Shown here: positions 1-64,000 of the stretch, piece after piece
How the letters are laid out: each line of letters opens with the position of its first letter
Numbering within the stretch: position 1 is the first letter of the stretch
Assembly: GCA_020854775.1 (NCBI GenBank)
Contig: JAHKLZ010000005.1
Location: 49,797-113,796, forward strand
Length of the DNA stretch: 64,000 nt
From: Candidatus Woesearchaeota archaeon
GTDB taxonomy: Archaea > Nanobdellota > Nanobdellia > Woesearchaeales > 21-14-0-10-32-9
Direction: 5' to 3'
The notes under the pieces: model-generated
What the model saw: only the letters and a program-made list of their open reading frames with translations
Told to the model about the DNA's origin: nothing
The model's database searches: none
Program-made: the position numbers and the translations under genes

Positions 1-1042
1 TATTTTTGTTAAGTTTGATGTTTCTTTTAAGGGTAAAGATATTTCGGGTTTGCTTGCTAGTGTTTTGAAGGATAATTTCGTGTTTGATCGTGTTCGTGGT
101 TCTAGGGATTATTTTCATGTTCGTCGTGGATTAGTTTTTGAGTTGGTTCCTGTTATTGATGTTTCTCGTATTGAGGATGCTGATAATGTTATTGATATGT
201 CTCCTTTGCATGTTGATTATTTTCTTCGTAAGGGTGCTGGTTTGGAGGATGATGTTCGTTTGTTGAAGCGTTTTATGAAGTCTGCTCGTGTTTATGGTGC
301 GGAGAGTTTCATTAAGGGTTTTAGTGGGCACGTTGTTGATTTGTTGGTTATTAAATATGGTAGTTTTATGAATGTATTAAGGGCTGTTTCTAAGTGGGAG
401 CCTGTTGTTATTATTGATATTGATAAGAAATTAAAGGATCCTTTGTTGGAGCTTGATAAGGCTAAGGTTTCTGGTCCTTTAGTAGTTGTTGATCCTGTTC
501 AGAAGGATAGGAACGCGGCTACTGCTTTAAGTTTTGATTGTTTTTATGATTTTGTGAATCGTTGTAAGTCTTTTTTGGAATCTCCTTCTGAGGATTTTTT
601 TGTTTTGAGGTCTGCTAGGGACGTTGTTTCTCCTAAGAAAGGGGAGTCTTTGTTTGAATTCGTTATTGATCCTCTTAGTGGTAGTGAGGATGTTTCTGGT
701 TCTAAGGTTCTTAAGGTTTTGGATTTTTTGTTTAAGGAATTGAAGAATCGTGATTTTTTGTGTTCTGGTTTTGTTTGGGATTTTGGTTTTCCTTGTAGGG
801 CTTATTTTTGTGTTGAGGATATAAAATTGGATCCTGTTAAGGTTGTTCGTGGTCCTCCTTTGAGTTCTGAGGTTCATTGTTCTGCTTTTAGGGCTAAGCA
901 CAAAGTTGTTTTTGATGATGGTAATTTTTTGTTTGCTAAGGTTAATAGGGATTTTGTTTGTGTTTCTTCTTTGTTTGATTTTTTGATTGAGGATTCTTAT
1001 GTTTTGGAGCGTTGTGTTAGTATCTCTTATAAAAAGATTTGA
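1..1042 (+). CDS. cca: tRNA nucleotidyltransferase (archaeal CCA-adding enzyme), 5'-truncated by window edge
   Basis: Frame is open from position 2 with no upstream stop. The C-terminal body/tail region matches the archaeal class I CCA-adding enzyme (GFSGHVVDLLVIKYGSF). Stop is TGA at 1040-1042. Confidence 0.65.
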   Translation, partial: IFVKFDVSFKGKDISGLLASVLKDNFVFDRVRGSRDYFHVRRGLVFELVPVIDVSRIEDADNVIDMSPLHVDYFLRKGAGLEDDVRLLKRFMKSARVYGAESFIKGFSGHVVDLLVIKYGSFMNVLRAVSKWEPVVIIDIDKKLKDPLLELDKAKVSGPLVVVDPVQKDRNAATALSFDCFYDFVNRCKSFLESPSEDFFVLRSARDVVSPKKGESLFEFVIDPLSGSEDVSGSKVLKVLDFLFKELKNRDFLCSGFVWDFGFPCRAYFCVEDIKLDPVKVVRGPPLSSEVHCSAFRAKHKVVFDDGNFLFAKVNRDFVCVSSLFDFLIEDSYVLERCVSISYKKI

Positions 1043-1109
1043 TTTTTTTACTTCTTAGTGGTGCTTTGTGAAAAGTTTTTTATATTTGTTTGATTTTTTC
1101 GTGTTTGTC

Positions 1110-1655
1110 ATGGTTGAGTTTAATGAATATTTAATGGATGGTTTTGTTAATAGTAAGGTTTCTTTGTTAGAGCGTTTGGCTAGTAATGGTGAGTATTCTG
1201 CTTTGGTTAAGGAACTTGAGTTTGCTGAATTTTATAAGAGGGTTTGTCCTGATTATTTTTTTGTGTATTATGGTGATTTGGATTTTTTTGGTTTGGAGAG
1301 TTTTTGTATTGCTAATTTTGATATCAATTATTTAAAGGAAAAACGTGTTGATTCTTTGGAGGATTTGTTTGTTATTTTTGATGGATTGGATGATGTTCAT
1401 ATTAATAATTTTTATATTCCTGATTGTGATAGGGTTGAGCGTAGAGTTTTGGATGTGAAGCAGGAATTGCTTAATTCTTATGTTGATGTTTTAGATTCTT
1501 CTTTGAAGCGTTTTTGTTCTTTGGCTGAGAATTCTGATTCTAATAATTTTTATTCTTTGAAGAATAAGTTTAGTAAGTTGACTGTTGAGGTTAAGAGTCC
1601 TGTTTTGGTTGATTTTTTTTATAAGTTGGATTTGATTGAGGGTTGTTTTTTTTGA
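1110..1655 (+). CDS. hypothetical protein (ATG at 1110 within ORF 1068..1655)
   Basis: Listed ORF starts at GTG 1068, but the ATG at 1110 has a TATA-like TTTTTTATATTTG about 28 nt upstream. No recognisable domain. Confidence 0.35.
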   Translation: MVEFNEYLMDGFVNSKVSLLERLASNGEYSALVKELEFAEFYKRVCPDYFFVYYGDLDFFGLESFCIANFDINYLKEKRVDSLEDLFVIFDGLDDVHINNFYIPDCDRVERRVLDVKQELLNSYVDVLDSSLKRFCSLAENSDSNNFYSLKNKFSKLTVEVKSPVLVDFFYKLDLIEGCFF

Positions 1656-1659
1656 TTTT

Positions 1660-3141
1660 TTAGATTATTTTTGATATTAGTATTCCTGTGATTGTTGCTA
1701 TTATTAAGTATATGATTGCAGGCATGATTGTTTTTTTTAGTATTTTTATTTCTTGGTTTTTTAGGTTGACTGTTGTTTGTGCCGCTATTATGTTTGTTAG
1801 TGATATCATGTTTCCTATTCCTGCGCCGATTACTTGTAATGCTAATACTAGGAATGTGCTTATGCCTATTATTTGTGCTGTTTCTTGTTGGAATGCTCCG
1901 AATAATATGTTTGATACTGTTGCGCTTCCTGATAGGAATGATCCGAATGCGCCTATTGTGGGGGATATTATTAGGAAGTTTTTTGTTGTTATTGTTTGTG
2001 TTATTGTTGTTAGCATTCCTGGTATGTTTTTGTTGTTGAAGCTTGTTAGTATTAGTATTTGTATTGTTGCTGTTATGAATAGTATTGTTAAGAATGGATT
2101 TATTAATTTCTTCGTGGTTTCTTTTAGTATTGGTTTTATGTGTTTGTAGCTGTTTTTTATTATTGTTGTTAGTATCAGTATTGTTATTATGAATATTATT
2201 CCTGGGTTGTATAGTGTTAAGTTATGGGTTACTGTTGGTTGTATTGTTATTGTTTTTGATGGTAGTACATATTTTCCTAGTAGTAATAGTGTTGTTAGTA
2301 TCGCGTAGGGCATTAAGTTTTTTAGTTGTGATTTTTTTTCTTTTATTACGTTTTTTACGTTTTTTGGTACGAATAGTTTTTTCTTTGTTGTATACATTAT
2401 TATGATGAGTCCTATTATTGGTCCTAGTAGTGAGGGGAATTCTGGTCCTATGTACGTTAATAAGTAGTAGGGTATTAGGAAGCATAGTCCTGCCCATATC
2501 GCGTAGGGTATCATTTCTTTAAATTTTTGTATTGGTTGTTTTTCGTAGTAGGTTATTGTTGCTATGATTAGTACTGGTATTATGAGTCCTGCTATTAAGT
2601 TTATGAGTCCTGCTGTTTCTGCTACAAACGTTGTTTCTAGTCCTGAGTATCCTATTCTTATAGGGGTTCCTACTGCTCCAAATACTACTGCTGTTGAGTT
2701 CCCTATTAGTGCTAGTGTTACTGCTAGTATAGCAGGGAATCCTATTGCTACTAGTAGTGGCGCGGTTATTGCTGCAGGTGTTCCAAATCCCGCTGTTCCT
2801 TCTATGAAGCTTCCGAAGAACCATATTATTATTATTGCTTGTATTCTTTTGTCTGTGCTTATTTGTGTTATTTGTTGTTCTATTTTTTTTATTAGCCCTG
2901 TTTTTTTTAGGAATTCTAGGAATAGGATTGCTCCTGTTATTATTAGTATTATATCTATTGATATTAGTAGTGCTTTTGTTATTGCTGCTGTTACGTATTC
3001 TTGTTTTATTAACCAGTGAGTCGTGCTTATTATTAGTGTGTAAATAAATGTTATTGGTGCTGCTATGTACAAGGGTTTTTTTAGTATTAAGAATATTATT
3101 AGTAGTATTATAGGTGTAATTGCTATAATTACTGTGTTCAT
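1660..3141 (-). CDS. L-lactate permease (LctP) family transporter
   Basis: 493-aa polytopic membrane protein with an LctP-like motif (FIEGTAGFGTPAAITAPLLVAIGF). Confidence 0.55.
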   Translation of the reverse strand: MNTVIIAITPIILLIIFLILKKPLYIAAPITFIYTLIISTTHWLIKQEYVTAAITKALLISIDIILIITGAILFLEFLKKTGLIKKIEQQITQISTDKRIQAIIIIWFFGSFIEGTAGFGTPAAITAPLLVAIGFPAILAVTLALIGNSTAVVFGAVGTPIRIGYSGLETTFVAETAGLINLIAGLIIPVLIIATITYYEKQPIQKFKEMIPYAIWAGLCFLIPYYLLTYIGPEFPSLLGPIIGLIIIMYTTKKKLFVPKNVKNVIKEKKSQLKNLMPYAILTTLLLLGKYVLPSKTITIQPTVTHNLTLYNPGIIFIITILILTTIIKNSYKHIKPILKETTKKLINPFLTILFITATIQILILTSFNNKNIPGMLTTITQTITTKNFLIISPTIGAFGSFLSGSATVSNILFGAFQQETAQIIGISTFLVLALQVIGAGIGNMISLTNIIAAQTTVNLKNQEIKILKKTIMPAIIYLIIATITGILISKII

Positions 3142-4247
3142 TTTTGTTCAGGTTTTATTTTGAATATGGTTATTTCGTTTTTTGATCCTAGTCTCATCGG
3201 GGGTCCCCACCATCCTGTTCCCGGTGATACGTATAAATAAGAGTTTTGTTTCTTTTTTAGTCCTTTTATTTTTTTGTAAAAGAATCTTAGTATTAAGTTC
3301 AAAGGAAATATTTGGCCTGCGTGGGTGTGTCCTGTTAGCATTAAATCTATTTTTTTTCTTGCTTGTTTGAATCCTATTGGTCTGTGAAATAGTAGTACGT
3401 TGTATTCTTTTGGGTTCGTGTTTATTTTGTTTAATTCTAGAATCATTTTTCTTTTTTTGTCTGTGTCATTTATGCCTATTATGTTTATTTCTTGTTTCTT
3501 GATTTTTTGATTTTCTAGTATTTTTATGTTTGATTTTCTTAGTAGTTCTTTTACTGTTTTTATTCCTGTCATTTCTTCGTGGTTTCCTAGTACCATGTAT
3601 GTTTCTGATTTTATTTTTCTTAGTACGTCAAAATAGTTTTTTTCGTATTTGTGTTTTCCATCTATTAGGTCCCCTGTTATTACTGTTATGTCTGGTTTTT
3701 CTTCGTTTATTTTTTGTATTATTCTTTCTAGGAAGTTTTTTTTGTGTGTTGCGCCTATGTGTATGTCTGATACTTGTATTAGCGTTATTGGTTTTTTTAT
3801 TTTGTTTGTTGTTATGTTTATTGTTTTTTTGTGTGTGTATGTAGCGTTTATTAGTGCGTATATTGTTATTGCCGTTATTGTTATGAACGTTAGTATTATT
3901 CTTTGTTCAGGTATTATTATTTTTAGGAATAGTAGTAGTTCTACTAGTACTAGTATTATGAATGCTATTGCGACTATTCCTAGCCACGTTGATCCTATGA
4001 TGTTTATTGTTTTTGCTAATACATTGTTTGAGTATCTTATTGCTGCTGCTCCTAATACGTAGGAGAATGACATTATTATTAGTATTATGCTGAACCAAGT
4101 GTTTTTTGGTATTTCTAAGAAATAGTATATTTCTGATATTATAAAATAATTTAGTAATAAGTATAGGGTTATGAACATTATTAGTTTTGTTACTAAGTGT
4201 TCTTGTTTGTTTTCTGGCTGGGTTATTGTTGTTTCTTGGTGCTTCAT
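3138..4247 (-). CDS. membrane-anchored calcineurin-like metallophosphoesterase
   Basis: N-terminal transmembrane helices, then metallophosphoesterase motifs (VSDIHIG..GDLIDG..GNHE..GHTHAGQ). Overlaps the upstream gene by 4 nt. Confidence 0.6.
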   Translation of the reverse strand: MKHQETTITQPENKQEHLVTKLIMFITLYLLLNYFIISEIYYFLEIPKNTWFSIILIIMSFSYVLGAAAIRYSNNVLAKTINIIGSTWLGIVAIAFIILVLVELLLFLKIIIPEQRIILTFITITAITIYALINATYTHKKTINITTNKIKKPITLIQVSDIHIGATHKKNFLERIIQKINEEKPDITVITGDLIDGKHKYEKNYFDVLRKIKSETYMVLGNHEEMTGIKTVKELLRKSNIKILENQKIKKQEINIIGINDTDKKRKMILELNKINTNPKEYNVLLFHRPIGFKQARKKIDLMLTGHTHAGQIFPLNLILRFFYKKIKGLKKKQNSYLYVSPGTGWWGPPMRLGSKNEITIFKIKPEQK

Positions 4248-4254
4248 TTTTTGT

Positions 4255-5109
4255 TCACATCATTAAAGGTAACCAGTTTCCTAGTATTAGTATTATTATG
4301 TATGCTATTAGGAAGCTTGGTACGAATGGTATTCCTTGTTTTATTATTATGTTTTTTATTCCTTTTTGTTTTAAGTATTGTATTTCTTGTGTTGTTAGTC
4401 CTGTTTTGCTTGGTTTTATTGTTTTTTGTTTGAATTTAAATTCTTGTGGTGTCCAGTCTCCTTCTGTTACTTGGTTTATGTTTGTTTTTTTTATTAGTGC
4501 TGTTTTTTCTATTGCTTTTAATATGTTCTTTGAGTAGAGCATCATCGTTATTAGCAATATTAATATGTAGCTCATTGTTATTAGTTGAGTGTTTATTTTT
4601 AGTATTAGCCCTATTATTATCAACGTAGTTGTTATTATTAGTATTATTTTTGTTATTTTATTTTTGTTCTTGTTGTTTTTTGTTATTGTGCAGTATTCTT
4701 TTTTGAATGATTCATAATTTTTTATTGTTAAGACTATCATCCACGTTAATCCGTATATTGCTCCTACTAGTAACGAAGTTATTATGAATACTAGGAATAA
4801 TGGTATTGTTTTTGTTATTAGTAAAGGGTTTATCCCCATTATTGTTCCTATTCCTATTATTAGTTTTGCGTCTCCTCCTCCCCATTGTCCTGTGTAATAA
4901 AATAATGCACCTATTGCGTATCCTGTTATTAGTCCTGTGACTGCGTTTAATAGGTAAGTGATTGTTTGATTGTGTATTGATAATGCTATGCTTATTATTA
5001 GTCCTAGTGCTATTAACGAGAAGTTAAGAGTATCTGGTACTTCTCTTTTTTTTAGGTCCGTGATTGTTCCTAGAATTAGTGCTCCTAGTATGATTGTTTG
5101 TTGTATCAT
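4255..5109 (-). CDS. archaeal type IV prepilin/preflagellin peptidase (A24, FlaK/PibD-like)
   Basis: Polytopic membrane protein with both catalytic Asp motifs (ITDLKKREVPD and GGGDAKLIIG). Confidence 0.5.
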   Translation of the reverse strand: MIQQTIILGALILGTITDLKKREVPDTLNFSLIALGLIISIALSIHNQTITYLLNAVTGLITGYAIGALFYYTGQWGGGDAKLIIGIGTIMGINPLLITKTIPLFLVFIITSLLVGAIYGLTWMIVLTIKNYESFKKEYCTITKNNKNKNKITKIILIITTTLIIIGLILKINTQLITMSYILILLITMMLYSKNILKAIEKTALIKKTNINQVTEGDWTPQEFKFKQKTIKPSKTGLTTQEIQYLKQKGIKNIIIKQGIPFVPSFLIAYIIILILGNWLPLMM

Positions 5110-5208
5110 TATTATCTATTTTTTTGTGTGTTTATTTAAATATTTTGTTTGTTTATTTTTGTTGGGTTGGGGGAAAGATTTATTAATTATGAATTTTAAT
5201 TGTTTTTT

Positions 5209-6177
5209 ATGAGTATCTTGGATGATATTAAAGTCAGAGCTAGGGAGTCTCCTAAGAGGATTGTTTTTCCTGAGGGTGATGATGTTCGTGTTCTGAGGGC
5301 TTGTAGGATTATTCGTGATGAAAATATTGGTTTTCCTGTTATTCTTCGTGGTTCTAAGGCGAAGATTTTGTTGGAGAAAAATAATATTTCTTGTGATGGT
5401 TTAGAGTTGGTTGATGAATCTATTATTGATTTGGGTTCTTATGTTTCTTTGCTTGTTGAGAAGCGTAAGCATAAATCTTTGAGTGCTGAGGATGCTAAGT
5501 CTTTGGTTAAAGATGTTAATTATCTTGGTGTTTTGATGGTTGAGTCTGGTTTTGTTGATTGTATGATTTCTGGTGCTGTTCATCCTACTGCTTCTGTTCT
5601 TAGGCCTGCTTTGCAGATTATTAAGACTAAGCCAGGCGTTAATACTGCTTCTAGTTTTTTTATTGTTTGTAAGGATGATTTGACTTATTTTTTTAGTGAT
5701 TGTGCTTTTGTTATTAATCCTGATGAGAATGAGCTTTGTGATATTGCTTTGAGTACTGCGCGTAGTGCTGAAACTTTAGGGTTTTCGCCTAGGGTTGCTT
5801 TGCTTAGTTTTTCTACTAAGGGTAGCGCGGAGCATGAGTCTTTGATTAAGATTAGGAATGCTTTGAGTCTTATTAAGGAGAAAAATCCTGGTTTGGTTGT
5901 TGATGGCGAGTTACAGCTTGATTCTGCTATTGTTCCTGATGTTGCTAAGTTGAAATGTGGTGATTCTGTTATTAAGGGTGATGCTAACGTGTTAGTTTTT
6001 CCTGATCTTAATTCTGGTAATATTGGTTATAAGTTGGTTGAGCGTTTAGGTGGTTTCATGGCTATTGGTCCTATTGTTCAGGGTCTTAGGAAGCCCGTTA
6101 ATGATCTTAGTAGGGGTTGTGGCGTGGATGATATTGTTCGTGTCGCGATGATTACTGTTGTTGAGGTTGGTAAATGA
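5209..6177 (+). CDS. pta: phosphate acetyltransferase
   Basis: Pta family N-terminus (RIVFPEGDDVRVLRAC) and downstream conservation. ATG at 5209 is preferred over the TTG at 5200 of the listed ORF. A TATA-like TTTATTAATTA lies about 25 nt upstream. Confidence 0.85.
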   Translation: MSILDDIKVRARESPKRIVFPEGDDVRVLRACRIIRDENIGFPVILRGSKAKILLEKNNISCDGLELVDESIIDLGSYVSLLVEKRKHKSLSAEDAKSLVKDVNYLGVLMVESGFVDCMISGAVHPTASVLRPALQIIKTKPGVNTASSFFIVCKDDLTYFFSDCAFVINPDENELCDIALSTARSAETLGFSPRVALLSFSTKGSAEHESLIKIRNALSLIKEKNPGLVVDGELQLDSAIVPDVAKLKCGDSVIKGDANVLVFPDLNSGNIGYKLVERLGGFMAIGPIVQGLRKPVNDLSRGCGVDDIVRVAMITVVEVGK

Positions 6178-7319
6178 ATGTTCTTGTGATTAATTGCGGT
6201 AGTTCTAGTGTTAAGTTTAAGGTTATTAATTCTGTTTCTAGGGATGTTTTGGTTAAGGGTCATGTTGATGGTATTGGTTTGGATTCTTGTGTTTTGAAGT
6301 TAAATGGTTCTGAGACTAAGTTGTTTGTTGATACTCATGAGTCTGCTTTGAAAGAAATTTTTAAGGTTGTTGATGTTAATGTTATTGATTGTGTTGGTCA
6401 TCGAGTTGTTCATGGAGGTCAGAAGTACGTTGATTCTGTGATTATTGATGATGATGTTGTTAAAGCTATTGGGGACTTATGTGATCTTGCTCCTTTGCAT
6501 AATCCTGCTAATCTTCAAGGTATTAAAGCTTGTATGAGTCTTCTTAAGGGTAAGAAACAAGTGGCTGTTTTTGATACTTCTTTTCATCAGTCTATGGCTA
6601 AGGATGCTTTTCTTTATGGTGTTCCTTTAGAGTTGTATGAATCTTTTAGTGTTAGAAAGTATGGTTTTCATGGTATTTCTCATAGTTATTTGTATGGTGA
6701 AGTTAAAAGAGTTTTAGGTAGGGATATTAATGTTATTAGTTGTCATCTTGGTAATGGTGCTAGTGTTGCTTGTATTAATCAAGGAAGAGTTGTTGATACC
6801 AGCATGGGTTTTACTCCTCTTGATGGCTTAGTAATGGGTACTAGGAGTGGCGGTGTTGATCCTGGTTTGCTTATTTATTTGCAGAAAATTAAGGATTTAG
6901 GTCCTGATGAGCTTTGTGATTTTCTTAATAAGGAGTCTGGTTTGAAGGGTATTTGTGGTTTTTCTGATGTTCGTGTTATTCATGAGAAAGCTGAATTGGG
7001 TGATGAGCGTTGCGGGCTCGCGCTTGATGTTTTTGTGTGGCGTTTAAAGCATTTTATTGGTGCTTATCTTGGTTTGATGCGTGATAGGACTGATGTTCTC
7101 GTGTTTAGTGCGGGTATTGGTGAGGGTGCTTTTTATTTGCGTAAGAAGGTTTGTGATGAGCTTAGTCATCTTGGTTTTTGGTTGGATGATGATAAAAATA
7201 ATAGGCATGATTTGTTTATTTCTAAGGATGATTCTCCTATTAAAATCATGGTTGTTCCTACGGATGAAGAATTGATGATTGCTTTGGAAGCTTTAAAATT
7301 AGTTAAATCCACTTCTTAG
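6174..7319 (+). CDS. ackA: acetate kinase
   Basis: Classic AckA N-terminus (MNVLVINCGSSSVKFKV). The start overlaps the pta stop (ATGA). Confidence 0.9.
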   Translation: MNVLVINCGSSSVKFKVINSVSRDVLVKGHVDGIGLDSCVLKLNGSETKLFVDTHESALKEIFKVVDVNVIDCVGHRVVHGGQKYVDSVIIDDDVVKAIGDLCDLAPLHNPANLQGIKACMSLLKGKKQVAVFDTSFHQSMAKDAFLYGVPLELYESFSVRKYGFHGISHSYLYGEVKRVLGRDINVISCHLGNGASVACINQGRVVDTSMGFTPLDGLVMGTRSGGVDPGLLIYLQKIKDLGPDELCDFLNKESGLKGICGFSDVRVIHEKAELGDERCGLALDVFVWRLKHFIGAYLGLMRDRTDVLVFSAGIGEGAFYLRKKVCDELSHLGFWLDDDKNNRHDLFISKDDSPIKIMVVPTDEELMIALEALKLVKSTS

Positions 7320-7334
7320 TATTTATTAATGGTT

Positions 7335-7345
7335 ATTTTTATATA
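7335..7345 (+). promoter_or_regulatory. archaeal TATA box (TTTTATATATT) upstream of paralog A
   Basis: Consensus-like TATA about 28 nt upstream of the ATG at 7369. Confidence 0.4.
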
Positions 7346-7368
7346 TTATTGGTTATTACTTTTTTTTT

Positions 7369-7791
7369 ATGAGTGATGATTATCTTGGTGATTTATGGCG
7401 CCTTATTAAGGATCATAGGAATCTTATGATTGGTGAGTACACTGGTCTTAGGGTTTGTGATTTTGATATGCCTCGGCATGTTTTTGAGGATGTTTATAAT
7501 TCTAGGATTAATCAGCACTTAGTTAAGCATACTTTGATTTTTGGTAGTGTTGAAAAAGCGTTGGATGAATTAGTTAATGCTAATATTAGTTTTCATCATC
7601 TTACTTGTGCAGCTGATACTGATCTTTTGAGGAATAACGCGTTGTGTATTCATTATGATTTGAATGATTCTGTTAATCGTTCTTTGGCTTTACCTGGTGT
7701 TACTTATGTTCCTACTGAGAAGACCTTTGTTGTTTTTAGAACTATTTTTAAGAAATTTGATTTGAATTTTGAGGCTTACAAAAAAAAGTAG
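7369..7791 (+). CDS. hypothetical protein, paralog A of a tandem pair
   Basis: 140 aa. Shares conserved blocks with the next ORF: LW.L..H.N, YHL[TS]C, A[LV]C[IV]H and LA[LI]PG.Y. Confidence 0.5.
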   Translation: MSDDYLGDLWRLIKDHRNLMIGEYTGLRVCDFDMPRHVFEDVYNSRINQHLVKHTLIFGSVEKALDELVNANISFHHLTCAADTDLLRNNALCIHYDLNDSVNRSLALPGVTYVPTEKTFVVFRTIFKKFDLNFEAYKKK

Positions 7792-7819
7792 AATAACTAT
7801 TTTTTAGTGGTTACTAATC

Positions 7820-7830
7820 GTTATGTTTAT
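7820..7830 (+). promoter_or_regulatory. archaeal TATA box (GTTTATATATT) upstream of paralog B
   Basis: TATA-like element about 30 nt upstream of the ATG at 7857. Confidence 0.35.
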
Positions 7831-7856
7831 ATATTCTTTTTGTTCAACTGTTTTTT

Positions 7857-8213
7857 ATGAATATTAATTACGATTCTAATAAATTAAATACTCTTTGGTC
7901 TTTGTTGAGGAATCATTCTAATTATCCTGGTAAGCATGTTGGTTTAAAACAAGTTATGTTTCATTTGAACGTGGATGATTTTAGGAAGAAACATTCTAGT
8001 AAGATAATTAATGGTTGTGAAAGCATCGTGACGACTAATTTAGATGATGCTATTTCTCGTATTAGCAATAGTAGTATTAATTATTATCATCTTAGTTGCG
8101 TTGGTAATATTCTTAATGGGGCTAATTCTGCTGTTTGTGTTCATTTTAAGAATAATAAAGATAATAAGCATTATGCTTTAGCCATACCTGGTACTAATTA
8201 CATAATTAAATAA
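7857..8213 (+). CDS. hypothetical protein, paralog B of a tandem pair
   Basis: 118 aa. Same motif set as ORF 7369..7791 (YHLSC..AVCVH..LAIPGTNY). Highly diverged copy. Confidence 0.5.
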   Translation: MNINYDSNKLNTLWSLLRNHSNYPGKHVGLKQVMFHLNVDDFRKKHSSKIINGCESIVTTNLDDAISRISNSSINYYHLSCVGNILNGANSAVCVHFKNNKDNKHYALAIPGTNYIIK

Positions 8214-8249
8214 AAAAGAGAATAAAAAATAAAGAAAAATAGTTAAGCT

Positions 8250-8684
8250 TTATTTCCTAGCTTTTTGTAATTTGCCGTTTAGAAGTGCTTCTAGGCTTTG
8301 ATCGTTTACTTTGATTACTTGCCATCTTACTCCTGGTAAGTCTCCTTTTGCTCTGCCCATGTTACCACCCATGCACTCTACGACTACTTCGTCGTGTTCG
8401 TCAACCATTTTTTGAGCTCCGTCTCCTGGTAAGAAAGCTGTTATTTGTCTGCTGTTCTTAACTAGTTGTACACGGACGCATTTTCTCATTGCTGAATTTG
8501 GTTGTTTTGCTTCTCTTTGTACTTTTTCTAGTACTATTCCTGAAGCTTGACTTGAGCCTTCTAATGGGTCTGATTTCTCTTTTAAGCCGAGTTTTTTAGC
8601 GTACCATTTGTATTTCTTTTTCTGTTCAGTTCTTCTCTTAATTAGTTTTGTTCCTGCGTTTATTCCTGATGCTTTTTTACTCAT
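8250..8684 (-). CDS. rps12: 30S ribosomal protein uS12
   Basis: Strong match to archaeal S12 (...[16 protein letters not shown]...). Start taken at MSKKASG inside the listed ORF. Confidence 0.9.
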
Positions 8685-8689
8685 TGTTA

Positions 8690-9106
8690 TCACACTACTT
8701 TTATTTCTTTTATTTCCTCAAAGTATTTTTTTACTATGTCTTCATAGTTTCTAAGGTTTTGGGCTCTTGCACCAATCATTAATCCTTTTGTTTTGGTGTC
8801 TGTTCCCTTAATCGTGATTATTCCTTCAATCATGTTTATGTCTTCCATTTTTAATGGATGCATAATGTTTTTAACGAAATCTAAAACATTAGGATTAAAT
8901 TCCACTATTTTAATGTTTCTATTAGTTGCTTTGACGAGTTTTTGAACGTTTTCTTTTTTATCTCCGAGTGCTTTTCTTAGTTCTCCGTGTTGTACGATGA
9001 AATACAATTTGTCTTTGTTCGTGAAGCAGTCTTTTAGTTTTGCTCTCGTTATTTTTTCGAACATAGTCATTATTTGCAGTGTTTGCACATCGTATTTAGT
9101 CTTCAT
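8690..9106 (-). CDS. nusA: archaeal NusA-like transcription termination factor (KH domains)
   Basis: KH-domain NusA homolog in the conserved position between L30e and S12. Start moved to the internal Met (MKTKYDV), which gives a 4-nt ATGA overlap with L30e. Confidence 0.75.
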
Positions 9107-9357
9107 TTTTGGAGTCCTATTACTGCTATTGAAAATGGTTTTCTGCAAAAAGTTCCTAGTTCGTCGTTATTTATTTTTAAAACTTCTAGTTCTGTTTTGT
9201 TTAATTCAGCGTACCTAGTTATGTCTTCTTTTGTTTCTTCGTCTAAGTTCTTAGCTATGAATACTTTTTGTAGTTCTCCTTTTTTTAGGAGCTTCATTGT
9301 TCTTTCTTTTCCTATTATTAGTTTTTCTGATTCTAATAGTTTTTTTAATTCGTTCAT
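9103..9357 (-). CDS. rpl30e: 50S ribosomal protein L30e
   Basis: 84 aa, L30e family. Canonical position downstream of rpoA''. Confidence 0.85.
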   Translation of the reverse strand: MNELKKLLESEKLIIGKERTMKLLKKGELQKVFIAKNLDEETKEDITRYAELNKTELEVLKINNDELGTFCRKPFSIAVIGLQK

Positions 9358-9376
9358 TCGTTCACCTTTCTAATTA

Positions 9377-10531
<1,155 letters not shown>

Positions 10532-10543
10532 TCACCTTTTCTC

Positions 10544-13141
10544 TTATTTGGTTGATTCTATTATTGATTTAACGTTTATTTTTCCGCCTTCAGTTTTTGA
10601 TACGTCTAATCCGTCTTCTCCATAATTAAATTGTACGATTTTTCTTGATGCATCTCTTACTGTGAAATCGTATTCTATTTTTAAGTCTTGCATCGCGTTC
10701 GCTAATCTTCTGTATAAATAACCTGACTTAGGCGTTCTTAGAGCGGTATCCATTAAGCTGTCTCTTCCTGTCATTGCCATGAAGAACATCTCGTGTGGTT
10801 TTAATCCGTCTTTGAATCCTCCTTTTATGAATCCTCTTGGGACCGCGCTCAGATCTCCTTTCTTGAAGCAAGATAATGATCTGTCTTTGTAGCCTTTGTC
10901 GATTCTTCCACCTCTTAGCGCTTGTTGTCCTACGCAAGCAGCCATTTGAGCTAAGTTAATTATATTTCCTCTTGCTCCGCTTCTTATCATGTGCATAGTG
11001 TTACTGTTTTGTTTCGCTGTTTCTTCCACTATGTTTCCTGATTCATTTCTTGCTTTGCTTAGTCTCTCAATTATTCTTAGTTCTATTGTTTCTTCAACGG
11101 ATCTGCCAGGTAATAATTCTAGTGTTCCTTCACTATATTGTTTAATGAACTTATCCACGTCTTTTTGTGCTTCTGTTATTATCTGACTAACTCTTATTTG
11201 TGCTTCTTCACTTAGATCCATGTCTGATATCTTAGATGTAAATCCTCTTTTTAGTAGCATTTCTGCTCCTAATCCGTTGATTAATCTTAGTAATCTTACT
11301 ATTTCTTTCTCTCCATATTTTTGGTGCAATTTTCTTAATAATAGTCCTGATCCTTGACCAAGATTAGCAGAGTCCATCACTCCTGATATTAGTTTTCCTT
11401 TCTCAATTTTCACGACTGCGTCAGGATCCTCAGGGTTCTTTGATGCTATTTTTGATTTTCCTACGAAGTCAAAATCGTCAGGTATCACCACTGAGAATAC
11501 TTCTTTCCCTGTTACTACTTTCTTGTTTGGTAACTTAGAGAAATCTTCTATTCCCGCGCTTGCTAATAAGTCTATTGCGTCTTCGCGTTTCATTTCGTAT
11601 CCTTTTCTTGTTAGTAAATAATTACCTGTTATGCTGTCTTGGATGCACGCAATGATGCTTAAACCATACCTAGGACTTATTATTTGTGTTTGTACTTCCA
11701 TTAATGTTTCTGCTTCTGCTCTTGCTTCTTCTGTTTGAGGAATATGAATATTCATCTCGTCCCCGTCGAAGTCAGCGTTGTATGGTGCACAAACAGCAGG
11801 ATTAAGTCTTAGTGTTAGTCCCGGTAGTACTTTTACTTTATGACACATCATACTCATTCTATGCAGGCTTGGTTGCCTGTTGAATAGTGCTATGTCTCCA
11901 TCCATTAAGTGTCTTTCAACTATGAATCCTGGTTGGATTTCTTCCAGTAATTGTTCTTTTGTTTCATTAGTTATGCGTTTTCTTTTTCCGTCAGGTCTTA
12001 AAACGTAGTTAGCTCCTGGGTAATCTTCATTTCCTCTTTCTACGAATCCTTTTAAGTATTCTATGTTCCACTCAGTGACTCTTTCTGGAACTGATAATTT
12101 CTTTGCTATAATACTTGGTACTCCTACTTCGTTTATGTCTAGTTTAGGATCTGGACTGATAACTGTTCTAGCTGAGAAATTCGTTCTTTTTCCTGCTAGG
12201 TTCTTACGAATTCTTCCTTCTTTGCTTTTTATTCTTGATGATAACGTTTTTAATGGTTGATTTGATCTGTGTCTCGCAGGAGGTAGATTCGCTACTTCGT
12301 TATCGAAGAACGTTGTTACGTGATATTGTAATAAATCCCATAAGTCTTCAATGATTATTTCTGGTGCGCCCGCGTTTATGTTTTCAAATAATCTTTGGTT
12401 TATACGCACGATGTCTCCTAATTTGTGTGTTAAATCATCTTCGCTTCTTTCTCCGCTTTCTAGTGTGATGCTTGGACGCATTGTTACTGGCGGTATTGGT
12501 AACACTGTTAGTATCATCCATTCAGGTCTCGCTATATCAGGTTTTATTCCGAATACTTTTAGGTCTTCATCTGATATTCTTTCTAGTCTTGCTCTTACTT
12601 GTATTGGAGATAATCTTCTATCTTCTTCTACGAACGTTGATGGTTTTTCTAGTGATATCTTTGATTGTTTTTCTTTACAGTAAGGACATGTTTGTATTGT
12701 TCTTAGATTAGCTATGATTAATTTTATTGCGTCTCTTCTTTCTATTAGTCCTTGTTCTAATGTTATTTTGTCTAATATGTCTGAGTATTGTTTTATTTTT
12801 TCTTTTGGTATTAGTATTCTTCCGCAAGCTTTACATGTTGATCTTAATAAATCTAGTATTACTGGAACAAAAGATATGTGAACTACTGGTCTTGCTAGTT
12901 CTAAGTATCCGAAGTGCCCAAAGCTTTCTTTTAGTCTTTGTCCGTCTGTTTTACATCTTAGTCCTGGGTCTATTACGCCGAGGCGTACATCCATTAGTCC
13001 TCCGTCTACTGGGTATCCTTCTTTGTCGTATAATTCAGGAGTTACTACTTTTGCTTTTGCTACTTTTTCTATCATTTTCGGCGACATTAGGCCGAATTCG
13101 ATTGATCCGATGTATTTGTATATTGGTTTTTCGTTACTCAT
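10544..13141 (-). CDS. rpoA1: DNA-directed RNA polymerase subunit A'
   Basis: 865 aa. N-terminal clamp and Zn motifs plus the NADFDGDEM active site. Confidence 0.92.
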   Translation of the reverse strand: MSNEKPIYKYIGSIEFGLMSPKMIEKVAKAKVVTPELYDKEGYPVDGGLMDVRLGVIDPGLRCKTDGQRLKESFGHFGYLELARPVVHISFVPVILDLLRSTCKACGRILIPKEKIKQYSDILDKITLEQGLIERRDAIKLIIANLRTIQTCPYCKEKQSKISLEKPSTFVEEDRRLSPIQVRARLERISDEDLKVFGIKPDIARPEWMILTVLPIPPVTMRPSITLESGERSEDDLTHKLGDIVRINQRLFENINAGAPEIIIEDLWDLLQYHVTTFFDNEVANLPPARHRSNQPLKTLSSRIKSKEGRIRKNLAGKRTNFSARTVISPDPKLDINEVGVPSIIAKKLSVPERVTEWNIEYLKGFVERGNEDYPGANYVLRPDGKRKRITNETKEQLLEEIQPGFIVERHLMDGDIALFNRQPSLHRMSMMCHKVKVLPGLTLRLNPAVCAPYNADFDGDEMNIHIPQTEEARAEAETLMEVQTQIISPRYGLSIIACIQDSITGNYLLTRKGYEMKREDAIDLLASAGIEDFSKLPNKKVVTGKEVFSVVIPDDFDFVGKSKIASKNPEDPDAVVKIEKGKLISGVMDSANLGQGSGLLLRKLHQKYGEKEIVRLLRLINGLGAEMLLKRGFTSKISDMDLSEEAQIRVSQIITEAQKDVDKFIKQYSEGTLELLPGRSVEETIELRIIERLSKARNESGNIVEETAKQNSNTMHMIRSGARGNIINLAQMAACVGQQALRGGRIDKGYKDRSLSCFKKGDLSAVPRGFIKGGFKDGLKPHEMFFMAMTGRDSLMDTALRTPKSGYLYRRLANAMQDLKIEYDFTVRDASRKIVQFNYGEDGLDVSKTEGGKINVKSIIESTK

Positions 13142-13150
13142 TTGATCGCC

Positions 13151-14956
13151 TCAAAATTTGCTTTTTAGTTTTAGTTTAGGATATAATCCTAGGGACTTAA
13201 ATTCGTCTATTAGTAGTTTGAACGCGTAGCTAACTTCTATGTCGCTCATCTCTGAGTCCTCGTCATACATAGGCGAGATTGCTCTGTTGTTTTTTCTCGC
13301 GTCGTAATAACCTGTTAGTCCTGATTTTTCGCATATTGGTACTACTACTGTGTCTGTGTCGAATCTTTCTTTTAGTGTTAGTGATGCTCCGTGAGCGATG
13401 AAGGTGTCTTTCTCCATCTCTCCTAATCTTAGTCCTCCTTCTTTTGCTCTTCCTTCTGTAGGTTGTCTTGTTAGTAGCTGTATTGGTCCTCTTGCTCTGC
13501 TGTGTATTTTGTTTGCTACCATGTGTTTTAATTTTAAGTAATATATGTTTCCTACGAAGATTTGTACTTGGTATTGTTCCCCTGTTATTCCGTTGTATAA
13601 TGTTTCTGAGCCGTCTTCTCTGAATCCTAAGTCTTTTAGTTCTTGTCTTATGTCTCTTTCTTGTTCTGATTCGAACATTGTTCCGTCAACTAGTCTTCCG
13701 GATAGCGCAGCTGTTTTTCCTGCTAATAATTCTAGTAGGTGAGAAATAGTCATCCTGCTAGGTATTCCGTACGGACTGAATATTATGTCTGGTCTTACTC
13801 CTGTGCTTGTGAATGGAATGTCTTGTTCTGGTACTACTAAGCTTATTACTCCTTTTTGTCCGTGTCTTGATGTGAATTTATCTCCTATTTCTGGTATTCT
13901 TTGTTCTCTTAGTCTTACTTGTATTAGTTTGTTTCCTTCTTCGTTCTCTGTTAATGATACGAAGTCCACTATTCCTTTTTCTCCGTGTTTTAGTGCGAGT
14001 GATGATTCTCTGTTTGAATCAGTTGCTAAGCTGTATTCTTCCATGCTGCTTAAGAATCTTGGCGGGCTGACTTTTCCTATTATTACGTCGCCTTCGTTCA
14101 CTTTTGATTCTGGGAATATTATTCCGTCATCTTCTAAGAATCTGTAATCGTGTTCTGATCTGTATCCTCTGACTTCTTTGTCTGGTATTTTTATTTCATC
14201 CATTAATCCGCCTGAGTATCTTAGTTCTTCTGATACTATTGGTCTGAAATAACTTGTTCTTCCTAGTCCTCTGTCTATTGAGCCTTTGTTGATTACGATG
14301 GAATCCTCCATGTTGTATCCTTTGTAACTCATAACAGCTAGTACTATGTTTTGTCCTGATGGGTGTTTATCATATTTTATTACGTCGTGTAACGCTGTTT
14401 GTACTAATGGGTATTGTGGGTAATGTAGTAAGTTAACGTCCATGTCCATTCTTACTGCTAGGTTAGCCGCGTATAGTCCTACTCCTTGTTTTTGATTCTT
14501 TGCTCCTTGATTTAAACGTACTCCTTGGTTGTAGTTTCCAAATGGTACTAGTCCCGTGATTAGTCCTAGTACTGATAATGGTGTTACGTCTAAGTGGGTG
14601 TGCTCATTTGTTAAGTCTTCTTCAAAGAATGCTATTAATGAGTTTTCTTCTTCTGCTGAATCTAAGTATTCTATTACTCCTGTTTTTATTAGGTCTGACC
14701 AAGTAATCTCGTTTTTTTCTAATTGTTTTAGGTGTTTTTCTTCTAGTAATGGTTTTCCTTCTTTTACTACTATTAGTGGCCTAGTTGTTCTTCCACTAGA
14801 AGTTTCTATTATTACTTTGTCTTCGTTTGGAACGTGTAATACGTTCACATCTTCTTCTATTTTTCCTGCTCTTCTCGCGAATATTATTTGGTTCACGAAG
14901 TCTTCTGGTTCTTTTACTGTTCCTGTGAATTTTCCATCTATGAATACGTCCGTCAT
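13151..14956 (-). CDS. rpoB1: DNA-directed RNA polymerase subunit B' (C-terminal half of split RpoB)
   Basis: 601 aa with conserved Rpb2 C-terminal motifs. Confidence 0.9.
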   Translation of the reverse strand: MTDVFIDGKFTGTVKEPEDFVNQIIFARRAGKIEEDVNVLHVPNEDKVIIETSSGRTTRPLIVVKEGKPLLEEKHLKQLEKNEITWSDLIKTGVIEYLDSAEEENSLIAFFEEDLTNEHTHLDVTPLSVLGLITGLVPFGNYNQGVRLNQGAKNQKQGVGLYAANLAVRMDMDVNLLHYPQYPLVQTALHDVIKYDKHPSGQNIVLAVMSYKGYNMEDSIVINKGSIDRGLGRTSYFRPIVSEELRYSGGLMDEIKIPDKEVRGYRSEHDYRFLEDDGIIFPESKVNEGDVIIGKVSPPRFLSSMEEYSLATDSNRESSLALKHGEKGIVDFVSLTENEEGNKLIQVRLREQRIPEIGDKFTSRHGQKGVISLVVPEQDIPFTSTGVRPDIIFSPYGIPSRMTISHLLELLAGKTAALSGRLVDGTMFESEQERDIRQELKDLGFREDGSETLYNGITGEQYQVQIFVGNIYYLKLKHMVANKIHSRARGPIQLLTRQPTEGRAKEGGLRLGEMEKDTFIAHGASLTLKERFDTDTVVVPICEKSGLTGYYDARKNNRAISPMYDEDSEMSDIEVSYAFKLLIDEFKSLGLYPKLKLKSKF

Positions 14957-16467
14957 TTTACACTCACCGTTTCTAATCCTAGTTCTTTTAATTTTGGTAC
15001 TAATTCTTCTTCGTTCACTGAGCTTGTTACTTTTGTTAGTAAAGCAAAGTTTTTTCTTAGTCCTATGTTTGTTCCTTCTGGTGTTTCACTCATGCACAAT
15101 CTTCCTAGATGCGTTGGGTGTAGTGCTCTTGCTTCGAAGTTTTCTTGGCTCGCACTCAGAGGACTTACTACTCTTTGTAATACTGATAATAATTGTATGT
15201 AGTTCATTCTTTCTATTCTTTGGCTGATTCCTTTTCTTGCACCTACCCAGTTCCCTGTTGCCATGCTACTGTATATTCTTTGGGTTAATAGTTTCTCTCT
15301 GATTATTACTCTTATGCTTGGGAATTTTCCTCTTTTTACGATTCTTTGAAAGTTGTATAACATGTCTCCTATTAGGACTTTGATGTTTACTCTGAACAAG
15401 TCCGCTAATAAGTCACCTGCTAGTTTTAGTCTTTTGTTTGCGTAATGATCTTTATCAGGCATAGGTATTTCTTTGTTAGATACTCTTAAGTAGTCTTTTA
15501 CGTATTTGCACAAGTTTATTGCTTTGTTTCTTCTTGCTTCAGTTGTTAATCCAACATGAGGTAATAAGTACTTGTCCATTATTTCTTTTACTCTTTCTAT
15601 TCTGATTTCTTTTGATTGTGTTATTCCTATTTCTTTTGCTATGTAGTCTATTGCGTCTTCTTCTGTTTTTATGTCTACGAATTCATACAAGTTTATGAAT
15701 ACTTCTGAGCTAGTTGGTAAATCTATTAGTTTCATTATTTCTTCGTCTTTTAGTATTCCTAGTGCTTTTATTAGAACTGTTACTGGTATTTTTCTTACTC
15801 TCGTAAATGAAATGTAGATTATTTCATCTTTTTGTTTCTCGATTTGATGAGGAATCTTGTATGATCCTCTTTCTGAGAATATTTTCCCTGTGAATTGTAC
15901 TGTTCCTGTTTTTTGTTCTTCTACGATGAAGCGGTTCGCTGCTAAGTCCTCAACTGAAACTATTACTTTTTCTGTTCCGTTTATTATGAAGTATCCTCCT
16001 GGGTCGTCAGGGTCTTCTCCTGCTTTTATTAGTTCTTCTCTGTTTTTTCCTTTTAAGTTGCAGTACTTACTTTTTAGCATTATTGGGATGTTTCCTATTT
16101 GCGTTGTGAATGATTCTTTTTGTTGTCCGTTGACGTGAGCCGATACTTCTAAGAATGCTGGTGCTGAATATGATAGTTTTCTTAGTCTTGCTTCTGCGGG
16201 TAATAGTATTCTTTTTGAGCCGTCTGCTTCTGTTATTTCTGGTTTTTCAACGGTTATTTTTTCTAGTCTTATTTTGAATTCTTCTACGTTCGTTGGTATA
16301 ATTGTTGGTTCTACTTCTTTGTTTTCTTCTATGATTATTTGTAGTTCTTCATCCATGAATTTGTTAAAAGAATCTATGTCTGCTTGTGCTACTGAGTGTT
16401 CTTCGAAGAATTTTCTTATTAAGAGTTTTGACCTAGTCATTTTTATGTCTTGAGCTTGATTATTCAT
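14953..16467 (-). CDS. rpoB2: DNA-directed RNA polymerase subunit B'' (N-terminal half of split RpoB)
   Basis: 504 aa Rpb2 N-terminal homolog. Overlaps rpoB' by 4 nt. Confidence 0.9.
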   Translation of the reverse strand: MNNQAQDIKMTRSKLLIRKFFEEHSVAQADIDSFNKFMDEELQIIIEENKEVEPTIIPTNVEEFKIRLEKITVEKPEITEADGSKRILLPAEARLRKLSYSAPAFLEVSAHVNGQQKESFTTQIGNIPIMLKSKYCNLKGKNREELIKAGEDPDDPGGYFIINGTEKVIVSVEDLAANRFIVEEQKTGTVQFTGKIFSERGSYKIPHQIEKQKDEIIYISFTRVRKIPVTVLIKALGILKDEEIMKLIDLPTSSEVFINLYEFVDIKTEEDAIDYIAKEIGITQSKEIRIERVKEIMDKYLLPHVGLTTEARRNKAINLCKYVKDYLRVSNKEIPMPDKDHYANKRLKLAGDLLADLFRVNIKVLIGDMLYNFQRIVKRGKFPSIRVIIREKLLTQRIYSSMATGNWVGARKGISQRIERMNYIQLLSVLQRVVSPLSASQENFEARALHPTHLGRLCMSETPEGTNIGLRKNFALLTKVTSSVNEEELVPKLKELGLETVSVK

Positions 16468-16828
16468 TGATTACACCTCTGTAGAATATTGCTTTTCCCG
16501 CTGTTGAGCTTGTTCTTGTTATTTTTATTATGTCGTTTTCTTTTGCTTTTAAGTGTCTTATTGCTGGGTCGTTTCTGATTATTTTTGGTAGTTCTTTTAT
16601 TGTTATGTTATGATAATCAAAGAGTTCTTGTGCTTCTTTTTCTGTTATTTTTTCGTGCAACGGTATTAAGGAGTGTTTCACATGAGAAGTTTCTTTTGTG
16701 TCTGCTCTGGTTTTTTTCTTTGTTCTTACGACTTTTTCAGCTTTTTCTTTTTTTACAGCTGTTTTTTTCACTGTGACTTTTTTAATTGTTTTTTTAGAAT
16801 TAGTTTCTTTTTCGTTTTTTTTAGCCAT
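16460..16828 (-). CDS. rpoH: DNA-directed RNA polymerase subunit H (Rpb5 homolog)
   Basis: The C-terminal 73 aa is canonical RpoH (HSLIPLHEKITEKEAQEL...). It carries a 49-aa Lys-rich N-terminal extension. An in-frame GTG at 16681 would give a canonical 73-aa protein instead. Confidence 0.8.
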   Translation of the reverse strand: MAKKNEKETNSKKTIKKVTVKKTAVKKEKAEKVVRTKKKTRADTKETSHVKHSLIPLHEKITEKEAQELFDYHNITIKELPKIIRNDPAIRHLKAKENDIIKITRTSSTAGKAIFYRGVINE

Positions 16829-16864
16829 TTTAATTTGTTACCCCCTTAAGGTATTTGATTTTGA

Positions 16865-16938
16865 TGAGTCGGACGAGATTTGAACTCGCGACAACTTGGT
16901 TAAAAGCCAAGTGCTCTACCAGGCTGAGCTACCGACCC
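16865..16938 (-). tRNA. tRNA-Lys (anticodon UUU)
   Basis: Cloverleaf folded by hand: acceptor GGGUCGG/CCGACUC, anticodon loop CUUUUAA, T-loop UUCAAAU, discriminator A. Confidence 0.85.
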
Positions 16939-16970
16939 TTAAGCGTTTATTTTTAAAAAAAAGTACAAAC

Positions 16971-17045
16971 GCCCTGGCCGGGATTCGAACCCGGGTCGAA
17001 GCCTCGACAGGGCTTCATGATAGGCCAGACTACACCACCAAGGCA
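16971..17045 (-). tRNA. tRNA-Asp (anticodon GUC)
   Basis: Acceptor GCCUUGG/CCAGGGC, anticodon loop CUGUCGA, T-loop UUCGAAU, discriminator G. Confidence 0.8.
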
Positions 17046-17145
17046 TCTTTGTTTGTCATTTATTCGTGAATAAAGCACTCCATCTAGCATTATTTGGAAA
17101 TTTGGTCAATTTATAAACCTTACGTTTTTGTTTATTTAAGAAGAG

Positions 17146-17293
17146 TCCCTCGGGGGAGACTTTCAGAAACAAATTTTTTTTGTTTTTTTTGAACTCCCAA
17201 CCTTTCGGTTTCAGCTGACCATGTTTCATTCAACTCCGAGGAGCCGTCTCGTGGTTTCTACAGCCGAACGCTCTACCGTTGAGCTACCGAGGG
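17146..17293 (-). tRNA. tRNA-Tyr (anticodon GUA) with a canonical 37/38 intron (~48 nt) and a second ~28-nt insertion in the T-loop (59/60)
   Basis: C1:G72 acceptor pair (CCCUCGG/CCGAGGG) with discriminator A, and anticodon loop CUGUAG|A as in archaeal tRNA-Tyr. Exons total 72 nt once the two insertions are removed. The second insertion contains the hairpin AACAAA...UUUGUU. Confidence 0.6.
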
Positions 17294-17415
17294 ATACTCT
17301 TAGAGAAATAATATTTTTTATAAAGGTTTCCTTTGGTTTTTTGTTGTGTTTGTGTTTTATTCTAACCCCTAAAACGTTATAACTACTAGTAAATGACGAA
17401 AGATTTATATATTGT

Positions 17416-18738
17416 TTGTTATTATTAGTTATTATGAATAAAGTAATGCCTGAAGCTTATCTTTGTAAAGACCTTAAGAACAGGGTTGAGAATCTTAAAA
17501 GCTTAGTTAAAAGTACTATGGAGCAAGTTCATAGTAAGTATTCTTTTAAGGATGAAGATATAAGTGATAATAAGTTTCAGGACGAGGTTATTAGGCATAT
17601 TAAGAAGAGTTTGAAGAGTTCTGATTTTTATCAGCTTGATGCTATCGTTAAGGTTTGGACTGATGCTCGTGGAAGCACTATTAAGAAGTATTTTGATTCT
17701 AGAATGGAAGTTGATGAAGGCGTTAATCCTAGACGGTTCTTAAAAGTGGCTACTAAGGGTAATTCTCAGGGTTCTTTAACTCAAGTATTAGAAGAAGATC
17801 TTGAGCCTTGGGTTGATTGTGTGAGTAACGTGTTAAAGAAAGCTCATAATCGTAATTTTTTGTCAGGGACTTCTACTAAGAAGCAAGTTCTTTCTCGTTT
17901 GAAAACAATGATTGATTATCCTGTTAGCATAAAGGAAACCCCTGTTAATTCTCATGTTTCTGAGGAAGGCATAGAGACTCTTATTCTTAATGAGCCTGAT
18001 AAGTATTTGCCTAGTAGCGCCGTTAAGATTCTTTCTGAGAATCCTGGATTGGATTGGAAAGACATAGCCATAGTGACTGCTAATGTTCTTGAATATGACG
18101 TTGTTTCTAAGAAGACTTCTAAGAAAGCCAGGCTCGAAGGTAGGATTAAGTCTTCGGAAGCTATGAAGCTCGCTAAGTACGTCTCAGGTATAAGAAAGGA
18201 GCCTATGTATGATGGTATAGGCGTGATGGAGCTTTGTGAGAGTATTGATGATATTAACAAGCATGTTTCTCAGGCTCTTTTGTTGAAAAGCAACAGGAAT
18301 CATAATCTTAGTCATCGTTATCCTTTAAGTCTTGATGATAAAAGTATTAGTAAAACGCTTAGGGAGTCTTTTGATGCTTCTGAGGAAGCAGTCGTGGAGT
18401 TGCTTAGAACTTCTTACTTAATAGGTAATAACGAGTTGTCTGAGCATAGAGTAAACAAATGCAAAAGTGCTTTGGTGTATGGTACTTGGCTCGATATGAA
18501 TCTTAAAAGTAATAAGAGCCCTATAGAAGTACAGTTCAAGGATAATCTTGGTTATTTCTTGTACGTTTTTAATAGTCCTTTCGGTCATAATTCTAAGGCT
18601 TATAACTCTATGAGGACTAACGAATTGTTTAAGAAAGTGAAAATAAAAAATAAAGAATATAACGTTAACAAAATAGCTGAGTATGTCGCTAACGAGATAT
18701 TTTTGCCTGCTTTTTTATCTTCTAGGAATTATTCATAA
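17416..18738 (+). CDS. hypothetical protein (440 aa), compositionally atypical
   Basis: No recognisable domain. The sense strand is A-rich, unlike other plus-strand genes here. Lies next to the tRNA cluster. An alternative start is MNKVMPEAY at 17434. Confidence 0.4.
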   Translation: MLLLVIMNKVMPEAYLCKDLKNRVENLKSLVKSTMEQVHSKYSFKDEDISDNKFQDEVIRHIKKSLKSSDFYQLDAIVKVWTDARGSTIKKYFDSRMEVDEGVNPRRFLKVATKGNSQGSLTQVLEEDLEPWVDCVSNVLKKAHNRNFLSGTSTKKQVLSRLKTMIDYPVSIKETPVNSHVSEEGIETLILNEPDKYLPSSAVKILSENPGLDWKDIAIVTANVLEYDVVSKKTSKKARLEGRIKSSEAMKLAKYVSGIRKEPMYDGIGVMELCESIDDINKHVSQALLLKSNRNHNLSHRYPLSLDDKSISKTLRESFDASEEAVVELLRTSYLIGNNELSEHRVNKCKSALVYGTWLDMNLKSNKSPIEVQFKDNLGYFLYVFNSPFGHNSKAYNSMRTNELFKKVKIKNKEYNVNKIAEYVANEIFLPAFLSSRNYS

Positions 18739-18951
18739 GATGTCTTCAACAGGTTTCTTCTTAGGAACTTCTTGTTTTTCTTGCTTAGTTAAGTCAACGC
18801 CTAGTTCTTTTAATGCGCCTATGTGCATCTGCATTAATTGTTCAACTATGCTAAGGATTCTTGCTAGTTCTTCTCTTTCCTTAGAAAGCGTTGATAATGA
18901 TCCTTTATGAAATCCTATTTGTTCATCTTTAGACATGTTCTTCGTATCCAT
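18733..18951 (-). CDS. small coiled-coil hypothetical protein
   Basis: 72-aa ORF convergent with and slightly overlapping the previous gene. No homology recognised. Confidence 0.3.
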   Translation of the reverse strand: MDTKNMSKDEQIGFHKGSLSTLSKEREELARILSIVEQLMQMHIGALKELGVDLTKQEKQEVPKKKPVEDIL

Positions 18952-19118
18952 TAATTATCACCTTTTATTACTTCGTTGTACTTCGTATTTTATAAAGTTT
19001 ACTTTTAAGTTTTTGTTAATGTCTGAAACTTAAAAAATAAATTACGAGAAGAATTTAAGAAAAAAAAAGAAAAAAAAAGAAAAAAGGTTAAAAACTATTT
19101 TGGCTTAATCAATGCTTC

Positions 19119-21320
19119 TTAGTTAGGAGCGTTGATTGCACTAACTGAAGTTCCAGACACGATAACTTCAACTTCTTTGTTTCCAGCGAACTTAGCTTTG
19201 TTAGCTTCAAAGTCAGCTAGAGCAAGTGAAGCTGCTCTTGTGTCTTTACCTTCGTAACCAGCTACTAAGATAGCGTTCTTATCTTCGAACAACTTAATCA
19301 TAGCTTTATTAGGTTCGAACATATCTGCGATTTCTTCGCTGAATTGTTGTACGCCTAATAGGTTAGCTGCTACTGTGTTAGCGTTTGGTCCACCAACTAC
19401 TAGCATTGGTACGTTACCAATCATGTTCATAACTTCTCTGTCTAATACTCCAACGTCAGCTGGTGGTATTGCAACGATTTGGTATGCGCCGTCTGTACTT
19501 GAAACATGTGTTTGTGTGTCTCTTGTTTTTACTACAACTACTGCTTCAGCTGCTTCATGAGGTATACTCATTGTTAGTCTGTTTCTGTCTAGTTGGTATT
19601 CTGGATTATCGATTGTTACACCATATCCTAGCATTAAACCATAGTCTAATCTACCTAGTTGTGTGTTAGGACCATATATTAAATCAGTTCCTTGTGCTTC
19701 GCTTAGTTTGTCTCCGAATGTTCGGAAACCACAAATAGCTTCTTCAGTCGTGCCATTTACATTTACTACGAAACTACCCACTGTACAATTACCATTTATT
19801 GCAGCACCTGTGTATCCAGCTCCATGAGTAAGATTTACAAACAGAGATTCACTACCAAATTCAAACACTAGTCCTTCTGTATCTACACTAACATTTAATC
19901 CTTGGTTTCTCTTCATGTTTATCAAGAAACTGTCAACAGGTGTATCATCCATAAGGATTAAATCTGTACCATCGTCGTAACCCCATAAGAGTTCATCATT
20001 GTCTTGATCAATAGCATAGACATATAGTTCATTGGTTTTAACAGTTCCAATTTCGAATACATCACTGCTTGTGTCTGCTGTTAATCTCATAACATACAAG
20101 TTAGGAGTTGCTACTGTATCATTACTATTCAATACGAAACTTGTTCTTACGAAGTCGATGTTCAAATCAGTTCTTGCGTTGTCAACATATCCTGAGAATT
20201 CTACTGCTACGAATCCTCCTGGTAGTTTCCATTCTTCGCCCATTCCTAATGCAGGCCTGGTTGTTGCACTGTCTGATAATGGATCTTCTCTTAGTTTGTT
20301 GTTAACAATCCCAACAGAATTCAAATAGTTATCTGTGAATGATGTAGTCCATAACCATTCTGCTTCTGACATTCTGTCTGATTCTCCTAGTAGCTCTGCT
20401 GGTTGTCCATCTTCGATTTCAGATGTGATATCTTCGCCAAGTTTCAATACTACGCCGTTGCTTGCATGTCCTGCTTCAACGAACATTAGCTGATCTACTT
20501 TAACTGTGAACCAGTTAGCATTTCTGAATGAGTATTCGTCATTCAAGCTAATAAATCTTGATTCACCGTTTACTATTACTCTAACAGTGTCTTGTGCGAT
20601 TACATCAACTTTTACAGTTACACCATCAACAGTTACTTCGTCTCCTTGGTTGAAGTATTCTTCAACTGAAGATTCTACTGTGAAAGCACCAGTATCATTG
20701 TTGTATTCAGTCACTATGAATTCTCTTCCTAGGAATTCGAATCTTAGTTCTTTGTTTCCTGATCCAAAATCAGAATCATTAACATTTATTTTGCTTGATT
20801 CAAATTCTACTCTGTATTCTATAGCGTCTTCCTTAACAACTAAGTAAGGATTTAATCCGAAGTCTTCATTCAAATCTTTAATTGATGTTTTTACCTTCAT
20901 TTCTTTTTCTGCTAACTCAACTACTTCTTTTACTTTAACGTTGCCACTTCCCCATCTGATTGTTCTATCGTACAATCCTGAAAGGTCTGACTGGTCCAAT
21001 GGTTCAGCTACTTCTGGGAAAGGTGTGTTTAGACCGTATTCGTCATACCAACCACCTTCTACGGTGATTACTCCGCCGCCTACGCTTACAGGTACTTTAG
21101 AATAAGTTTGTAAGCTTGCACCTAGAGCTGCTGCTCCAGCGATGTCTTCAGCTGCTGCTACTGCGCCCACAACTACTTTACCGTTCCATGCGCCGTTCTC
21201 GATTAATGGTGCTGGGTAGTTTCCTAAATCAGCCGCCATTGCTCCCATTACAGTTGCACCAAGCATTGTTGCTCCTGTAAGAACAGCGGTTATTTTTTTT
21301 ACTGTTTTCTTTATGTTCAT
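19119..21320 (-). CDS. S-layer (surface-layer) protein precursor
   Basis: Signal peptide, then a methanogen-type S-layer N-terminal motif (NGKVVVGAVAAAEDIAGAAALGASLQ) and a C-terminal block (ILVAGYEGKDTRAASLALADF). Strong GGAGGTG ribosome-binding site, a ~440-bp leader, and an A/T-tract terminator downstream. Confidence 0.7.
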   Translation of the reverse strand: MNIKKTVKKITAVLTGATMLGATVMGAMAADLGNYPAPLIENGAWNGKVVVGAVAAAEDIAGAAALGASLQTYSKVPVSVGGGVITVEGGWYDEYGLNTPFPEVAEPLDQSDLSGLYDRTIRWGSGNVKVKEVVELAEKEMKVKTSIKDLNEDFGLNPYLVVKEDAIEYRVEFESSKINVNDSDFGSGNKELRFEFLGREFIVTEYNNDTGAFTVESSVEEYFNQGDEVTVDGVTVKVDVIAQDTVRVIVNGESRFISLNDEYSFRNANWFTVKVDQLMFVEAGHASNGVVLKLGEDITSEIEDGQPAELLGESDRMSEAEWLWTTSFTDNYLNSVGIVNNKLREDPLSDSATTRPALGMGEEWKLPGGFVAVEFSGYVDNARTDLNIDFVRTSFVLNSNDTVATPNLYVMRLTADTSSDVFEIGTVKTNELYVYAIDQDNDELLWGYDDGTDLILMDDTPVDSFLINMKRNQGLNVSVDTEGLVFEFGSESLFVNLTHGAGYTGAAINGNCTVGSFVVNVNGTTEEAICGFRTFGDKLSEAQGTDLIYGPNTQLGRLDYGLMLGYGVTIDNPEYQLDRNRLTMSIPHEAAEAVVVVKTRDTQTHVSSTDGAYQIVAIPPADVGVLDREVMNMIGNVPMLVVGGPNANTVAANLLGVQQFSEEIADMFEPNKAMIKLFEDKNAILVAGYEGKDTRAASLALADFEANKAKFAGNKEVEVIVSGTSVSAINAPN

Positions 21321-21780
21321 TTAAACACCTCCGTGTTAAAACATTAACTTTCGTTTTTTGTTTTCAACCGGTATTCTTTTTTTATTTTTTTTTCGCTCAT
21401 TGTCACCGACGATTTTCTTTTGTCACCCGTGGTTTGCGCTAACCAACAATTGCTTACTGGTTAATTTAAGCCCACGAGCACCAACTTACTCTAGTCGATA
21501 ATTCGCTGAACGTACAACTCTAGTATCTTATTTTCTTTATAAAGTTTTCGTACAAATAAGGTTTTTTAGAAACAAAAAATCCGTATTACGCCTTAATTCC
21601 TAAGAATTCCTAAGAATTAAGCTATTATCACTCTCTAGTTACACTCAGCATTTCAGGGTTTTTTCTTTGTGTTCTCGTCTTTGCTTCGTCGAGGCTTTTT
21701 TTAGTGGTTCCTATTAATATATAAGAGCTTGTTTTTTTTGTTTTTTTTACGCAGAATTATTTCATCGATAGGTGTTAAAA

Positions 21781-22260
21781 TTATTCTTTTTTTATTTCTT
21801 TTTTGAGTTTATGTCTTAATTCATTAATTTTTTTTTCGTTTAATTTAATAAGAATAGATTTACATTTCACTAAGAACTCCGGTGATTTTTGAATCATCTT
21901 ATTGTATTGTTCGTCTGGAACAGTTCTGTCTACGTAGTACTGAGAATCAACTCTCGCTTTTAAAGAATCTTCAATAAATCCTAATTCATCTTCTTCAAAG
22001 TACTCTTTTAAGAATCTTTTTGCGAATTCGATAGTGCATGAATGAATTTCACATTTCACACCTAATTTCATCAGAACAGCATATAATGAAAAATAAATCG
22101 TGTAATACGCCGTGGATATTCTCCAATCTTTAATTATGTTTAGCCTCATCGATTCGAGTGCTTCTTCTGATTTTTTAATGTAAGCTTTTGCCAAATCAGA
22201 ATTTGGATCGATTAAGTTCAACCCTTCTTTTTTTTCAATACACCACTTTATTTTATTCAT
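21781..22260 (-). CDS. HEPN domain protein (partner of the upstream nucleotidyltransferase)
   Basis: Helical HEPN-like fold (PF05168-type). Overlaps the minimal nucleotidyltransferase gene by 8 nt, as in HEPN/MNT toxin-antitoxin pairs. Confidence 0.55.
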   Translation of the reverse strand: MNKIKWCIEKKEGLNLIDPNSDLAKAYIKKSEEALESMRLNIIKDWRISTAYYTIYFSLYAVLMKLGVKCEIHSCTIEFAKRFLKEYFEEDELGFIEDSLKARVDSQYYVDRTVPDEQYNKMIQKSPEFLVKCKSILIKLNEKKINELRHKLKKEIKKE

Positions 22261-22906
22261 CTTTAAAAACCACTTCTATAAATTGTTCTGCATTTAAAAA
22301 AACCACGTGGTTTTTTAAAACTTCTTTTATGAGAACGTCTTTCATCATATTTTTCTCAAAATTATTTAAAGGATAACACTTAACACTTATTTCTAAACCT
22401 AAATTCTTTGAAACTTTTTTTATTTCTTCATTATTATGACTTCCTACAATAAAGATATCCAAATCAGAACCTTTTTTTTCTAATCCTTTAACGTAACTTC
22501 CAAAAATTATACCTATTCCTTTAATATGAGGCGTTATTTTTTCTATTATTTCTTTAATTAAAAGTTTTTTTTCTAAAAAAGCAATTAATTTATATTGTTC
22601 TACAAAAACAAGATATCTCTTAGTGAATTCACTCACATTTAATTTAAATATCTTAATTTTACCTTTTGTTTTTGATTCCACAATTCCTTTTTCTTCTAAA
22701 TCTTCAAGGACGAGTTGCGCCGTTCTCGGACTAATTTTTAACAATTTTCCAACTTCTCTAACATAATACTCTCTTTTAAAATCATTAGTGAATAAAGCTA
22801 ATACTCTCAAAGTATTCTCCGTGAATCTTAATTTTTCATACATACGTATACTTAATAATACAACCATTATATAAATTTTTTTATTATTTTCATAATTTAT
22901 CATCAT
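22253..22906 (-). CDS. winged-HTH fused minimal nucleotidyltransferase (MNT)
   Basis: N-terminal wHTH (LKISPRTAQLVLEDLEEKGIV) plus the nucleotidyltransferase motif GSYVKGLEKKGSDLDIFIVG. The real start may be MYEKLRF at 22843. Confidence 0.6.
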   Translation of the reverse strand: MMINYENNKKIYIMVVLLSIRMYEKLRFTENTLRVLALFTNDFKREYYVREVGKLLKISPRTAQLVLEDLEEKGIVESKTKGKIKIFKLNVSEFTKRYLVFVEQYKLIAFLEKKLLIKEIIEKITPHIKGIGIIFGSYVKGLEKKGSDLDIFIVGSHNNEEIKKVSKNLGLEISVKCYPLNNFEKNMMKDVLIKEVLKNHVVFLNAEQFIEVVFKDE

Positions 22907-23005
22907 ACTTTTTTTAGTCGCGCACTCAATGTTTTTCTGTTTTTTATCCTCAATTTGTTTTCCAAAAAATTTTTAAAACAATCATTATACCTTTTAGATT
23001 TGTGT

Positions 23006-23078
23006 GGGCCCATGGTCTAGCGGCTATGATATCTCCCTTACACGGAGAGGATCCCCGGTTCGAGTCCGGGTGGGCCCA
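23006..23078 (+). tRNA. tRNA-Val (anticodon UAC)
   Basis: 73 nt. Acceptor GGGCCCA/UGGGCCC, anticodon loop CUUACAC, T-loop UUCGAGU, discriminator A. Confidence 0.85.
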
Positions 23079-23145
23079 TATATCTTTTTTTGTTATTTCT
23101 TTTTTTTGAGGGATTGCAAAAAATTGGTTAAGGGGTGTTTTTTGG

Positions 23146-23414
23146 TGGCAAGGCTTACTAGGCGTGAAGAAACTTCTCCTCGAGCTATCAAGGTCGGTGG
23201 AGAAACTAAGTGGATTTGTATGTGTGGTTTAACTAAGAATGAACCATTCTGTGATAACTCTCACGAATTCTGTACTGGGGAAGATGAAGATTCTTTGTAT
23301 GAATACACTGAGACTGGTGAAAGAATTCTTATCAGTAAGAAAGAAGATGTTAAGATTAGTAACGAAGGTGATCTTCTTAAAAAATTAGAAGATAAAACCA
23401 AGAAAGATAATTAA
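23146..23414 (+). CDS. CDGSH-type iron-sulfur domain protein
   Basis: Motif CMCGLTKNEPFCDNSH fits CxCxxSxxxPFCDGSH. The listed ORF (23004..) overlaps tRNA-Val, so the start was moved to the GTG at 23146. Confidence 0.5.
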
Positions 23415-23626
23415 TTCTTTTTAATCTTTTTCTTAGTTTTTTTCTTCTCAGAAAAAAAGTGTATGTATATTATTGGTAGTATTCCTGCTGTGTTTAGCAC
23501 TAGTAAACAAATAAACCATGTTAGTTCTTCGTTTCTCGCGGATTTCCAGAGAGCGATTCCTTTCCAGATTAGCTCCCACACTGCCAACAATAGCACTATT
23601 ACGTAAAATGTTTGTGTTTCAATCAT
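23411..23626 (-). CDS. small integral membrane protein (2 TM)
   Basis: 71 aa with two hydrophobic helices and a Lys-rich tail. Overlaps the end of the CDGSH gene by 4 nt. Confidence 0.35.
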   Translation of the reverse strand: MIETQTFYVIVLLLAVWELIWKGIALWKSARNEELTWFICLLVLNTAGILPIIYIHFFSEKKKTKKKIKKN

Positions 23627-23752
23627 TCATAACTAATTTTTTTTAGTAGTTAATAAATGTTTTTAAAATAAAGACAAAAAAAGAAAGAAAGGTTATCAAT
23701 TAATCTACGCGGTAAACATAACCTATCGGGTATGTTGTACTAATTATAAGCC

Positions 23753-24844
23753 TTATAAATTATATAAATGTTTCTGTTTTTCTTTCGGAGATTTTGCAAC
23801 CATTAGATTTAAATCAAAAAGTTTTAATTTCTTCCCTAATACTATGTAATTATTTATTAAAGATTTGCCTTCTTCATTTATAAATACGCCATAATCCCCT
23901 ACTTTAAAATTGTCAGAGTCTTTATTTTTATTAAACATTTTAACTACTGCACAATTTGATGATGCTAAATCTATAAGATTTCTATAAGCAGGAGATCTTT
24001 TCATAATTCCTGAGTTGAGTAATTCATCACCTTTAAAAACCCAGTAGACAGGGTGTCTCGCGTAAGAAATTGTATTAATTGATTTTTTTTCTAAAGGAGT
24101 TATAAATGGAAGATGTTTATTTGAAATAGGATAAACAAGTACTTTTTCTTTGAATTCCGGCATCAACGGCCTGATATTTTCAAATATTAAAAATTTTTTT
24201 TCTTTTTCTAAACGCATATCTAATAAACTTAATAATAAATCCGCTGTTGATATGACTGGATTACAACAATCGCCTGAAGGATATGTTAAAAAATTAAATC
24301 CTAATTTTTTTAATCTTTCATAGCCCTCAAAATTACGTCCTTCAAAAAAGTCTAAATGAAAATTAACTGTTTCTGAAGAAAGATAATCGCTTAATCTCCA
24401 CGCGCAAACAATCGGAAAACAATGAGTTAAATGTTTATTTAACAATTCTTCATAATTCATTGTTGGTTTATTTAATTTAATTTTTTTATCTTTTGAAAGT
24501 CTACCATATACTTTTATTTCAGGCACTCTTTTTTTTGAAAAAAGAGTGTAAAACACATGAATCTTTTCTATATGTTTAACTATTTGTTTAGAAAATTCAT
24601 CAAGTATTTCAAAAGCATTTTCAAAATCTTTAATATCATTATAACAATAATATTGATAATCAGGAATTTTATTAACTTTTTTAAAAGCTTTATTCAAAGC
24701 TATTTTGTATGCTTCATCAAATTTAAAAAAATCATCTACTTTTACAGCCACTCCCAATACTGAGTCAAAATATCCTGGTTCACCATTATTTTTAATAACT
24801 TGTCTTTTAAATAATCTTGAATCGATACCGATTATACTTACCAT
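23753..24844 (-). CDS. hypothetical protein (363 aa)
   Basis: No confident homology. The N-terminus IIGIDSR is reminiscent of the first motif of RNase H-like or RuvC-like nucleases. Lies between two tRNA genes. Confidence 0.4.
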   Translation of the reverse strand: MVSIIGIDSRLFKRQVIKNNGEPGYFDSVLGVAVKVDDFFKFDEAYKIALNKAFKKVNKIPDYQYYCYNDIKDFENAFEILDEFSKQIVKHIEKIHVFYTLFSKKRVPEIKVYGRLSKDKKIKLNKPTMNYEELLNKHLTHCFPIVCAWRLSDYLSSETVNFHLDFFEGRNFEGYERLKKLGFNFLTYPSGDCCNPVISTADLLLSLLDMRLEKEKKFLIFENIRPLMPEFKEKVLVYPISNKHLPFITPLEKKSINTISYARHPVYWVFKGDELLNSGIMKRSPAYRNLIDLASSNCAVVKMFNKNKDSDNFKVGDYGVFINEEGKSLINNYIVLGKKLKLFDLNLMVAKSPKEKQKHLYNL

Positions 24845-24935
24845 TTTATTTCCTTCTTTATAAATTAATAAGTTTTTAATTAATAAATTTTATTGAAAAT
24901 TATCCACATGTTTTTCGAGAAAATTGTTTTTTTTA

Positions 24936-25009
24936 TGAGCCCGCGAGGATTTGAACCCCGGTTTACCGGTCCGAAGCCGGTCGTACTATCCAGACTATAC
25001 TACGAGCCC
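24936..25009 (-). tRNA. tRNA-Arg (anticodon UCG)
   Basis: 74 nt. Anticodon arm ACCGG-CUUCGGA-CCGGU, T-loop UUCAAAU, discriminator A. Confidence 0.8.
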
Positions 25010-25101
25010 TTGTTCTTGTTGTTACGTTGTTTTTTTTAATAAAAGTTTCTAAAATATTAGAAAAAAATTAAAAAAAAAATTAAAAAAAATGAGTTGAAGA
25101 A

Positions 25102-25383
25102 TTATATTTTTGATAAGATTATTTCGATTGTGGATACTCTTACTTCTCTGTCTTCTTGGTTCTTGAATTCTTCTGAGCTTATCCTTATGTCTTTCACAGT
25201 TATTTTGTCTTTTAAGAATCTGTTTTGTGCTACTTCTGCGACGTCGACTGCTCTAGCAATGAATTTTCCTCGTGCTTTAATAGTTACTTCTTCTGCGCCT
25301 TTAGTCGTGAATTGCACGACTACGCTTGTTACGTAATTCATAAATGGTTTTTGTCCTATGTATATGGAGTGTTCGTCTTCCAT
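25102..25383 (-). CDS. albA: chromatin protein Alba
   Basis: Strong match to Alba (IYIGQKPFMNYV..IKARGKFIARAVDVAEV..VSTIEI). Confidence 0.85.
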   Translation of the reverse strand: MEDEHSIYIGQKPFMNYVTSVVVQFTTKGAEEVTIKARGKFIARAVDVAEVAQNRFLKDKITVKDIRISSEEFKNQEDREVRVSTIEIILSKI

Positions 25384-25395
25384 AGTTATCACCTT

Positions 25396-25590
25396 TTAGT
25401 TCTTTGTTTCTCTTTTTTTCAACCTAGTTGCGTATCCAGCTATTACGTTTCTTAATTTTTTAGACTTCACGTCTAGTGCGTCTGACGTTGCTTTTTTGTT
25501 GGTTGAAAAGTCCGTTGTGAATGTTTCTCCTCTTTCTGAGAACACGCTCTCGGTCGCTGCTTTTAATCTTCTTGGTTTTATTCTCCCCAT
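25396..25590 (-). CDS. rps17e: 30S ribosomal protein S17e
   Basis: eS17 hallmark (MGRIKPRRLK..FTTDFSTNKK..LRNVIAGYATRL). Confidence 0.8.
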   Translation of the reverse strand: MGRIKPRRLKAATESVFSERGETFTTDFSTNKKATSDALDVKSKKLRNVIAGYATRLKKRETKN

Positions 25591-25676
25591 ATTTGTATGC
25601 CTCTTCTCAACGTGAAACATTGTTTTGTTTATAAAATTTTTGCAAAAAAACTTTTTTTTAGGGATTATTCTTTTTT

Positions 25677-27542
25677 TTAGAATAGGTTTGAGAAGAATCT
25701 CTCTATTCCGCGAATCATTCTTCTTAAGAAATTAGTTTCTTTTTCTTGGTCTTTTATTTCTCTTTCTATTTTTTCTTTTTCTTCTTCTATTATTTCTTGT
25801 TCTTCTTCTAGTATTTCTTGTTCTTCTTCTTCGTGTTCGTCTTCGTATATTTGTCCGTCTACTTTTAATCTTGATGTTTGTTGTACTTCGTAGTCTAAGT
25901 CAGGGATTCTCGCCGTCGTCGTTATTATTAGTTCGTTTCTTGTTGGTCTTTCTGGCATTTTTATTTTGTATAAGTATGCTTGTTCGTTTTGTTTTCCTAG
26001 CATATTAGTTGTTTTTGATGTTTGTCCAGCTATCATTGTTACTTTTTGGGAGAACGTATCTTTTATTTCTACGTTTCTTAATTGGTTGTCTGCTAAGTTT
26101 TGAATTGTTGTTTCTATTATTATTTCTTCTTCTGCTTTAGTTGTTGATCTCGGCGTTAGTTTATGACTTATTTTTAGTAATGGTCCTTTTCCTATTACTT
26201 TTAGTGAATCTGTTAGTATCACTGTTTCTTTTTGTCCTGCTTCGTTAGAGAAAGTAATTGTTGCTTTTACTTCGTATGTTTTATCTTCTTCTAGTTGCGG
26301 AGGAATAATTTTTTGGTTTAGTAAAGTTATTATGCTTCCTGGCGCGATGTTACTCAGTGTTTCTGTTCCGTTATACAGTGCTGATTCTATTTTTGCTTCT
26401 ATGTTTCTGAATGATAATGATGCGTGCTCGTTTTTTAGTATTATTTGTAAGTCTGATTCCGAGTTTAGTGATATTTCTTTTCTTGTGAATTGTAGTGATG
26501 TTGCTAATCCATCATTTAGTACTTCTATTTTTTCTTCGAAGTTTTCTTCGTATTCATAGTTGTGACTTAGTTGCGTTACTAAATTAAATGTGTATGATCC
26601 CGCGAAGAAAGGTCTGTATCTAACTGAGAATACGCGTTCCGTTCTTGCAGGTATTACTACGTTAGTCGCGGAGTGTACTCCGAATCCTGTTCTTGTTAGT
26701 CTTTGCATTGGTACGTATTGAAAATTCACAGGTCCTGTTAATATTAATTCTTTTATTTCTAAGTCGTTGGACATGTGTATGTTCTTTACTAGTATCTCAA
26801 AAGTTTTTAGTTCCCTGATGTACATGTCTTTTGGATTAGTAATTTTTATTTCGTAAGGTAGTAATCCTTTCACTGTGAAGCTTCCTTTCCTGATGGATAC
26901 TCCTTCCTTGGTTAAGTCATAGTCTACTCTTTTGTTTCCTTCTGTTTTTATTTCGTAATTGAAAACGTATTCTTTTTCTTCGTTCGGTGATAATGATACT
27001 GGTATTGTTAATTTGTTTCCTAAGTAAACAAAGTTCTTTCTGTTAGTTATGTTTATTCCTTCTGGAATCGTGATTTCTAGTTGTGCTCCGCTTAGATGAA
27101 TGGTTGCGGTGTTCTTAATTGTTATTTTTGCTTCTTGTTCATAATTAGTGAATTTGCTTCCTGTCTCTGATGATTTTATCGTGGCTGAATGTCCTGATGC
27201 CGCGTCTGCTTGCGTTATTTTTATGTGTATTCCCGGCATCAATTGTCCTTTATCGTCTATGTTTGGTTTTTTTTCGAAGCTGTAATTTTGATAGCAAAAA
27301 GTGTATGATTCGTGGTCTCTGCAACTTCCTAAGCTTATTAAGTTTCTGTACTCATTTTGTCTGAATAAAACGTTTTTGTAGTCTTGGCTTAGTTTTACTT
27401 CGTAAATGTCACTTCCTATAATGAATGTTTCGTAGTGTTCGAACCAGTCTTCTTTTATTGTTTTTTGTGCTGATGCTAAGCTCATGCTTAATATTATTAA
27501 AGAAATTATTAATAGTATTGTTCCTCTTTTTTTGTTAATCAT
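25677..27542 (-). CDS. secreted or cell-surface protein with a poly-Glu C-terminal tail
   Basis: Signal peptide (ILLIISLIILSMSLASA), beta-rich repeats, and a C-terminal EEEQEILEEEQEIIEEEKEK stretch. No TM anchor. Confidence 0.45.
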   Translation of the reverse strand: MINKKRGTILLIISLIILSMSLASAQKTIKEDWFEHYETFIIGSDIYEVKLSQDYKNVLFRQNEYRNLISLGSCRDHESYTFCYQNYSFEKKPNIDDKGQLMPGIHIKITQADAASGHSATIKSSETGSKFTNYEQEAKITIKNTATIHLSGAQLEITIPEGINITNRKNFVYLGNKLTIPVSLSPNEEKEYVFNYEIKTEGNKRVDYDLTKEGVSIRKGSFTVKGLLPYEIKITNPKDMYIRELKTFEILVKNIHMSNDLEIKELILTGPVNFQYVPMQRLTRTGFGVHSATNVVIPARTERVFSVRYRPFFAGSYTFNLVTQLSHNYEYEENFEEKIEVLNDGLATSLQFTRKEISLNSESDLQIILKNEHASLSFRNIEAKIESALYNGTETLSNIAPGSIITLLNQKIIPPQLEEDKTYEVKATITFSNEAGQKETVILTDSLKVIGKGPLLKISHKLTPRSTTKAEEEIIIETTIQNLADNQLRNVEIKDTFSQKVTMIAGQTSKTTNMLGKQNEQAYLYKIKMPERPTRNELIITTTARIPDLDYEVQQTSRLKVDGQIYEDEHEEEEQEILEEEQEIIEEEKEKIEREIKDQEKETNFLRRMIRGIERFFSNLF

Positions 27543-27578
27543 GTTTTTTTATTTGTTTTTGTTTTTATTTAAATCTTT

Positions 27579-28760
27579 TCATGTTGCTAAGTATATATTG
27601 TGTTTATCTCTTAGTATTTTTATGCTTACTACTCCGTTAATTTTCTTAGGGTTTATCACTGTTATTGTTCTTTCTTGCGCGGTCGCGTAGTACTCGTTTT
27701 TGTTTCTCGCATTAGTTATTATTGTTGCTTTGATTATTTGTCCTTTTTTGAATGGCTTAGGAAGTGTTTCGTCGTAATCTATTTGAAAATCTGTTTCTTT
27801 TAGCATTAATGGAATTTTTAGTTCTTGTTCTTTTTTTCTTAGGTAATCGTAGAAAGTGTTCCATTCTGCTTGTTGCGTTATGTTTCTTCCTTGTTTGTAG
27901 TTCAAATAATTTTGTACTCCTAGGATCGGCGAGTTTTTGTTTTTTATGTTTTTCGCGAATAAGAATAATTCTTCTAAGTCTTCGTTGTGACTTGGTATGT
28001 ATAACGGGGTGAGCATGATGTCTATTTTTCCTTCGCAGTACTTTATGATTCTTTTTATTTTTTCCACGTCGTAATAAGCGTTTGCTAGCTTTGTTGCTTG
28101 TTCAGTGCTTAATGAATGTAATGAAAGATTTATTCTTGTGAGTCCTGCTTCTTTTAATTTATCTATTAATTCTTCATTTAGTAATGTTCCGTTAGTGTTT
28201 ATGGATACTGTTTCTACGTTGTTTATTTTTTTTATTTCTCTTACTAGTTCTATTATTCTTGGGTACAATAAAGGTTCTCCTTGTGGTCCTATGTTTGCTT
28301 CTATTGGTTTCTTTTTTATGCTTGCTAATCTTTTGAACTCTTGTATTAAATAGTTTAGTTCTACTACTAAGTCTTTTTTGTTGTTTATTCCTTCGCTTAT
28401 TGAGCAAAAAACGCAGTTTAAGTTACACCCTGTTACTGGTTTTACTTCTATTATGTTTGTTCCTCTGTCTATTAATCCGAATTCGTTGCTTCCTATTAGT
28501 GGCAGTCCTAGTTCTTCGTTTATTAGTAATGTTTCTTTGTTTCTTAATTTGTTTCTTAATTTTTTTAGTCCTTGATTTATTATTATGCTTAGTTTTTTTT
28601 CTGCTTTCTTTTCGTTGTTCACGTACAAGTTCTTGGTTTTTATTTCGTATTCGAATCCTAGTTCTTCTTCTACGTCAAAGTAATAATTATCGTAATACCA
28701 TATTCTTATTCCCGTATTGGTTTCTTGAAACGTTATGTCTTCGAATTTTATTTCTATCAT
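27579..28760 (-). CDS. radical SAM enzyme with an N-terminal extension and a TRAM/OB-like C-terminus
   Basis: CxxxCxxC (GCNLNCVFC) plus GQGEPLL-type motifs. Lies 36 bp upstream of the secreted-protein gene on the same strand. Confidence 0.65.
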   Translation of the reverse strand: MIEIKFEDITFQETNTGIRIWYYDNYYFDVEEELGFEYEIKTKNLYVNNEKKAEKKLSIIINQGLKKLRNKLRNKETLLINEELGLPLIGSNEFGLIDRGTNIIEVKPVTGCNLNCVFCSISEGINNKKDLVVELNYLIQEFKRLASIKKKPIEANIGPQGEPLLYPRIIELVREIKKINNVETVSINTNGTLLNEELIDKLKEAGLTRINLSLHSLSTEQATKLANAYYDVEKIKRIIKYCEGKIDIMLTPLYIPSHNEDLEELFLFAKNIKNKNSPILGVQNYLNYKQGRNITQQAEWNTFYDYLRKKEQELKIPLMLKETDFQIDYDETLPKPFKKGQIIKATIITNARNKNEYYATAQERTITVINPKKINGVVSIKILRDKHNIYLAT

Positions 28761-28881
28761 TTTTATTAGGATTTTTGTGTTGTTTATATTTTTTTACGAT
28801 TATTAATTAATCTTTAAGCTAATTAAGCGCAGTAAATTAACATATTGCATATATTGATTATACTGAATATACTGAATATGA

Positions 28882-29634
28882 TTGAGTATATTTTTAAATT
28901 GTGAGTTATTTCTTTTTTTTATGGTTAAAGTTAGGGTTCAGAAGATTATTTGTAATAATTCTAGTGTTTCTAGGAGGAAAGCTGAGGATTTGATTAGGGA
29001 AGGTCGTGTTTTTGTTAATGGTGAAGTAGCTGTTCTGGGTTCTGTTGCTGATCCTTTAGTTGATGAAGTCAGGGTTGATAAAGACGTTGTGCGCGTTGTT
29101 AAAAAAGTTTATTTGTTGATGAATAAGCCTGCTGGATTAGTGACTAGTGTTTTTGATCCTAATGAGCGAACCATTATGAGTGTTTTACCTGATAAGTTTA
29201 AGGATCTTAATGTGTATCCTGTTGGTAGACTTGATAAGGATACTACTGGTTTGTTAATTCTTACTAATGATGGTGACTTCGCGAATTACGTTATGCATCC
29301 GTCTAATAATATTAAGAAGACTTATGATGGGGTGTGTCTTGGTAATTTGTCTAAGAATGACATCGTCGCGTTAAGAACAGGTATTAAATTAGATGAAGGT
29401 ATTGCTAAATGTGACATCAAGATTATTCCTAGTGTTGAGCAAACTGTTTTTGAAATCGTTCTTGAGACTGGCTGGAACAGGCAGATTCGTAGGATGTTTG
29501 ATGCTTTGAATCATGAAGTTGTGAGTCTTCGTAGGATTAAGATTGGTGGTTTGTCTTTGGATATTCTTGGTAATAACGTTGTTAAAGAATTTTCTAAGGA
29601 AGAGCTTGAGAAAAGATTAAACAATAAGAAATAA
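28882..29634 (+). CDS. RsuA/RluB-family pseudouridine synthase (S4 domain + PseudoU_synth_2)
   Basis: S4-like N-terminus and catalytic block VGRLDKDTTGLLILTNDG. An alternative start is at 28921. Confidence 0.75.
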   Translation: MSIFLNCELFLFFMVKVRVQKIICNNSSVSRRKAEDLIREGRVFVNGEVAVLGSVADPLVDEVRVDKDVVRVVKKVYLLMNKPAGLVTSVFDPNERTIMSVLPDKFKDLNVYPVGRLDKDTTGLLILTNDGDFANYVMHPSNNIKKTYDGVCLGNLSKNDIVALRTGIKLDEGIAKCDIKIIPSVEQTVFEIVLETGWNRQIRRMFDALNHEVVSLRRIKIGGLSLDILGNNVVKEFSKEELEKRLNNKK

Positions 29635-29636
29635 AT

Positions 29637-29664
29637 AAAAAAAAAAAAAAAAAAAAAAAAAAAA
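29637..29664 (-). terminator. T28 homopolymer (A28 on top strand), intrinsic terminator for the minus-strand HAD gene
   Basis: A 28-nt A run lies between two convergent genes. Archaeal termination uses oligo-T on the sense strand. Confidence 0.5.
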
Positions 29665-29680
29665 TGAAATTATTAGGTGC

Positions 29681-30328
29681 TTATTTTTTTAGTTGTTCTT
29701 CTAATTCTGTTAATAACAATATCTTGTTATCGTATTCTCTGTTGTCTTTTCTGTCTAATAGCAATCCTTGTATTCCTGCTTTCTCAGCTGCTTCCATGTC
29801 GCTATGCACCGAGTCCCCTATCATTAGTATTTCTTCTTTTTCTACTTTTAGATCCTTAGCTATTTTTTCGAATGACTCAGAATTTATTTTTAATAGTCCT
29901 GTTTCGAATGATGGGTAAACAGCGTCGAATAACTCTGATAATTGGTGTTTGTGTTCTAATTGTTCGTATGCGAATTGATCTATGTTTGCTAGTAGCACTG
30001 TTTTGTATTTCTTTTTTCTTAGTTCTTCTAGTACTGGTTTTACGTCTTCGTACATCTCTGATAATATAACGTTTTTGTTCCACATCCCTATCATTTTTTC
30101 ATAGACAAAATCAGGTATTCTTAAGTTAAAATCTTTAACTACGTGTTCGAATCCTTGTTTTAATGATTCGAATTTTCGAGTCATGAAGCTATGCTCAAAC
30201 GCTAACACGAAGTCTGAGAATGACTCTCTCACTCTTAAGAAATATTTTATTTGTCGGCTCGGACTTGGTTTCACTCCTGTTTCGACTATGGTTCCCCATA
30301 AATCAAAAACTAATACTTTTTTCTTCAT
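29681..30328 (-). CDS. HAD-superfamily hydrolase
   Basis: Motif I VFDLWGTI and motif IV IGDSVHSDMEAAEKAGI. Confidence 0.65.
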   Translation of the reverse strand: MKKKVLVFDLWGTIVETGVKPSPSRQIKYFLRVRESFSDFVLAFEHSFMTRKFESLKQGFEHVVKDFNLRIPDFVYEKMIGMWNKNVILSEMYEDVKPVLEELRKKKYKTVLLANIDQFAYEQLEHKHQLSELFDAVYPSFETGLLKINSESFEKIAKDLKVEKEEILMIGDSVHSDMEAAEKAGIQGLLLDRKDNREYDNKILLLTELEEQLKK

Positions 30329-30427
30329 TTCTTTTTCCTCCTTGAAAAAAAGCGTTATGCTTCTTTTTGAACATGAATCCTTTTAAGGATTAACGAATAA
30401 CTTTTTTTTATTAATTATTTTTATTAA

Positions 30428-30778
30428 TTATTTATCTCTGTGTTCCACTTCGTATTGGTACGCTTTTAACTCTATCTTGTTTTCATCCCTTATTATGTAT
30501 AATTCTTCCAAGTCATTTATAACAGTGTGTTCACCCGCTAAATAATAAGAAACATTCAATCTTCTTATTCTAACTTTCTCTATGTTTGTAAACTCGTAAA
30601 TCGTGTGTGGAAAAACACTTGGTGACTTATGCGGATTATTAACGTCAAATAATTTTATTACGAGCACAGGATAATCATCGTTTTGTGAGCCGTACTTCTT
30701 ACACGGCTTACTGCATATTAATACACTGGTTGTTTTGACTCTTATGTTCTTTTCTTTAGGGTCAATATGCGTCTTCAT
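30428..30778 (-). CDS. hypothetical protein (116 aa)
   Basis: ORF only. No motif recognised. Confidence 0.3.
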   Translation of the reverse strand: MKTHIDPKEKNIRVKTTSVLICSKPCKKYGSQNDDYPVLVIKLFDVNNPHKSPSVFPHTIYEFTNIEKVRIRRLNVSYYLAGEHTVINDLEELYIIRDENKIELKAYQYEVEHRDK

Positions 30779-30835
30779 TCCTTGAAGTATTGTTATTAAT
30801 TATAAAAAGTTTGTGAATAACTCGTTTTCCTCTAA

Positions 30836-30897
30836 GATGGACTCTGCGATATCCTCAACACTTGTTTCAGGACCGCAAACTCCTGATGGACTCTGCG
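30836..30897. repeat. 13-bp direct repeat (GATGGACTCTGCG) copying the tRNA-Ala 3' end, copies at 30836-30848 and 30885-30897
   Basis: Exact duplicate of the acceptor-3'/discriminator region about 50 bp downstream of the tRNA. A hairpin (CAGGA...UCCUG) lies between the copies. Confidence 0.5.
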
Positions 30898-30995
30898 GGA
30901 TTTGAACCCGCGGCCTCACGATCTTTGGACAAAAAAAATTTTTTTTATTCTTTTGTGTGCCAACCGAGCGCTCTACCAGACTGAGCTAAGAGCCC
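30887..30995 (-). tRNA. tRNA-Ala (anticodon GGC) with a ~35-nt intron at 37/38
   Basis: G3:U70 identity pair (GGGCUCU/AGAGUCC), discriminator A, anticodon loop UUGGCA|A, T-loop UUCAAAU. The anticodon stem has one U:U mismatch. The intron carries A8/U8 self-complementarity. Confidence 0.55.
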
Positions 30996-31225
30996 CTACT
31001 TATTGCTTAACTTCGGGCTCGACCGAAGGAAGACCCACTCGGCATCAACGGACGAAACCGTTGGAGCTAAGAGCCCCTACTTATTGCTTAACTTCGGGCT
31101 CGACCGAAGGAAGACCCACTCGGCATCAACGGACGAAACCGTTGGAGCTAAGAGCCCCTACTTATTGCTTAACTTTGGGCTCGACCGAAGGAAGACCCAC
31201 TCGGCATCAACGGACGAAACCGTTG
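30983..31225. repeat. 3 x 81-bp perfect tandem repeat (one C>T difference in copy 3)
   Basis: Each unit ends with the first 13 nt of the tRNA-Ala gene (GGGCUCUUAGCUC in tRNA sense). It also holds the upstream leader, with two 6-bp stem hairpins (CAACGG..CCGUUG and CUUCGG..CCGAAG) and a GAGCCC block complementary to the tRNA 5' acceptor strand. Confidence 0.8.
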
Positions 31226-31274
31226 GTTGTAAAAGTCGAAGTTTTTATAAAGATTTCTCACTCACTATTGTTTT

Positions 31275-32957
31275 ATGGTTTTTAGTATTGAGCAAAGGGA
31301 TTTGATGTTTAAGCTCGCGTTGAAGAATGCTGTTAAGCATGATGGTTCTGCTAATCCTAAGGCTTTGATTGGTGGTTTTCTTGGTGAGTTTCCTGATGCG
31401 CGTAAGGATATGAAGTCTTTGGTTGTTGAGTTAGGTGTTGTTGCAGGCGAAGTTAATAGTCTTGGTTTGGATGTTCAAAAGGAGAAGCTTCTTGAATTGG
31501 AACCTGATGTTTTTGTTAAGAAGGAGAGGAATATTTTTGATTTTCTAGGCATTTCAGAGGGTGAGTTTGTTAAGACCGCGTTTCCTCCTGGTCCTGAGAA
31601 GCATCCTCATATTGGTCATGCTAAATCTTTATTATTGAATTATTTGCTTGCTAAACAATACAACGGCGAATTTTGTTTGCGTTTTGAGGATACTAATCCT
31701 GATTTGGTTAGGGCTGAGTTTTATGATATTATGTTGAAGGATTTTGGTTGGCTCGGTGTGTCTTGGGATGAGTTGGTTTTTGCTTCTGATTTTATGGATT
31801 TGTATTATGAGCATTGTGAATCTTTGTTAAAGGATGATAAGGCGTATGTTTGTTCTTGTAAATCTGAGGATATTAAGGTTCAAAGGGAAACTGGTGTTCC
31901 TTGTTCTTGTCGTGGTAATTCGTCTGTTAAGAATCTTGAGTTATGGGATTTGATGAAGACTTCTATGAGTCCTGGTGATGCTACTGTTCGTTTGAAAATT
32001 GATTTGTTGCATAAGAATAGTACTATGCGTGATCCTAGTATTTTTCGTGTTAATTTGAATGAACATGCTCGTCATGGTTCTAAGTATAGGGTGTGGCCTA
32101 ATTATGATTTTCAAAATAGCATCATGGATGGTTATTTTAAGATTACTCATCGTATTAGGAGTAAGGAGTTTGAGATGAGGAATGAGCTTCAAAGATTTAT
32201 TCAGCGTTTGTTTGGTTATGATGAAACTAAGATTTTTGAGATGGCGAGGTTTAATATTGAGGGTGCTGAAGCGTCTGGTAGGGTTATTCGTGAGATGATT
32301 AAGAATAATGAGTTGATTGGTTGGGATGATCCTTCTCTTATTACTCTTTGTGCTCTTCGTCGTAGGGGTTTTCTTCCTAGGGCTATTGAGAATTTCGTTG
32401 TTAGTACTGGTATTTCTAAGAGTGAATCTGTTTTGACTTGGGATGATTTGATTGTTCAGAATCGTAGATTATTGGATGAGTCTTCTGATAGGTTTTTCTT
32501 TGTTTCTGATCCTGTTAAGTTAGAAGTTGTGGGTGCTCCGAGTAAGAGTTTTGAGTTGAATCTTCATCCTATGCACAGGAAGGGTGGTCGTTTGTTTAAT
32601 ACAAAGGATGTGTTCTTTGTTTCGCGTAAAGATTTTGATTCTTTTAAGAGTGGTGTTTACAGGTTTATTGAATTGTTTAATTTTGAGTTTGACTTTGAAA
32701 GTAAGGTGGCTAAGTTCTTGGATGAAGATGTTAAAACGTTTAAGGAAAAAGGTAAGAGTATGCTTCATTATTTGCCTGTTTCAAGCGGTGTTGAAGCTGA
32801 GGTTTTAATGCCTGATAAAGAAGTTGTTAAGGGTTTGTGTGAAGAAAACGTAAAGAAAGCGAGAGTTGGTGATGTTGTTCAGTTCGAGCGTTTCGGGTTT
32901 TGTCGCTTGGATAAAGTTGAAGGTAATAAATACTTTTTTTGGTTTACTCATTCTTAG
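31275..32957 (+). CDS. gltX: glutamyl-tRNA synthetase (archaeal/eukaryotic type)
   Basis: HIGH motif (HPHIGHAKS) and RFEDTNP. The N-terminal extension is like methanogen GluRS. Confidence 0.85.
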   Translation: MVFSIEQRDLMFKLALKNAVKHDGSANPKALIGGFLGEFPDARKDMKSLVVELGVVAGEVNSLGLDVQKEKLLELEPDVFVKKERNIFDFLGISEGEFVKTAFPPGPEKHPHIGHAKSLLLNYLLAKQYNGEFCLRFEDTNPDLVRAEFYDIMLKDFGWLGVSWDELVFASDFMDLYYEHCESLLKDDKAYVCSCKSEDIKVQRETGVPCSCRGNSSVKNLELWDLMKTSMSPGDATVRLKIDLLHKNSTMRDPSIFRVNLNEHARHGSKYRVWPNYDFQNSIMDGYFKITHRIRSKEFEMRNELQRFIQRLFGYDETKIFEMARFNIEGAEASGRVIREMIKNNELIGWDDPSLITLCALRRRGFLPRAIENFVVSTGISKSESVLTWDDLIVQNRRLLDESSDRFFFVSDPVKLEVVGAPSKSFELNLHPMHRKGGRLFNTKDVFFVSRKDFDSFKSGVYRFIELFNFEFDFESKVAKFLDEDVKTFKEKGKSMLHYLPVSSGVEAEVLMPDKEVVKGLCEENVKKARVGDVVQFERFGFCRLDKVEGNKYFFWFTHS

Positions 32958-33025
32958 GTTTTCGTTTGTTTTTCCGGTTTTTTACTCGTAATCATTATTA
33001 AAATAAGACCTGTTCTTTTCAGTGT

Positions 33026-33574
33026 ATGAATGAAGTAGAAATATCTATTAAACAAAAGATTCGCAATATTCGTGGTAAGCAAGTAATGCTTGATTCTGAT
33101 TTAGCAGAGCTTTATGGTGTGTCCACAACTAGATTAAATGAGCAAGTTAAAAGGAACATTGAGCGTTTTCCAGAGGATTTCATGTTTCAATTAAGTGAAT
33201 CTGATTTTGAGATTTTGCGGTCGCAAATTGCGACAGCAAATATTAGTTGGATTAAAAAAAGATTTTTACCTTTTGCTTTCACAGAGCAGGGCGTGGCTAT
33301 GCTTTCTAGTGTTTTGCGTAGTAAAAAAGCTGTTGAGGTTAATGTTAAGATTATGCGTGCTTTTATTGATATGCGTCGTTTTTTATTTCAAAATGTTGAT
33401 GTTTTTGAGAAATTTCATAGGATTAATCAAAAATTTTTAGCTTATGATGATAATTTTAATAAGATTTTTGAGGCGATGGAACAAAAAAGATTTCCTGTGC
33501 GGGGTATTTTTTTTGATGGTCAGGTTTTTGATGCTTTTTTGTTTGTTTCTGATTTGATTAAAAAAGCGAAGTGA
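33026..33574 (+). CDS. ORF6N-domain (phage/ICE-associated) DNA-binding protein
   Basis: Near-consensus ORF6N block (IRGKQVMLDSDLAELYGV..LNEQVKRNIERFPEDFMFQLS). Ends at a single TGA. Composition is A-rich and atypical for a plus-strand gene. Confidence 0.7.
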   Translation: MNEVEISIKQKIRNIRGKQVMLDSDLAELYGVSTTRLNEQVKRNIERFPEDFMFQLSESDFEILRSQIATANISWIKKRFLPFAFTEQGVAMLSSVLRSKKAVEVNVKIMRAFIDMRRFLFQNVDVFEKFHRINQKFLAYDDNFNKIFEAMEQKRFPVRGIFFDGQVFDAFLFVSDLIKKAK

Positions 33575-33598
33575 GAAATTATTCTTATTGATAATTAT

Positions 33599-33883
33599 GT
33601 GGATGAGAACACTTTGAAGTTATTTTCTGATAAAGCAAAGGGTGTTTCAGTGAAGATTTATACTAAGAATTTGTCTAGTAAATTGTTGTTTGCGAAAGAT
33701 AAATTTAATGAACAATTTGGTGGTTGGGAAATTGTTGAATTTGGTTTAAGTCATGATCGTTTTTTGATTATTAATGGTGATTTGTTTCATTTCGGGGCGA
33801 GTTTGAAAGACCTCGGCAAAAAATGGTTTGCTTTCTCTAAGCTTGGTATTGGTTCTGATTTTGTTTTGTCAAGAATTAATTAA
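33599..33883 (+). CDS. hypothetical 94-aa ORF in the same frame as the ORF6N gene, separated by one TGA (possible C-terminal part)
   Basis: Both ORFs are in frame 2. The only stop between 33026 and 33883 is the TGA at 33572-33574. The intervening codons read EIILIDNYV. Confidence 0.35.
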   Translation: MDENTLKLFSDKAKGVSVKIYTKNLSSKLLFAKDKFNEQFGGWEIVEFGLSHDRFLIINGDLFHFGASLKDLGKKWFAFSKLGIGSDFVLSRIN

Positions 33884-33951
33884 CTTGATTTTAGTTTTTT
33901 TGTAGTTTTTTTTTGAATTGATTTTAGATTGGTTTTTTGTTAGTTTGTTTT

Positions 33952-35037
33952 TCATCGTAGGTGTATTTCGAGTATGTCTTTGTCTTTTAGGATGTGTTTT
34001 AGGCTTTGTTTTTGTCCTGGGAACTTCGCGGATTCTCCCCATATCCTGCAGAATTTGAATTTGCTTATGAAGTCTTTGTGTAGTTTGCTGCATACGTCTC
34101 TTACTGTGCTTTTTTTTGCTATTATTAGTGGTATGTCTAGGTCTGGTTCTTTTCCTGGTTCTTTCATGTATATCCTGATGAGGTTTAGTTTTGTGTAGAT
34201 TAGGTCTTTTAGTTCTTCTATGTGATATTTTTTTTCTGCGCTTATTTTTAGGTCCGCTTTTATTTTTTTTGCGACGCGTTCTGCTTCTTCTTTTGTTACC
34301 ATGTCTACTTTGTTTAGGATCGTGATTGAGGGTACGAATATTTTGTTTGCTTCTATGCAGTCTATTAGTTGGTCTACGTTTATTTGGCTTCTTATGACTA
34401 CGTCTGCGTTGTTTATTCTGAATGTTTTTAGTACTTCTTTTATTGTGTCATCGTCTAGTTCTAGTTTCACTGTTTTGCTTATTTTTATTCCGTCTTTGCT
34501 GGTTTTTTTTATTTTTACGTCTGGTTTTTCTTGGTTTATTCTGATTCCTGAATCGTTTATTTCTTTTAGGATGGCTTCGTAGTGGTTCGGGTTGTTCACA
34601 TCTATTAATATTAGGATTAGATCTGCGCTTCTTAGTACTGAGAATACTTCTGTTCCTCTTCCTCGCCCCGTGGCTGCGCCGTGTACGATTCCTGGTACGT
34701 CTAGGATTTGTATTTTTGCGTGTTCGTAATCTAGCATTCCTGGTACTGTTGTTAAAGTGGTGAATGCGTATGCGCCTACTTCTGAGTCCGCGTCTGTTAA
34801 GTTGTTTAGTAATGTGCTTTTTCCTACGCTTGGGAATCCTAGTAGTACTACTGTGCCGTCGCCTGTTTTTCTTACTGCGAAGCCTTCTCCTCCGCCTCCT
34901 CCGCTTCTGCTTGCTTCTTTTTCTTTTAGCTTTGCGAGTTGTGCTTTGTAGATTCCTATGGCTTTTTGGGTTCTTTTGTTGTATTGTGAATTAGCTATTA
35001 AGTCTTCTAGTTCTTTTATCTTGTCTTCGTTTCCCAC
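33952..35037 (-). CDS. DRG/Obg-like GTPase with TGS domain
   Basis: G1 motif GFPSVGKSTLL and G3 motif DVPGIV. Gly-rich linker and C-terminal TGS-like region. Confidence 0.8.
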   Translation of the reverse strand: MGNEDKIKELEDLIANSQYNKRTQKAIGIYKAQLAKLKEKEASRSGGGGGEGFAVRKTGDGTVVLLGFPSVGKSTLLNNLTDADSEVGAYAFTTLTTVPGMLDYEHAKIQILDVPGIVHGAATGRGRGTEVFSVLRSADLILILIDVNNPNHYEAILKEINDSGIRINQEKPDVKIKKTSKDGIKISKTVKLELDDDTIKEVLKTFRINNADVVIRSQINVDQLIDCIEANKIFVPSITILNKVDMVTKEEAERVAKKIKADLKISAEKKYHIEELKDLIYTKLNLIRIYMKEPGKEPDLDIPLIIAKKSTVRDVCSKLHKDFISKFKFCRIWGESAKFPGQKQSLKHILKDKDILEIHLR

Positions 35038-35161
35038 AGTACTTGTGATTTAGAAGTATTATTTAAATCTTGATGTTTATATTCTTTAAAACGTGGTTCG
35101 TTATTTTTCTTAAAATATTTGTTTATGAATATTTAAATATTGTTCGGGTTTTCTTTTTTTT

Positions 35162-35911
35162 ATGAAGAAGATGTTTATGTTTTTTATTGGTTTATTTGTT
35201 GCTTTGAGTGCTTTCTTCGTTGTTTTACTTGATTATCAGAGTAGTTATGTTTTGATTTCTACTTTGTTCATGGTTGTTTTGGCTATTCCTTGTTATTGTT
35301 ATTTTGTTAAAGCAACTAAGCGTAAGGGATTAGTTGTTTTGTTGTTGCTTTCTTTTTTTTCTATGTTCATTGAGACTCTTGGTGTTGTTACTGGTTTTCC
35401 TTATGGTTTTTTTAATTACACTGATAAGCTTGGTTTTTTTGTTGGTGTTATTCCTTGGACTGTTAGTTTTGGTTGGGTTCCTTTGGTTATTGCTTCTTGG
35501 TTTTTGACTGAGGATTTTTTTAATAATAAGTCTTGGATTAATAAGAATAATCGTGATTGGTTTTTGTTGTTAAAAAAAGTCGTTGTTGGTGGTTTTGTTT
35601 TAATGGTTTTTGATTTGGTTCTTGATCCTGGTTCTATTAGTATTAATTTTTGGGAGTGGGGTATTAATGGTTTTTATTATGGTATTCCTTTTAGTAATTT
35701 CCTTGGATGGATTTTTTCTGGTGCTATAGGTGTTTTAATTATTTATTTGTTTGTTAAAGATAAATTCGGGATGAGTAGTAATGTTTTGTTTAGTGCTTTT
35801 TTTGGTAATTTGTTTTGGACCGTGATTGTTATTATGCAAGGCTTTGTTGTTCCTTCAATTATTGGTGTTTCGTTATTGTTTTACTTAGGTCATAAGTTAA
35901 TGAAGAAATAA
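35162..35911 (+). CDS. polytopic membrane protein, function unknown
   Basis: 249 aa with about 7 TM helices and Trp-rich loops. No confident family. Confidence 0.35.
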   Translation: MKKMFMFFIGLFVALSAFFVVLLDYQSSYVLISTLFMVVLAIPCYCYFVKATKRKGLVVLLLLSFFSMFIETLGVVTGFPYGFFNYTDKLGFFVGVIPWTVSFGWVPLVIASWFLTEDFFNNKSWINKNNRDWFLLLKKVVVGGFVLMVFDLVLDPGSISINFWEWGINGFYYGIPFSNFLGWIFSGAIGVLIIYLFVKDKFGMSSNVLFSAFFGNLFWTVIVIMQGFVVPSIIGVSLLFYLGHKLMKK

Positions 35912-35923
35912 TTTTTGTGTTAG

Positions 35924-37549
35924 TCATAGTTCTTTTGGTTCGTTTCTTGTTTTTTGTTTTTCTGATAGTATGACGTCGTCTATTCTTAGTATCATCGTGG
36001 CTACTTCTGTTGCGCTGTTTATTGCTTGTGATTTTATTTTTAGTGGTTCTATTACTCCTTCTTGCCAAGAATTCATTAATTCTCCGTTAAATACGTTTAT
36101 TCCTTCTTCGTTTTTGTTTGCGTCGTGTGCATGTTTTAATTCTGTTAGCACATTTATAGGGTCTAGTCCCGCGTTTTCTGCTAGTGTTTTTGGTATTATT
36201 TCGAATGCTTCTGCGAAGCTTTGTACTGCTAGTTGTTCTCTTCCTTTTAAGGTGTGTGCATAAATTTTAAGTTTTTTTGACAGCAGGATCTCTGTGCTTC
36301 CTGCGCCTGGTACTGCTTTTTTTGATTGTATCACTGTTGCTACGTCTCCTATTGCGTCTTCAACTGCGCGAGCGGTTTCGTCTGCTACGTGACTCGTTGA
36401 TCCTTTTATTAGGATTGATAGTGTTCTTGGATTCTTACATTCTTTTACTAGCGTTATGTAATCTTCGCCTGTTCTTACTTGTTCTACTATTCCAGCAGTT
36501 CCTATCGTGTTTTCTGCGTCGTCTAAATCACTGATTATTTTTGCGCCTGTTGCTTGGCTTAATTTTTTCATGTCGCTTCTTTTTACTCGTCTAATCGCGT
36601 ATATTCCTTGTTTTGCTAGGAAGTATTGTGCTAAGTCATCTATTCCTTTTTGGCAAAATAACGTATTTGCTCCTGTTTTTTTTACTTTTTCTACTAGGTT
36701 CTTCAGGGTTTTTTCTTCTATGTCTATGAATGATTGCATCATTTCCGGCGTGTTTATTGATATTTTTGTTTCGGAAGCGGTGCTTTTTATTTCTAAAGGC
36801 GTATCTAGTAATAGTATTTTCGCGTTTGTTATTTTTGTTGGCATGTCAGGATGTGTTTTTTCTTTATCTATTATTACGCCTCTTATGAGTTCTGATTCTG
36901 ACGCGTTATTTCCTATTTTTCTTTTTACTGATATGTTGCTTCTTAGATTTGTTTCGTCGCGTGTTGCTAGTTCTAGTAATCCTTCTACTATTATTAGTGA
37001 TAATTTTTCTTTGTTTTCTTCTGCGCCTTTGCCAGTCATAGCTGTTTCTGCTATTTTTATTAGTGTTTCTTTATCTTCTTTGTTTATTGGTTTTGCTGTT
37101 TTTTCTAGTATTCTTAGTGCTTCTTGGTTTGCTAATCTGTATCCTTTCACTATGATTGTTGGATGTATTCCTGAATCTAGTAATTCTTCTGCTTTTTTTA
37201 GTAATTCTCCTGCTAGTACCACCGCCGTTGTGGTTCCGTCGCCTACTTCTTCTTCTTGTGTCTTCGCGATTTCTATTACCATCTTCGCTGATGGGTGATC
37301 TATGTTCATTTCTTTTAGTATTGTGACTCCGTCGTTTGTTACTGTTATGTTTCCTTCTTCGTCTACTAGCATTTTATCCATGCCTTTTGGTCCTAGTGTT
37401 GAGCGCACTGTTTCTGCTATTAATCTCGCTGCTAATATGTTCATTCTTTGTGCGTTTCTTCCTGTGTTTCTTTGTGTGCCTTCTGGTAATATGTATTGTT
37501 CGTGATCTTTTTTGTTTGTCATTTTGATTCTTCCTTTTTTTGAGTTCAT
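35924..37549 (-). CDS. ths: thermosome subunit (group II chaperonin)
   Basis: N-terminal block [44 protein letters not shown] and [15 protein letters not shown]. The true start may be the internal Met at 37522. Confidence 0.92.
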
Positions 37550-37690
37550 AATGTTGTATTAGTTTTGGTAATGTATCTTTATATAAAAGCTTTTTTACGA
37601 GTTCTTTTTTTTGTTATAATCCAAAAGTATTTAATTGAGTTTTTATTATCTTTTTTTTATTATTTTAAAAAAATTGTTTGAGGTATCTTT

Positions 37691-38032
37691 ATGCATGGTA
37701 AATTTTTTTTGGGTAAGTGGGCTTTTATTACTGGTTTAGTTTTGGCTATTATGAGTGGTTTCTTGGTTATTCCTGGTTTGTCTTTGATTCTTTTTCTTTT
37801 GGGTATTAGTGTTGGTTTTATGAATATTAAGAAATCTGAGATTACGCAGTACCTGGTTTCTATTATTGCTTTAATAGTGGTTAGTTCAGGTATTATATTG
37901 ATTGAGCCTTACCTTGGCACTATGGCTACTGGTTTGCTTAAGGGTGTGTTGATGAATTTTAGTGCTTTCGTGTCCGCGTCTGGTTTGGTTATTGCTATTA
38001 GGTCTATTTTGATGCTGGGTAGCGAGGAATAA
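37691..38032 (+). CDS. small membrane protein (3-4 TM)
   Basis: 113-aa hydrophobic ORF. Confidence 0.35.
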   Translation: MHGKFFLGKWAFITGLVLAIMSGFLVIPGLSLILFLLGISVGFMNIKKSEITQYLVSIIALIVVSSGIILIEPYLGTMATGLLKGVLMNFSAFVSASGLVIAIRSILMLGSEE

Positions 38033-38053
38033 TTTTTTTTTGGGGTTCAGGAG

Positions 38054-38719
38054 TTGTTTATTTTGCTTAAGGAAATTGTTACTGAGGATGGTTCTGTTAC
38101 TTTTTTTAATGAATTAGTTCAGGATTCTTATCATTCTGTTAGTGGCGCGGAGGAAGAGTCTAGGAAGAAATATGCTGAGTTGGTTGCGAGGTTTCTTCCT
38201 GTTAAGGATGAAGTCGTTGTTTATGATGTTTGTTTTGGTCTTGGTTATAATTCCGCTGCTGTTATTGATTTGGTTAAATATAAAGAGTTGAGGTTTTTTT
38301 GTTTTGAGAATGATAAAAGTATTCTTGGTAAGGTTGCTTTGTTAAATCCTGGTTTTAGTAGTTATGTTTTTGTTAAGGAGTTTGTTAATAATTTTTTGTT
38401 AAGGGAACAAGATTCTTTGGTTAGGGAAGGTTTGTTTTTGAATATGGTTTTTGGTGATTTTACTACTAGGATTCATGATGTTTTGGAGATGGCTGATTTT
38501 GTTTTGTTTGATGCTTTTTCTCCTAGTAAGGTTCCTGATTTGTGGTCTTTAAGTGTTTTTAGTTCTTTGTTTGGTAAAATGAATCCTGGTGCGTTGTTGT
38601 TTACTTATTCTTGTGCTAAGTTTGTTAGGAATAATCTTGTTAGTGCGGGCTTCGAGGTTTTTGATGGTCCTGTTGTTGGTAGGAAGAGTCCTGGTACTAT
38701 TGCTAGGAAGCCTTTTTAG
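38054..38719 (+). CDS. MnmC-like SAM-dependent methyltransferase (DUF752/Methyltransf_30)
   Basis: FDAFSPSKVPDLWS..LFTYSCAKFVRNNLVSAGFEV matches the MnmC N-terminal methyltransferase signature (DGFAP..NP.LW). Confidence 0.6.
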   Translation: MFILLKEIVTEDGSVTFFNELVQDSYHSVSGAEEESRKKYAELVARFLPVKDEVVVYDVCFGLGYNSAAVIDLVKYKELRFFCFENDKSILGKVALLNPGFSSYVFVKEFVNNFLLREQDSLVREGLFLNMVFGDFTTRIHDVLEMADFVLFDAFSPSKVPDLWSLSVFSSLFGKMNPGALLFTYSCAKFVRNNLVSAGFEVFDGPVVGRKSPGTIARKPF

Positions 38720-38726
38720 TTTTTTT

Positions 38727-38939
38727 TTATAATGTGAAGTTATTGTTTGTGTATTCTTCTATGTTTTGTGTTTTTATTTTTATTATTTGCATTGATTCTT
38801 CGCAGTAGTATTCTTCTTTGTTTATTCTTTGTAGTAGTGGTTGTTCTTCTAGAATTCGTTGTATGTTTTTTTTGATTAGTAGTCTTTTTCTTAGTAGTTT
38901 GTTTGTGTCTTGAACTGTATTGTTTATTTCGAAGAACAT
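38727..38939 (-). CDS. small hypothetical protein
   Basis: 70-aa ORF with weak support. Confidence 0.2.
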   Translation of the reverse strand: MFFEINNTVQDTNKLLRKRLLIKKNIQRILEEQPLLQRINKEEYYCEESMQIIKIKTQNIEEYTNNNFTL

Positions 38940-38995
38940 AAAAAAATAAGAAAATGGTTTGTTTAAAAAGTTCTGCGCGCGTATTTGTCCAGTGT

Positions 38996-39199
38996 TTATT
39001 GGTCTATTTTTACGTCTTCTACGCTTTCGCTTTCTTCTATTACGGCATCTAGTTTATCTTTGAATTCTTGTTCACTGATTATGCCTTTTTCTATTAGTAT
39101 GTCTAGTAACGTGTTTAGTGCATGATGATTCCCATATACTAAGTCTTCTGTTGCTAGCTCTTCGTATTGTTCGTCCATTGGGTTTTTTTCTTCAGTCAT
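38996..39199 (-). CDS. small acidic hypothetical protein
   Basis: 67 aa, Glu/Asp-rich. Confidence 0.3.
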   Translation of the reverse strand: MTEEKNPMDEQYEELATEDLVYGNHHALNTLLDILIEKGIISEQEFKDKLDAVIEESESVEDVKIDQ

Positions 39200-39383
39200 T
39201 ATTAATCACCTATTTTTTTGGTTTATTGTTTAGCATATAAATTTATCGGATGAAATACTTAGAATTTTCAGTTACTAGGGCAGGACTTTTTTTGAGGTCC
39301 TGCTCCGTAGCTGGCAGCAAAAATAATTTTTTTTGAATAGGAAAACCTAGATTAGTTGCTTTTAGCTCCTCTTTGTTTTTTTT

Positions 39384-39536
39384 TTAATTTTCTTCTTCCC
39401 AGAGTTTATCTTTGAAGTATTGTCCTTGTCTTTCTTCGTCGTCTTCGAATACTGTTTCTCTGAATCTTGTCACTGTGGCTCCGCAACCTAGTTTCTTCTG
39501 GAACCTTTCTACGTAGATATTCTTCAAACCCCTCAC
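39384..39536 (-). CDS. small ORF (47-50 aa) with a SUI1/eIF1-like C-terminal motif
   Basis: FQKKLGCGATV resembles the aSUI1 block LKSKLACGGTV. Below the ORF-track size cutoff. GGTGAGG ribosome-binding site before a TTG/GTG start. No room upstream for a full SUI1 N-terminal domain. Confidence 0.25.
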   Translation of the reverse strand: MRGLKNIYVERFQKKLGCGATVTRFRETVFEDDEERQGQYFKDKLWEEEN

Positions 39537-39591
39537 CTTATTATTAGTAATGAGTCTTTGTTTATATTTTTTAATGAAAATAATTATAGAA

Positions 39592-40152
39592 TTATCTTGA
39601 TACGAATAAGTTGTATTTTTCTTTTCCTTCTAGTTCTTGAACTATTCTTTTTACTATGAGTTTTTCTGGGTCTTGTATTAGTTTTACGCGTTGTTTTAAG
39701 TCTTTGAAGTCGCTGAATGGTTTGTCTCTTCTTTCTTCTATTATTTCCATCATGTGTTTTTTTCCTACTCCTGGTAAGAATTCTAGGGTGTGTATCCTCG
39801 TGTTTAGTGGTTTTGCTTCGTTGAAGAATTCTATGAATCTTTTTTCTTCTTTATGCACTATGTCTTTCACTGCGTGTTCTAGTTCTGCTTTCGCTGTGCT
39901 GGTTAGTTTCGTGTAGGGTATTCTTCCGTTTATGTGGTGTATTTTGTCTCTTTTTGATTGTCCTACGTACACTGTTTCGAATGGTTGTAAGAATATTCCT
40001 TTTCTTGGTACTAATTCTAGGATTGTGAAGTTGTTAATCCCAAGAGCTTGAACTATAGGGGTTTTCAAATGGCTCGGACTGTTGTCGTATGAATAGCCGT
40101 TTAGCAAAAAGTCTAGAACTATCGCTGTTTCTTCTCTTCTGTTTTGCATCAT
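39592..40152 (-). CDS. DUF655/COG1491-family protein with a C-terminal helix-hairpin-helix
   Basis: HhH motif LEFLPGVGKKHMMEIIE. N-terminal OB-like region typical of this archaeal family. Confidence 0.5.
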   Translation of the reverse strand: MMQNRREETAIVLDFLLNGYSYDNSPSHLKTPIVQALGINNFTILELVPRKGIFLQPFETVYVGQSKRDKIHHINGRIPYTKLTSTAKAELEHAVKDIVHKEEKRFIEFFNEAKPLNTRIHTLEFLPGVGKKHMMEIIEERRDKPFSDFKDLKQRVKLIQDPEKLIVKRIVQELEGKEKYNLFVSR

Positions 40153-40217
40153 TTACATCCCCCAATTTACTCATTAGTGATTAGTGAATTTGTTCACATA
40201 TTTATATATTTTGCCTT

Positions 40218-40412
40218 TCATGCTTGTATTTGGTAAGAATACGTGTTTCGTTTGCCTGCTGTTTTAAATTTTACTAGATTGGCTTTTCTTAATTTTTTTA
40301 AGGACATAGTTACTGATCCTATGCTTGCGTTTATTGATTCGCTTATTTCTTTAGATGTGTACCATCCTTTTTTGTTTTTTACGAGGAAATCGTATACTTC
40401 TTGTTGTCCCAT
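40218..40412 (-). CDS. small winged-HTH transcriptional regulator
   Basis: 64 aa with a wHTH (SKEISESINASIGSVTMSLKKLRKANLV). Divergent from the large gene at 40530. Confidence 0.5.
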   Translation of the reverse strand: MGQQEVYDFLVKNKKGWYTSKEISESINASIGSVTMSLKKLRKANLVKFKTAGKRNTYSYQIQA

Positions 40413-40529
40413 ATTTTGTTACATTGTGTTATCAATATATAAAGCTTTGCTTGTTTTTCTTGGTTTGGAATGAAAAAATTAATAAAAATCATTATAAATA
40501 AGTGTTACAATTAGTTTTTTCATGGTTGT

Positions 40530-42182
40530 TTGGTGGTTTTTATGAATAAGATTGAGCAGAGAATTATTCAAGCATTGACTTTGAGTAAGAATTCTGATAT
40601 TTCTACGACTGTTTTGGTTAAGAGTGTTTTTCCTTCTGAGTATGAGGAGTTGGTTTCTTTGATGAATAATCCTCAGCGTGATTTTGAGTTGGTTAAGATT
40701 GGTAAGCGGAATAAGGCTCGTCTTCATAGGAAGTTGTTGTATCATTTGAATAAGTTATCTGAGGATGATTTTATTAAGATTACTAGGGTTGTTGGTAAGG
40801 GTGAAAAGTTTTTTTGTTTGAATCATGAAAAAATTGTTCTTGATAAGAAGGATTTCGCGGTTAGGCGCGTGGTTGAGAGTATTTCTTCTTTAAAGGATGA
40901 TGTTCCTTTTTTGTCTGGTATTGAGGAGTACGAGGATGATAGGGTTGTGAAGCGTTTTGATTCTCAGAATTGGCTTACTAAGATTAATTCTTTTGTGTTG
41001 GAGTGTTCTCGTTTTCAAAGTATTAAGAAGTTGTATGAAACTCTTAGTGAGTCATATCCTATTTTTAATGACGTTGTTGGTTTGTTGGATTTTCAGGACG
41101 TGGTTGATAAGAGTTCTGTTGAGGAGCAGACTAATTTTTTGCGTAAGATTAATATTGATACTAAGGATTATAATAAGTATGTTAATCTTGTTTTTGATTT
41201 GACTAAGGTTAGGAATTATGTTAGGTTGAGTGATTTTTTTGATGTTTTTTCTGAGGTTAATCCTGATAAGGTCTTTGTGATTTTTCAGACTAATTCTAAG
41301 ACTTTGTCTGGTCAGAATCGTTTGATTAGTAGCGTGGTTAAGAATTTTTCTGAGAAGAAGATAAGGGTTAATGTTCAGAATGTTGATTTGCATAAGGCTC
41401 CTTATATGATTGGTAGGGCTGGTGCTTATACTTTTGATGAGCAGGATTGGGAGCTTTATTGTTCTAAGGTTCGTGGGAAAACGATTGGTGTTTGTTGTTC
41501 TGAGACTAGTATTTATATTGATATTTATCGTTCTTTTAAGGATAAGGTTAATTATTCTGCGTTTCGTGAGTTGATTATGAAGATTGCTCGTGCTTTGTTG
41601 TTGGCTACTTCTACTCAGCGTAAGAAATCTGATTCTTTGTTTAGGCCTGTGAATAAGCTTAATCAGGGTTTTCAGAGTAAGTTTTTTAGTTTTTCTTATA
41701 ATTATATTAGGTTGTGGAATTATGATTTGTTGTTTAGTCAGGAGCAGGATAAGGATTCTGGTTTCGTGATTTTTAATGATTTGTTGATGAGCGCGGTTGA
41801 TGAGTTGGATGAATTCTGTAAGTCTGAGGAGACTATTTTTAGATCTTGTGGTATTCCTATTCGTTTTAAGATTGTTTTGTCTAGTGCGTTTAGGCGTTTT
41901 GATAAGGATTTTTTGAGTCCTAGGATTTATAAGAAGGTTTTGATTAAGAGTTTGTCTGATTATTATTCTGATATTATTGTTAGGGACATTCGTAGGAGAG
42001 AGTCTTTGTATAAGGTTTTTAGGGGCGGGGATAGGGTTCGTTTTTTTAGGGATTCTAGGTCTTTGCCTGAGGAGATAATTTCTGAGTTTCATTTTTTGTT
42101 AACTAATCATTATTTGCCTTTTTTTACTTATGATTTTAGGTCTTTGAGTGGCGAGGTTACTTTGGATAGTTTTTTTAGGTGA
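40530..42182 (+). CDS. large hypothetical protein (550 aa) with an N-terminal wHTH
   Basis: The N-terminus resembles a wHTH (IEQRIIQALTLSKNSDISTTVLVKSV). The remaining ~470 aa has no recognisable domain. 4-nt overlap with the downstream thyA-like gene. Confidence 0.4.
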   Translation: MVVFMNKIEQRIIQALTLSKNSDISTTVLVKSVFPSEYEELVSLMNNPQRDFELVKIGKRNKARLHRKLLYHLNKLSEDDFIKITRVVGKGEKFFCLNHEKIVLDKKDFAVRRVVESISSLKDDVPFLSGIEEYEDDRVVKRFDSQNWLTKINSFVLECSRFQSIKKLYETLSESYPIFNDVVGLLDFQDVVDKSSVEEQTNFLRKINIDTKDYNKYVNLVFDLTKVRNYVRLSDFFDVFSEVNPDKVFVIFQTNSKTLSGQNRLISSVVKNFSEKKIRVNVQNVDLHKAPYMIGRAGAYTFDEQDWELYCSKVRGKTIGVCCSETSIYIDIYRSFKDKVNYSAFRELIMKIARALLLATSTQRKKSDSLFRPVNKLNQGFQSKFFSFSYNYIRLWNYDLLFSQEQDKDSGFVIFNDLLMSAVDELDEFCKSEETIFRSCGIPIRFKIVLSSAFRRFDKDFLSPRIYKKVLIKSLSDYYSDIIVRDIRRRESLYKVFRGGDRVRFFRDSRSLPEEIISEFHFLLTNHYLPFFTYDFRSLSGEVTLDSFFR

Positions 42183-42841
42183 TGTTTATGGAGCTTACGA
42201 GTAATAGTGCTTTGGATTTGTGGAAGCGCGCGGTTTTGCTTATTAGGGATAATGGTAGAGATTTTACTGATAATGATAGTAGGGTTTGTCGTGAGTTATT
42301 TAATCTTGTTTTGAATCTTGAGTGTGTTGATGATTCTGGTGTTGATGAACCTATTAAGACCATGATTGAGTCTAAGAAATGGGTTTATCCTTCTAAGGAG
42401 GAGTTGTCTGGTATTATGTTTAAGGAGTTTCAGGCTCCTATTTATGAGTATACTTATGGTGGTAGAATTTTTGGTTTTGGTAATGAGCTTGATCAGATTA
42501 ATTCTTTTATTATTCCTTTGCTTTCTAGGGATCCTAGTTCTAGGCGCGCAGTTCTTGTTTTTTATGATCCTTGTGAGGATTCTAAGATTGATAATAAGAA
42601 TACTCCTGGTATTATTTATGTTCAGTTCAGGGTCGTTGATGATAAGCTTAATATGAATTGTCATATTCGTAGTAATGATTTGTTTTTTGGTTGGCCTGCT
42701 AATATTTATCAGTTGTTTTGTTTGATGAGCTTTGTTTCTAAGAAGCTTGATTTGAAGAATGGTACTATTACTACTTTTAGTAATTCGGCTCATGTTTTTG
42801 TTGATGATTTTTCTGAGGCTGAGGATGTTTTGGGTGTTTGA
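42179..42841 (+). CDS. thyA: thymidylate synthase ThyA family (short archaeal form), atypical active-site loop
   Basis: Conserved ThyA blocks DPSSRRAVLVFYDP, IRSNDLFFGWPANI and FSNSAHVFVDD. The position of the catalytic P-C-H aligns to T-P-G-I. Confidence 0.7.
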   Translation: MMFMELTSNSALDLWKRAVLLIRDNGRDFTDNDSRVCRELFNLVLNLECVDDSGVDEPIKTMIESKKWVYPSKEELSGIMFKEFQAPIYEYTYGGRIFGFGNELDQINSFIIPLLSRDPSSRRAVLVFYDPCEDSKIDNKNTPGIIYVQFRVVDDKLNMNCHIRSNDLFFGWPANIYQLFCLMSFVSKKLDLKNGTITTFSNSAHVFVDDFSEAEDVLGV

Positions 42842-42850
42842 GGTGGTTTT

Positions 42851-43033
42851 GTGAAAGTTCCTAAGGAAAAGCCTTTATCGAAGGATGCTGTCATTAAGTT
42901 GTTGAGGGAAGAGATTGTTCGGAAGGATGGAGAGATTGAGCGTTTGAGGAAGGAGAATTCTTTGTTGTTGAATGTTACTTATAAGAATGCGAAGCGTAGA
43001 GTTGAGGAAATTCACGAGGTTGAGGATGATTAG
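42851..43033 (+). CDS. small coiled-coil protein
   Basis: 60 aa. Last gene of the putative 40530-43033 operon. Confidence 0.25.
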   Translation: MKVPKEKPLSKDAVIKLLREEIVRKDGEIERLRKENSLLLNVTYKNAKRRVEEIHEVEDD

Positions 43034-43641
43034 TTTTGGTTGTTTATTTTTTGTTTGAGTTTTTCGAAGTCTTTTTCTAGTGTTTCTTTTAAGTCGGGGT
43101 TGTATAGTGTTGCTGCAGGGTGGTACATAGGCATTATTATTAGTTCGTTTATTTTTTGTGTTTCTCCGTGTAGCTTTGTTATTCCTTGTATTTTGTTCAT
43201 TCCGTTCGTTGTGAATCCTGCTAGTACGAATTTTGTTGCGTAATTTCCTAGGGTGCAGATTATTTGTGGGTTTATTATTTTTATTTGTTTTATTAGGTAA
43301 GGTGTATGATTTTTTATTTCTTCTGTGGTTGGGTTTCTGTTTTTTGGTGGTCTGTATTTTAGGATGTTGGCGATGTACACGTCTTCCATGGTTAGGTCTA
43401 TTTTTTTTAGTAGTTCGTCTAGTTTTTTTCCTGCGGATCCTACGAAGGGTATTCCTTGTTGGTCTTCTTTTTCTCCAGGTGCTTCTCCTATGAATAATAT
43501 CTTAGCGTCGGGGTTTCCTTTTCCGAATACTAAGTTAGTGGCTGTTTTTTTTAGTGGGCAGTTCAGGTTTTCTTTTATTTCTTGTTCTATTATTTTTAGT
43601 TGTTCTTGTTTTGAATCTTCTCTTAATGTTGTTTGTGTCAT
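43030..43641 (-). CDS. udg: uracil-DNA glycosylase, family 4-like
   Basis: GEAPGEKEDQQGIPFVGSAGKKL motif. Only one Cys lies where the family 4 Fe-S cluster usually sits. Confidence 0.7.
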   Translation of the reverse strand: MTQTTLREDSKQEQLKIIEQEIKENLNCPLKKTATNLVFGKGNPDAKILFIGEAPGEKEDQQGIPFVGSAGKKLDELLKKIDLTMEDVYIANILKYRPPKNRNPTTEEIKNHTPYLIKQIKIINPQIICTLGNYATKFVLAGFTTNGMNKIQGITKLHGETQKINELIIMPMYHPAATLYNPDLKETLEKDFEKLKQKINNQN

Positions 43642-43762
43642 TTATTTGTTTTTAGTTGTTGTTATTTTTATTTTTTTGTGTTTTTTAGCTCATTTTAAGT
43701 TTTGTAATAATTATTTTGTATGATAGAAAAGTATTTAAACAACTTCGAGAAAGAATTAGTTT

Positions 43763-43969
43763 ATGGATGAAGACCGTGATGATTTCGAGGAAGTGTATGA
43801 CGATGAGTCTCGTGAGGAATTAGTTGATAATGATCAGATTTCTCCTGAGGAAGAGGCGTTCATGGCTGGTTATGACGAAGTTAAAGAAAAAGTGAAAAAG
43901 AACTTTGAGGGCGATGATGCTTACGAGCAGGCTTTTGAAGAGAAAAATGTTAAGGGTAAGCGTAAATAA
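43763..43969 (+). CDS. small acidic hypothetical protein
   Basis: 68 aa, Asp/Glu-rich. Confidence 0.25.
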   Translation: MDEDRDDFEEVYDDESREELVDNDQISPEEEAFMAGYDEVKEKVKKNFEGDDAYEQAFEEKNVKGKRK

Positions 43970-44018
43970 CTTTTTTTTGGGTTCTTTTATGATTCTTTGT
44001 TAAATAATACTTTTTTGA

Positions 44019-45941
44019 TTATTGTTTTTCTTTGATTTCTTGTATTATTTGTTCTGTGAATTTGTCTAGTTTTGCTTCTCCGTGTATTACTCCGTCGCGA
44101 GTTCTTACGTTGATTGTTTCGTTTTGTTGTTCTTTTTCTCCTAGTACTATTATGTATTTTACTTGTTCTAATTGTGCGTTCCTGATTTTTTTACCCATTG
44201 TTTCTGGTTTGTAATCTTTTTCTGTGCGTATTCCTTTTTGTTCTAGGTATTCTATTATTTTATCTGCGTAAATGTTTTGTTTGTCCGTTATTGTTAATAC
44301 TTTTACTTGTACTGGGCTGAGCCATAGTGGTAGTTTTCCTGCGTAGTGTTCTATTAGTACGCCGATGAATCGTTCTAGTGATCCTAGGATTGCTCTGTGC
44401 ACCATGATGGGGTAGTGTTTGGTTCCGTCTTCTCCTTCGTATGTTGCTTTGAATCGTTCTGGCATTTGGAAGTCTAGTTGTATTGTTGAGCATTGCCAGT
44501 CTCGTCCTAATGCGTCTTTTATGTCGAAGTCTATTTTTGGTCCGTAGAATGCGCCTTCTCCTTCTTTTATTTCATAAATCATGTTTTTGTGGTCTAGTGC
44601 TAATTTTAGTGCGCGTTCTGCTTCAGTCCATAATTCTGAGGAGCCCATTGCTTTTTCTGGTTTCGTGCTTAGTTTTATTTTGTATTCGAATTTGAATATT
44701 TTTTTGTATATGTACTCTGTGAAGTCTAGTAAGTCTAGTATTTCTTGTTGTAGTTGTTCTTTAGTACAGAAGATGTGTGCGTCGTCTTGTGAGAATCTTC
44801 TTACTCTGGTTAGTCCTCCTAGGACTCCTTTTAGTTCGTTTCTGTGTAGGGGTGCGAAGTCAGCTATTTTTAGTGGTAGGTCTCTGTAGCTTCTTGTTAT
44901 GTTTTTAAATAATATTAGGTGGCTTGGACAATTCATTGGTTTTAATGAGAATTCTCTTTCATCTATGTTTAGTAAAAACATGTTTTCTTTGTAGTGTTCC
45001 CAGTGCCCTGAGGTTTCCCATAGTGATTTGTCATATATTAATGGTGTTATGACTTCGTGGTATTTTCTTTTTTTGTATTCTTCTCTTAAAAAGGTTAGTA
45101 ATTCGTTGTATATGATTGTTCCTTTTGGGTGGAAGAATGCTGCGCCTGGGCTTACGTCATTAAAAAAATATAGGTCTAGGGCTTTTCCTATTTTTCTATG
45201 GTCTCTTTTTTCTGCTTCTTCTATTAAGTGTAAGTGTTCTTGTAGTTGTTTTTTTTCTGGGAAGCTTATTCCGTATAATCTTTGTAGTTGTTTGTTTTTT
45301 GCGTCTGCTCTCCAGTATGCTCCTGCTATTTTAGTGATTTTGAATGCTTTTATCATTCCTGTTCTGGGAACGTGTGGTCCTCTGCATAAATCTGAGAATT
45401 CTCCTTGTTCGTAAACAGTGATTTTATCTTTGTAGTTTTCTTCGTCTAATCCTATGCCTTTTAGTAATTCGAGTTTGTATTTGTTGTCTTTGAATAGTTC
45501 TTGTGCTTGTTCTTGTGTTAGTTCTTTTCTTTTCACTGGTAAGTTTTCTTTTACTATTTTGTTCATTTCTTGTTCTATTTTTTCTAGGTCTTCTTGTTTG
45601 AATGGTGCGTGATCAATATCGTAGTAGTATCCTTCTTTTACTACTGGTCCTATTGTTAGTTTTGCTTCTGGGAATACGCGTAGTATTGCTTGTGCCATTA
45701 AGTGAGCAGACGAGTGTCTGAATACGTCTTGTCCTTCTTCGTCTTCAAAGGTTAAGAATTTGATTGTTCCATTAGTTCGTATTGGTTCATACAAGTCTTT
45801 TAGTTCTTCGTTTATTGAGTAACAAATGGTTTTTCTTGCTAGTCCTTCTGATATGTTTTTTACTATTTCTTCTCCTGTTATTCCTTCTTCGTATTTTTTC
45901 TTTAATCCATCTGGGAATTCTAGAGTTATTTCTTTAGTCAT
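44019..45941 (-). CDS. thrS: threonyl-tRNA synthetase
   Basis: TGS domain, class II motifs, and a Zn-binding editing/catalytic region (HRDLK...). Confidence 0.9.
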   Translation of the reverse strand: MTKEITLEFPDGLKKKYEEGITGEEIVKNISEGLARKTICYSINEELKDLYEPIRTNGTIKFLTFEDEEGQDVFRHSSAHLMAQAILRVFPEAKLTIGPVVKEGYYYDIDHAPFKQEDLEKIEQEMNKIVKENLPVKRKELTQEQAQELFKDNKYKLELLKGIGLDEENYKDKITVYEQGEFSDLCRGPHVPRTGMIKAFKITKIAGAYWRADAKNKQLQRLYGISFPEKKQLQEHLHLIEEAEKRDHRKIGKALDLYFFNDVSPGAAFFHPKGTIIYNELLTFLREEYKKRKYHEVITPLIYDKSLWETSGHWEHYKENMFLLNIDEREFSLKPMNCPSHLILFKNITRSYRDLPLKIADFAPLHRNELKGVLGGLTRVRRFSQDDAHIFCTKEQLQQEILDLLDFTEYIYKKIFKFEYKIKLSTKPEKAMGSSELWTEAERALKLALDHKNMIYEIKEGEGAFYGPKIDFDIKDALGRDWQCSTIQLDFQMPERFKATYEGEDGTKHYPIMVHRAILGSLERFIGVLIEHYAGKLPLWLSPVQVKVLTITDKQNIYADKIIEYLEQKGIRTEKDYKPETMGKKIRNAQLEQVKYIIVLGEKEQQNETINVRTRDGVIHGEAKLDKFTEQIIQEIKEKQ

Positions 45942-46096
45942 TTTTTACCTCTTGAAAATATTATTTGTTTTTGATTAATTCGTGTGTTTCTTTTTTTTAT
46001 AAAGTTTTTTGATTAATCCACACAATAATGTTTTATAACTACTACTAGATGACACAACATTTATATGTTTTTGTTGTTTTACTTTATTAGTTAAAT

Positions 46097-47011
46097 ATGT
46101 TTTTTTCAAAAAATTATTTAGAGGATTTAGTATTAGTGCCTGTTAGTTCTAATAATAGAGTTGATAATTTTTGTGTTCGTGATGTTTTGTTTTTTTCTGA
46201 TATTTCTGAAAAAGATTCTTTTAATAAAGAGTCTGTTTACAAAAGTTACGTTAAGGGTTTGTCTCTTGAGCAATATAAGAATCAGGGAAGAATTGTTTCT
46301 CTTGATAACAAAGATTATTTTTTGGAATCTGATAGTTTAGTTGAGAGATTAGTTCTTAATAATTTTAGGAAATTCTTTGAAAATACTTGGAATAAAGGTT
46401 TTTCTACTGTTGATTCTGATTTTATTAGTTCTAGAAAAAATTTTTATGAAGAATCAAGTGTTTCTTCTTTGCCTGTTTTAAATCTTGTTCTTGATTTAAG
46501 CACTGATGAATTATTGGTTTTTGAAGCTAAGCCCGACATGGTTAATTTAGCTAAGTATCTTAGTGATGAACGGCCTGATTTTGAAAAAGTTAAAGCTCTT
46601 AATGAGTTATTTGGTTCTCTTAGTGTTATGCATGAGCATAATTACGTTGTTGGTGATCCTACTGCTTTCATCGTTGAGTATTCTGAAGGTAAAGCGTATT
46701 TTACTAATCTTAGGTTTGCTAAGAAAACTATTGCTAACGAGGATTTTGCGCGTGATGCTTCTCAATTCATTATTTCTGGTTCTTATAATTCTGGTTTGCC
46801 TTTAAAGGATTTTGTTGAGTGTTTTTCTAATAATTATGTTGTTTCTGATGATTTCGTTAGGGGTTTGAGAAGTGTTTCTTATAATGATAGTAAGCCTGTT
46901 AATTATTTTTCTGGTTTGGCAAGGAATGTTTTTAGTGGTTTTGTTTTTGGTAAATCTTTTGACGAAGTTAAAAATGAGCGAAGAGAAATCTTGGATTTGC
47001 TTTTTGATTAA
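46097..47011 (+). CDS. hypothetical protein, possibly an atypical (RIO/Bud32/Kdo-like) kinase fold
   Basis: The block MHEHNYVVGDPTAFIVEY resembles a catalytic loop (hH..ihgDl...Nfi). Weak call. Confidence 0.3.
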   Translation: MFFSKNYLEDLVLVPVSSNNRVDNFCVRDVLFFSDISEKDSFNKESVYKSYVKGLSLEQYKNQGRIVSLDNKDYFLESDSLVERLVLNNFRKFFENTWNKGFSTVDSDFISSRKNFYEESSVSSLPVLNLVLDLSTDELLVFEAKPDMVNLAKYLSDERPDFEKVKALNELFGSLSVMHEHNYVVGDPTAFIVEYSEGKAYFTNLRFAKKTIANEDFARDASQFIISGSYNSGLPLKDFVECFSNNYVVSDDFVRGLRSVSYNDSKPVNYFSGLARNVFSGFVFGKSFDEVKNERREILDLLFD

Positions 47012-47136
47012 ATTTTTTTAATAGGAATGCCCACGCGGGGACTTGGACTTTTCAGGTTCAAATCACTCTATCAAATCAATCAATCATATAATTTCGCGTT
47101 TATTTTATATACTTTGATAAATTTTTTATCAATAGT

Positions 47137-47892
47137 ATGAAAGATATTGATTTAATAAATGAATGGAAAAAAGAAGAAAAAAAGAGCTTCGAAGGATGGG
47201 ATTTTTCGTATTTAGGTAATCGTTACGATGAAGGATATCCTGATTGGGATTATGAAGGAAATGCGAAGAATTTTATTAAAAATTCTGAATCTGTTTTAGA
47301 TATGTGCACAGGAGGCGCAGAAGTTTATTGTAAAATTTTATCAACTTTTAAACCGTTTAATGTTAAAGCTATTGAGAAATATGAACCAAATGTTTCTGTT
47401 GCGCAAAAGGCTTTAGATGCTTTCGGAGGAAAAGTTATGTTTGTCACAAATAATGAAAATCTTCCTTTTGAAACAGGTGAGTTTGATTTGGTGCTTAATA
47501 GACATGGTGCTTTTAATGTTAAAGAACTTAGCAGGATCATTCGCAAAGACGGTATTTTTTTCACGCAACAAGTTGAAGCAAATAATTGGTCTGATTTAAT
47601 GTCTGAATTTGGCGATACTCCTAATTGGCCTGATAACACTTTATCAATCGTTGTTGAAAAATTAAAAAAAGAAGGTTTTAAAATTGAAAGGGCAGAGGAA
47701 TGGGAAGGTAAAACTTTTTTTAAAGATATTAAAGCCTTAGTTTTTGTTCTTAAAGTCATTCCTTGGACAATAAATAATTTTGGTGTTGAGAAATACAAAG
47801 AAGTTTTATTGAGACTCCATAAAAAAATAGAAAAAGAAGGAAAATTAGAGTTTTCTTCTAAAAGATATCTTATTTTAGCAAGAAAAAAATAG
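47137..47892 (+). CDS. class I SAM-dependent methyltransferase
   Basis: Motif I VLDMCTGGAEV plus an acidic post-I residue and FDLVLN. A-rich composition, atypical for the top strand. Confidence 0.55.
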   Translation: MKDIDLINEWKKEEKKSFEGWDFSYLGNRYDEGYPDWDYEGNAKNFIKNSESVLDMCTGGAEVYCKILSTFKPFNVKAIEKYEPNVSVAQKALDAFGGKVMFVTNNENLPFETGEFDLVLNRHGAFNVKELSRIIRKDGIFFTQQVEANNWSDLMSEFGDTPNWPDNTLSIVVEKLKKEGFKIERAEEWEGKTFFKDIKALVFVLKVIPWTINNFGVEKYKEVLLRLHKKIEKEGKLEFSSKRYLILARKK

Positions 47893-47905
47893 TTTTTCGC
47901 ACTTA

Positions 47906-49066
47906 TTATTTATTTATTTCTTCGTGAACAAGTATGTTCCAGAAAAATTGTGTTAGTTCATCATCATCTCGTTTCTTTGAGAGTTTTGTTAAATTCATGT
48001 ATTCATCGAAAGAACCCATTTTCAAAATTATTAAAGGGAAACCGTTTTGCATCATTATCCAATTTAAAATCATCCTAGTTGTTCTACTGTTACCATCAGC
48101 AAAAGGGTGTATTCTTTGAAATTCGTTGTGAATCCAACCTAATTTATCTAAACAATTAGCAGAATTTATTTTTTTTATTTCAGAGCAAAAAGAATTCATG
48201 TGCTCAGGAACTTTGCTAGGAATAACTGTTTTAAAATCAGGATTTCCTTGAATTTTGTTTTGAGTTATTTTATATTTGCCTGCGTGCCTGTGCATACTAA
48301 ACATTATCAAGTAATTGATTTTTTTTATTTGTTTTTCAGTTATTTCTTCATCAATATTTTCTAGAACATAAATTAGTGCTTCATTAAGGTTTTTTACCAT
48401 TTGAATATCTTTTTGAGGCTTTTCAGGATAAATATCCTTAACTAATAAATCTCTTGTTTCCCCAATTGAAATAGTCGCGCCTTCAAGTTGAGCGCTACCA
48501 GCGAGAAAAGAAAAAATTTCTTCATCAAAAGGATTTACAGGCTTTCCCTTTATTTTTTTAACTTTTAATTTAACATCCTTAAAATCTATGTTAGGTTTAG
48601 GAACTTTTATTTTAATATCAAAGACACCTAGAATATAATCAAATAATTGATGTCTTAGCATTATCCCTATGTAAGGTTTTTTTTTATGAACAAGGATGAA
48701 TTGATTGTTTTCTAAGTAAGATAAAATATTTAAAATGTCTTTGTTATTTTTTAATTTACGTGGACGTAAATTTGGCAAGTTTTTGATTAAATCTGTTAAA
48801 ATTAAAGGCATATTTTTTGAAAAAAATAAATTATAATCTAAATTATTTTTCAAACAATATTTAATTGTTTTAAATGCATAAAATGTTTTGTTATTTTTAA
48901 TTGGAACATAAAATTTATTTTGTTCTTTTACCCAACCAATTTTTACTAAATTTTTTAATTGAACATATACTTCTGATTTAAAACCCAGTTCCGATTCTCT
49001 GCAAGGGCTTTTTTCAATTAACTTAGCAAAAACATCGTATTTTGTTGGCATAAGCAAAAGAAACAC
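47906..49066 (-). CDS. Fic/DOC family protein (AMPylase-like)
   Basis: Fic motif HPFADGNSRTTR matches HPFx[DE]GNGRxxR. Long N-terminal helical region. Confidence 0.7.
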   Translation of the reverse strand: MFLLLMPTKYDVFAKLIEKSPCRESELGFKSEVYVQLKNLVKIGWVKEQNKFYVPIKNNKTFYAFKTIKYCLKNNLDYNLFFSKNMPLILTDLIKNLPNLRPRKLKNNKDILNILSYLENNQFILVHKKKPYIGIMLRHQLFDYILGVFDIKIKVPKPNIDFKDVKLKVKKIKGKPVNPFDEEIFSFLAGSAQLEGATISIGETRDLLVKDIYPEKPQKDIQMVKNLNEALIYVLENIDEEITEKQIKKINYLIMFSMHRHAGKYKITQNKIQGNPDFKTVIPSKVPEHMNSFCSEIKKINSANCLDKLGWIHNEFQRIHPFADGNSRTTRMILNWIMMQNGFPLIILKMGSFDEYMNLTKLSKKRDDDELTQFFWNILVHEEINK

Positions 49067-49079
49067 TTAAAACTATATA

Positions 49080-49232
49080 AAATTAACTAATTTTAGGAAA
49101 TAAACTAAAAAAACTTAATTTAAGAAATGTATTCGCGCAAACTCTCAATTCAAAAACACCAAACCAAAAAAAATTAAACAGCACTAAATTAACTAATTTT
49201 AGGAAATAAACTAAAAAAACTTAATTTAAGAA
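49080..49232. repeat. two perfect 47-bp direct repeats (49080-49126 and 49186-49232)
   Basis: AAATTAACTAATTTTAGGAAATAAACTAAAAAAACTTAATTTAAGAA occurs twice, 106 bp apart. Lies between the fic start and the tRNA-Arg 3' end. Confidence 0.8.
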
Positions 49233-49244
49233 GGTGCCCACGCG

Positions 49245-49317
49245 GGGATTTGAACCCCGGTCTCAAGCTCCGCAAGCTCGTGTTCTGTCCAACTATACTA
49301 CGCAGGCATTGTTCTTG
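49245..49317 (-). tRNA. tRNA-Arg (anticodon GCG)
   Basis: 73 nt. Anticodon arm CGAGC-UUGCGGA-GCUUG, T-loop UUCAAAU, discriminator A. Confidence 0.75.
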
Positions 49318-49426
49318 AGAATGTTGTTTTATTAAAAAAGGTTTTCTTTGGTTTTTAATTTTTAATTCACTTGTTTGTTGTTTGTTGTTTGTCCTGAAAG
49401 ATTTATAAATACTTGTTCGTTTCATA

Positions 49427-50551
49427 TTGTTTATGGCTAAGTTAGTTAAGATTAATGAGAAGCAAAAGTTTAAGCTTAAGAAATTCATTAAGGAAGTTGA
49501 GAATCATCGTGGTCGAGGCACGGAATTGGTTTCTGTGTATGTTCCTGCTGGTTATGATTTGAATAAGATTGTTAGTCATATTTCTCAAGAGCAAGGTACT
49601 GCTTCTAATATTAAGAGTAAGCAAACTCGTGATAACGTGATTTCTTCTTTGGAGAAAATTATTCAACATTTGAAGCTTTTTTCTAGGACTCCTAATAATG
49701 GCTTGGTGATTTTTGCTGGTAACGTCGCGGAGCGCGAGGGTCAGCAAGATTTTCAAGTTTGGAGTTTTGAACCTCCTATTCCTTTGAATCAGCGTTTGTA
49801 TAGATGTGATAAAGAATTCGTTTTGGAGCCTCTTCGTGAAATGTTGGCTGATGAGGATTCTTTTGGTTTAATTGCTATGGATCGTAGGGAGGCTACGATT
49901 GCTATTCTTCGTGGTAAGTCCATAGTTGTTGTTGCTAGTGCTGAGAGTATGGTTCCTGGTAAGTTTAAGGCTGGTGGTCAGTCTTCTGTTCGTTTTGCTA
50001 GGAATCGTGAGTTGGCTGCTAAGGAGTTTTATCAGCGTGTTGGTTCTTTGGTTAAGGATCAGTTTTTTGAGTTGAAGGAGCTTCGTGGTTTGATTGTTGG
50101 GGGTCCCGGTCCTACTAAGTATGAATTCGTTGAAGGTAGTTTTTTACCTACTGAGTTAAAGAATAAAGTTATTGGTGTTAAGGATCTTAGTTATACTGAT
50201 GAGTTTGGTTTGCAAGAGTTGTTGGAGCGTAGTCAGGACTTGTTAGCTGAAGAATCAGTGGTTGAGGAAAAGAAGTTAATGCAGCGTTTCTTTGAGAAAT
50301 TATCTAAGAATAGCGGTACCGTAACTTATGGTTTGGCTGATTGTAAGCGTTTGCTCGATATGGGTGCCGTTGATATTTTGTTGATTTCTGATATTGTTGA
50401 TGAAGCCATTATTGATGATTTGATTGAGAAAGCTGAACAGTTTGGTTCTAACGTTGAGATTATTAGTACTGAAACAAGAGAAGGTTCTCAGCTTCGTGAC
50501 ATGGGTGGTTTTGCTGCTATTCTTCGTTATGACGTAGGAGATAATGCTTAG
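49427..50551 (+). CDS. prf1: peptide chain release factor aRF1
   Basis: NIKS motif (TASNIKSKQTRDNV) and GGQ motif (KAGGQSSVRFARNRE). Confidence 0.88.
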   Translation: MFMAKLVKINEKQKFKLKKFIKEVENHRGRGTELVSVYVPAGYDLNKIVSHISQEQGTASNIKSKQTRDNVISSLEKIIQHLKLFSRTPNNGLVIFAGNVAEREGQQDFQVWSFEPPIPLNQRLYRCDKEFVLEPLREMLADEDSFGLIAMDRREATIAILRGKSIVVVASAESMVPGKFKAGGQSSVRFARNRELAAKEFYQRVGSLVKDQFFELKELRGLIVGGPGPTKYEFVEGSFLPTELKNKVIGVKDLSYTDEFGLQELLERSQDLLAEESVVEEKKLMQRFFEKLSKNSGTVTYGLADCKRLLDMGAVDILLISDIVDEAIIDDLIEKAEQFGSNVEIISTETREGSQLRDMGGFAAILRYDVGDNA

Positions 50552-52233
50552 ATTTTCTTAGTCATGTATGGTCCTTCATGTTGGTATCCTAGTTTTTCGT
50601 AGTATTTTCTGACTCCTATTCCTGATATTATTACTATTTTGTTTTTTCCTTGTTCTTTAGTTATTTGTTCTGCTTTTTTCATGAGTTGTTTGCCTATTCC
50701 TCTGTGTTGTGTTATTCCTGTCTTTTGTGGAGCTGTTGCCTCTCCGTATACGTGTAATTCTCGTATTAGCGCGGTTTTATTTGTTATTTCTTTTCTAAGT
50801 TGTGTGCTTGGAAATCTTAATCTTAGGAAGCCTAGTAGTTTTTGGTTTGCGTCTTCTACGTTTATGAAGTATTCTTTTCCTTTGCTTGCTTCGTATTCTG
50901 TTACGTTTAGTGTTGTTGGTTCTTTTATTTCTTGATTTTTTATTTCTCTTACTCTTATTTCTTTTATTTTTTTTCCTTGTTTTTGTATTTCTTGGTCTAT
51001 TGCTTGTCTTAAGTTGCTCATGTTTACGCCGGCTTCTGCTTGCGTTGGTGGTATGTCTCTTTGTACTCTCATTACTCTGCAATATTCTGGTATTTCTGGG
51101 ATAATTTCTGCTAATATTTTTATTGCGTCTTCTGTGTTTAAGGGTTTGTATAATCCTTTTTTGTAATCTTCGTGCAAAGGTGTTCCTGGCATCACCATTA
51201 GTGGATAAATTTTGAGCATGTCTGGTTTGTAATCTTCGTTGTTGAAGAGTTCTTTGAATATTTGTTTTTCTTCTTCTTTACTTGTATCAGGCAGTCCTGG
51301 CATCATGTGAAAATTTAGTTTGAATCCTAGGTCTTTTAGTTCTTGTATGCTTTTCTTTGTATCTTCTAAGGTGTGTCCTCTTTTTACTTTTTTTAATACG
51401 TCATCTTTCAGTGTTTGTACTCCTAGTTCTATTCTTGTGCATCCTAGTTCTAGCATTTGATTTCCGTGTTCCTTAAAGCCTTGGTCTGGTTTGGTTTCTA
51501 TTGTTAGGCCCACGCATTTTATTTTTGAGTCTTCGTTCTTTTTTTGTGCTTCTTTTAGTGTGTCTTTATTTTTTTGTTTGTGTTCTAGGATTTTTTTTCT
51601 TATTCTATTTCCTCTTTCCTCGTTTTTTATGCTTCCTGGTAATTCGAAGAATTCTTTGAATTTTTTAGCATTAAATTCTTCTTCGTAGAATAATTGTGAG
51701 AAATCATTTAATGCGTTGAATACTTGTGTTATGTATTGTTCTCTGTATTCTTTGTTTGTTGCTATGAATGTTCCTCCCATGATTATTATTTCTGCTTTTT
51801 CTGGGTTTTGTCCTATTGCTATGTATTGTTCTAGTCTGTTAAATACTTGTAAGTATGGATCGTAGTTGTTTCTGATTCCTCTCATTGTTGCTGGTTCGTT
51901 TCCTGTGTATGATTGTGGTACGTCTCCGAAGTAGCTTTGTTGTCCTCCCGGGCAGTATGTGCATTTTCCGTGCGGGCACTTAGCTGGGTGAGTCATTATT
52001 GCTATGGTTGCTACGCCTGATATTGTTCTTACTGGTTTGGTTTGTAGTGTTTTTTTTAGTTCAGGTGTTTCTTCTAAATTCAAGTATAATTCTATGTCTG
52101 TTGGTATTTTTTTTAAGCCGTATTTTCTACAGAGTTCTATTTTTTTCTTTGCTATTTGGTTTTTGTTTGGTTTTTGTTTTAAGTATGTTAATATTTCTGA
52201 TAAGAATCCTTGGTCCAGTATTGCTTCGTTCAT
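50548..52233 (-). CDS. elp3: Elp3-like tRNA U34 carboxymethyl-modification enzyme (radical SAM + GNAT)
   Basis: Radical SAM cluster CPHGKCTYCPGG and a C-terminal GNAT block. Typical of archaeal Elp3. Confidence 0.85.
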   Translation of the reverse strand: MNEAILDQGFLSEILTYLKQKPNKNQIAKKKIELCRKYGLKKIPTDIELYLNLEETPELKKTLQTKPVRTISGVATIAIMTHPAKCPHGKCTYCPGGQQSYFGDVPQSYTGNEPATMRGIRNNYDPYLQVFNRLEQYIAIGQNPEKAEIIIMGGTFIATNKEYREQYITQVFNALNDFSQLFYEEEFNAKKFKEFFELPGSIKNEERGNRIRKKILEHKQKNKDTLKEAQKKNEDSKIKCVGLTIETKPDQGFKEHGNQMLELGCTRIELGVQTLKDDVLKKVKRGHTLEDTKKSIQELKDLGFKLNFHMMPGLPDTSKEEEKQIFKELFNNEDYKPDMLKIYPLMVMPGTPLHEDYKKGLYKPLNTEDAIKILAEIIPEIPEYCRVMRVQRDIPPTQAEAGVNMSNLRQAIDQEIQKQGKKIKEIRVREIKNQEIKEPTTLNVTEYEASKGKEYFINVEDANQKLLGFLRLRFPSTQLRKEITNKTALIRELHVYGEATAPQKTGITQHRGIGKQLMKKAEQITKEQGKNKIVIISGIGVRKYYEKLGYQHEGPYMTKKI

Positions 52234-52332
52234 GTTGTTTAGTAATTTTGTTTATTATAATAATGTTTAGGCTTTTTTGTTGTTTTTTGTAGTAAATTAT
52301 TTAAATAATCTTTGTATTAAATTTTAAGGAGG

Positions 52333-52596
52333 TTGATATTTATGGCGAAGAATGATTTTTGGGGAGATTTTTTCTTCATGACGAGTTTGGTTACGCCTAG
52401 GATTATTAAAATTATTAATATGGTTGTAATAATTTTTCTTGGTTTGGGCGTGATTGCGTCTATTTTTGGAGGATTTGTTTCTTTCATTATGGGCGTTGTG
52501 GGAGCTGTTGCTGCTTATGTATTCTTGAGGATATGGTTAGAAGTGGCTCTGGTTTTGTTTAGAATTGAGGAAAATACTCGTTCTAAGAAGAAATAA
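52333..52596 (+). CDS. small membrane protein
   Basis: 87 aa with 2 TM helices. Confidence 0.3.
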   Translation: MIFMAKNDFWGDFFFMTSLVTPRIIKIINMVVIIFLGLGVIASIFGGFVSFIMGVVGAVAAYVFLRIWLEVALVLFRIEENTRSKKK

Positions 52597-52681
52597 TTAT
52601 TTTTTTCTTTTTTTATTTAATACTACTTAATAGTGATTATTTAGCGATAGTTTTATATATTTTTGTTTATTCTTTAGTTTT

Positions 52682-53347
52682 ATGAAAGTCGTCGCGACCA
52701 ATATTCCTAGTCCTTTTGATAAGGCCGCGTTAAATATGTACGCTGAAGAATTTAGTTTAGGCATTAATGGATTAGTTGTTTTTCCTGAGAATTCTTTTAA
52801 CGAGCAAGATTTAGAAAAATTGTTTGAATTAAGTAATCATTACGACGTTGGTTTAGTTGGTACTTTGAGAGAGCAGAATTATCAGAAAGTTATTTGTGTT
52901 TCTAATCAGTCTTTAAGTGTTGGTTCGTCTAGTTACACCGGTTATTTTATTCCGCGTATTGATTCTGATTCTTTGTTAATTACTAATTTGGATAAGGCTC
53001 TTTTTGATTTTTATTCTGATGATAAACTTTTAAATTTCTGTATTGGCGATAAATCATTTAGTGCTATAACTAGGATCTGTTCAGATATTGGTTTGCCTTA
53101 TCTTCATGATGATGTTTGTGATTTTTTGATTGTTCCTTCTGAAATAGAGCATCCTAAGGATTGGTTTAAGAAGAATATTGGTTTATTTTCTAATAATTTT
53201 AAGGATGATTCTTTAATTATTTATTCTCCTTTGAAAACTAATGATTTTAATGATTGTAATTTTCGAGAAGTTGGAATTTATAATTCTGAACTTAAGAATT
53301 TAGGCGTTCAAAAAAAAGATTATGCTGTTTTTGATTTTGGTAATTAG
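52682..53347 (+). CDS. hypothetical protein (possible nitrilase/CN-hydrolase-like fold)
   Basis: LVVFPENSF is reminiscent of the CN-hydrolase catalytic Glu region. No clear Lys/Cys triad. Weak. Confidence 0.25.
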   Translation: MKVVATNIPSPFDKAALNMYAEEFSLGINGLVVFPENSFNEQDLEKLFELSNHYDVGLVGTLREQNYQKVICVSNQSLSVGSSSYTGYFIPRIDSDSLLITNLDKALFDFYSDDKLLNFCIGDKSFSAITRICSDIGLPYLHDDVCDFLIVPSEIEHPKDWFKKNIGLFSNNFKDDSLIIYSPLKTNDFNDCNFREVGIYNSELKNLGVQKKDYAVFDFGN

Positions 53348-53386
53348 TAGAAATTTATTTTAAGTAATTAGTAATTCTTTGTTTTT

Positions 53387-54010
53387 ATGAAGCAAGATTT
53401 CTTGGATCATTATAGGAACGTTGAAGTGGAAGCTTTATCTAGATTAAAGGATTTTGAGCGTTTTCGTGATGCGTCTCACGACGATTTATTTGAGGAATTG
53501 GCGTTTTGTGTTTTTGCTGCTAATTCTAGTGCTGAGATGGGTTTGTTAGCTGTTGAATTATTAAGGCCTGTTCTTCATCATGGTTCTTTGGATGATTATA
53601 AGCGTAGTGTTCATAAGAAAGTTAGGTTTTATAATAAGCGATCAGAGTATTTATTTTTTAATCGTGAAAAACTTAAAGAATTAGGTATTGATTTGAAGCA
53701 TGTTGTTTCTGATGAAGATATTCATGTTAAAAGGTTGTTTATTAAGAATAATCTTAAGGGTTTTGGTTTGAAGGAATCTAGTCATTTTCTTAGGAACATA
53801 GGTGTTAAAGGATTATGTATTGTTGATAAGCATGTTCTTAGTGTGATGAAGGAATTAGGAGTTCTCGAGGTTGATGAGTTTCCTTTTAAGGACTCTGATT
53901 ATTTTAGGATTGAGTCGAAAATTAAAGAGTTTGCTGATGAACACAATCTTGATGTTGATGTTCTTGATTTGGCCATGTGGAGTTTTCGTACTGGGAAAAT
54001 CATTAAGTGA
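53387..54010 (+). CDS. ogg: 8-oxoguanine DNA glycosylase, archaeal Ogg2 family (HhH-GPD)
   Basis: FEELAFCVFAANSSAEMG and GFGLKESSHFLRNIGVKGLCIVDKHVL match MjOgg-type enzymes. Confidence 0.7.
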   Translation: MKQDFLDHYRNVEVEALSRLKDFERFRDASHDDLFEELAFCVFAANSSAEMGLLAVELLRPVLHHGSLDDYKRSVHKKVRFYNKRSEYLFFNREKLKELGIDLKHVVSDEDIHVKRLFIKNNLKGFGLKESSHFLRNIGVKGLCIVDKHVLSVMKELGVLEVDEFPFKDSDYFRIESKIKEFADEHNLDVDVLDLAMWSFRTGKIIK

Positions 54011-54652
54011 TTAATTTTTTTCTTTGAGTTTTTCTAGGAATTTTTCAGGATTTTTTCCTTTTACTTCTTGCCCCCACAATACGAATATCCTGTTGATTTT
54101 GTTCCTATACTTCTTTGGCACTATTTTTTTTAGTTCTTTCTCTGTTTGTTCTGGTGTTTTTGTTTTTACTAGTTCGAATACGTTTGCGATTCTGTGTACG
54201 TGTGTATCTACGCATATTTCTTGTTCGTCGTAGAGCTCTGCTAATACTAGGTTCGCTGTTTTTATTCCTATTCCAGGCATTTTTATTAATTCTTCTTTAG
54301 TTCTTGGCACTTTTCCTTTATGTTTTTCTAGGAGTATTTGCGTTGTTTGTTTTATGTGTTTGGCTTTGGTTTCGTTGTAATTTATTTTTTTTATATCTTC
54401 TTTTAATTCTTCTTTTGTCGCGTTCGCTATTTCATTTAAGGTTTTATATTTTTTAAATAATGCTTCTGCGACTGGTATCGTTATTTCGTCTCTTGATTGT
54501 GCTGATAGCATCGTCGTTATTAATAATTGCCAGTCTTTTTTCCATCCTTCTCCCGCTAATCTTTTTTTGTTTTTTCCATATTTCTTGTTTGCTTGTTTCC
54601 ATATTTCTAAGAATTCTTTTTGTTTTTCTTTAATACTCAGGTTTTTATTCAT
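54011..54652 (-). CDS. nth: endonuclease III-like HhH-GPD glycosylase
   Basis: HhH-GPD block MPGIGIKTANLVLAEL..VDTHVHRIANV. No C-terminal Fe-S Cys cluster is apparent. Confidence 0.7.
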   Translation of the reverse strand: MNKNLSIKEKQKEFLEIWKQANKKYGKNKKRLAGEGWKKDWQLLITTMLSAQSRDEITIPVAEALFKKYKTLNEIANATKEELKEDIKKINYNETKAKHIKQTTQILLEKHKGKVPRTKEELIKMPGIGIKTANLVLAELYDEQEICVDTHVHRIANVFELVKTKTPEQTEKELKKIVPKKYRNKINRIFVLWGQEVKGKNPEKFLEKLKEKN

Positions 54653-54714
54653 TTTATTAGTGAATAGTTATTTATTTAAAGGTTTTTTTAATTCTTTCTT
54701 TTTAATAATTATTT

Positions 54715-55431
54715 TTGGGTGATATTATGAGTAAGGCTTTGTATATGGATGATTCTTATTTGAAAGAATTTGAGAGTGTTGTTGAAAAAGTTGTTGGCGA
54801 TTCTGTTGTTTTAAAAGAAACCGCTTTTTATCCTAGTAGTGGTGGTCAGCCTCATGATACTGGCTTCATTGTTAGAGGAGTTGACGAATTCAAAGTTGTT
54901 GATGTTCGAAAAGAGAGTGGTGAAATTATTCATGTTCTTGAAGCTAATGGTTTAGTTGCGGGTGATGTTGTTAAAGGTTTTATTGATTGGAATCGTCGTT
55001 ATAATTTGATGAAAGCACATACAGCGACTCATGTTCTTTGTAGTATTCTTCATAATGAAACTGGTGCTTTGATTACTGGTAATCAATTGTATGAAGATAA
55101 ATTAAGAATTGATTTCAATCTTGATAATTACGATAAAGAGTTATTAAAAGAATTAGTTAATAAAGCTAATGGTGTTCTTGTTCAAGATCATTCAATTTCT
55201 TCTTATTATTTATCTAGGGAAAAAGCTTTTAAGTTGCCTGGAGCTTTGAAGCTCGCTAATATTTTACCTCCTAATATTAAGACTTTGAGGATTGTTGAGA
55301 TTGAAGGTGTTGATGTTCAGGTTGATGGAGGCACTCATGTTAAGAGCACTTCTGAAGTTAAGAATTTGAAATTGTTAAAAACTGAGAATAAAGGTAAGAA
55401 TAATCGTAGATTAGTTGTTGGTTTTGAATGA
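54715..55431 (+). CDS. alaX: AlaX-type alanyl-tRNA editing protein
   Basis: Zn-binding HxxxH editing motif (AHTATHVLCSILH) and the AlaRS second additional domain. Confidence 0.75.
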   Translation: MGDIMSKALYMDDSYLKEFESVVEKVVGDSVVLKETAFYPSSGGQPHDTGFIVRGVDEFKVVDVRKESGEIIHVLEANGLVAGDVVKGFIDWNRRYNLMKAHTATHVLCSILHNETGALITGNQLYEDKLRIDFNLDNYDKELLKELVNKANGVLVQDHSISSYYLSREKAFKLPGALKLANILPPNIKTLRIVEIEGVDVQVDGGTHVKSTSEVKNLKLLKTENKGKNNRRLVVGFE

Positions 55432-55466
55432 AAATTTTATAAATAAAGGTTTGTTTCAATAATAAA

Positions 55467-55622
55467 ATGAAGTGTCATGTTTGTAATTTGAAAGTTGAAC
55501 AAGGTATTCTTGGTAAAGTTTTTGGTACTTACGTTAAGAATACTAAAGGCAAGAAAAGATTAGTTTGTAGTTCTTGTCAGTCTAAGCTGTCTCTTGATGA
55601 ACTTAAAGAAAAAATTGAATAG
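55467..55622 (+). CDS. small Zn-ribbon protein (51 aa)
   Basis: CHVC...CSSC pair. Below the ORF-track cutoff. Its stop abuts the tRNA-Thr 5' end. Confidence 0.3.
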   Translation: MKCHVCNLKVEQGILGKVFGTYVKNTKGKKRLVCSSCQSKLSLDELKEKIE

Positions 55623-55623
55623 T

Positions 55624-55738
55624 GCCTTTGTAGCTCAGTGGTAGAGCGTCTGCCTCGTATCCTCTAAACGAGTTTTTTAGGACTCGATTAAGGGGTGGAG
55701 TAAGCAGAAGGTCGCGAGTTCAAATCTCGCCAGAGGCT
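55624..55738 (+). tRNA. tRNA-Thr (anticodon CGU) with a 43-nt intron at 37/38 (55660-55702)
   Basis: Acceptor GCCUUUG/CAGAGGC with discriminator U, anticodon stem UCUGC/GCAGA, loop CUCGUA|A, T-loop UUCAAAU. Mature length is 72 nt. Confidence 0.7.
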
Positions 55739-55826
55739 CTTTTAATTTTAAAAAAAAAATTGTTTTTCAAACAAAGAATTATTTACATTTGAAATCCAAA
55801 TTTTTTTAAATCTTTGATTTTGAGAA

Positions 55827-58367
55827 TTAATTCATTAGTATTTCTTTTATTTTTTCGTATATCTCAGGGTACTTAGTAGGTTTTATCATATCTCTATGAA
55901 AATTATCCACTAAATCACAAGTTCCTTCGAAGTAATAATTCGTGGTGAAGTTTAATTCTGCGCTTCTTGTTTGCACTATGCCGTCTCCGTCTGCTCCGAA
56001 TGTGTTACAACCCGTTCCTATTAGTAAGTGTATTTGTTTTTTTGGAGGCGATATTTCTTTATTTATGTAATTCATAAACCCGCTTTCTTGGTACATATCG
56101 TCGCATTCTGTTTGTCCTCCGAAGAATCTGCACAGATATGCTAGTCTTTGTGGTACTCCTTGGTTAGGTGTTCCTACTAATATTATTGTTCCTAGTGAGT
56201 TTTCTCCGTATTTTTCTATGTATGTTCTTGTTACTAATCCCCCCATTGAATGCGCGATTATATCCACTTCTTGTTTTTTGGTTATTTTTTTTATGTATTC
56301 TATTATTTCATGAAGTTTCTCTGCGTGTTCTGTTATGCTTTGAATTCTTATTGATAATTCTCCCGGTGTTATTTCTCCGAATCTTAGTACTTCGTAATAT
56401 GTCGCTTTAAATATTGGTGTTGCAAAGTTTCTTGTTAATTCATTCTCTTCATATTCAGGATAATAAGATGGTCCTATTATTCCTGCAGGATAATATTTAT
56501 GTTCTTGAGTTATTTGTTTTACGAAGTCGTTAAAAGCGTTCGTGGAATGTAATGCTGAATTAAAGCTATAAAACGAGTATCCATGTAATACTATTAAAGG
56601 ATTTTTTTGTTGTTGTATGCATTCTTCATAGTCACAGCATGATTCGCATTTGTTTTTGAAACAACACGTCGCTGATACGTCTTCTATTATCTTTATGTTA
56701 GGAGTCATTATTTTTATTTCTTTTATTAGTTCTTTTTGTTTAGTTATTATTGGAAATTCTAATTCTGATGTGCATGTTAAGAAATATTTTTGGGTTTCAT
56801 TTTCTAAATAAGTTAATGGTAAGAAGTATTCTTGTTTTGATTCATTATGATTATTTAAATAATAGTTTTGGTTACTTGTTTCATTTACTCTTTGAGCATA
56901 ATTCATTAACAAGTTTATTAATTTTGTTGCATTAGTATCATTTATTTGTTGTATTTGCCATTGTAACATCGATTGTTCCACTAATCTTTTTTCTGTATCT
57001 ATTTCTAGTATTTCTTGTTTTGTTAGATTTTGTCTTTTTGTTTCTTGTTGTTCTTTTAGTTCTTTTTTTAGTTCTTGTATTATTTGTGTTTCTTCACATA
57101 ATAATGTTGGTTCTTGTATGTTTGTTTCGTTACTTATTATTTTTATTTTTTCATTGCAGTTTTCTTTGTTTTGTAGTAAGCATAAATCATTATTCATTAG
57201 TTGAATCCAAGTATTTATTTCATAAAATGATGATTCTTTTAATTCATCATGTGTTTTCTTTAATTGTAAAGATTTGTTTTGTATATCTATTATTAAATTT
57301 TTTAATTCTTGATAGTTGTTGAATTTTTTTTCATTTAACGCAGTTAATAATTTGAGATTTAAATGGTGTATTTCTTGTAAATTAGTTTCTGGTTCTTTGT
57401 CAGATAATATTATTATTTTGTTTATTTGATTTAACAAGTTTATTTCTTCTCTAAAAGTTGTTAATGTTTGTATTGCTTCATTGTATATTTCTTGTTCTTT
57501 TTCTATTATGTATATTAAGTGATTGGCTTTTTCTTTGAAATTTAATGATTTTTCAATCACATTATGTTTTTTTATTTCTTGTTCTACATATGAATAATTC
57601 TGTGTTTTCCAATCTTCATTTATTTTATCTAAGTCTTTTTCTAATATGTTTTGAAAAAATATTAATTCAATTATTTCTTTTTCTAAGTGATCTTTTTTCA
57701 TTTGAGAAATATTGTTAACAATAGCTTGCGCCATTAACGTGTTTGTTTGACCAGCCATTATTAGTTCAGTTATTTCATTTATTATTGTTTGTACTTCTTC
57801 TTTTTTTAGTTGTTGTTCTTTGCTTGGTTCGTAATTCATAGTTATTAAAGCAGTTCTTATAACTGGTAAAGTCATTGCTTTACACATATTTGATTCATAA
57901 TTTATACAACTTATTTCGAACAAATACATTATTTGTCCCGATCCCAATTTATTTGTTGATAATATTGATTCATATTCATGTTTTTTATAGTTTGAAAAAT
58001 AAAATTCGCCTTTATCTAATATTTTGTTTTCACTTAAATCTTTTAATTCGTATTCACAAGTAGTTTTACAGAAAAGATTTGTTCTTATCTCTGTTTCTAT
58101 TAATATTTGTTCTTTTTCATTTTGTTTTGTGTTAATATTTATGTTTTGTGGACTTGTTTCCATTATTATTTGTTCTGCGTAGTTTGATCTTATGTTTATC
58201 ATCATAGCTGATGAAAAATAAAGAATTATTAGGATTGTTAATACAATCAATATTCTAATTAGTTCTTTTTTGTGCTTTTTTAAGTTATCAACAAGGCTTG
58301 ATTTCTCTTTTTTTATTTTTTTAGAGATTTTTTTGTTTGTTCTCTTTTTTTTATCTTTTTTAGACAT
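55827..58367 (-). CDS. membrane-anchored giant coiled-coil protein with a C-terminal alpha/beta-hydrolase (lipase/esterase) domain
   Basis: N-terminal TM helix and about 500 aa of coiled coil. The C-terminus carries a GxSxG nucleophile elbow (IIAHSMGGLVTRTY) and a Cys-rich segment. Confidence 0.5.
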   Translation of the reverse strand: MSKKDKKKRTNKKISKKIKKEKSSLVDNLKKHKKELIRILIVLTILIILYFSSAMMINIRSNYAEQIIMETSPQNININTKQNEKEQILIETEIRTNLFCKTTCEYELKDLSENKILDKGEFYFSNYKKHEYESILSTNKLGSGQIMYLFEISCINYESNMCKAMTLPVIRTALITMNYEPSKEQQLKKEEVQTIINEITELIMAGQTNTLMAQAIVNNISQMKKDHLEKEIIELIFFQNILEKDLDKINEDWKTQNYSYVEQEIKKHNVIEKSLNFKEKANHLIYIIEKEQEIYNEAIQTLTTFREEINLLNQINKIIILSDKEPETNLQEIHHLNLKLLTALNEKKFNNYQELKNLIIDIQNKSLQLKKTHDELKESSFYEINTWIQLMNNDLCLLQNKENCNEKIKIISNETNIQEPTLLCEETQIIQELKKELKEQQETKRQNLTKQEILEIDTEKRLVEQSMLQWQIQQINDTNATKLINLLMNYAQRVNETSNQNYYLNNHNESKQEYFLPLTYLENETQKYFLTCTSELEFPIITKQKELIKEIKIMTPNIKIIEDVSATCCFKNKCESCCDYEECIQQQKNPLIVLHGYSFYSFNSALHSTNAFNDFVKQITQEHKYYPAGIIGPSYYPEYEENELTRNFATPIFKATYYEVLRFGEITPGELSIRIQSITEHAEKLHEIIEYIKKITKKQEVDIIAHSMGGLVTRTYIEKYGENSLGTIILVGTPNQGVPQRLAYLCRFFGGQTECDDMYQESGFMNYINKEISPPKKQIHLLIGTGCNTFGADGDGIVQTRSAELNFTTNYYFEGTCDLVDNFHRDMIKPTKYPEIYEKIKEILMN

Positions 58368-58555
58368 TTTTATCTTTTTTAGGATTATGCGTGAAAGTAT
58401 AAAAATGTATCTTTTAAATCTTTTTTGTTGTGCACTAACAGTTTTTCTGGACTTATTTTAGAAACGAAAGTTTTATATATGTTCTTGATAATCATTTTTT
58501 TGTTGCTTTACTAATATTTCAAGCAATAATTATGATTTATAGGAGGGAAGGTTAA

Positions 58556-58951
58556 ATGACGAATTTTTTTTCGATGAGGAGATTTAAAAAGAAGAATTAT
58601 GATGATGACGACATGTTAGATTCTGAGGATGAATATGTTGAGCTTGATACTAGTGTTGGTTCAAGGAGTGGTTCTTCTAAGGTTATTGTGAGGCCGTTCG
58701 TACTTGATGATTTTGCTGACATTAAGTCTATTCTTGAGTGTTTACGTGAAGGAAATACTATTTGTTTAGTTAATATTAGTCCTTTGCGTGAGAAGGATAT
58801 GATTGAGCTTAAACGCGCCGTTAACAAGTTAAAGAAAACAGTTGAAGCTATTGATGGTGAAATTGCTGGTTTCGGCGAGGATTACGTAGTCGTCGTACCT
58901 AGTTTCGCTGAGATTCATAAATCAGCCAGCCCCGCTCAGTTTGAAGATTAA
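58556..58951 (+). CDS. sepF: cell division protein SepF
   Basis: SepF/DUF552 core (VIVRPFVLDDFADIKSILECLREGNTICLVNISPL...DGEIAGFGEDYVVVVP). Confidence 0.7.
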   Translation: MTNFFSMRRFKKKNYDDDDMLDSEDEYVELDTSVGSRSGSSKVIVRPFVLDDFADIKSILECLREGNTICLVNISPLREKDMIELKRAVNKLKKTVEAIDGEIAGFGEDYVVVVPSFAEIHKSASPAQFED

Positions 58952-59024
58952 TTATTATTTTTTTCTTTTTTTTATATGTTTTCTTACAACAAATTTTTTA
59001 AATAGATAAAGAAACTGTTTTTTT

Positions 59025-59555
59025 ATGAATGACGATTTTAATATTGATGTTTTAGAAGGAGAGCAGTGTCCTTTTTGTAAGAAGAATACTTTGACTCTTA
59101 GAGAAGCTGAACGAGAGATTCCTTTTTTTGGTCGAGTAGTTGTTTTTTCTATGGATTGTGAGAATGAAGAATGTGGTTATCATAAAGCTGACGTTGAAGC
59201 ATTAGATAATAAGCCCGCTGTTAAGTGTTCTTTAGTCGTTTCTTCTAAGGATGATTTGAAAGTGCGTGTTATTAAGTCTTCTTTTGCCACTATTGTTATT
59301 CCTAGGATTGGCAGTATTGAGCCTGGTGAAGCCAGTAATGGATACGTTACTAACGTGGAAGGAATTATTAATAGGATTAAACGTCAAGTCGAATTTTTAA
59401 GGGATAATGCCGAGGATGATTCTGAGCGGAAGAAAGCTAAAAACATGGTTAAAAAGCTTACAAAGGTTCTTATGGGTCAAGAAGAAATCACTATTAATCT
59501 AAATGATCCTAGCGGTAATTCTGCTATTATTAGTGATAAAACTGTTAAGAAATAA
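59025..59555 (+). CDS. ZPR1-type zinc-finger protein (COG1779)
   Basis: CPFCKK...CENEECGY zinc-ribbon plus the ZPR1 beta-domain. Confidence 0.55.
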   Translation: MNDDFNIDVLEGEQCPFCKKNTLTLREAEREIPFFGRVVVFSMDCENEECGYHKADVEALDNKPAVKCSLVVSSKDDLKVRVIKSSFATIVIPRIGSIEPGEASNGYVTNVEGIINRIKRQVEFLRDNAEDDSERKKAKNMVKKLTKVLMGQEEITINLNDPSGNSAIISDKTVKK

Positions 59556-59558
59556 TAT

Positions 59559-60623
59559 TTATATTATTTTTTTTAAGGACACGTAGTCTTTTTTTGCTGT
59601 TATTTCTATTTGGTCTTCTGATTTTATTTTTGATATTACTGAAGTCATTTCAGGCAATAATATTCTTGATCCTCTAAAATCCAGATTAGTTATTATTGTA
59701 CTTTCGTTGTTTATGTCAGCCATTGCTTCTTTTTTAATTTTATTATTATAATTGTCTTTTCTATGCTTAGTTTGTTCATATAAATATTTGGCTATTTTGT
59801 CAGCTATATCCACTTTTGTTGCTTTTGTTATTCCTTGCAATCCTGGACTAATATTTGCTTCTATTACTAGGGGTCCTTTGTATCCTTGTAATATATCTAC
59901 CCCGCATATTTCTGCACCTATTGCTTTTGCTGCTTTTATCGCGATTTGTTTTGTGTGTTCATCTATTTCTATCACTTCTCCTGTTCCACCTGTATGTATA
60001 TTTGATCTTACTTCGTCTTTTGCTCCTTTTCTTATCATACTAGCTACGACTTTTTCTCCCACTACGAATGCCCTTAAATCAGTCGAGCCTGTATCTATGT
60101 ATTCTTGTATTATGAATGATTGTTTTAATGCGGATAACGCATCTAGAATAGATGATGCTGAGCTGTATGAATCCGCAAACATCACTCCTTTTCCTTGTGT
60201 TCCTTGTGGGAACTTCATGATTATAGGATAATTAAGACTTGATAATAATTGTCTTGCTGAATCTATGGTTGAACTTATGTATGTTTTTGGCATAGGTATG
60301 CTGTGTTGTTGCATCATTAATTGAGTTAATAATTTGTCGTGTGCTATTGTGAACGCGCTAGGTATTATTGGCATATAACATTCTTTGTGTAATATAGACG
60401 TTAATGATCTTAATATTTGGCTATATCTAAATGAGCCTTTTGCGTATATGCAATCATATTTTTTTAGAGGTTCTCCTTTATGTAAGATTTGTGCTGTGCT
60501 TCCTGATATGCTTAGTTCTAGGTTTTTTACGTTTATTTCATCTACTTCTTCAAAGTATTTCTTCATTGCCTCATATGTCCATTTTGAACTTTCGCTTCCT
60601 TGGCTTATTATTGCTGCTTTCAT
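59559..60623 (-). CDS. RimK-like ATP-grasp ligase
   Basis: ATP-grasp motifs (LRAFVVGEKVVASMIRKGAKDEVRSNIHTGG...EICGVDIL). Operon partner of the downstream aspartic-protease-like gene. Confidence 0.7.
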   Translation of the reverse strand: MKAAIISQGSESSKWTYEAMKKYFEEVDEINVKNLELSISGSTAQILHKGEPLKKYDCIYAKGSFRYSQILRSLTSILHKECYMPIIPSAFTIAHDKLLTQLMMQQHSIPMPKTYISSTIDSARQLLSSLNYPIIMKFPQGTQGKGVMFADSYSSASSILDALSALKQSFIIQEYIDTGSTDLRAFVVGEKVVASMIRKGAKDEVRSNIHTGGTGEVIEIDEHTKQIAIKAAKAIGAEICGVDILQGYKGPLVIEANISPGLQGITKATKVDIADKIAKYLYEQTKHRKDNYNNKIKKEAMADINNESTIITNLDFRGSRILLPEMTSVISKIKSEDQIEITAKKDYVSLKKII

Positions 60624-60976
60624 TTTGTCACATCTATTAAGAATCCTTGTTTTAATATGTTTCTTCCTATTAGGACTTTGTATTTCATTCTGCTTCTATC
60701 CGCGACTGTGAATATAGTCGTCATTTTTTTCTTTTTTAACACTATTTCTGCTTCTACTACAGGCCTTAATGTTTCTCCATGCGCATTTCTTACTGTTTTT
60801 ACACTCAGTACTGGTCCGAGTTTTAAATCAGCCACTATTCTGGCGTCTATTGAGCTACTGGCGGCTCCCGTGTCTACTCTACCTTCGTATTTTCCTTTTT
60901 TTTCTTTAGCATTAATAGTTATGTTTTCAACAGGACCTATTATGATTTTTTGCTCTTCCTTGGTTCTTTTTGTCAT
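60620..60976 (-). CDS. retropepsin-like aspartic protease domain protein (DUF785/COG4067), RimK-associated
   Basis: D-T-G-A motif (RVDTGAASSSIDA). 4-nt overlap with the RimK-like gene. Confidence 0.55.
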   Translation of the reverse strand: MTKRTKEEQKIIIGPVENITINAKEKKGKYEGRVDTGAASSSIDARIVADLKLGPVLSVKTVRNAHGETLRPVVEAEIVLKKKKMTTIFTVADRSRMKYKVLIGRNILKQGFLIDVTK

Positions 60977-61088
60977 GTTTTTAGTTATTTTTGTTTCATT
61001 TAAAAATTATTTGGTTTAATTATTTTTTTATTTGTTTTCTTTGTTAGACCCGTAATGTTTATAAATTGATTGTGTTTTCGTGGTTTTT

Positions 61089-61259
61089 ATGGTTGAAAAG
61101 AAATGTTTATCATTGAATATTAGTGTAACGAATGATAGGGGCTCTGTTTCTTTTATGTGTCCTAATTGTGGTGATTATGAAATAGTTAGGTCTTCAAAAG
61201 CTAGAAAAATAGCTTCTAAGTATACTTGTCCTAAGTGTGGCTTTGTAGGTCCTAATTAA
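61089..61259 (+). CDS. Zn-ribbon RNA-binding protein (COG2888), EF-1beta-associated
   Basis: Two CxxC pairs (CPNCG and CPKCG) in 56 aa. Conserved archaeal neighbourhood immediately upstream of aEF-1beta. Confidence 0.45.
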   Translation: MVEKKCLSLNISVTNDRGSVSFMCPNCGDYEIVRSSKARKIASKYTCPKCGFVGPN

Positions 61260-61288
61260 GTAAATAAAAGGAATAAGAGGTATGTATA

Positions 61289-61567
61289 ATGGCTAATGCA
61301 ATTGTTACTGTAAAAATTATGCCTGAGTCTCCAGAAGTTGATTTAGCTTCTTTGACTGAGGAAGTTAAAAAGAAGATCGCTGATTTCGCTGGTGAAGGTG
61401 ATACTCGTGAAGAGATTGAACCTGTAGCTTTTGGTCTTAAGGCTTTAAAAATTACTTTCGTTATGGATGAATCCATGGGTAGTCCTGAACCTGTTGAGAA
61501 AGAAATTGAAGCTCTTAAAGGTGTTAATTCCGTTGAAGTTATTGATGTTAGACGAGCTATCGGATAA
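61289..61567 (+). CDS. ef1b: elongation factor 1-beta
   Basis: aEF-1beta family (VKIMPESPEVDL...GLKALKITFVMDE...VEVIDVRRA). Confidence 0.85.
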   Translation: MANAIVTVKIMPESPEVDLASLTEEVKKKIADFAGEGDTREEIEPVAFGLKALKITFVMDESMGSPEPVEKEIEALKGVNSVEVIDVRRAIG

Positions 61568-62606
61568 TTTTTTTAAATTTTTTTATTAATTCTTTTTTTG
61601 ACGCATTTGTTTTTATTGCGTTTTCGTTGAAATGAGTTCTTGTTGCTTCGTATCCTGTTTTTTGTAGTTCTTGTATTAGTTGTTCTTTTCGCGGTATTGT
61701 TTTGGTTTTTTGTTGACTCGCAATTTCATGTAAATCATAGAAGAAAGGTTCTTGTATTGTTGATTCTTCTTCTAGTATTTTTAATAGTTTAAGGGTTTTT
61801 TTGTTTATCTCTAAGTTTTGATTAAGCATTTTTTTTATGAATTCATGATTATTTATTATGCCTGTCCATATAGGTCCTTTTTCTTTGTATAATTCATGTT
61901 TTTTTAGTATTTCATCTGTTTTTGTTTTGTTGTTTTGTGATTCGAAGAATATTTTTATGTAGTGATCAGTTGCATATGAAACTAATGGAGTGAGTGCTTT
62001 TTCGTGTTGTGCACCTATTAGTTGTACTTTGCGTATTAGTATTCTAGTTGCGAATTCATGCATTAACTCGTTTCTTAAGGGTTCTGCCCAGTATTTTCTT
62101 TTGCACGCGCTCGAGTAGCTTCCGCATAGTGCAGAAGTATCTGTGGCTGTTACTCCTAGGATCGCGTTTCTGTTTAAGGCTCTTATTGCTGAATCTAGAA
62201 AAGGATTGGGTGTTCCGAAAGGGTCTATGTCTACGTAATCAAAGTGTCCTTCTGTGTTTAGAACTTTATTTGCGTCTTCATTTCTTATTATTATTTTTTC
62301 TTTACTTAATTTGTTTAATTCTAAGTTTTGTTCTAGTTTCTCTTTGAATCCTTTTTTTATGTCATTTATCACTATTTTTTTTGTTTTTTCTGGTTTTAGT
62401 TCTTTTAGTATTCTTAGTGATCTTATTCCAGTTCCTGCTAGGGGATCTATTATTGTTAGTTCTTTTTTTTCTAACGCGTTTAGAACTAATAAAGTGAAGT
62501 CTCTGTTAGTAGTCATGACTGGGTTGTAGAACGAGGGCATTTTTTTATTTACTACTTGTTGTGTTTCCACACATATCTTGGTTTTTCCCTCGGTTACTTT
62601 TTTCAT
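61557..62606 (-). CDS. trm1: tRNA (guanine26-N2)-dimethyltransferase Trm1
   Basis: Trm1 N-terminus (FYNPVMTTNRDFTLLVL...DPLAGTGIRSLR). Confidence 0.85.
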   Translation of the reverse strand: MKKVTEGKTKICVETQQVVNKKMPSFYNPVMTTNRDFTLLVLNALEKKELTIIDPLAGTGIRSLRILKELKPEKTKKIVINDIKKGFKEKLEQNLELNKLSKEKIIIRNEDANKVLNTEGHFDYVDIDPFGTPNPFLDSAIRALNRNAILGVTATDTSALCGSYSSACKRKYWAEPLRNELMHEFATRILIRKVQLIGAQHEKALTPLVSYATDHYIKIFFESQNNKTKTDEILKKHELYKEKGPIWTGIINNHEFIKKMLNQNLEINKKTLKLLKILEEESTIQEPFFYDLHEIASQQKTKTIPRKEQLIQELQKTGYEATRTHFNENAIKTNASKKELIKKFKKIIR

Positions 62607-62650
62607 AGTGCTACCTGAGTTAAAAAAAAGAAAAATAAAAATAAAAAAAG

Positions 62651-63214
62651 TTAGTGTTTGTTTGCTTTTCTGCTTGGTCTTGTTTTCTCTGAGCCTATTC
62701 CTTTTTTTCTTAAGCCTCGAGATTTTCTTCCTGCACTAGTTAGTCCTCTTAAGACTTTGTTTTTTGTGTCTAGTGCCCAAGCTGTTTCTTTATTTAAGAA
62801 TACTGATGGATTATCTCTTTCTATTAGTATTACTTCGTACCATATATTTTTTCCGTCTTTTCCTACGTAGTAGCTGTTTAGTACTTCGCAGTTAACGTAT
62901 TTTTTAGCTGCTCTTTCTTCGCATACTAATTGATAATTCTTTGATACGTCTTTTCTTTGACTGGAGTGAGCTGTTCTTCTTCCTCCTTTTATGTCTGGTC
63001 TTTGTCTTCCTCCTCTTGTTGCTTTTTGTCTTACGAGGATGAATCCTTTTTTAGCTTTGTATCCTAAGCTTCTTGCTCTATCTAATCTTGTTGGTCTGTG
63101 AATCCTGACTGTTACTGGTTCTCTTCTCCACTGCATTAGTCTTTCTTTGTTTAGTTCTTTGGATTCTTGAGTATTAGAATTCCAGTTTTGTTTGAAATAT
63201 TTTAGGTATCCCAT
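62651..63214 (-). CDS. rpl15e: 50S ribosomal protein L15e
   Basis: Strong L15e match (MGYLKYFKQNW...WRREPVTVRIHRPTRLDRARSLGYKAKKGF). Confidence 0.9.
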   Translation of the reverse strand: MGYLKYFKQNWNSNTQESKELNKERLMQWRREPVTVRIHRPTRLDRARSLGYKAKKGFILVRQKATRGGRQRPDIKGGRRTAHSSQRKDVSKNYQLVCEERAAKKYVNCEVLNSYYVGKDGKNIWYEVILIERDNPSVFLNKETAWALDTKNKVLRGLTSAGRKSRGLRKKGIGSEKTRPSRKANKH

Positions 63215-63346
63215 TTTTTTTTAGCCTCCGTTGTTTTGTTTTTTTATTTGGTTTTCAGCGAAGCTACTCGCCACATTAACCTTGTTTTTAGAAATAACAC
63301 TTGATTTATAAAGGTTTTTGATTAATGTTTTCGTTGTTTAGACTGT

Positions 63347-63736
63347 TTATTTTTTGTTTATGTTAAATTTTTTGAAGGTTTCTATTAAGTCTATCATGTA
63401 TTTTCCGTCTTCTAATTTGTATATTAATGGTTGTTTCTTTTTGAATAGGTTAACTAAGTCTAATTCGTATTTTCCTGGCGCTATTATGTTTATGCTTTCA
63501 AAGTCTAGAACTACTGGTAATTCTTTGTCTACGTCTGATCCTATTATGTCATATACGTCTTTTTCTATTTGGTCTTTGTCTTTTTTTGTTAAGTCAAATG
63601 TTCTTTCTTTTGCTCTTTTTAAGTCCGTGTCTTTAACGAAGAAGAATAGTTTGCCTCCGCAACTAGTACAGCCTTTCAGTATCGCGCTTGACGCATCTCC
63701 ATGTAGAACACCGCATTTAACACATTGATGAGGCAT
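63347..63736 (-). CDS. Zn-ribbon protein (SSSCA1/COG1645-like)
   Basis: CVKCG...CTSCGGKLFF zinc ribbon. The remainder is uncharacterised. Confidence 0.4.
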   Translation of the reverse strand: MPHQCVKCGVLHGDASSAILKGCTSCGGKLFFFVKDTDLKRAKERTFDLTKKDKDQIEKDVYDIIGSDVDKELPVVLDFESINIIAPGKYELDLVNLFKKKQPLIYKLEDGKYMIDLIETFKKFNINKK

Positions 63737-63748
63737 TTTTATTCACCT

Positions 63749-64000
63749 CTATTTCTTGGACAAGTCTTCTGTGAAGAGTTGTATCTTGTCCGGATCTTGT
63801 TTTATTTCCTTTATTATCTTTGCCGGACCTATTATTGTTAATCCGTGTCTATTTCCTAGAAGTAAGTTTACTAATTTTGTTTTTAATTTTTTTATGAATC
63901 CTTCTGATAAGTTAGTTGTGTTTACCGCACTTAATTCTATTCCTTTGAAGTTATCATTTATTTGTTCCATTGTTTTTTGTATTAGTTCCGCTTCTTCTTC
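63749..64000 (-). CDS. hypothetical protein, possibly 5'-truncated by window edge
   Basis: The frame stays open upstream of the Met at 63970 to the window end (…EEEAELIQKT M…). Confidence 0.3.
   Translation of the reverse strand, partial: EEEAELIQKTMEQINDNFKGIELSAVNTTNLSEGFIKKLKTKLVNLLLGNRHGLTIIGPAKIIKEIKQDPDKIQLFTEDLSKK

Follow-up and report, generated by a model that had tools for sequence, protein, structure and literature searches.

The locus described here raises the question of whether a tRNA-Tyr sequence broken at two places is a working gene, from which one segment is removed as an intron at the canonical position 37/38 and a second one from within the T-loop, between positions 59 and 60. 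It lies on the minus strand of the window, by which we mean the whole stretch of 64,000 nucleotides of archaeal DNA that was analysed. Introns at 59/60 and tRNAs with multiple introns are already documented in DPANN archaea and in Thermoproteales, and a literature search, with incomplete coverage of journals, retrieved no description of a 59/60 intron in a Woesearchaeota tRNA-Tyr. We conclude with high confidence that positions 17293 to 17146 of the window, which comes from a Woesearchaeota-like DPANN archaeon, encode a functional tRNA-Tyr(GUA) whose gene contains two bulge-helix-bulge (BHB) introns.

Exon and intron structure of the tRNA-Tyr gene

The gene spans 148 nt including the two introns (Table 1), and the minimum free energy (MFE) of this precursor corresponds to a z-score of -4.16. 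Exon 1 supplies the 5' strand of the acceptor stem, the D arm, the 5' strand of the anticodon stem and the loop nucleotides C32 U33 G34 U35 A36 G37. Exon 2 carries A38, the 3' strand of the anticodon stem, the variable loop AGGUU, the T-stem strand GGGAG and U54 U55 C56 A57 A58 A59, and exon 3 consists of U60, the T-stem strand CUCCC, the acceptor strand CCGAGGG and the discriminator A73. The gene was read from C1 to A73, and CCA is not encoded at its 3' end. The joined exons form a 72-mer with stems of 7, 4, 5 and 5 bp, in which all 21 of 21 pairs are Watson-Crick and none is mismatched, together with a 7-nt anticodon loop (CUGUAGA), a 7-nt T-loop (UUCAAAU) and a 5-nt variable loop. All of the conserved tRNA nucleotides (U8, A14, G18G19, A21, U33, G53, U54 U55 C56, A58 and C61) are present in the spliced sequence, as is the tyrosine identity set, comprising the GUA anticodon, C1:G72, A73 and a short variable loop. 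Of these, C1:G72 and A73 serve archaeal and eukaryotic TyrRS as identity elements, and C1 and G72 are retained in every listed member of the family.

Table 1. Positions of the tRNA-Tyr(GUA) gene and its elements in the window.
Feature	Position	Strand	Basis
TATA-like box TTTATAAA, -31 to -24 relative to C1	17317..17324	-	Read directly
Complete tRNA-Tyr(GUA) gene, C1 to A73	17146..17293	-	Sequence; ARAGORN after in-silico splicing
Exon 1 CCCTCGGTAGCTCAACGGTAGAGCGTTCGGCTGTAG, positions 1-37	17258..17293	-	Sequence, ARAGORN
Intron 1, 48 nt, canonical 37/38	17210..17257	-	ARAGORN; intron homologous in relatives
Exon 2 ACCGAAAGGTTGGGAGTTCAAA, positions 38-59	17188..17209	-	Sequence, ARAGORN
Intron 2 AAAAACAAAAAAAATTTGTTTCTGAAAG, 28 nt, non-canonical 59/60 in the T-loop	17160..17187	-	ARAGORN, BHB geometry, family comparison
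Exon 3 TCTCCCCCGAGGGA, positions 60-73	17146..17159	-	Sequence, ARAGORN
Central BHB helix of intron 2, 5' strand U54 U55 C56 A57	17190..17193	-	Four Watson-Crick pairs with UGAA
Central BHB helix of intron 2, 3' strand UGAA	17162..17165	-	Pairs with U54-A57
Outer helix h' of intron 2, AAACAAA (17185-17179) with UUUGUUU (17173-17167), 7 bp, loop AAAAA	17167..17185	-	RNAfold

Standard tools did not call the gene. ARAGORN, run with or without intron search, returned nothing for the genomic sequence, and deletion of only the 48-nt segment did not yield a tRNA either. Once the 28-nt segment was deleted, the program reported tRNA-Tyr(gta) with a 48-nt intron, and after deletion of both segments it reported an intron-less tRNA-Tyr(gta) with a mismatch-free cloverleaf. 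The Rfam model RF00005 scored the genomic sequence at 14 bits in comparison to a gathering score of 29 and skipped the T arm, as expected of a model unable to pass over a second long insert; the gene stayed uncalled both at the gathering threshold and at E<=10. Non-detection by ARAGORN and Rfam is thus a limitation of the tools and not counter-evidence to the gene. A relaxed Rfam search over the whole window revealed no additional disrupted tRNAs.

An earlier note on this DNA had described the assembled exons as a textbook archaeal tRNA-Tyr with C1:G72, a GUA anticodon, G37, A38 and the T-loop UUCAAAU. The spliced 72-mer and the ARAGORN call bear this out, all the named nucleotides can be read in the spliced sequence, and the two segments given there as about 48 and about 28 nt have exactly these lengths. 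The strand was left unstated in that note, and its sequence claims hold on the minus strand only. The intron search in ARAGORN that it proposed as a check failed on the genomic sequence and succeeded after removal of the 28-nt insert. Its count of three intron-bearing tRNAs out of eight agrees with the seven Rfam tRNAs of the window, two of which contain introns, plus tRNA-Tyr.

Host and genomic context

The tRNA-Tyr gene is located upstream of tRNA-Asp, tRNA-Lys and an archaeal RNA polymerase operon, which contains rpoH, the split rpoB''/rpoB', rpoA', rpoA'', an L30e-family gene, NusA and S12. The L7Ae/L30e-family ORF (9103-9357) occupies the usual place of rpl30e in the RNA polymerase/NusA/S12 operon. 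The GC content is ~33%. The best relatives of RpoB'' (79% identity, followed by 65-71%) were found in MAGs labelled Candidatus Woesearchaeota, Nanoarchaeia and Nanoarchaeota, and RpoB'' of Pacearchaeota and others showed ~45% identity; the host is therefore a Woesearchaeota-like DPANN archaeon, which agrees with the lineage guessed previously from the tRNA. According to the RpoB'' comparison, the host species is absent among 185,579 representative genomes. The same RpoB'' was present on 9 contigs from several samples (full contigs of 0.2-1 Mb); the source samples are represented by ENA assemblies ERZ27252300/-01/-04 and JGI 3300033170. The identical 148-nt gene was recovered in three fetched contigs, within 100%-identical DNA, and since these are independent assemblies from at least three samples, an assembly artefact is excluded.

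A TATA-like box precedes C1 (Table 1), and 37 of the 44 family genes have a TATA-like hexamer that begins between -29 and -36. Judged by the known layout of archaeal promoters, this box probably functions as the promoter of the gene. With regard to processing enzymes, the window contains a fragment of a CCA-adding enzyme (50-1039); Pfam scans of 60 window ORFs detected no tRNA_int_endo domain, and neither an EndA nor an RtcB gene lies within the 64 kb.

The splice signal of the T-loop intron

The 59/60 junction forms a near-textbook BHB, in which the T stem is followed by a 3-nt bulge, a 4-bp helix, a bulge, an A.C mismatch and 7 bp. The outer helix h is the T stem itself (GGGAG:CUCCC), and it adjoins the 3' splice bulge A,G|U60 (17161-17159), which is exactly 3 nt long and abuts C61:G53. 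The 5' bulge is A58,A59|A, and the A.C mismatch (17186 with 17166) precedes the h' helix of the intron; the 5' bulge counts 3 nt if this first A.C of h' is taken as a pair, and otherwise a 4-nt/1-nt internal loop results. The motif is close to a strict BHB, but not perfectly strict. The hairpin AACAAA/UUUGUU that had been noticed within the segment exists, though it extends to 7 bp (AAACAAA/UUUGUUU) instead of 6.

The cut positions were taken from the published BHB rule, according to which cleavage follows the second nucleotide of the bulge. The 5' cut alone is ambiguous, because the insert opens with a run of A, and the 3' bulge resolves this ambiguity; the geometry of the BHB relative to the T stem therefore sets the cuts at 59/60. 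Relative to its own stem, the intron occupies the same position at 59/60 (T stem) and at 37/38 (anticodon stem), namely between loop nucleotides 6 and 7.

The splice signal of the canonical intron

BHB motifs had been expected at both junctions; the one at 59/60 is near-strict, and the one at 37/38 is present in a relaxed form. Its 3' bulge, A,A|A38, adjoins the anticodon stem, and its central helix is made up of C32:G, a U33.U mismatch, G34:C and U35.G, of which C32:G (the 32:i-2 pair) occurs in the window and in 43 of 44 relatives. Four unpaired nucleotides on the 5' side face two on the 3' side, giving a 4/2 internal loop and not a 3-nt bulge, and the helix ACCA:UGGU follows. Intron 1 does not form a strict hBHBh' with a 4-bp H and a 3-nt 5' bulge. 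The relaxed 4/2 class is shared by 12 of 44 relatives, and in a subgroup of relatives an extra RYAG element yields a perfect central helix at 37/38. The splice signal of intron 1 belongs with relaxed BHB motifs such as those reported in PMC3239211. Other registers at 37/38, with a 3-bp central helix CUG:CAG or with GCUG:CAGC, were rejected, as they gave asymmetric cut sites or a wrong anticodon loop.

The unconstrained MFE fold of the precursor retained the acceptor, D and T stems and the hairpin of intron 2, and an exon-intron helix (UCGGCUG:CAGCUGA) took the place of the anticodon stem. Given the relaxed signal at 37/38 and this competing fold, it is the canonical and not the T-loop junction that would need a permissive endonuclease. 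The broad-specificity endonuclease previously invoked for this tRNA may be required, as work on other DPANN enzymes suggests (PMC3239211, PMC5829648).

Conservation and covariation of the two-intron tRNA-Tyr family

The layout with two inserts was found in 40 other genes, two of them in species genomes and 38 on metagenome contigs. Together with the window, these represent 37 distinct two-intron sequences (36 further ones), with 59/60 inserts of 14-56 nt. The species-genome set comprised 80 loci fetched through RpoB'', and in 12 of these a tRNA-Tyr lay within ~4 kb upstream of rpoB''. Nine of the 12 had the canonical intron only, one was intron-less and two contained an extra 59/60 insert. The latter two, from Nanoarchaeia PL23a_bin.67 (L007) and Nanoarchaeota AUK188 (L031), carry inserts of 19 and 56 nt, respectively, with textbook hBHBh' motifs, and were detected by a scan that was blind to BHB. 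The metagenome scan used a pattern consisting of the Tyr anticodon loop, UUCRA, a YGRR element and a GGGA end at the correct spacing, and complementarity of the stems was not imposed. It retrieved 41 contigs, 38 of which gave a mismatch-free cloverleaf; the remaining three contain the same gene with a third intron, in the D-loop.

In the metagenome set, the search pattern itself dictated three of the four pairs of the central helix; the independent evidence is confined to the cloverleaf stems, the h' helix and the one remaining central pair, 57:i-5. This pair was A:U in 19 sequences, G:C in 16, G.U in one and A.C in one (Fisher p=2e-8). As the sequences are phylogenetically related, this p-value and the statistics that follow overstate independence. 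In strict register, the mean run of h' was 3.24 bp in comparison to 0.99 +/- 0.17 in shuffles (0 of 2000 reached it). In a fixed-register alignment of 34 columns, 88.7% of cells were paired, as opposed to 68.0 +/- 1.5% in shuffles (0 of 500 reached it), with a covariation score of 0.592 versus 0.229; sliding the partners by -1 or +1 column lowered the pairing to 62.4% and 48.6%, respectively. Double-sided changes were observed in 5/5 h' pairs and 4/5 T-stem pairs, and the T stem was 100% paired across the family. The strict 3-nt/0 geometry at 59/60 was found in 16 of the 37 genes, and the window forms a small class with two other genes (L082 and L090), all having one mismatch at the first h' pair. 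The length and sequence of the 59/60 insert vary, whereas the 7-nt mature T-loop is conserved. The reading of the locus as a tRNA with two introns, at 37/38 and 59/60, as first suggested in the earlier note, is upheld by in-silico splicing, by the BHB geometry of the T-loop junction, by the 40 other genes with their covariation and register specificity, and by the independent assemblies.

Genes with and without the T-loop intron interleave. A gene lacking the insert (L002) shares 86% intron-1 identity with two genes that have a 40-nt insert (L110 and L118), and only 62% with any other single-intron gene. The insert of the window is 77% identical to that of L113, and many inserts of the A57/UGAAAG group have a common AACAA...UUGUU stem. 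Inheritance with sporadic loss would fit this distribution better than many independent gains, as far as such short sequences can indicate.

Alternative explanations

One alternative holds that only the canonical intron is removed and that the 28 nt stay in the mature tRNA as an enlarged T-loop or an extra hairpin. The insert does form a stable 7-bp hairpin that is able to protrude from the T-loop, and the Rfam model cannot place a second intron. Across the 37 distinct genes, however, the insert is poorly conserved in sequence and measures anywhere between 14 and 56 nt, while the splice geometry (a 3-nt bulge at the T stem, then 4 bp formed with U54-N57) is always kept and removal of the insert always leaves a canonical UUCRANU loop. 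A mature tRNA needs the interaction of the T-loop with the D-loop, which the pairing of U54-A57 with a retained insert would abolish. Close relatives also exist without the insert, and a similar 59/60 insert is cleaved in ARMAN-2 (PMC3239211). We therefore regard retention of the insert as very improbable. Just as improbable is a decaying pseudogene, with the insertions as disruptions and another, intact gene supplying tRNA-Tyr. The visible part of the genome is 64 kb, so a second tRNA-Tyr gene could lie elsewhere, and the gene is not called by standard tools; against this, the gene has lost neither a stem pair nor any conserved tRNA position, its promoter box is shared by relatives, and the interrupted architecture recurs in 37 distinct sequences, in which compensatory changes preserve each stem. 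The linkage of tRNA-Tyr to rpoB'' in 12/80 loci, which include the two-intron genes of L007 and L031, likewise speaks against decay. DPANN genomes are small and usually have single-copy tRNAs; a median of 35 tRNAs per genome has been reported (10.64898/2026.05.13.725050).

A still lower probability, close to negligible, attaches to the idea that the T-loop insert is no intron and that an integrated mobile element left it behind as a scar or attachment site. Archaeal integrative elements commonly target tRNA genes, and the presence of the insert is patchy among relatives; yet the insert is merely 28 nt long and encodes nothing, no duplicated 3' tRNA segment was found, and an att scar would not maintain a conserved, covarying BHB geometry. 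The least probable reading of all, in which tRNA-like pieces came together by chance or through faulty assembly, draws on the fact that two free deletions enlarge the search space. We scanned shuffled 64-kb windows under the same relaxed rules, letting inserts follow position 37 and interrupt the T-loop, accepting any anticodon and allowing no stem mismatch, and obtained 0.017 hits per window, so that chance is excluded for this gene. The shuffled-window scan and the identical sequence in three independent assemblies already refute such an origin, and the same architecture in 40 other genes (36 further distinct sequences) also stands against it.

Proposed maturation pathway

The sequences themselves show the anatomy of the gene, the BHB geometry with its conservation and covariation, and the promoter motif. 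Which enzymes act on the precursor, that they do cleave it, and what the T-loop intron might do for the cell are inferred; the enzymatic steps below (EndA, RtcB, RNase P, RNase Z and CCA addition) follow established archaeal tRNA biology. A precursor of ~148 nt would be transcribed from the gene's own TATA-box promoter. EndA would cleave the two BHB motifs, leaving 2',3'-cyclic phosphate and 5'-OH ends. At 59/60, with the T stem as the outer helix and U54-A57:UGAA as the central helix, cuts are predicted at A58 A59|A and at A G|U60. For the relaxed motif at 37/38, the outer helix would be the anticodon stem. An RtcB-type ligase would then join the three exons, producing the 7-nt loops CUGUAGA and UUCAAAU, while RNase P and RNase Z would trim the ends and a CCA-adding enzyme would complete the 3' end. 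As U54-A57 are sequestered until intron 2 is removed, T-loop modifications and the interaction between the D-loop and T-loop would have to follow splicing. On the simplest reading, the T-loop intron is neutral and heritable, and a permissive endonuclease tolerates the insertion. A published hypothesis holds that an intron protects a tRNA gene against integrating elements.

Comparison with known disrupted tRNA genes

The closest published parallel is ARMAN-2 (Candidatus Micrarchaeum acidiphilum), in which tRNA-Cys(GCA) has a 13-nt 59/60 intron that is cleaved in vitro by the organism's own EndA (Fujishima et al. 2011, PMC3239211), and tRNA-Pro(GGG) has introns at 53/54 and 59/60 (PMC3239211). 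Both cases share a DPANN host, multiple introns per gene and a T-loop intron at 59/60 whose BHB uses the T stem as its outer helix. They differ in the tRNAs concerned (Tyr here, Cys and Pro there) and in the motif, since the 13-nt Cys intron of ARMAN-2 has a relaxed hBH, whereas the 28-nt intron described here shows both bulges together with an outer helix of 7 bp. The EndA of ARMAN-2 is of the epsilon2 type. An alpha4 EndA with an 'L3' loop was described in several DPANN lineages with many disrupted tRNA genes, in a survey that includes a Woesearchaeota genome (PMC5829648).

Position 59/60 is listed among the recurrent archaeal intron positions in a review (PMC4090602), through which multi-intron tRNAs of Thermoproteales and other Crenarchaeota are also cited (Sugahara et al. 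2008, Marck & Grosjean 2003). These tRNAs resemble the present case in having up to three BHB introns each, with a recurrent 59/60 position and patchy presence among relatives. They differ in belonging to another phylum and in their (alpha-beta)2 endonuclease with a Crenarchaea-specific loop; their hosts are hyperthermophilic and GC-rich, in contrast to the ~33% GC and the A/U-rich T-loop intron observed here. Introns in the T arm and multiple introns also occur in nuclear tRNA genes of Cyanidioschyzon merolae and in nucleomorph tRNA genes (PMC3728597, PMC9602550, PMC4090602); unlike the present gene, these are eukaryotic, depend on different splicing complexes and have no evolutionary link to it.

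The two-intron tRNA-Tyr is a further example of a known arrangement, and our knowledge of tRNA splicing is unchanged by it. The 37 distinct two-intron sequences, along with the three-intron variants, add the modest new fact that tRNA-Tyr genes with a 59/60 intron are spread widely but patchily among Woesearchaeota/Nanoarchaeota-type DPANN archaea. The set provides covariation-supported data on the retention, loss or gain of T-loop BHB introns. The value of the result lies mostly in annotation: ARAGORN and the curated Rfam threshold both miss this gene, so that the organism would seem to lack tRNA-Tyr in any genome summary drawn from these two. According to a 2026 preprint, the archaeal mode of tRNAscan-SE recovered every amino-acid specificity other than Trp and Val across 208 complete Nanobdellota genomes (10.64898/2026.05.13.725050), and it therefore probably handles this tRNA-Tyr.

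Conserved structure within intron 1

Intron 1 is homologous across the group and has a strongly covarying 6-bp outer stem with 3-10 double-sided changes per pair. Its invariant elements are GA, UGA (within AUGA) and CAG, in addition to an inner hairpin. The box C/D guide RNA located inside the tRNA-Trp intron of Euryarchaeota (Haloferax volcanii and others) offers a comparison that bears on intron 1 only: in both cases, the intron occupies the canonical position, and the element that forms a kink turn (K-turn) in the tRNA-Trp intron has a putative counterpart in intron 1. Unlike the tRNA-Trp intron, intron 1 has no 5' box C, its 3' box D-like CUGA is not conserved and its spacers are too short (the first one is ~6 nt); it is therefore not a C/D guide RNA. 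The putative guide, moreover, pairs inside the intron itself. An H/ACA-like guide for U35 was rejected as well, on grounds of topology and size, as intron 1 shows neither a pseudouridylation pocket split by an upper stem nor an ACA box.

Intron 1 carries a conserved, structured module that may be a K-turn. The strict K-turn template was present in 6 of 44 relatives in comparison to a shuffle mean of 2.5 and maximum of 8, which is not significant. Intron 1 may, at a rather low probability, be more than a passive spacer and act as a protein-binding module (for instance, for L7Ae) that chaperones the precursor or orders its maturation. If so, the module could order the two splicing events or an intron-dependent modification of the anticodon loop. 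Two further features concern its fold. The intron 1 of the window fits the consensus K-turn template GA-CGGCUC(CUCG)GAGUUG-AAU-GA, and an alternative helix of C29-G34 with CAGCYG, in which U35-A36-G37 are bulged, competes with the anticodon stem.

Conserved architecture of the canonical tRNA-Tyr intron

The canonical intron of tRNA-Tyr retained the same architecture throughout the lineage: in the window, in the relatives' loci L002, L006, L007, L011, L016, L027 and L032, and in most of L081-L121. Its conserved elements comprised a 6-bp outer stem, which covaried in the lineage comparison, and an inner hairpin that stood between GA and (R)AUGA, with CAG preceding the 3' splice site; GA and CAG were invariant. 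A consensus K-turn fitted the intron of the window; when a strict K-turn template was applied to the canonical introns of relatives, 6 of 44 matched, which was not above shuffled sequences. Functions as a C/D or H/ACA guide were ruled out for this intron.

The exon segment U28-G34 (UCGGCUG) was predicted to pair with CAGCUGA at the 3' end of the intron, forming a helix that competes with the anticodon stem and in which U35 A36 G37 A A would be bulged. This helix was contained in the minimum free energy (MFE) fold of the precursor and was also the RNAalifold consensus of 22 relatives.

Further disrupted tRNA genes in the window and in relatives

In relatives, tRNA-Tyr genes with three introns were found, which combined the 37/38 and 59/60 introns with an additional insert in the D-loop. 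In locus L031 of Nanoarchaeota AUK188, a segment (GTGCCCCGATAGTCTAGCGACCTTTTCTCCCGAGAAAAGC...) located directly downstream of tRNA-Tyr resembled a further tRNA 5' half with an interrupted D-loop region. Disrupted tRNA genes seem to be abundant in the AUK188 genome.

For the tRNA-Thr gene of the window, the Rfam alignment with canonical 37/38 placement yielded the anticodon CGU and a 43-nt intron, while ARAGORN placed a 43-nt intron after position 32, which yielded AGU. The bulge-helix-bulge motif, as judged by eye, favours CGU, with a G.G mismatch lying within the central helix in that placement. The insert of tRNA-Ala(GGC) contained an A8/U8 hairpin. As non-standard anticodon-stem pairs were marked in the Rfam alignment of this tRNA, its intron may not be positioned exactly canonically.

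Features of the window and of other loci (L-numbers)
Feature	Location	Strand	Remarks
Canonical tRNA-Tyr intron	window 17257-17210	-	
UCGGCUG:CAGCUGA helix	window 17265-17259 with 17217-17211	-	predicted
tRNA-Thr with intron	window 55624-55738	+	Rfam alignment, ARAGORN
tRNA-Ala(GGC)	window 30887-30995	-	G3:U70; insert 35-37 nt
Three-intron tRNA-Tyr	L088, about 935-1120	+	D-loop insert ~31 nt
Three-intron tRNA-Tyr	L104	-	identical in sequence to L088; D-loop insert ~31 nt
Three-intron tRNA-Tyr	L097, about 6730-6887	+	D-loop insert ~13 nt
tRNA-like segment	L031, about 7750-7900	+	
ORF, 440 aa	window 17416-18738	+	no Pfam match
ORF, 363 aa	window 23753-24844	-	no Pfam match
ORF, 621 aa	window 25677-27542	-	no Pfam match
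ORF, 550 aa	window 40530-42182	+	no Pfam match
ORF, 159 aa, with HEPN domain; ORF, 217 aa, with nucleotidyltransferase domain	window 21781-22906	-	adjacent
CCA-adding enzyme	window 50-1042		N-terminus cut off by window edge
RluA-type pseudouridine synthase	window 28882-29634		
Elp3-like radical-SAM/GNAT protein	window 50548-52233		
Trm1	window 61557-62606		
Independently assembled DNA	window 11953-19467		L122, L123, L124, L125 (ENA ERZ27252304, ERZ27252300, ERZ27252301; JGI 3300033170)

Protein-coding genes and independent assemblies

Four genes for tRNA maturation and modification were clustered in the window (CCA-adding enzyme to Trm1 in the table); neither the splicing endonuclease EndA nor RtcB was found within these 64 kb. 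Pfam gave no match for four large ORFs, of which the 440-aa one adjoins the tRNA-Tyr promoter in divergent orientation; L122 and L123, contigs identical to the window here, have a 434-aa gene call at the corresponding site. The HEPN-domain and nucleotidyltransferase-domain ORFs overlap by a few bases and are arranged as is typical of HEPN/MNT toxin-antitoxin pairs.

DNA 100% identical to the region around tRNA-Tyr was assembled independently from several samples. The same RpoB'' is encoded on two recorded contigs that measure 0.2-1 Mb, which makes the existence of a near-complete genome for this organism probable.

Follow-up and report, generated by a model that had tools for sequence, protein, structure and literature searches.

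Organization of the predicted tRNA-Ala(GGC) transcription unit

A gene encoding tRNA-Ala(GGC) is located on the minus strand of the window, the 64-kb stretch of Woesearchaeota DNA that was analyzed (Table 1). ARAGORN called the gene when introns were allowed and missed it without that option. The acceptor stem, GGGCUCU/AGAGUCC, contains G3:U70. Analysis of the window with Tandem Repeats Finder revealed a repeat at 30983..31226 with a period of 81, 3.0 copies and 99% matches, confirming the original prediction of three near-identical 81-bp units arranged head-to-tail. Each unit, read on the minus strand, is comprised of a 68-nt leader element, here designated E, and tRNA nucleotides 1-13, and the last unit leads straight into the intron-containing tRNA gene. 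The units differ at a single position, 31176, where the promoter-proximal one carries a G to A transition (tRNA sense). A search of the 64-kb window for the 68-nt leader part yielded just three occurrences versus zero expected by chance, and the 13-mer GGGCTCTTAGCTC occurs exactly three times, at 30983, 31064 and 31145, all on the minus strand.

On the other side of the gene, two copies of CGCAGAGTCCATC were found, at 30885-30897 and 30836-30848; their 49-bp period bears out the predicted 13-nt repeat of the 3' end beyond a hairpin. The prediction had missed that 49-bp units form an array of variable size here and that the 3' duplication represents one such unit. A match to the 3' 12-mer with one mismatch at window position 11366 (plus strand) was treated as chance since it falls within a coding region and on the other strand.

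Table 1. Features of the tRNA-Ala(GGC) locus in the window, listed in the direction of the tRNA.
Feature	Position	Strand	Evidence
TATA box TTTATAAAAA of the tRNA-Ala transcription unit	31242..31251	-	Sequence and alignment
E copy 1 (promoter-proximal; A variant at 31176)	31158..31225	-	Covariance model R2, 68.4 bits
Orphan copy 1 of tRNA nt 1-13 (GGGCTCTTAGCTC)	31145..31157	-	13-mer search
E copy 2	31077..31144	-	R2, 66.2 bits
Orphan copy 2 of tRNA nt 1-13	31064..31076	-	13-mer search
E copy 3, abutting tRNA nt 1	30996..31063	-	R2, 66.2 bits
tRNA-Ala(GGC), without encoded CCA	30887..30995	-	Rfam RF00005, 53.2 bits; ARAGORN, introns allowed
tRNA exon 1	30958-30995	-	ARAGORN/sequence
tRNA anticodon-loop intron, 35 nt, after nt 38	30923-30957	-	ARAGORN, introns allowed
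tRNA exon 2	30887-30922	-	ARAGORN/sequence
3' hairpin unit	30839..30883	-	Folds at -20.2 kcal/mol, z = -5.4; model R1, 69.1 bits
3' hairpin arm a' GGAGTTTGCGGTCCTGAAAC	30864-30883	-	
3' hairpin loop AAGT	30860-30863	-	
3' hairpin arm a GTTGAGGATATCGCAGAGTCC	30839-30859	-	
Orphan copy of the tRNA 3' terminus CGCAGAGTCCATC (tRNA nt 63-73 plus 2 trailer nt); 3' end of arm a	30836..30848	-	
First oligo-T (TTTTT) past the array, candidate archaeal terminator	30804..30808	-	Sequence

The A/T block of the TATA box also faces the divergent gene encoding GluRS (31275..32957, plus strand), and the block CTTTATAAAAACTT was invariant in an alignment of 10 related loci. No TATA-like box was found inside the repeat units, the only conserved one lying upstream of the first unit, a result that argues against the suggestion of a triplicated promoter. 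The units of the window are situated between the promoter and the oligo-T run and are devoid of any T5 run; in the related loci L012, L056 and L059, too, the last orphan copy is followed by oligo-T. Since the units contain neither promoter nor T-run, they would be transcribed as leader and trailer of a single predicted transcription unit with the order TATA box, (E + 13-mer) x n, tRNA-Ala(GGC) with intron, (hairpin unit) x m and oligo-T.

The complementarity of GAGCCC in the leader to GGGCUC in the tRNA 5' acceptor strand is present as predicted and had suggested an analogy with split tRNAs. A disrupted-tRNA system, whether split, permuted or interrupted by a D-arm intron with the orphan 13-mer as an exon, is in accord with this complementarity and with the identical mature sequence that excision of one 81-nt unit would give. 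However, the gene after the last unit is complete, matching the full-length model with one canonical intron, while the orphans are just 13 nt and are missing from the single-copy allele described below. Furthermore, manual inspection of the 13/14 and -1/+1 junctions revealed no bulge-helix-bulge. The split-tRNA genes of Nanoarchaeum are similar in the complementarity between a flanking sequence and a portion of the tRNA, whereas here the gene is unsplit and the complementarity is to the acceptor strand, not between the extensions of halves. We consider a disrupted tRNA or a triplicated promoter to be highly improbable. The locus is also not a CRISPR array, in agreement with the original prediction: the sequences in the place of spacers, E or the 36-nt trailer, are repeated identically, and no Cas families were found among the about 40 window ORFs scanned with Pfam.

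Copy number and distribution of the arrays

Ten further contigs from independent assemblies were 99.6-100% identical to the window outside the arrays. The 5' unit was present in one copy in L002 and L007, two copies in L001/L003 and L006 and three in the window, and the 3' unit in one copy in the window, two in L002 and L007, three in L006 and four in L001/L003, the exact value being uncertain at three or more identical units, for which copy number cannot be fixed by short-read assembly. The comparison of copy number across assemblies that had been proposed thus yielded 1-3 copies (5') and 1-4 copies (3') between nearly identical flanks, a polymorphism within the population that the prediction itself had missed. 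Near-identical head-to-tail units and copy-number polymorphism among otherwise identical genomes are the two properties of a variable-number tandem repeat (VNTR), and both were found here. VNTRs, which vary by unequal recombination or slipped-strand mispairing, differ in that the units at this locus extend into the termini of an essential gene for a structural RNA and are homologous to single-copy modules conserved across species.

Tandem arrays exceeding the assembly k-mer are difficult to resolve, and four contigs terminate within the 3' array, observations in favor of a mis-assembled single copy as the source of the triplication. Nonetheless, arrays were found in independent assemblies, produced with different pipelines and from different species, and the one- and two-copy alleles differ by a SNP beside unique flank, so that at k = 141 each of these alleles would need its own observed k-mers. 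An assembly artefact is accordingly given very little credence. The single-copy allele L002 has no upstream orphan, and the upstream-most 13-mer remnant in the window retains 7/13 matches; in this lineage the initial duplication would thus require either an older orphan, of which the 7/13 remnant is left, or an illegitimate event.

The distribution of the modules in relatives is restricted to one tRNA. Orphan copies of termini were found nearby only at tRNA-Ala genes and at none of the non-Ala tRNAs (60 tRNAs, all loci), and in 700 kb of sequence, other Woesearchaeota included, every E detected with model R2 was located at a tRNA-Ala(GGC) gene. The 5' side reads E - orphan - E - tRNA in L051, orphan - E - tRNA in L050 and L063, and decayed orphan (10/13) - E - tRNA in L017; L048 contains at least two diverged E copies and an orphan, L053 and L016 contain E without an orphan, and in L036 E resides within a T-loop intron. 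The occurrence of E is patchy on the GluRS tree, E being present in the window and absent from the 81%-identical sister L056.

Both ends of the gene were found in occupied and empty versions, a comparison that cannot separate insertion from precise deletion between the 13-bp repeats. The orphan of L050 lies at the exact position of tRNA nucleotide 1 in the E-less loci L012, L057, L059 and L066, and the 3' flank of L018 aligns to that of L016 only past 3.1 kb bounded by terminus copies. In L016 (four copies), L017, L047 and L051, same-strand copies of the 3' 12-mer, exact or with one mismatch, were found 0.2-8.5 kb downstream; exact copies bound inserted segments of 0.2-8.5 kb. The distal copies in L016, L047 and L051 are preceded by a conserved arm of ~45 nt that is an inverted repeat of the tRNA-proximal trailer, and a sixth copy of the arm was found about 1.6 kb downstream in L048. 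In the clade of the window the 3' terminus bounds mini-units only and no kilobase-scale segment. Tandem units recur in L012 (52 bp x 4.1 copies, 98%), and the units of L059 are heterogeneous, including an unrelated 81-nt spacer, with perfect shared termini. Decay is greatest farthest from the tRNA, as seen in the last copy of L012, the distal copies of L016, the orphan of L017 and the 7/13 remnant of the window.

The near-identical head-to-tail units and their variation at the level of strains could result from plain replication-slippage duplication of the native leader and trailer, the 13-nt overlaps being accidental breakpoints. The E copies are homologous between species, and one ancestral event could thus explain the common 13-nt boundary. 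Plain slippage is an unlikely explanation, leaving unaccounted for the occurrence of the pattern at both ends of the same tRNA, the kilobase-scale segments bounded by the exact 3' terminus with a conserved inverted-repeat arm, the heterogeneous L059 units with perfect termini, and E inside a T-loop intron. Since strains differ in copy number and related species share the layout, sequence comparison marks tRNA-Ala as a putative insertion and recombination hotspot.

Conserved folds of the modules

The 3' unit is a hairpin in which one arm mirrors the tRNA 3' strand in Watson-Crick fashion. With 7+5 bp, the helix resembles the acceptor/T-stem stack, and it is capped by a tandem-G.A apex, so that the unit is a minihelix in the sense of a ~12-bp acceptor and T-stem helix ending in the discriminator. 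Among nine variants from four species, 90.7% of cells were paired compared to 31-46% for slid controls, with three compensatory pairs at the apex, and the variants folded at z = -3.7 to -5.9. The alignment contained 18 G.U cells and no A-C cells, indicating that the fold works on the tRNA-sense strand only. Position 3:70 was A:U, C-U or U-U and never G:U (alignment, with L056 re-aligned by eye), and AlaRS would therefore not charge the hairpins. Similarity of the spacer of the 3' unit to the tRNA 3' half was not significant; for arm a', a Watson-Crick inverse of the 3' strand is the more fitting description. The apex and E were also compared with a C/D box or canonical K-turn; the bulge is 1 nt rather than 3 and the box motifs are missing in most species. 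The core order does not fit a hammerhead or other ribozyme, and in Rfam 15 only the tRNA was matched, the remaining hits having E-values > 0.5 and scores far below gathering thresholds. Pairing of leader with trailer as a processing stem was likewise set aside, the complementarity being weak and A/U-rich.

Support for the proposed structured RNA in the leader came from compensatory changes in two stems of E. Across homologues, hairpin 1 (CAACGG/CCGUUG), present and conserved as predicted, was 98% paired with three compensatory pairs, and stem S2 (GUGGG/CCCAC) was 87% paired with two. The second predicted hairpin, CUUCGG/CCGAAG, forms in units 2 and 3, whereas in unit 1 the SNP disrupts it, and it was only 50% paired across homologues, for which reason it was rejected as an E structure. 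The sequence AAGCYC, the 3' strand of the second stem of E, can alternatively pair with tRNA nucleotides 1-5/6; this complementarity was retained in all E copies, with an A2:U pair in place of G2.U in L017. E, with 5 G.U versus 5 A-C cells, shows no wobble asymmetry, and terminal inverted repeats were not found in E. The presence of tRNA-Ala(CGC) just upstream in L029 and L037 and the resemblance of S2 to a T stem had prompted the idea that E is a decayed tRNA paralogue. The claim was dropped because Smith-Waterman scores were not significant against shuffles (p = 0.09-0.9).

Processing signals that resemble tRNA include the t-elements of plant mitochondria and mascRNA, and acceptor/T-stem minihelices have been used in studies of RNase P, tRNase Z, the CCA-adding enzyme and AlaRS. 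The 3' unit is similar in that it immediately follows the tRNA and has a 7+5-bp helix terminating with the 3' strand and discriminator of that tRNA. It differs in that an extended tandem-G.A apex replaces the T-loop, G3:U70 is absent and the units are arrayed. The modules might be functional parts of the pre-tRNA or separate small RNAs, with changes in copy number incidental, an explanation that is compatible with the one preferred below and that we hold possible but doubtful. The 3' hairpins would then mimic tRNA-Ala minihelices, with a 12-bp acceptor/T-stem stack, discriminator A and 3-nt linkers, and could be recognized by RNase P, tRNase Z or the CCA-adding enzyme as punctuation or decoys, and E, by base-pairing to the 5' acceptor strand, would govern folding or processing. 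The pairing of both modules with its compensatory changes, the 18:0 excess of G.U in the 3' hairpin, the absence of G:U at 3:70, the retained AAGCYC complementarity and the placement of T5-free units between promoter and oligo-T are all consistent with such a function. On the other hand, E and the hairpin units are missing from many close relatives and are therefore dispensable, the apex in L012, L056 and L057 is UUUUU and could end archaeal transcription before the hairpin is completed, and no Rfam family matched the modules. In addition, A3:U70 is the plain Watson-Crick complement of U70 expected from an inverted copy of the 3' strand, and G.U and A-C cells are equally frequent in E.

Origin of the modules and implications

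The original prediction had raised the possibility of an att-site scar. Direct repeats identical to the tRNA terminus flank the inserts at 31145, 31064 and 30983 on the 5' side and at 30885 and 30836 on the 3' side, as well as in relatives, and the restriction of orphan termini to tRNA-Ala, the two states of both ends and the bounded segments of 0.2-8.5 kb agree with that proposal. No recombinase was found alongside them: the recommended search revealed no integrase or transposase among the about 40 window ORFs scanned with Pfam or in the inserts of L016, L047 and L051. Searches of IMG/VR, INPHARED and PLSDB, which contain few DPANN elements, with E, the 3' unit and the tRNA exon as queries returned no matching attP on a free virus or plasmid. 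The architecture was not found described in the literature, which did provide a precedent in Caldiarchaeum, where an archaeal element integrating at the 5' terminus of a tRNA can bring in an intron and leave behind a 5' fragment as an orphan (PMC3293823). The locus shares with archaeal integrative elements (SSV-type and pNOB8-type integrases; tRNA-Thr of Caldiarchaeum, PMC3293823) a direct repeat identical to the tRNA terminus, a reconstituted and intact tRNA, an upstream orphan 5' fragment, population heterogeneity, a link to intron gain and occupied and empty sites. Unlike these elements, the units are only 36-68 nt and have no integrase, both termini of one tRNA are involved with tandem amplification, and the duplicated core is 12-13 bp compared to about 40 bp.

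The arrays also resemble bacterial REP/BIME and integron attC arrays, which are imperfect palindromes with strand-asymmetric mismatches, and the variable 'cassettes' of L016 and L059 each end in the same conserved site, as in attC arrays. An integron-like site-specific capture could be anchored on the termini of Woesearchaeota tRNA-Ala(GGC), acting on folded single-stranded sites of arm, core (the 12-13-nt terminus) and arm. The cassettes would range from empty units of 36-68 nt (the 3' hairpin unit and E of the window) to gene-bearing ones of 1-8 kb (L016, L047 and L051), and the recombinase would be of an unrecognized type encoded elsewhere. This scheme is improbable. No RAYT or IntI was found, and inspection revealed GTT/AAC triplets in the wrong arrangement for the R''/L''-L'/R' boxes of attC sites and no RYYYAAC...GTTRRRY arrangement; furthermore, the anchor is a tRNA terminus and the host is an archaeon.

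The explanation we favor, at roughly even odds (probability about 0.5), is that accessory modules are gained and lost precisely at duplicated tRNA termini, resized by unequal recombination, co-transcribed with the tRNA and trimmed off. According to this explanation, E (68 nt) and the 3' hairpin unit (36 nt) would be accessory modules specific to tRNA-Ala(GGC) that leave the tRNA gene intact, each bounded by a 12-13-bp direct duplicate of the adjoining terminus. Gain and loss would occur precisely at these duplicates, a pattern like that left by archaeal integrative elements at tRNA 5' or 3' ends. A module lying between two terminus copies could then be expanded or contracted by unequal homologous recombination or slippage, a mechanism proposed here for the variation observed between strains. 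The leader and trailer units would be removed by ordinary end maturation, with RNase P acting at G1 of the last copy and 3' processing occurring after A73. Counting against the proposal are the failure to find an integrase or transposase in the ORFs and inserts scanned and the size of the units, 81 or 49 bp being too small for an autonomous circular element. Also counting against it are the absence of terminal inverted repeats from E, the lack of kilobase-scale segments bounded by the 3' terminus in the clade of the window, the equivalence of insertion and precise deletion in the comparison of occupied and empty sites, the missing upstream orphan of L002 and the limits of short-read assembly for three or more identical units. 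The compensatory changes and the 18:0 preponderance of G.U over A-C in the 3' hairpin point to selection on a single-stranded fold, which a pure scar would lack.

Genes encoding tRNA are classic landing sites for mobile DNA, the usual remnant being a single partial copy of the tRNA at the distal end of a large island. What distinguishes the locus described here is the presence of miniature modules with duplicated termini at both ends of one tRNA, modules that are still changing copy number in a natural population and that have conserved folds, one of them also forming part of a T-loop intron. The arrays provide a strain-resolving marker and are known to interrupt contigs of these metagenome-assembled genomes. 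The locus could inform how archaeal tRNA genes gain leaders, trailers and non-canonical introns, how DNA is exchanged at tRNA sites in DPANN genomes with few recognizable mobile-element genes, and whether natural minihelix-like RNAs without the alanine identity pair have a role.

Organization and copy number of the tRNA-Ala modules

The tRNA-Ala locus comprises an intact tRNA-Ala(GGC) gene flanked by two kinds of conserved structured modules, with duplicated tRNA termini as their boundaries. The 5' units, each composed of a 68-nt leader element (E) and tRNA nucleotides 1-13, form an array of period 81, 3.0 copies and 99% identity, as originally predicted, with the only difference a G to A transition at 31176 in the promoter-proximal unit. 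Within the 64 kb, E and the 13-mer GGGCTCTTAGCTC are each present three times and no more, against a chance expectation of ~0, and the G+C content of E is ~50% versus ~33% for the genome. The tRNA scored 53 bits against Rfam RF00005 and was identified by ARAGORN, with introns allowed, as tRNA-Ala(GGC) containing a 35-nt intron at the canonical position; G3:U70 is present and CCA is not encoded. The gene is neighbored by a divergent glutamyl-tRNA synthetase (GluRS) gene, the homologues of which assign the organism to Woesearchaeota, a DPANN lineage, and by a 116-aa ORF. Two ORFs crossing the array on the opposite strand were rejected as genes and attributed to the 81-bp repeat.

Features of the window and of contigs from relatives (L handles)
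Contig	Position	Strand	Feature
Window	31251-31242	minus	TATA box TTTATAAAAA
Window	31225-30983	minus	three 81-bp units, head-to-tail (Tandem Repeats Finder)
Window	ends at 30887	minus	remainder of tRNA gene
Window	closes with 30848-30836	minus	49-bp stretch closing with second copy of last tRNA nucleotides
Window	30808-30804	minus	TTTTT run
Window	30902-31305	plus	127-aa and 100-aa ORFs with repeated peptides
Window	30329-30835		tRNA-Ala/HAD hydrolase interval: 116-aa ORF of unknown function
L056	374-2250		same interval: zinc-ribbon protein, 168-aa ORF, DUF6036 nucleotidyltransferase
L059	1-1820		same interval: HTH protein, DUF6036
L016	4266-9215	minus	four further 3' 12-mer copies bounding segments of 0.23, 1.6, 1.3 and 1.8 kb
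L036	1905-2193	minus	tRNA-Ala(GGC), ~213-nt intron between TTCAAA and TCCCGC of T-loop
L049	2300-2550	minus	tRNA-Ala(GGC), introns in anticodon loop and T-loop
L049	280-580	minus	16S rRNA 3' end (GATCACCTCC) plus ~35-nt trailer, twice, ~150 nt apart
L049	185-279		tRNA-Ala(UGC), downstream of the 16S rRNA 3' ends
Window	50-1039	plus	CCA-adding enzyme
Window	21784-22906	minus	HEPN-domain ORF adjoining nucleotidyltransferase ORF
Window	33026-33574		ORF6N-domain gene; 33188-33212 (~25 nt) absent in L001
Window	47909-49066		Fic/DOC protein
Window	54715-55428	plus	AlaX-like free-standing editing-domain protein (tRNA-synt_2c C-terminal part, tRNA_SAD)
Window	55624-55738	plus	second intron-containing tRNA (Rfam, 62 bits)

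The locus does not pass as a split or permuted tRNA, the gene being intact, contrary to the suggested resemblance to split-tRNA leaders; a split-tRNA or promoter reading of the repeats is highly improbable. The locus also failed the tests for a CRISPR array, as had been anticipated, and for integron attC sites, and matched no Rfam family apart from the tRNA itself.

Exact-protein look-ups recovered ten further contigs of this population from assemblies made independently (ENA ERZ272522xx, JGI 3300033170, Logan), which are 99.6-100% identical to the window outside the arrays. The numbers of 5' and 3' units are respectively one and two in L002 and L007, two and three in L006, two and four in L001 and L003, and three and one in the window. 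The predicted duplication of the 3' end is real but represents one unit of a 49-bp tandem array of 1-4 units among the assemblies, within which four contigs stop. The variant beside the unique promoter flank is G in the single-copy allele and A in the multi-copy alleles, from which we infer that these alleles are not collapses of one another at k = 141; the uncertainty is limited to the exact count where at least three identical units are present. An assembly artefact, with the triplication a mis-assembled single copy, is hardly credible. The locus conforms to a VNTR on both defining properties, near-identical head-to-tail units and strain-level variation in copy number. Plain slippage as the whole explanation is judged unlikely.

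Elsewhere in the window, the ~25 nt missing from the JGI strain (L001) result in an ORF6N-domain product called as 119 aa versus 182 aa. The HEPN-domain ORF and its nucleotidyltransferase neighbor are reminiscent of a toxin-antitoxin pair of the HEPN/MNT type. ARAGORN assigned the second tRNA as Thr(AGU) and placed an intron at position 33, a call that seems doubtful.

Structure of the flanking modules

The 3' unit, read as arm a', loop and arm a, is predicted to fold as GGAGUUU-GCGGU ... AUCGC-AGAGUCC-A, a helix of 7+5 bp resembling the acceptor/T-stem stack, with a conserved apex in which a 1-nt bulge and tandem G.A are found together with a tip that covaries. In nine variants 90.7% of cells are paired versus 31-46% with the partners slid, with three compensatory pairs, and single units gave folding z values of -3.7 to -5.9. 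The helix has 18 G.U cells and no A-C cells, indicating a fold restricted to the tRNA-sense strand. Arm a' mirrors the tRNA 3' strand in Watson-Crick terms, so position 3:70 is A:U, C-U or U-U and never G:U (alignment A2 of the 3' unit, with L056 re-aligned by eye). Arm a' could alternatively fold back onto the tRNA's own 3' end. In its predicted structure the 3' unit conforms to a minihelix or tRNA-like element.

Pairing in the alignment of E (A3) reaches 98% in hairpin 1 (CAAYGG-UUUCGU-CCRUUG), which has three compensatory pairs, and 87% in a second stem (GUGGG/CCCAC; AUGAG/CUCAU in L017 and L050), which has two. In a possible pseudoknot stem it falls to 73%. The second hairpin originally proposed for the leader is paired in just 50% across homologues. 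AAGCYC, which forms the 3' side of the second stem, has a further complement in nucleotides 1-5/6 of the adjoining 13-mer, orphan (an extra copy away from the tRNA) or genuine. Unlike the 3' unit, E lacks strand asymmetry of G.U versus A-C. The conserved folds may serve either the RNA or a single-stranded DNA intermediate of recombination. A primarily RNA-functional reading, with hairpins serving as processing signals or decoys, is possible though less likely than the composite reading given below.

Recurrence in relatives and specificity for tRNA-Ala

Relatives were sought by GluRS synteny across GTDB genomes, a search of metagenomes for the 5' exon of tRNA-Ala, and contigs encoding GluRS homologues. 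Homologues of E were found upstream of tRNA-Ala(GGC) in several arrangements: E alone (L016, L053/L061), a 13/13 or 12/13 orphan followed by E and the tRNA (L050, L063), a decayed 10/13 orphan followed by E (L017/L052/L054/L065), E-orphan-E-tRNA (L051), and at least two diverged E copies with an orphan (L048); orphans in L055 and L049 precede different hairpin leaders. The 3' unit recurs as an array of 52 bp x 4.1 in L012, singly in L056, interrupted by contig ends in L057 and L058, and diverged in L036, and in L059 five different spacers, 37-81 nt long, lie between six perfect copies of CGCAAAGTCCAT. The modules are specific to tRNA-Ala. Among 60 tRNAs scanned, orphan termini lay close to tRNA-Ala genes and to no other tRNA, and the covariance model of E (R2) located E in 700 kb only upstream of tRNA-Ala(GGC), with the exception of the start of the T-loop intron of L036 (32.8 bits).

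The L036 locus also has a diverged 3' hairpin with orphan CCGCAGAGTCCA 50 nt downstream. The T-loop intron of L049 is 46 nt with C/D-box-like motifs (GATGATGA ... CTGA), and upstream of this tRNA a CTTCAAAA/TTTTGAAG hairpin follows each of two orphan-like 13-mers. The repeated 16S rRNA 3' end in L049 suggests that the terminus of another structural RNA gene has been duplicated.

Proposed gain and loss of modules at the tRNA termini

Copies of the 3' 12-mer, exact or with one mismatch, lie further downstream on the same strand in four relatives, at 0.23, 1.8, 3.1 and 4.9 kb in L016, 0.77 kb in L017, 5.6 kb in L047 and 8.5 kb in L051, with ~0.003 exact copies expected by chance per 20-kb locus. 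A conserved ~45-nt arm, ATTCACTGTCCC...GTGACCTGTTTTAACTC, precedes three of the distal copies in L016 and those of L047 and L051, five in all. The arm repeats, in inverted orientation, the trailer TGAGTTGTAACAGGTCA following the tRNA in L016, L047, L050 and L063; the arm profile matches only downstream of tRNA-Ala(GGC), with a sixth copy in L048. The bounded segments contain ordinary or island-type genes, including a class II aminoacyl-tRNA synthetase and HTH regulator in L016 and glycosyltransferase clusters in L047 and L051. The L016 region, with the arm at three of the four copies and genes that also include an AAA protein and histidine phosphatase (the regulator being HTH_10), looks like a cassette array. 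The interval between tRNA-Ala and the HAD hydrolase gene is a variable islet, with gene content that changes among close relatives, and is empty in L013, L014 and L020.

Occupied and empty states were found at both termini. L018 is an empty site, and the copy 3.1 kb downstream is the only point of L016 to which its terminus and flank align. The 5' orphan of L050 occupies exactly the position of tRNA nucleotide 1 in L012, L057, L059 and L066, which have no E, and the decayed orphan of L017 and the tRNA start of L047 are both 27 nt past a motif that the two share upstream. Decay is greatest in the terminus copies farthest from the tRNA. E is patchy on the GluRS tree, present in the window and absent from the five relatives nearest to it, one of which is L056 at 81% identity; since recombination between two 13-mers would delete E precisely and yield the empty-site spacing, recurrent loss is as plausible as gain.

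The locus shares with tRNA-targeted integration the defining direct repeat and occupied/empty signature but lacks an integrase, free attP or element-sized insert, and no recombinase was found among the ~40 window ORFs scanned or in the inserted segments of L016, L047 and L051. In a published archaeal case, when an element integrates at the 5' end of a tRNA, a 5' fragment remains as an orphan and an intron can be brought in (PMC3293823). A description of the present architecture was not found in the literature. Overall, the results are best accommodated, with a probability of about 0.5, by a composite reading in which modules would enter or leave through recombination at the 12-13-bp terminus cores and then expand or contract by unequal homologous recombination or slippage. 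Because an internal TATA box and T5 run are absent, the modules would probably be co-transcribed with the tRNA, from which RNase P and 3' processing would remove them.

Follow-up and report, generated by a model that had tools for sequence, protein, structure and literature searches.

A cysteine-less thymidylate synthase-fold protein of DPANN archaea and its cryptic ribonucleotide reductase-like partner

What does a thymidylate synthase homolog do once the catalytic cysteine of its fold is gone? The question is raised by an open reading frame at 42179–42841 (+) of a 64,000-nucleotide stretch of DNA from a Woesearchaeota archaeon (the window), which a sequence-only reading had described as a ThyA-family protein with glycine in place of the nucleophile. 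The frame is present, and its translation holds the three quoted ThyA-like blocks, DPSSRRAVLVFYDP, IRSNDLFFGWPANI and FSNSAHVFVDD. We refer to the protein as ThyL, our label for this Cys-less ThyA-fold protein. ThyL is clearly a ThyA-fold protein: it matched Pfam PF00303 (E = 2.4e-16) and, over its full length, TIGR03283 (E = 2.8e-33), its AlphaFold model has a pLDDT of 93, and both fold and significant sequence similarity place it in the PF00303 superfamily. The GTG at 42179 had been taken as the start codon. Because all homologs begin with MEI or MEL and an exact, 100% identical database match (P0001) has 217 residues, translation almost certainly starts instead at the ATG at 42188, giving a gene of 217 codons plus stop at 42188–42841 (+).

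The glycine is encoded by a GGT codon at 42608–42610 (+), in the motif T-P-G-I, and is residue 144 counted from the GTG or 141 from the ATG. Three independent alignments set it on the ThyA nucleophile (Cys146 of E. coli ThyA), confirming the original observation: a phmmer alignment against E. coli ThyA and MilA, an hhalign alignment of the family profile with E. coli ThyA, in which P143-G144 falls on P145-C146, and an hmmsearch alignment of the family profile with B. subtilis ThyA. We found that this column reads G81/S24/A15/C1 in close homologs (G, S or A in 120 of 121) and G48/S16/A9/C3 in species-level orthologs (73 of 76). Loss of the cysteine is thus a family trait and not a local mutation.

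The same data bear on whether the gene is a decaying pseudogene, or whether a sequencing artefact or strand-biased T-to-G pressure, the latter raised by the sequence-only reading, has hit the cysteine codon. Strand asymmetry in the window is extreme (AT skew to −0.5, GC skew to +0.48), and one substitution turns TGT into GGT. However, no break interrupts the reading frame, an identical protein is found on three or more independent assemblies, and the 73 species with G, S or A in the column share only 36–64% identity with the query. The dN/dS ratio is about 0.34 for ThyL, measured against an 85%-identical ortholog, and 0.29 for its partner (described below), which indicates purifying selection. 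Conservation reaches 90% or more at 46 of the 217 residues of ThyL. On these comparisons, the family data refute decay or artefact, and we give such an origin a negligible probability.

Two further cysteines had been pointed out, and both lie where described: Cys161 in a Cys-His dipeptide, 17 residues downstream of the glycine, and Cys132 in DPCED, 12 residues upstream. Neither is a credible nucleophile, since in close homologs column 132 is mostly V, L or I and column 161 reads A47/C40/S13. A third candidate, Cys37 (TGT, 42287–42289, +), is confined to the Cys-less clade, where 105 of 121 close homologs and, in the species alignment, 54 of 77 sequences have it. About 30% of species lack it and carry S, A, F, Y, I, L or T there (about 20 of 76). 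Apart from the lost column, the family has no universal cysteine.

These cysteines matter for the idea that ThyL is still a thymidylate synthase whose nucleophile comes from Cys37, from serine at position 144 or, in trans, from Cys436 of the partner, which we consider improbable. The clade-restricted Cys37, the serine found at position 144 in roughly 20–50% of members, the one invariant cysteine of the partner and the database names all speak for it. So does the window, where we saw no other route to dTMP: ten further open reading frames gave no relevant Pfam match. Nevertheless, Cys37 is clade-specific and non-universal, its absence is not matched by any compensating change at position 144, and we rejected it as a relocated nucleophile. 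Proteins with A/A (L017 and L018), Y/G or I/G at positions 37 and 144 are non-nucleophilic at both, and glycine or alanine at 144 offers no nucleophile in its own right. Moreover, Cys37 lies two residues past the clade-specific Arg35 which, with Arg38, is a candidate for the equivalent of Arg21; judged against that equivalent, Cys37 would adjoin the phosphate-loop arginine and not the pyrimidine.

Nor is the glycine explained by a methanogen-type ThyA that places its nucleophile differently, another suggestion of the sequence-only reading. Five TIGR03283 controls (P0189, P0190, P0194, P0203 and P0208), which score 179–233 bits, all have Pro-Cys at this position; genuine methanogen-type ThyA proteins above the cut-off thus keep the canonical arrangement. 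By contrast, ThyL scores 115.1 bits, below the trusted cut-off of 174.55. In a rough neighbour-joining tree all Cys-less representatives fell into one clade of 72, with 50 Cys-type proteins outside it. The proposal that fared best was that of an inactive or neofunctionalised homolog, which is supported by the sub-cut-off score, the clade-wide loss of cysteine, purifying selection and a set of invariant residues peculiar to the clade (R35, W68, Y70-P71, E75, F98 and Q178).

Apart from the nucleophile, the residues of the pocket for a uracil monophosphate are retained (Arg-Arg, Arg-Ser, Asp, Asn, His and Tyr). The phosphate-binding residues R122 and R123 (R126' and R127' of ThyA) and R164 and S165 (R166 and S167) are at least 90% conserved. 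D167 (D169), N175 (N177), H205 (H207) and Y93, the equivalent of the general-base Tyr94, are found in 71, 77, 77 and 76 of 77 aligned sequences, respectively. Tyr209, which hydrogen-bonds the deoxyribose 3'-OH, is represented by Phe207 in the query; phenylalanine occurs there in 68 of 77 sequences, compared with tyrosine in 66 of 70 Cys-type relatives.

ThyA active sites take Arg126' and Arg127' from the other subunit, which raises the possibility that ThyL is an inactive heterodimer half that donates its Arg-Arg pair to a competent ThyA encoded elsewhere, its adjacency to the RNR-like gene reflecting co-regulation only. ThyL keeps this pair, and related arrangements exist. Tandem two-copy ThyA-like proteins (P0249 and P0175) have cysteine in the first copy and serine in the second, and basal Ser-type paralogs directly follow a Cys-type MtrA–ThyA–PterinBD fusion (L086). 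A Ser-type paralog also directly follows thyX in locus L085. That such paralogs adjoin active nucleotide enzymes, ThyX and a Cys-type ThyA fusion, suggests a role of Cys-less copies as accessory subunits, which we count in favour of our main reading, given below. For ThyL itself, however, the conserved neighbour across 75 loci is the RNR-like protein and not a ThyA, and ThyL has kept a complete pocket of its own, which a mere arginine donor would not need. A second ThyA was found nearby only in locus L046, 1.2 kb away. This Cys-containing protein belongs to a bacterial-type 330-aa family resembling those of Hydrogenedentes and Latescibacteria, was probably gained by horizontal transfer and is therefore uninformative about other genomes. 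We regard the heterodimer as very improbable. Because both genes are present in L046, ThyL and ThyA are not redundant there, which also counts against ThyL as a synthase with a relocated nucleophile.

The most informative clue in the sequence-only reading proved to be its remark that the gene is translationally coupled to a 550-aa unknown protein, and it led us to a cryptic RNR-fold partner. In 74 of 75 loci the partner gene (546 aa, 40542–42182, +) immediately precedes ThyL on its strand, as a rule no more than 15 nt away or with a 4-nt overlap, and it also stands next to four more distant members with 28–36% identity to the query. The pairing is near-obligate. In the window the two genes do not overlap: the partner's TGA (42180–42182) lies inside a Shine-Dalgarno-like AGGTGA hexamer (42177–42182, +), 5 nt before the ThyL ATG, though tight coupling is plausible all the same. 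We found no partner–ThyL fusion among 147 representatives.

The partner is a winged helix fused to a barrel of the RNR and glycyl-radical-enzyme type. The winged helix (aa 1–95, 40542–40826, +) is present in all partners and bears their most invariant residues; both its basic recognition helix, KRNKARLHRKLLYHLNKL, and its wing, KGEKFF, are nearly invariant. The rest of the protein (aa about 125–546, 40914–42179, +) forms the ten-stranded alpha/beta barrel that characterizes RNR catalytic subunits. Sequence methods did not identify it: Pfam, NCBIfam, PHROG and PADLOC gave no match to the query, Pfam gave none to 83 family members, two profile searches of PDB sequences returned no RNR, and an hhalign comparison with E. 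coli NrdD reached a probability of only 0.1%. A beta-hairpin, PYMIGRAGAYT (aa 287–297, 41400–41432, +), is found between strands five and six of the barrel. P287, G291 and G294 hardly vary in it, Arg or Lys mostly forms its tip, and all 74 species lack cysteine there. We infer from topology and strand order, not from residue-level superposition, that this hairpin corresponds to the RNR finger loop, and the partner would then have lost the thiyl cysteine of the barrel. The radical apparatus also seems to have gone. Neither the RVxG[FYW] glycyl-radical motif nor a C-terminal radical domain was found in the partner, which ends 15 residues past the last barrel strand and whose sole C-terminal RV motif, DRVRFF, has no glycine; its N terminus has no ATP-cone, and no activase or NrdB-like gene recurs across the loci. 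The barrel does have invariant polar residues (N149, N176, D177, N280, D327, R360, R390 and N393) and Cys436 (TGT, 41847–41849, +; motif S-C-G-[IM]-P), conserved in 73 of 74 species; no other cysteine in either protein is near-invariant. Cys436 sits just before a barrel strand and not on an exposed arm, which argues against its serving ThyL as a nucleophile in trans.

We also examined the surroundings of the pair. Directly after ThyL, a 60-aa coiled-coil-like reading frame (42851–43033, +) forms a third operon gene in one sub-clade; loci of 12 further species have a homolog at this place, and it is also called as a gene in L001–L004 and L087. Divergent from the operon lies a gene for a 64-aa winged-helix protein with weak Pfam HTH matches (40218–40412, −), taking the place of the Lrp/AsnC-like regulator of most other lineages (Lrp-like neighbour in 50 of 77 loci). 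A conserved operator, CTGAAACA, is enriched 85-fold upstream of the operon. We rejected the idea that the partner's winged helix binds this operator, as the motif tracks the Lrp-like gene instead; the lineage of the window has the same recognition helix and no CTGAAACA motif. A defence-system or phage origin was likewise rejected: PADLOC models did not match the pair, PHROG matches of ThyL were to generic thymidylate synthase only, and no relatives of the pair were found in IMG/VR viral contigs.

Taken together, ThyL is very probably not a canonical thymidylate synthase and forms an obligate module with its RNR-fold partner; it is likely to be unconventional because the catalytic cysteine is gone family-wide and the RNR-like gene nearly always precedes it. 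Our main reading, to which we assign a probability of about 0.45, is that ThyL has been neofunctionalised and serves, as one subunit of a two-protein module, to bind a uracil nucleotide non-covalently; the role of the module is most likely nucleotide sensing. ThyL would descend from a methanogen-type thymidylate synthase and would still bind a uracil 5'-monophosphate nucleotide. The covalent Cys–C6 adduct, essential to all ThyA-family chemistry characterised so far, would be out of its reach, so that it could not make dTMP by the canonical mechanism. Instead, it would work with the upstream protein translated from the same message, and the two former enzymes may have become a nucleic-acid-tethered, nucleotide-binding complex. 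In such a complex, the ThyL pocket might sense a dUMP- or dTMP-type pool and the partner barrel a second nucleotide, and the invariant winged helix could translate this reading into binding of DNA or RNA. On this view the module would be a sensor or regulator of nucleotide pools and not a biosynthetic step, a mechanism that we put forward tentatively. Several observations weigh against the sensor. Nearly the entire old active site is kept save Cys146 and Tyr209, which would fit a non-covalent enzyme equally well; the polar residues and Cys436 of the partner barrel form a pattern that looks catalytic; an Lrp/AsnC-like regulator with an operator, present in most lineages, is commoner for a metabolic operon than for a regulator operon; and neither target genes nor DNA sites were identified for the winged helix of the partner.

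A rival reading is a new two-enzyme system acting on pyrimidine nucleotides, which we hold possible though rather unlikely. Here, ThyL would act without an enzyme nucleophile on a cofactor-activated substrate, as ThyX does; the RNR-like barrel would use Cys436 in non-radical or otherwise unconventional catalysis; and autoregulation would come from the winged helix, on the pattern of trigger enzymes such as BirA. The strongly conserved ThyL positions include Tyr93, Glu39, Asp167 and His205, the invariant aromatics W15, W68, Y70, Y89, Y91, F98 and W172 might form the walls of a pocket for a large cofactor, the partner has invariant polar residues and Cys436 on its barrel strands, and the upstream operator and Lrp/AsnC-type regulator are in keeping with it. 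On the other hand, no cofactor-binding motif was recognised in the pair, all characterised ThyA-fold enzymes need cysteine, including the 5hodCMP synthases, which keep Cys146, and we know of no non-radical enzyme with an RNR/PFL barrel. DPANN archaea are, besides, generally poor in cofactor biosynthesis. A bolder form, in which the Cys436 barrel and ThyL together make up a new catalytic system for deoxy- or thymine nucleotides, is a long shot. If true, it would count as a third type of thymidylate synthase or else as a new class of enzymes derived from RNR, with chemistry that dispenses with the canonical thiol adduct, glycyl radical, B12 and R2 and so suits cofactor-poor DPANN archaea, and the annotated "thymidylate synthase" would be functional after all, by new chemistry.

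NCBI and JGI records list ThyL-type proteins as "thymidylate synthase", which may mislead metabolic reconstructions of Woesearchaeota, Pacearchaeota and Aenigmatarchaeota. On the strength of these names, such archaea may be credited with a dTMP pathway that is probably missing, at least in its canonical form, a question that bears on how far such symbionts depend on their hosts. The partner, in turn, represents a widespread DPANN family with RNR ancestry that is invisible to sequence methods and useful for the history of the RNR/glycyl-radical superfamily. It appears that two enzymes acting in succession in DNA-precursor synthesis, a rare pattern, jointly lost their catalytic cysteines and were kept as a fixed pair joined to a nucleic-acid-binding domain, which suggests either a new type of archaeal nucleotide-pool sensor or new chemistry. 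To our knowledge, archaea generally lack NrdR. Both proteins are small and soluble. Our searches for MJ0757, for Cys-less ThyA homologs and for DPANN RNR or thymidylate synthase returned no published description of the Cys-less ThyL family.

Among known systems, ThyL most resembles methanogen-type ThyA (TIGR03283, about 200–220 aa), its best sequence-family match and, in the neighbour-joining tree, the group to which it is a sister or derived clade. Like these enzymes it is short (about 215 aa) and lacks the C-terminal folate-closing segment, and the two share E39, N42, Y91-x-Y93-G, S-R-R, D134, R-S-x-D, P-x-N and S-A-H. It differs in its sub-cut-off score, in Gly, Ser or Ala for Cys, in the mostly Phe replacement of Tyr209, in the motif GWPANIYQ (AWPxNA[FY][GA] in Cys-type proteins) and in its own invariant residues, with C37 counted among R35, W68, Y70-P71, E75, F98 and Q178. 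Moreover, ThyL is paired with an RNR-like protein, whereas Cys-type proteins either occur on their own or carry fused MtrA-like and pterin-binding DUF4346 domains.

A short ThyA fold is also seen in the flavin-dependent dCMP 5-hydroxylase/5hodCMP synthases (PDB 9iqc and 9iqu, phage HY126; RB69 gp48). These proteins of about 217–234 aa have abandoned folate chemistry, keep Cys146 and carry N177D, for cytosine specificity, and the diagnostic D169N (PMC13326640). ThyL has Gly144, Asn175 and Asp167 at these three positions and so lacks the signature of a ThyA-fold cytosine-nucleotide modifier, and the 5hodCMP synthases come from viruses, whereas the search of viral contigs turned up no ThyL. With MilA and T4 dCMP hydroxymethylase ThyL shares a polar residue (N, D or E) at the Leu143 position; both of those enzymes have the nucleophile Cys and Asp at N177, and ThyL has neither. 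ThyX, the flavin-dependent thymidylate synthase (Pfam Thy1), methylates dUMP without an enzyme nucleophile. Its fold is unrelated to that of ThyL, and its motif RHRxxS is absent from the window.

Compared with the class III (anaerobic) ribonucleotide reductase NrdD and the wider RNR/glycyl-radical barrel superfamily, the partner has 8–13% identity, no sequence-profile match and about 130–170 fewer residues. A winged helix replaces the N-terminal ATP-cone, G-[RK]-x-G stands in the putative finger loop where RNR has its thiyl cysteine, and the glycyl-radical motif and domain, the C-terminal Zn site and a nearby activase gene are all missing. Inactive RNR large-subunit homologs re-used for a non-reductase role are known from betaherpesviruses, for example HCMV UL45 and MCMV M45, and offer a precedent. 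Those proteins belong to eukaryotic viruses, derive from class I R1, are recognisable by sequence and have neither winged helix nor ThyA-like pairing, whereas the archaeal partner begins with an invariant winged helix and is encoded next to ThyL.

Translation of 42179–42841 (+) confirmed the open reading frame and every motif quoted in the sequence-only reading, and homologs and gene callers agree on a start for ThyL at ATG 42188, giving a protein of 217 aa (residues are numbered here from GTG 42179). The homology of ThyL to ThyA is unambiguous (PF00303, E = 2.4e-16; TIGR03283, E = 2.8e-33, full length), and its AlphaFold model has a pLDDT of 93. In three independent alignments, Pro143-Gly144 of ThyL matched Pro145-Cys146 of E. 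coli ThyA and the equivalent Cys in MilA and in B. subtilis ThyA; the Gly144 codon is GGT (42608–42610). Among 121 close homologs (43–86% identity), this nucleophile column holds 81 Gly, 24 Ser, 15 Ala and 1 Cys, and 76 orthologs from GTDB species-representative genomes gave 48 Gly, 16 Ser, 9 Ala and 3 Cys. On these alignments, loss of the nucleophile is a family trait and not an accident. The sequence-only reading had allowed that genuine archaeal ThyA enzymes might also carry Gly here. This is not the case, because five relatives that score above the cut-off of the methanogen-type ThyA profile TIGR03283 (174.55 bits) all keep Pro-Cys; ThyL itself scored 115 bits.

A rough neighbour-joining tree, built from 123 representatives and without support values, put all of the Cys-less proteins into one clade of 72 (35 Ser, 27 Gly, 4 Ala, 1 Leu, 1 Val and 4 Cys), and the other 50 proteins all had Cys, a distribution that fits a single ancient loss of the nucleophile. 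The dN/dS of ThyL was 0.34 in one pair only, the comparison with its 85%-identical ortholog. The ThyL clade is distinct and under selection. A mutational artefact or a pseudogene as the cause of the Gly codon was excluded.

Much of the ThyA pocket is retained. Residues conserved in at least 90% of sequences are R122-R123 (E. coli ThyA R126′/R127′), R164-S165 (R166/S167), D167 (D169), N175 (N177, which selects uracil over cytosine), H205 (H207) and Y93 (Y94), and the Tyr209 equivalent is Phe in 68 of 77 orthologs. With these residues conserved, the pocket for uracil 5′-monophosphate looks intact, and with Gly, Ser or Ala in place of Cys146, covalent activation at C6 is predicted to be impossible in most members. 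We infer that ThyL binds dUMP, dTMP or UMP; the canonical ThyA mechanism, judged from its residues, is not usable by this protein. Relative to the Cys-type clade, ThyL has gained R35, C37, W68, Y70-P71, E75, F98 and, within the motif GWPANIYQ, G171 and Q178. It is improbable that ThyL is a thymidylate synthase whose nucleophile has been relocated or acts in trans. Neither C132 nor C161, the substitutes considered in the sequence-only reading, is conserved among the 121 close homologs. Cys37 is conserved inside the Cys-less clade only (105 of the 121 close homologs; 54 of 77 aligned sequences), the position being S/A/F/Y/I/L/T in the remaining sequences, and several members have no possible nucleophile at either position 37 or 144 (for example, Ala/Ala at loci L017 and L018).

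A gene for an RNR-like protein, the partner, lies directly upstream of ThyL on the same strand in 74 of 75 loci with upstream sequence (71 of 72 in the subset of GTDB species loci), in a sample that was seeded with the motif GWPAN[ILV][YF]Q and covers part of the clade only. Spacing is mostly −15 to +15 nt, and a 4-nt overlap is frequent. In the window, the proposed coupling to the upstream gene stands as a tight one but without gene overlap, because the partner stop TGA (42180–42182), which falls within an AGGTGA hexamer, sits 5 nt before the ThyL ATG. The sole exception is L049 (5941–6651): no RNR-like partner lies nearby, and among loci with 6 kb of upstream sequence this is the only such case; the gene upstream encodes an MscS-type channel instead. 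The partner is immediately upstream in the 85%-identical ortholog, and it or its C-terminal fragment holds the same place in four distant Cys-less members (28–36% identity to the query). The pair is absent from IMG/VR, and the surrounding genes, mostly housekeeping, vary by lineage, which argues for a vertically inherited core module over a mobile island. The gene pair is DPANN-specific, yet many contigs that bear it (L007, L010, L013, L018 and others) are titled 'uncultured Methanosarcinales archaeon', one record Acidobacteriota and one Leptospiraceae (L062, P0117); placeholder naming or mis-binning of MAGs is the probable cause.

The window itself is chromosomal DNA from a DPANN archaeon, with genes for RNA polymerase subunits, ribosomal proteins, thermosome, ThrRS, DUF655, eRF1 and Elp3. 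A Candidatus Woesearchaeota MAG encodes, on a 541-kb contig, a 'hypothetical protein' with 100% identity to ThyL. Directly 3′ of ThyL, a 60-aa open reading frame (42851–43033, +) encodes a charged, coiled-coil-like protein that matched no family and occupies the same position in 12 other species. Convergent to the operon is a family-4 uracil-DNA glycosylase gene (43030–43641, −; PF03167, E = 3e-38), an arrangement shared by 12 loci, the window among them. Uracil in DNA could conceivably be linked in function to a predicted dUMP-binding protein, or this may be mere lineage synteny. Strand asymmetry is extreme over 1–64000 (AT skew −0.10 to −0.50; GC skew mostly positive, up to +0.48) and independent of gene orientation; it gives genes on the + strand many Phe, Leu, Val and Gly codons, and those on the − strand many codons for Lys, Asn and Glu. 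Two long Rfam tRNA matches missed by ARAGORN, at 30887–30995 (−; 109 nt) and 55624–55738 (+; 115 nt), probably represent archaeal tRNAs with introns.

A divergent Lrp/AsnC-like gene is present at 50 of 77 loci, and a conserved inverted repeat, TGTTTCAG-N7-9-CTGAAACA, lies just 5′ of the TATA-like box of the operon, about 30–260 nt 5′ of the partner gene in loci L004–L079 (for example, L029 4279–4345 and L013 4172–4293). Of 68 loci, 58 have at least one exact half-site within 260 nt, and motif density is 7.0 per kb upstream versus 0.083 per kb in the remainder of these loci (~85-fold). The repeat tracks the Lrp-like gene, being found in 49 of 51 loci that have it, and is probably the operator of this regulator. 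In the sub-lineage of the window, the repeat is absent (40413–40541) and a 64-aa winged-helix gene (40218–40412, −) takes the place of the Lrp-like gene.

The partner (40542–42182, +; 546 aa), searched alone and as a family of 83, had no match in Pfam, NCBIfam, PADLOC, PHROG or PDB sequences, and every one of the 111 clusters that it has in databases derives from MAGs of the Woese-, Nano-, Pace- or Aenigmatarchaeota type. Its barrel consists of five strands, a hairpin (aa 287–297, PYMIGRAGAYT) and five further strands, a topology from which the hairpin would be the equivalent of the RNR finger loop. P287, G291 and G294 are invariant and the tip is usually Arg or Lys, and the hairpin contains no Cys in any of 74 species. 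We found neither an RVxG[FY] glycyl-radical motif nor a C-terminal radical domain in the partner, and no activase recurs near the pair; ThyL is genetically locked to an RNR-fold protein without recognisable radical machinery. C436, within S-C-G-[IM]-P, is kept in 73 of 74 species, and the barrel strands carry invariant polar residues across the 74. Cys37, the finger loop and Cys436 were placed in space by alignment and topology. The winged helix is never missing and contains the most invariant positions of the protein (T22, K58, H62, R63, L66, Y67, N70, G87, E88 and K89). This domain (aa 1–95; 40542–40826) superposes on Z-alpha of ZBP1 (58 residues, 1.2 Å, 29% identity) and ADAR1 (1.2 Å), and two of its aromatic residues, Tyr67 (invariant; recognition helix) and Phe91 (wing), recall the Tyr/Trp pair of Z-DNA binders. 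By this analogy, Z-DNA-type binding may be taken as a lead only.

Cys-less ThyA copies also occur beside active enzymes. A Ser-type ThyA-like paralog lies 6 nt after a thyX gene (L085, 1431–2695), another directly follows an MtrA-ThyA(Cys)-PterinBD fusion (L086, 119–2206), and the tandem two-copy proteins P0249 and P0175 combine a Cys-type first ThyA domain with a Ser-type second one. This suggests that an accessory-subunit role of nucleophile-less copies recurs. It is very unlikely that ThyL itself serves as heterodimer partner for a ThyA encoded elsewhere. Locus L046, on a Woesearchaeota contig, has a second ThyA, which contains the Cys (7801–8778, +; 325 aa) and follows the Cys-less one at a distance of 1.2 kb; because its closest relatives are bacterial (Hydrogenedentes, Latescibacteria and Planctomycetota), it was likely acquired horizontally. 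Many Cys-type methanogen-style ThyA proteins (for example, P0186, P0191 and P0199; ~470–515 aa) are fused to N-terminal MtrA-like and C-terminal pterin-binding DUF4346 domains, which may explain how a short ThyA without a folate-closing C terminus holds its pterin cofactor.

We infer that ThyL and its partner act together. Our preferred reading, to which we give a probability of roughly 40%, is that these two former enzymes form a nucleotide-sensing complex tethered to nucleic acid, since neither catalytic cysteine appears to remain, a basic winged helix that is invariant has been gained and the Ser-type paralogs resemble accessory subunits of active enzymes. The main rival, that the two proteins are a new pair of enzymes whose non-covalent chemistry is driven by a cofactor, is possible but doubtful; it draws support from both former active sites being very highly conserved, from Cys436 of the partner and from Lrp-type control of the operon. 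Our incomplete coverage of the literature returned no paper describing the Cys-less ThyA clade or the gene pair, and a prior description is possible. The folds of both proteins are known; what appears new is their combination, together with a loss of catalytic residues in both and an RNR ancestry that is cryptic.
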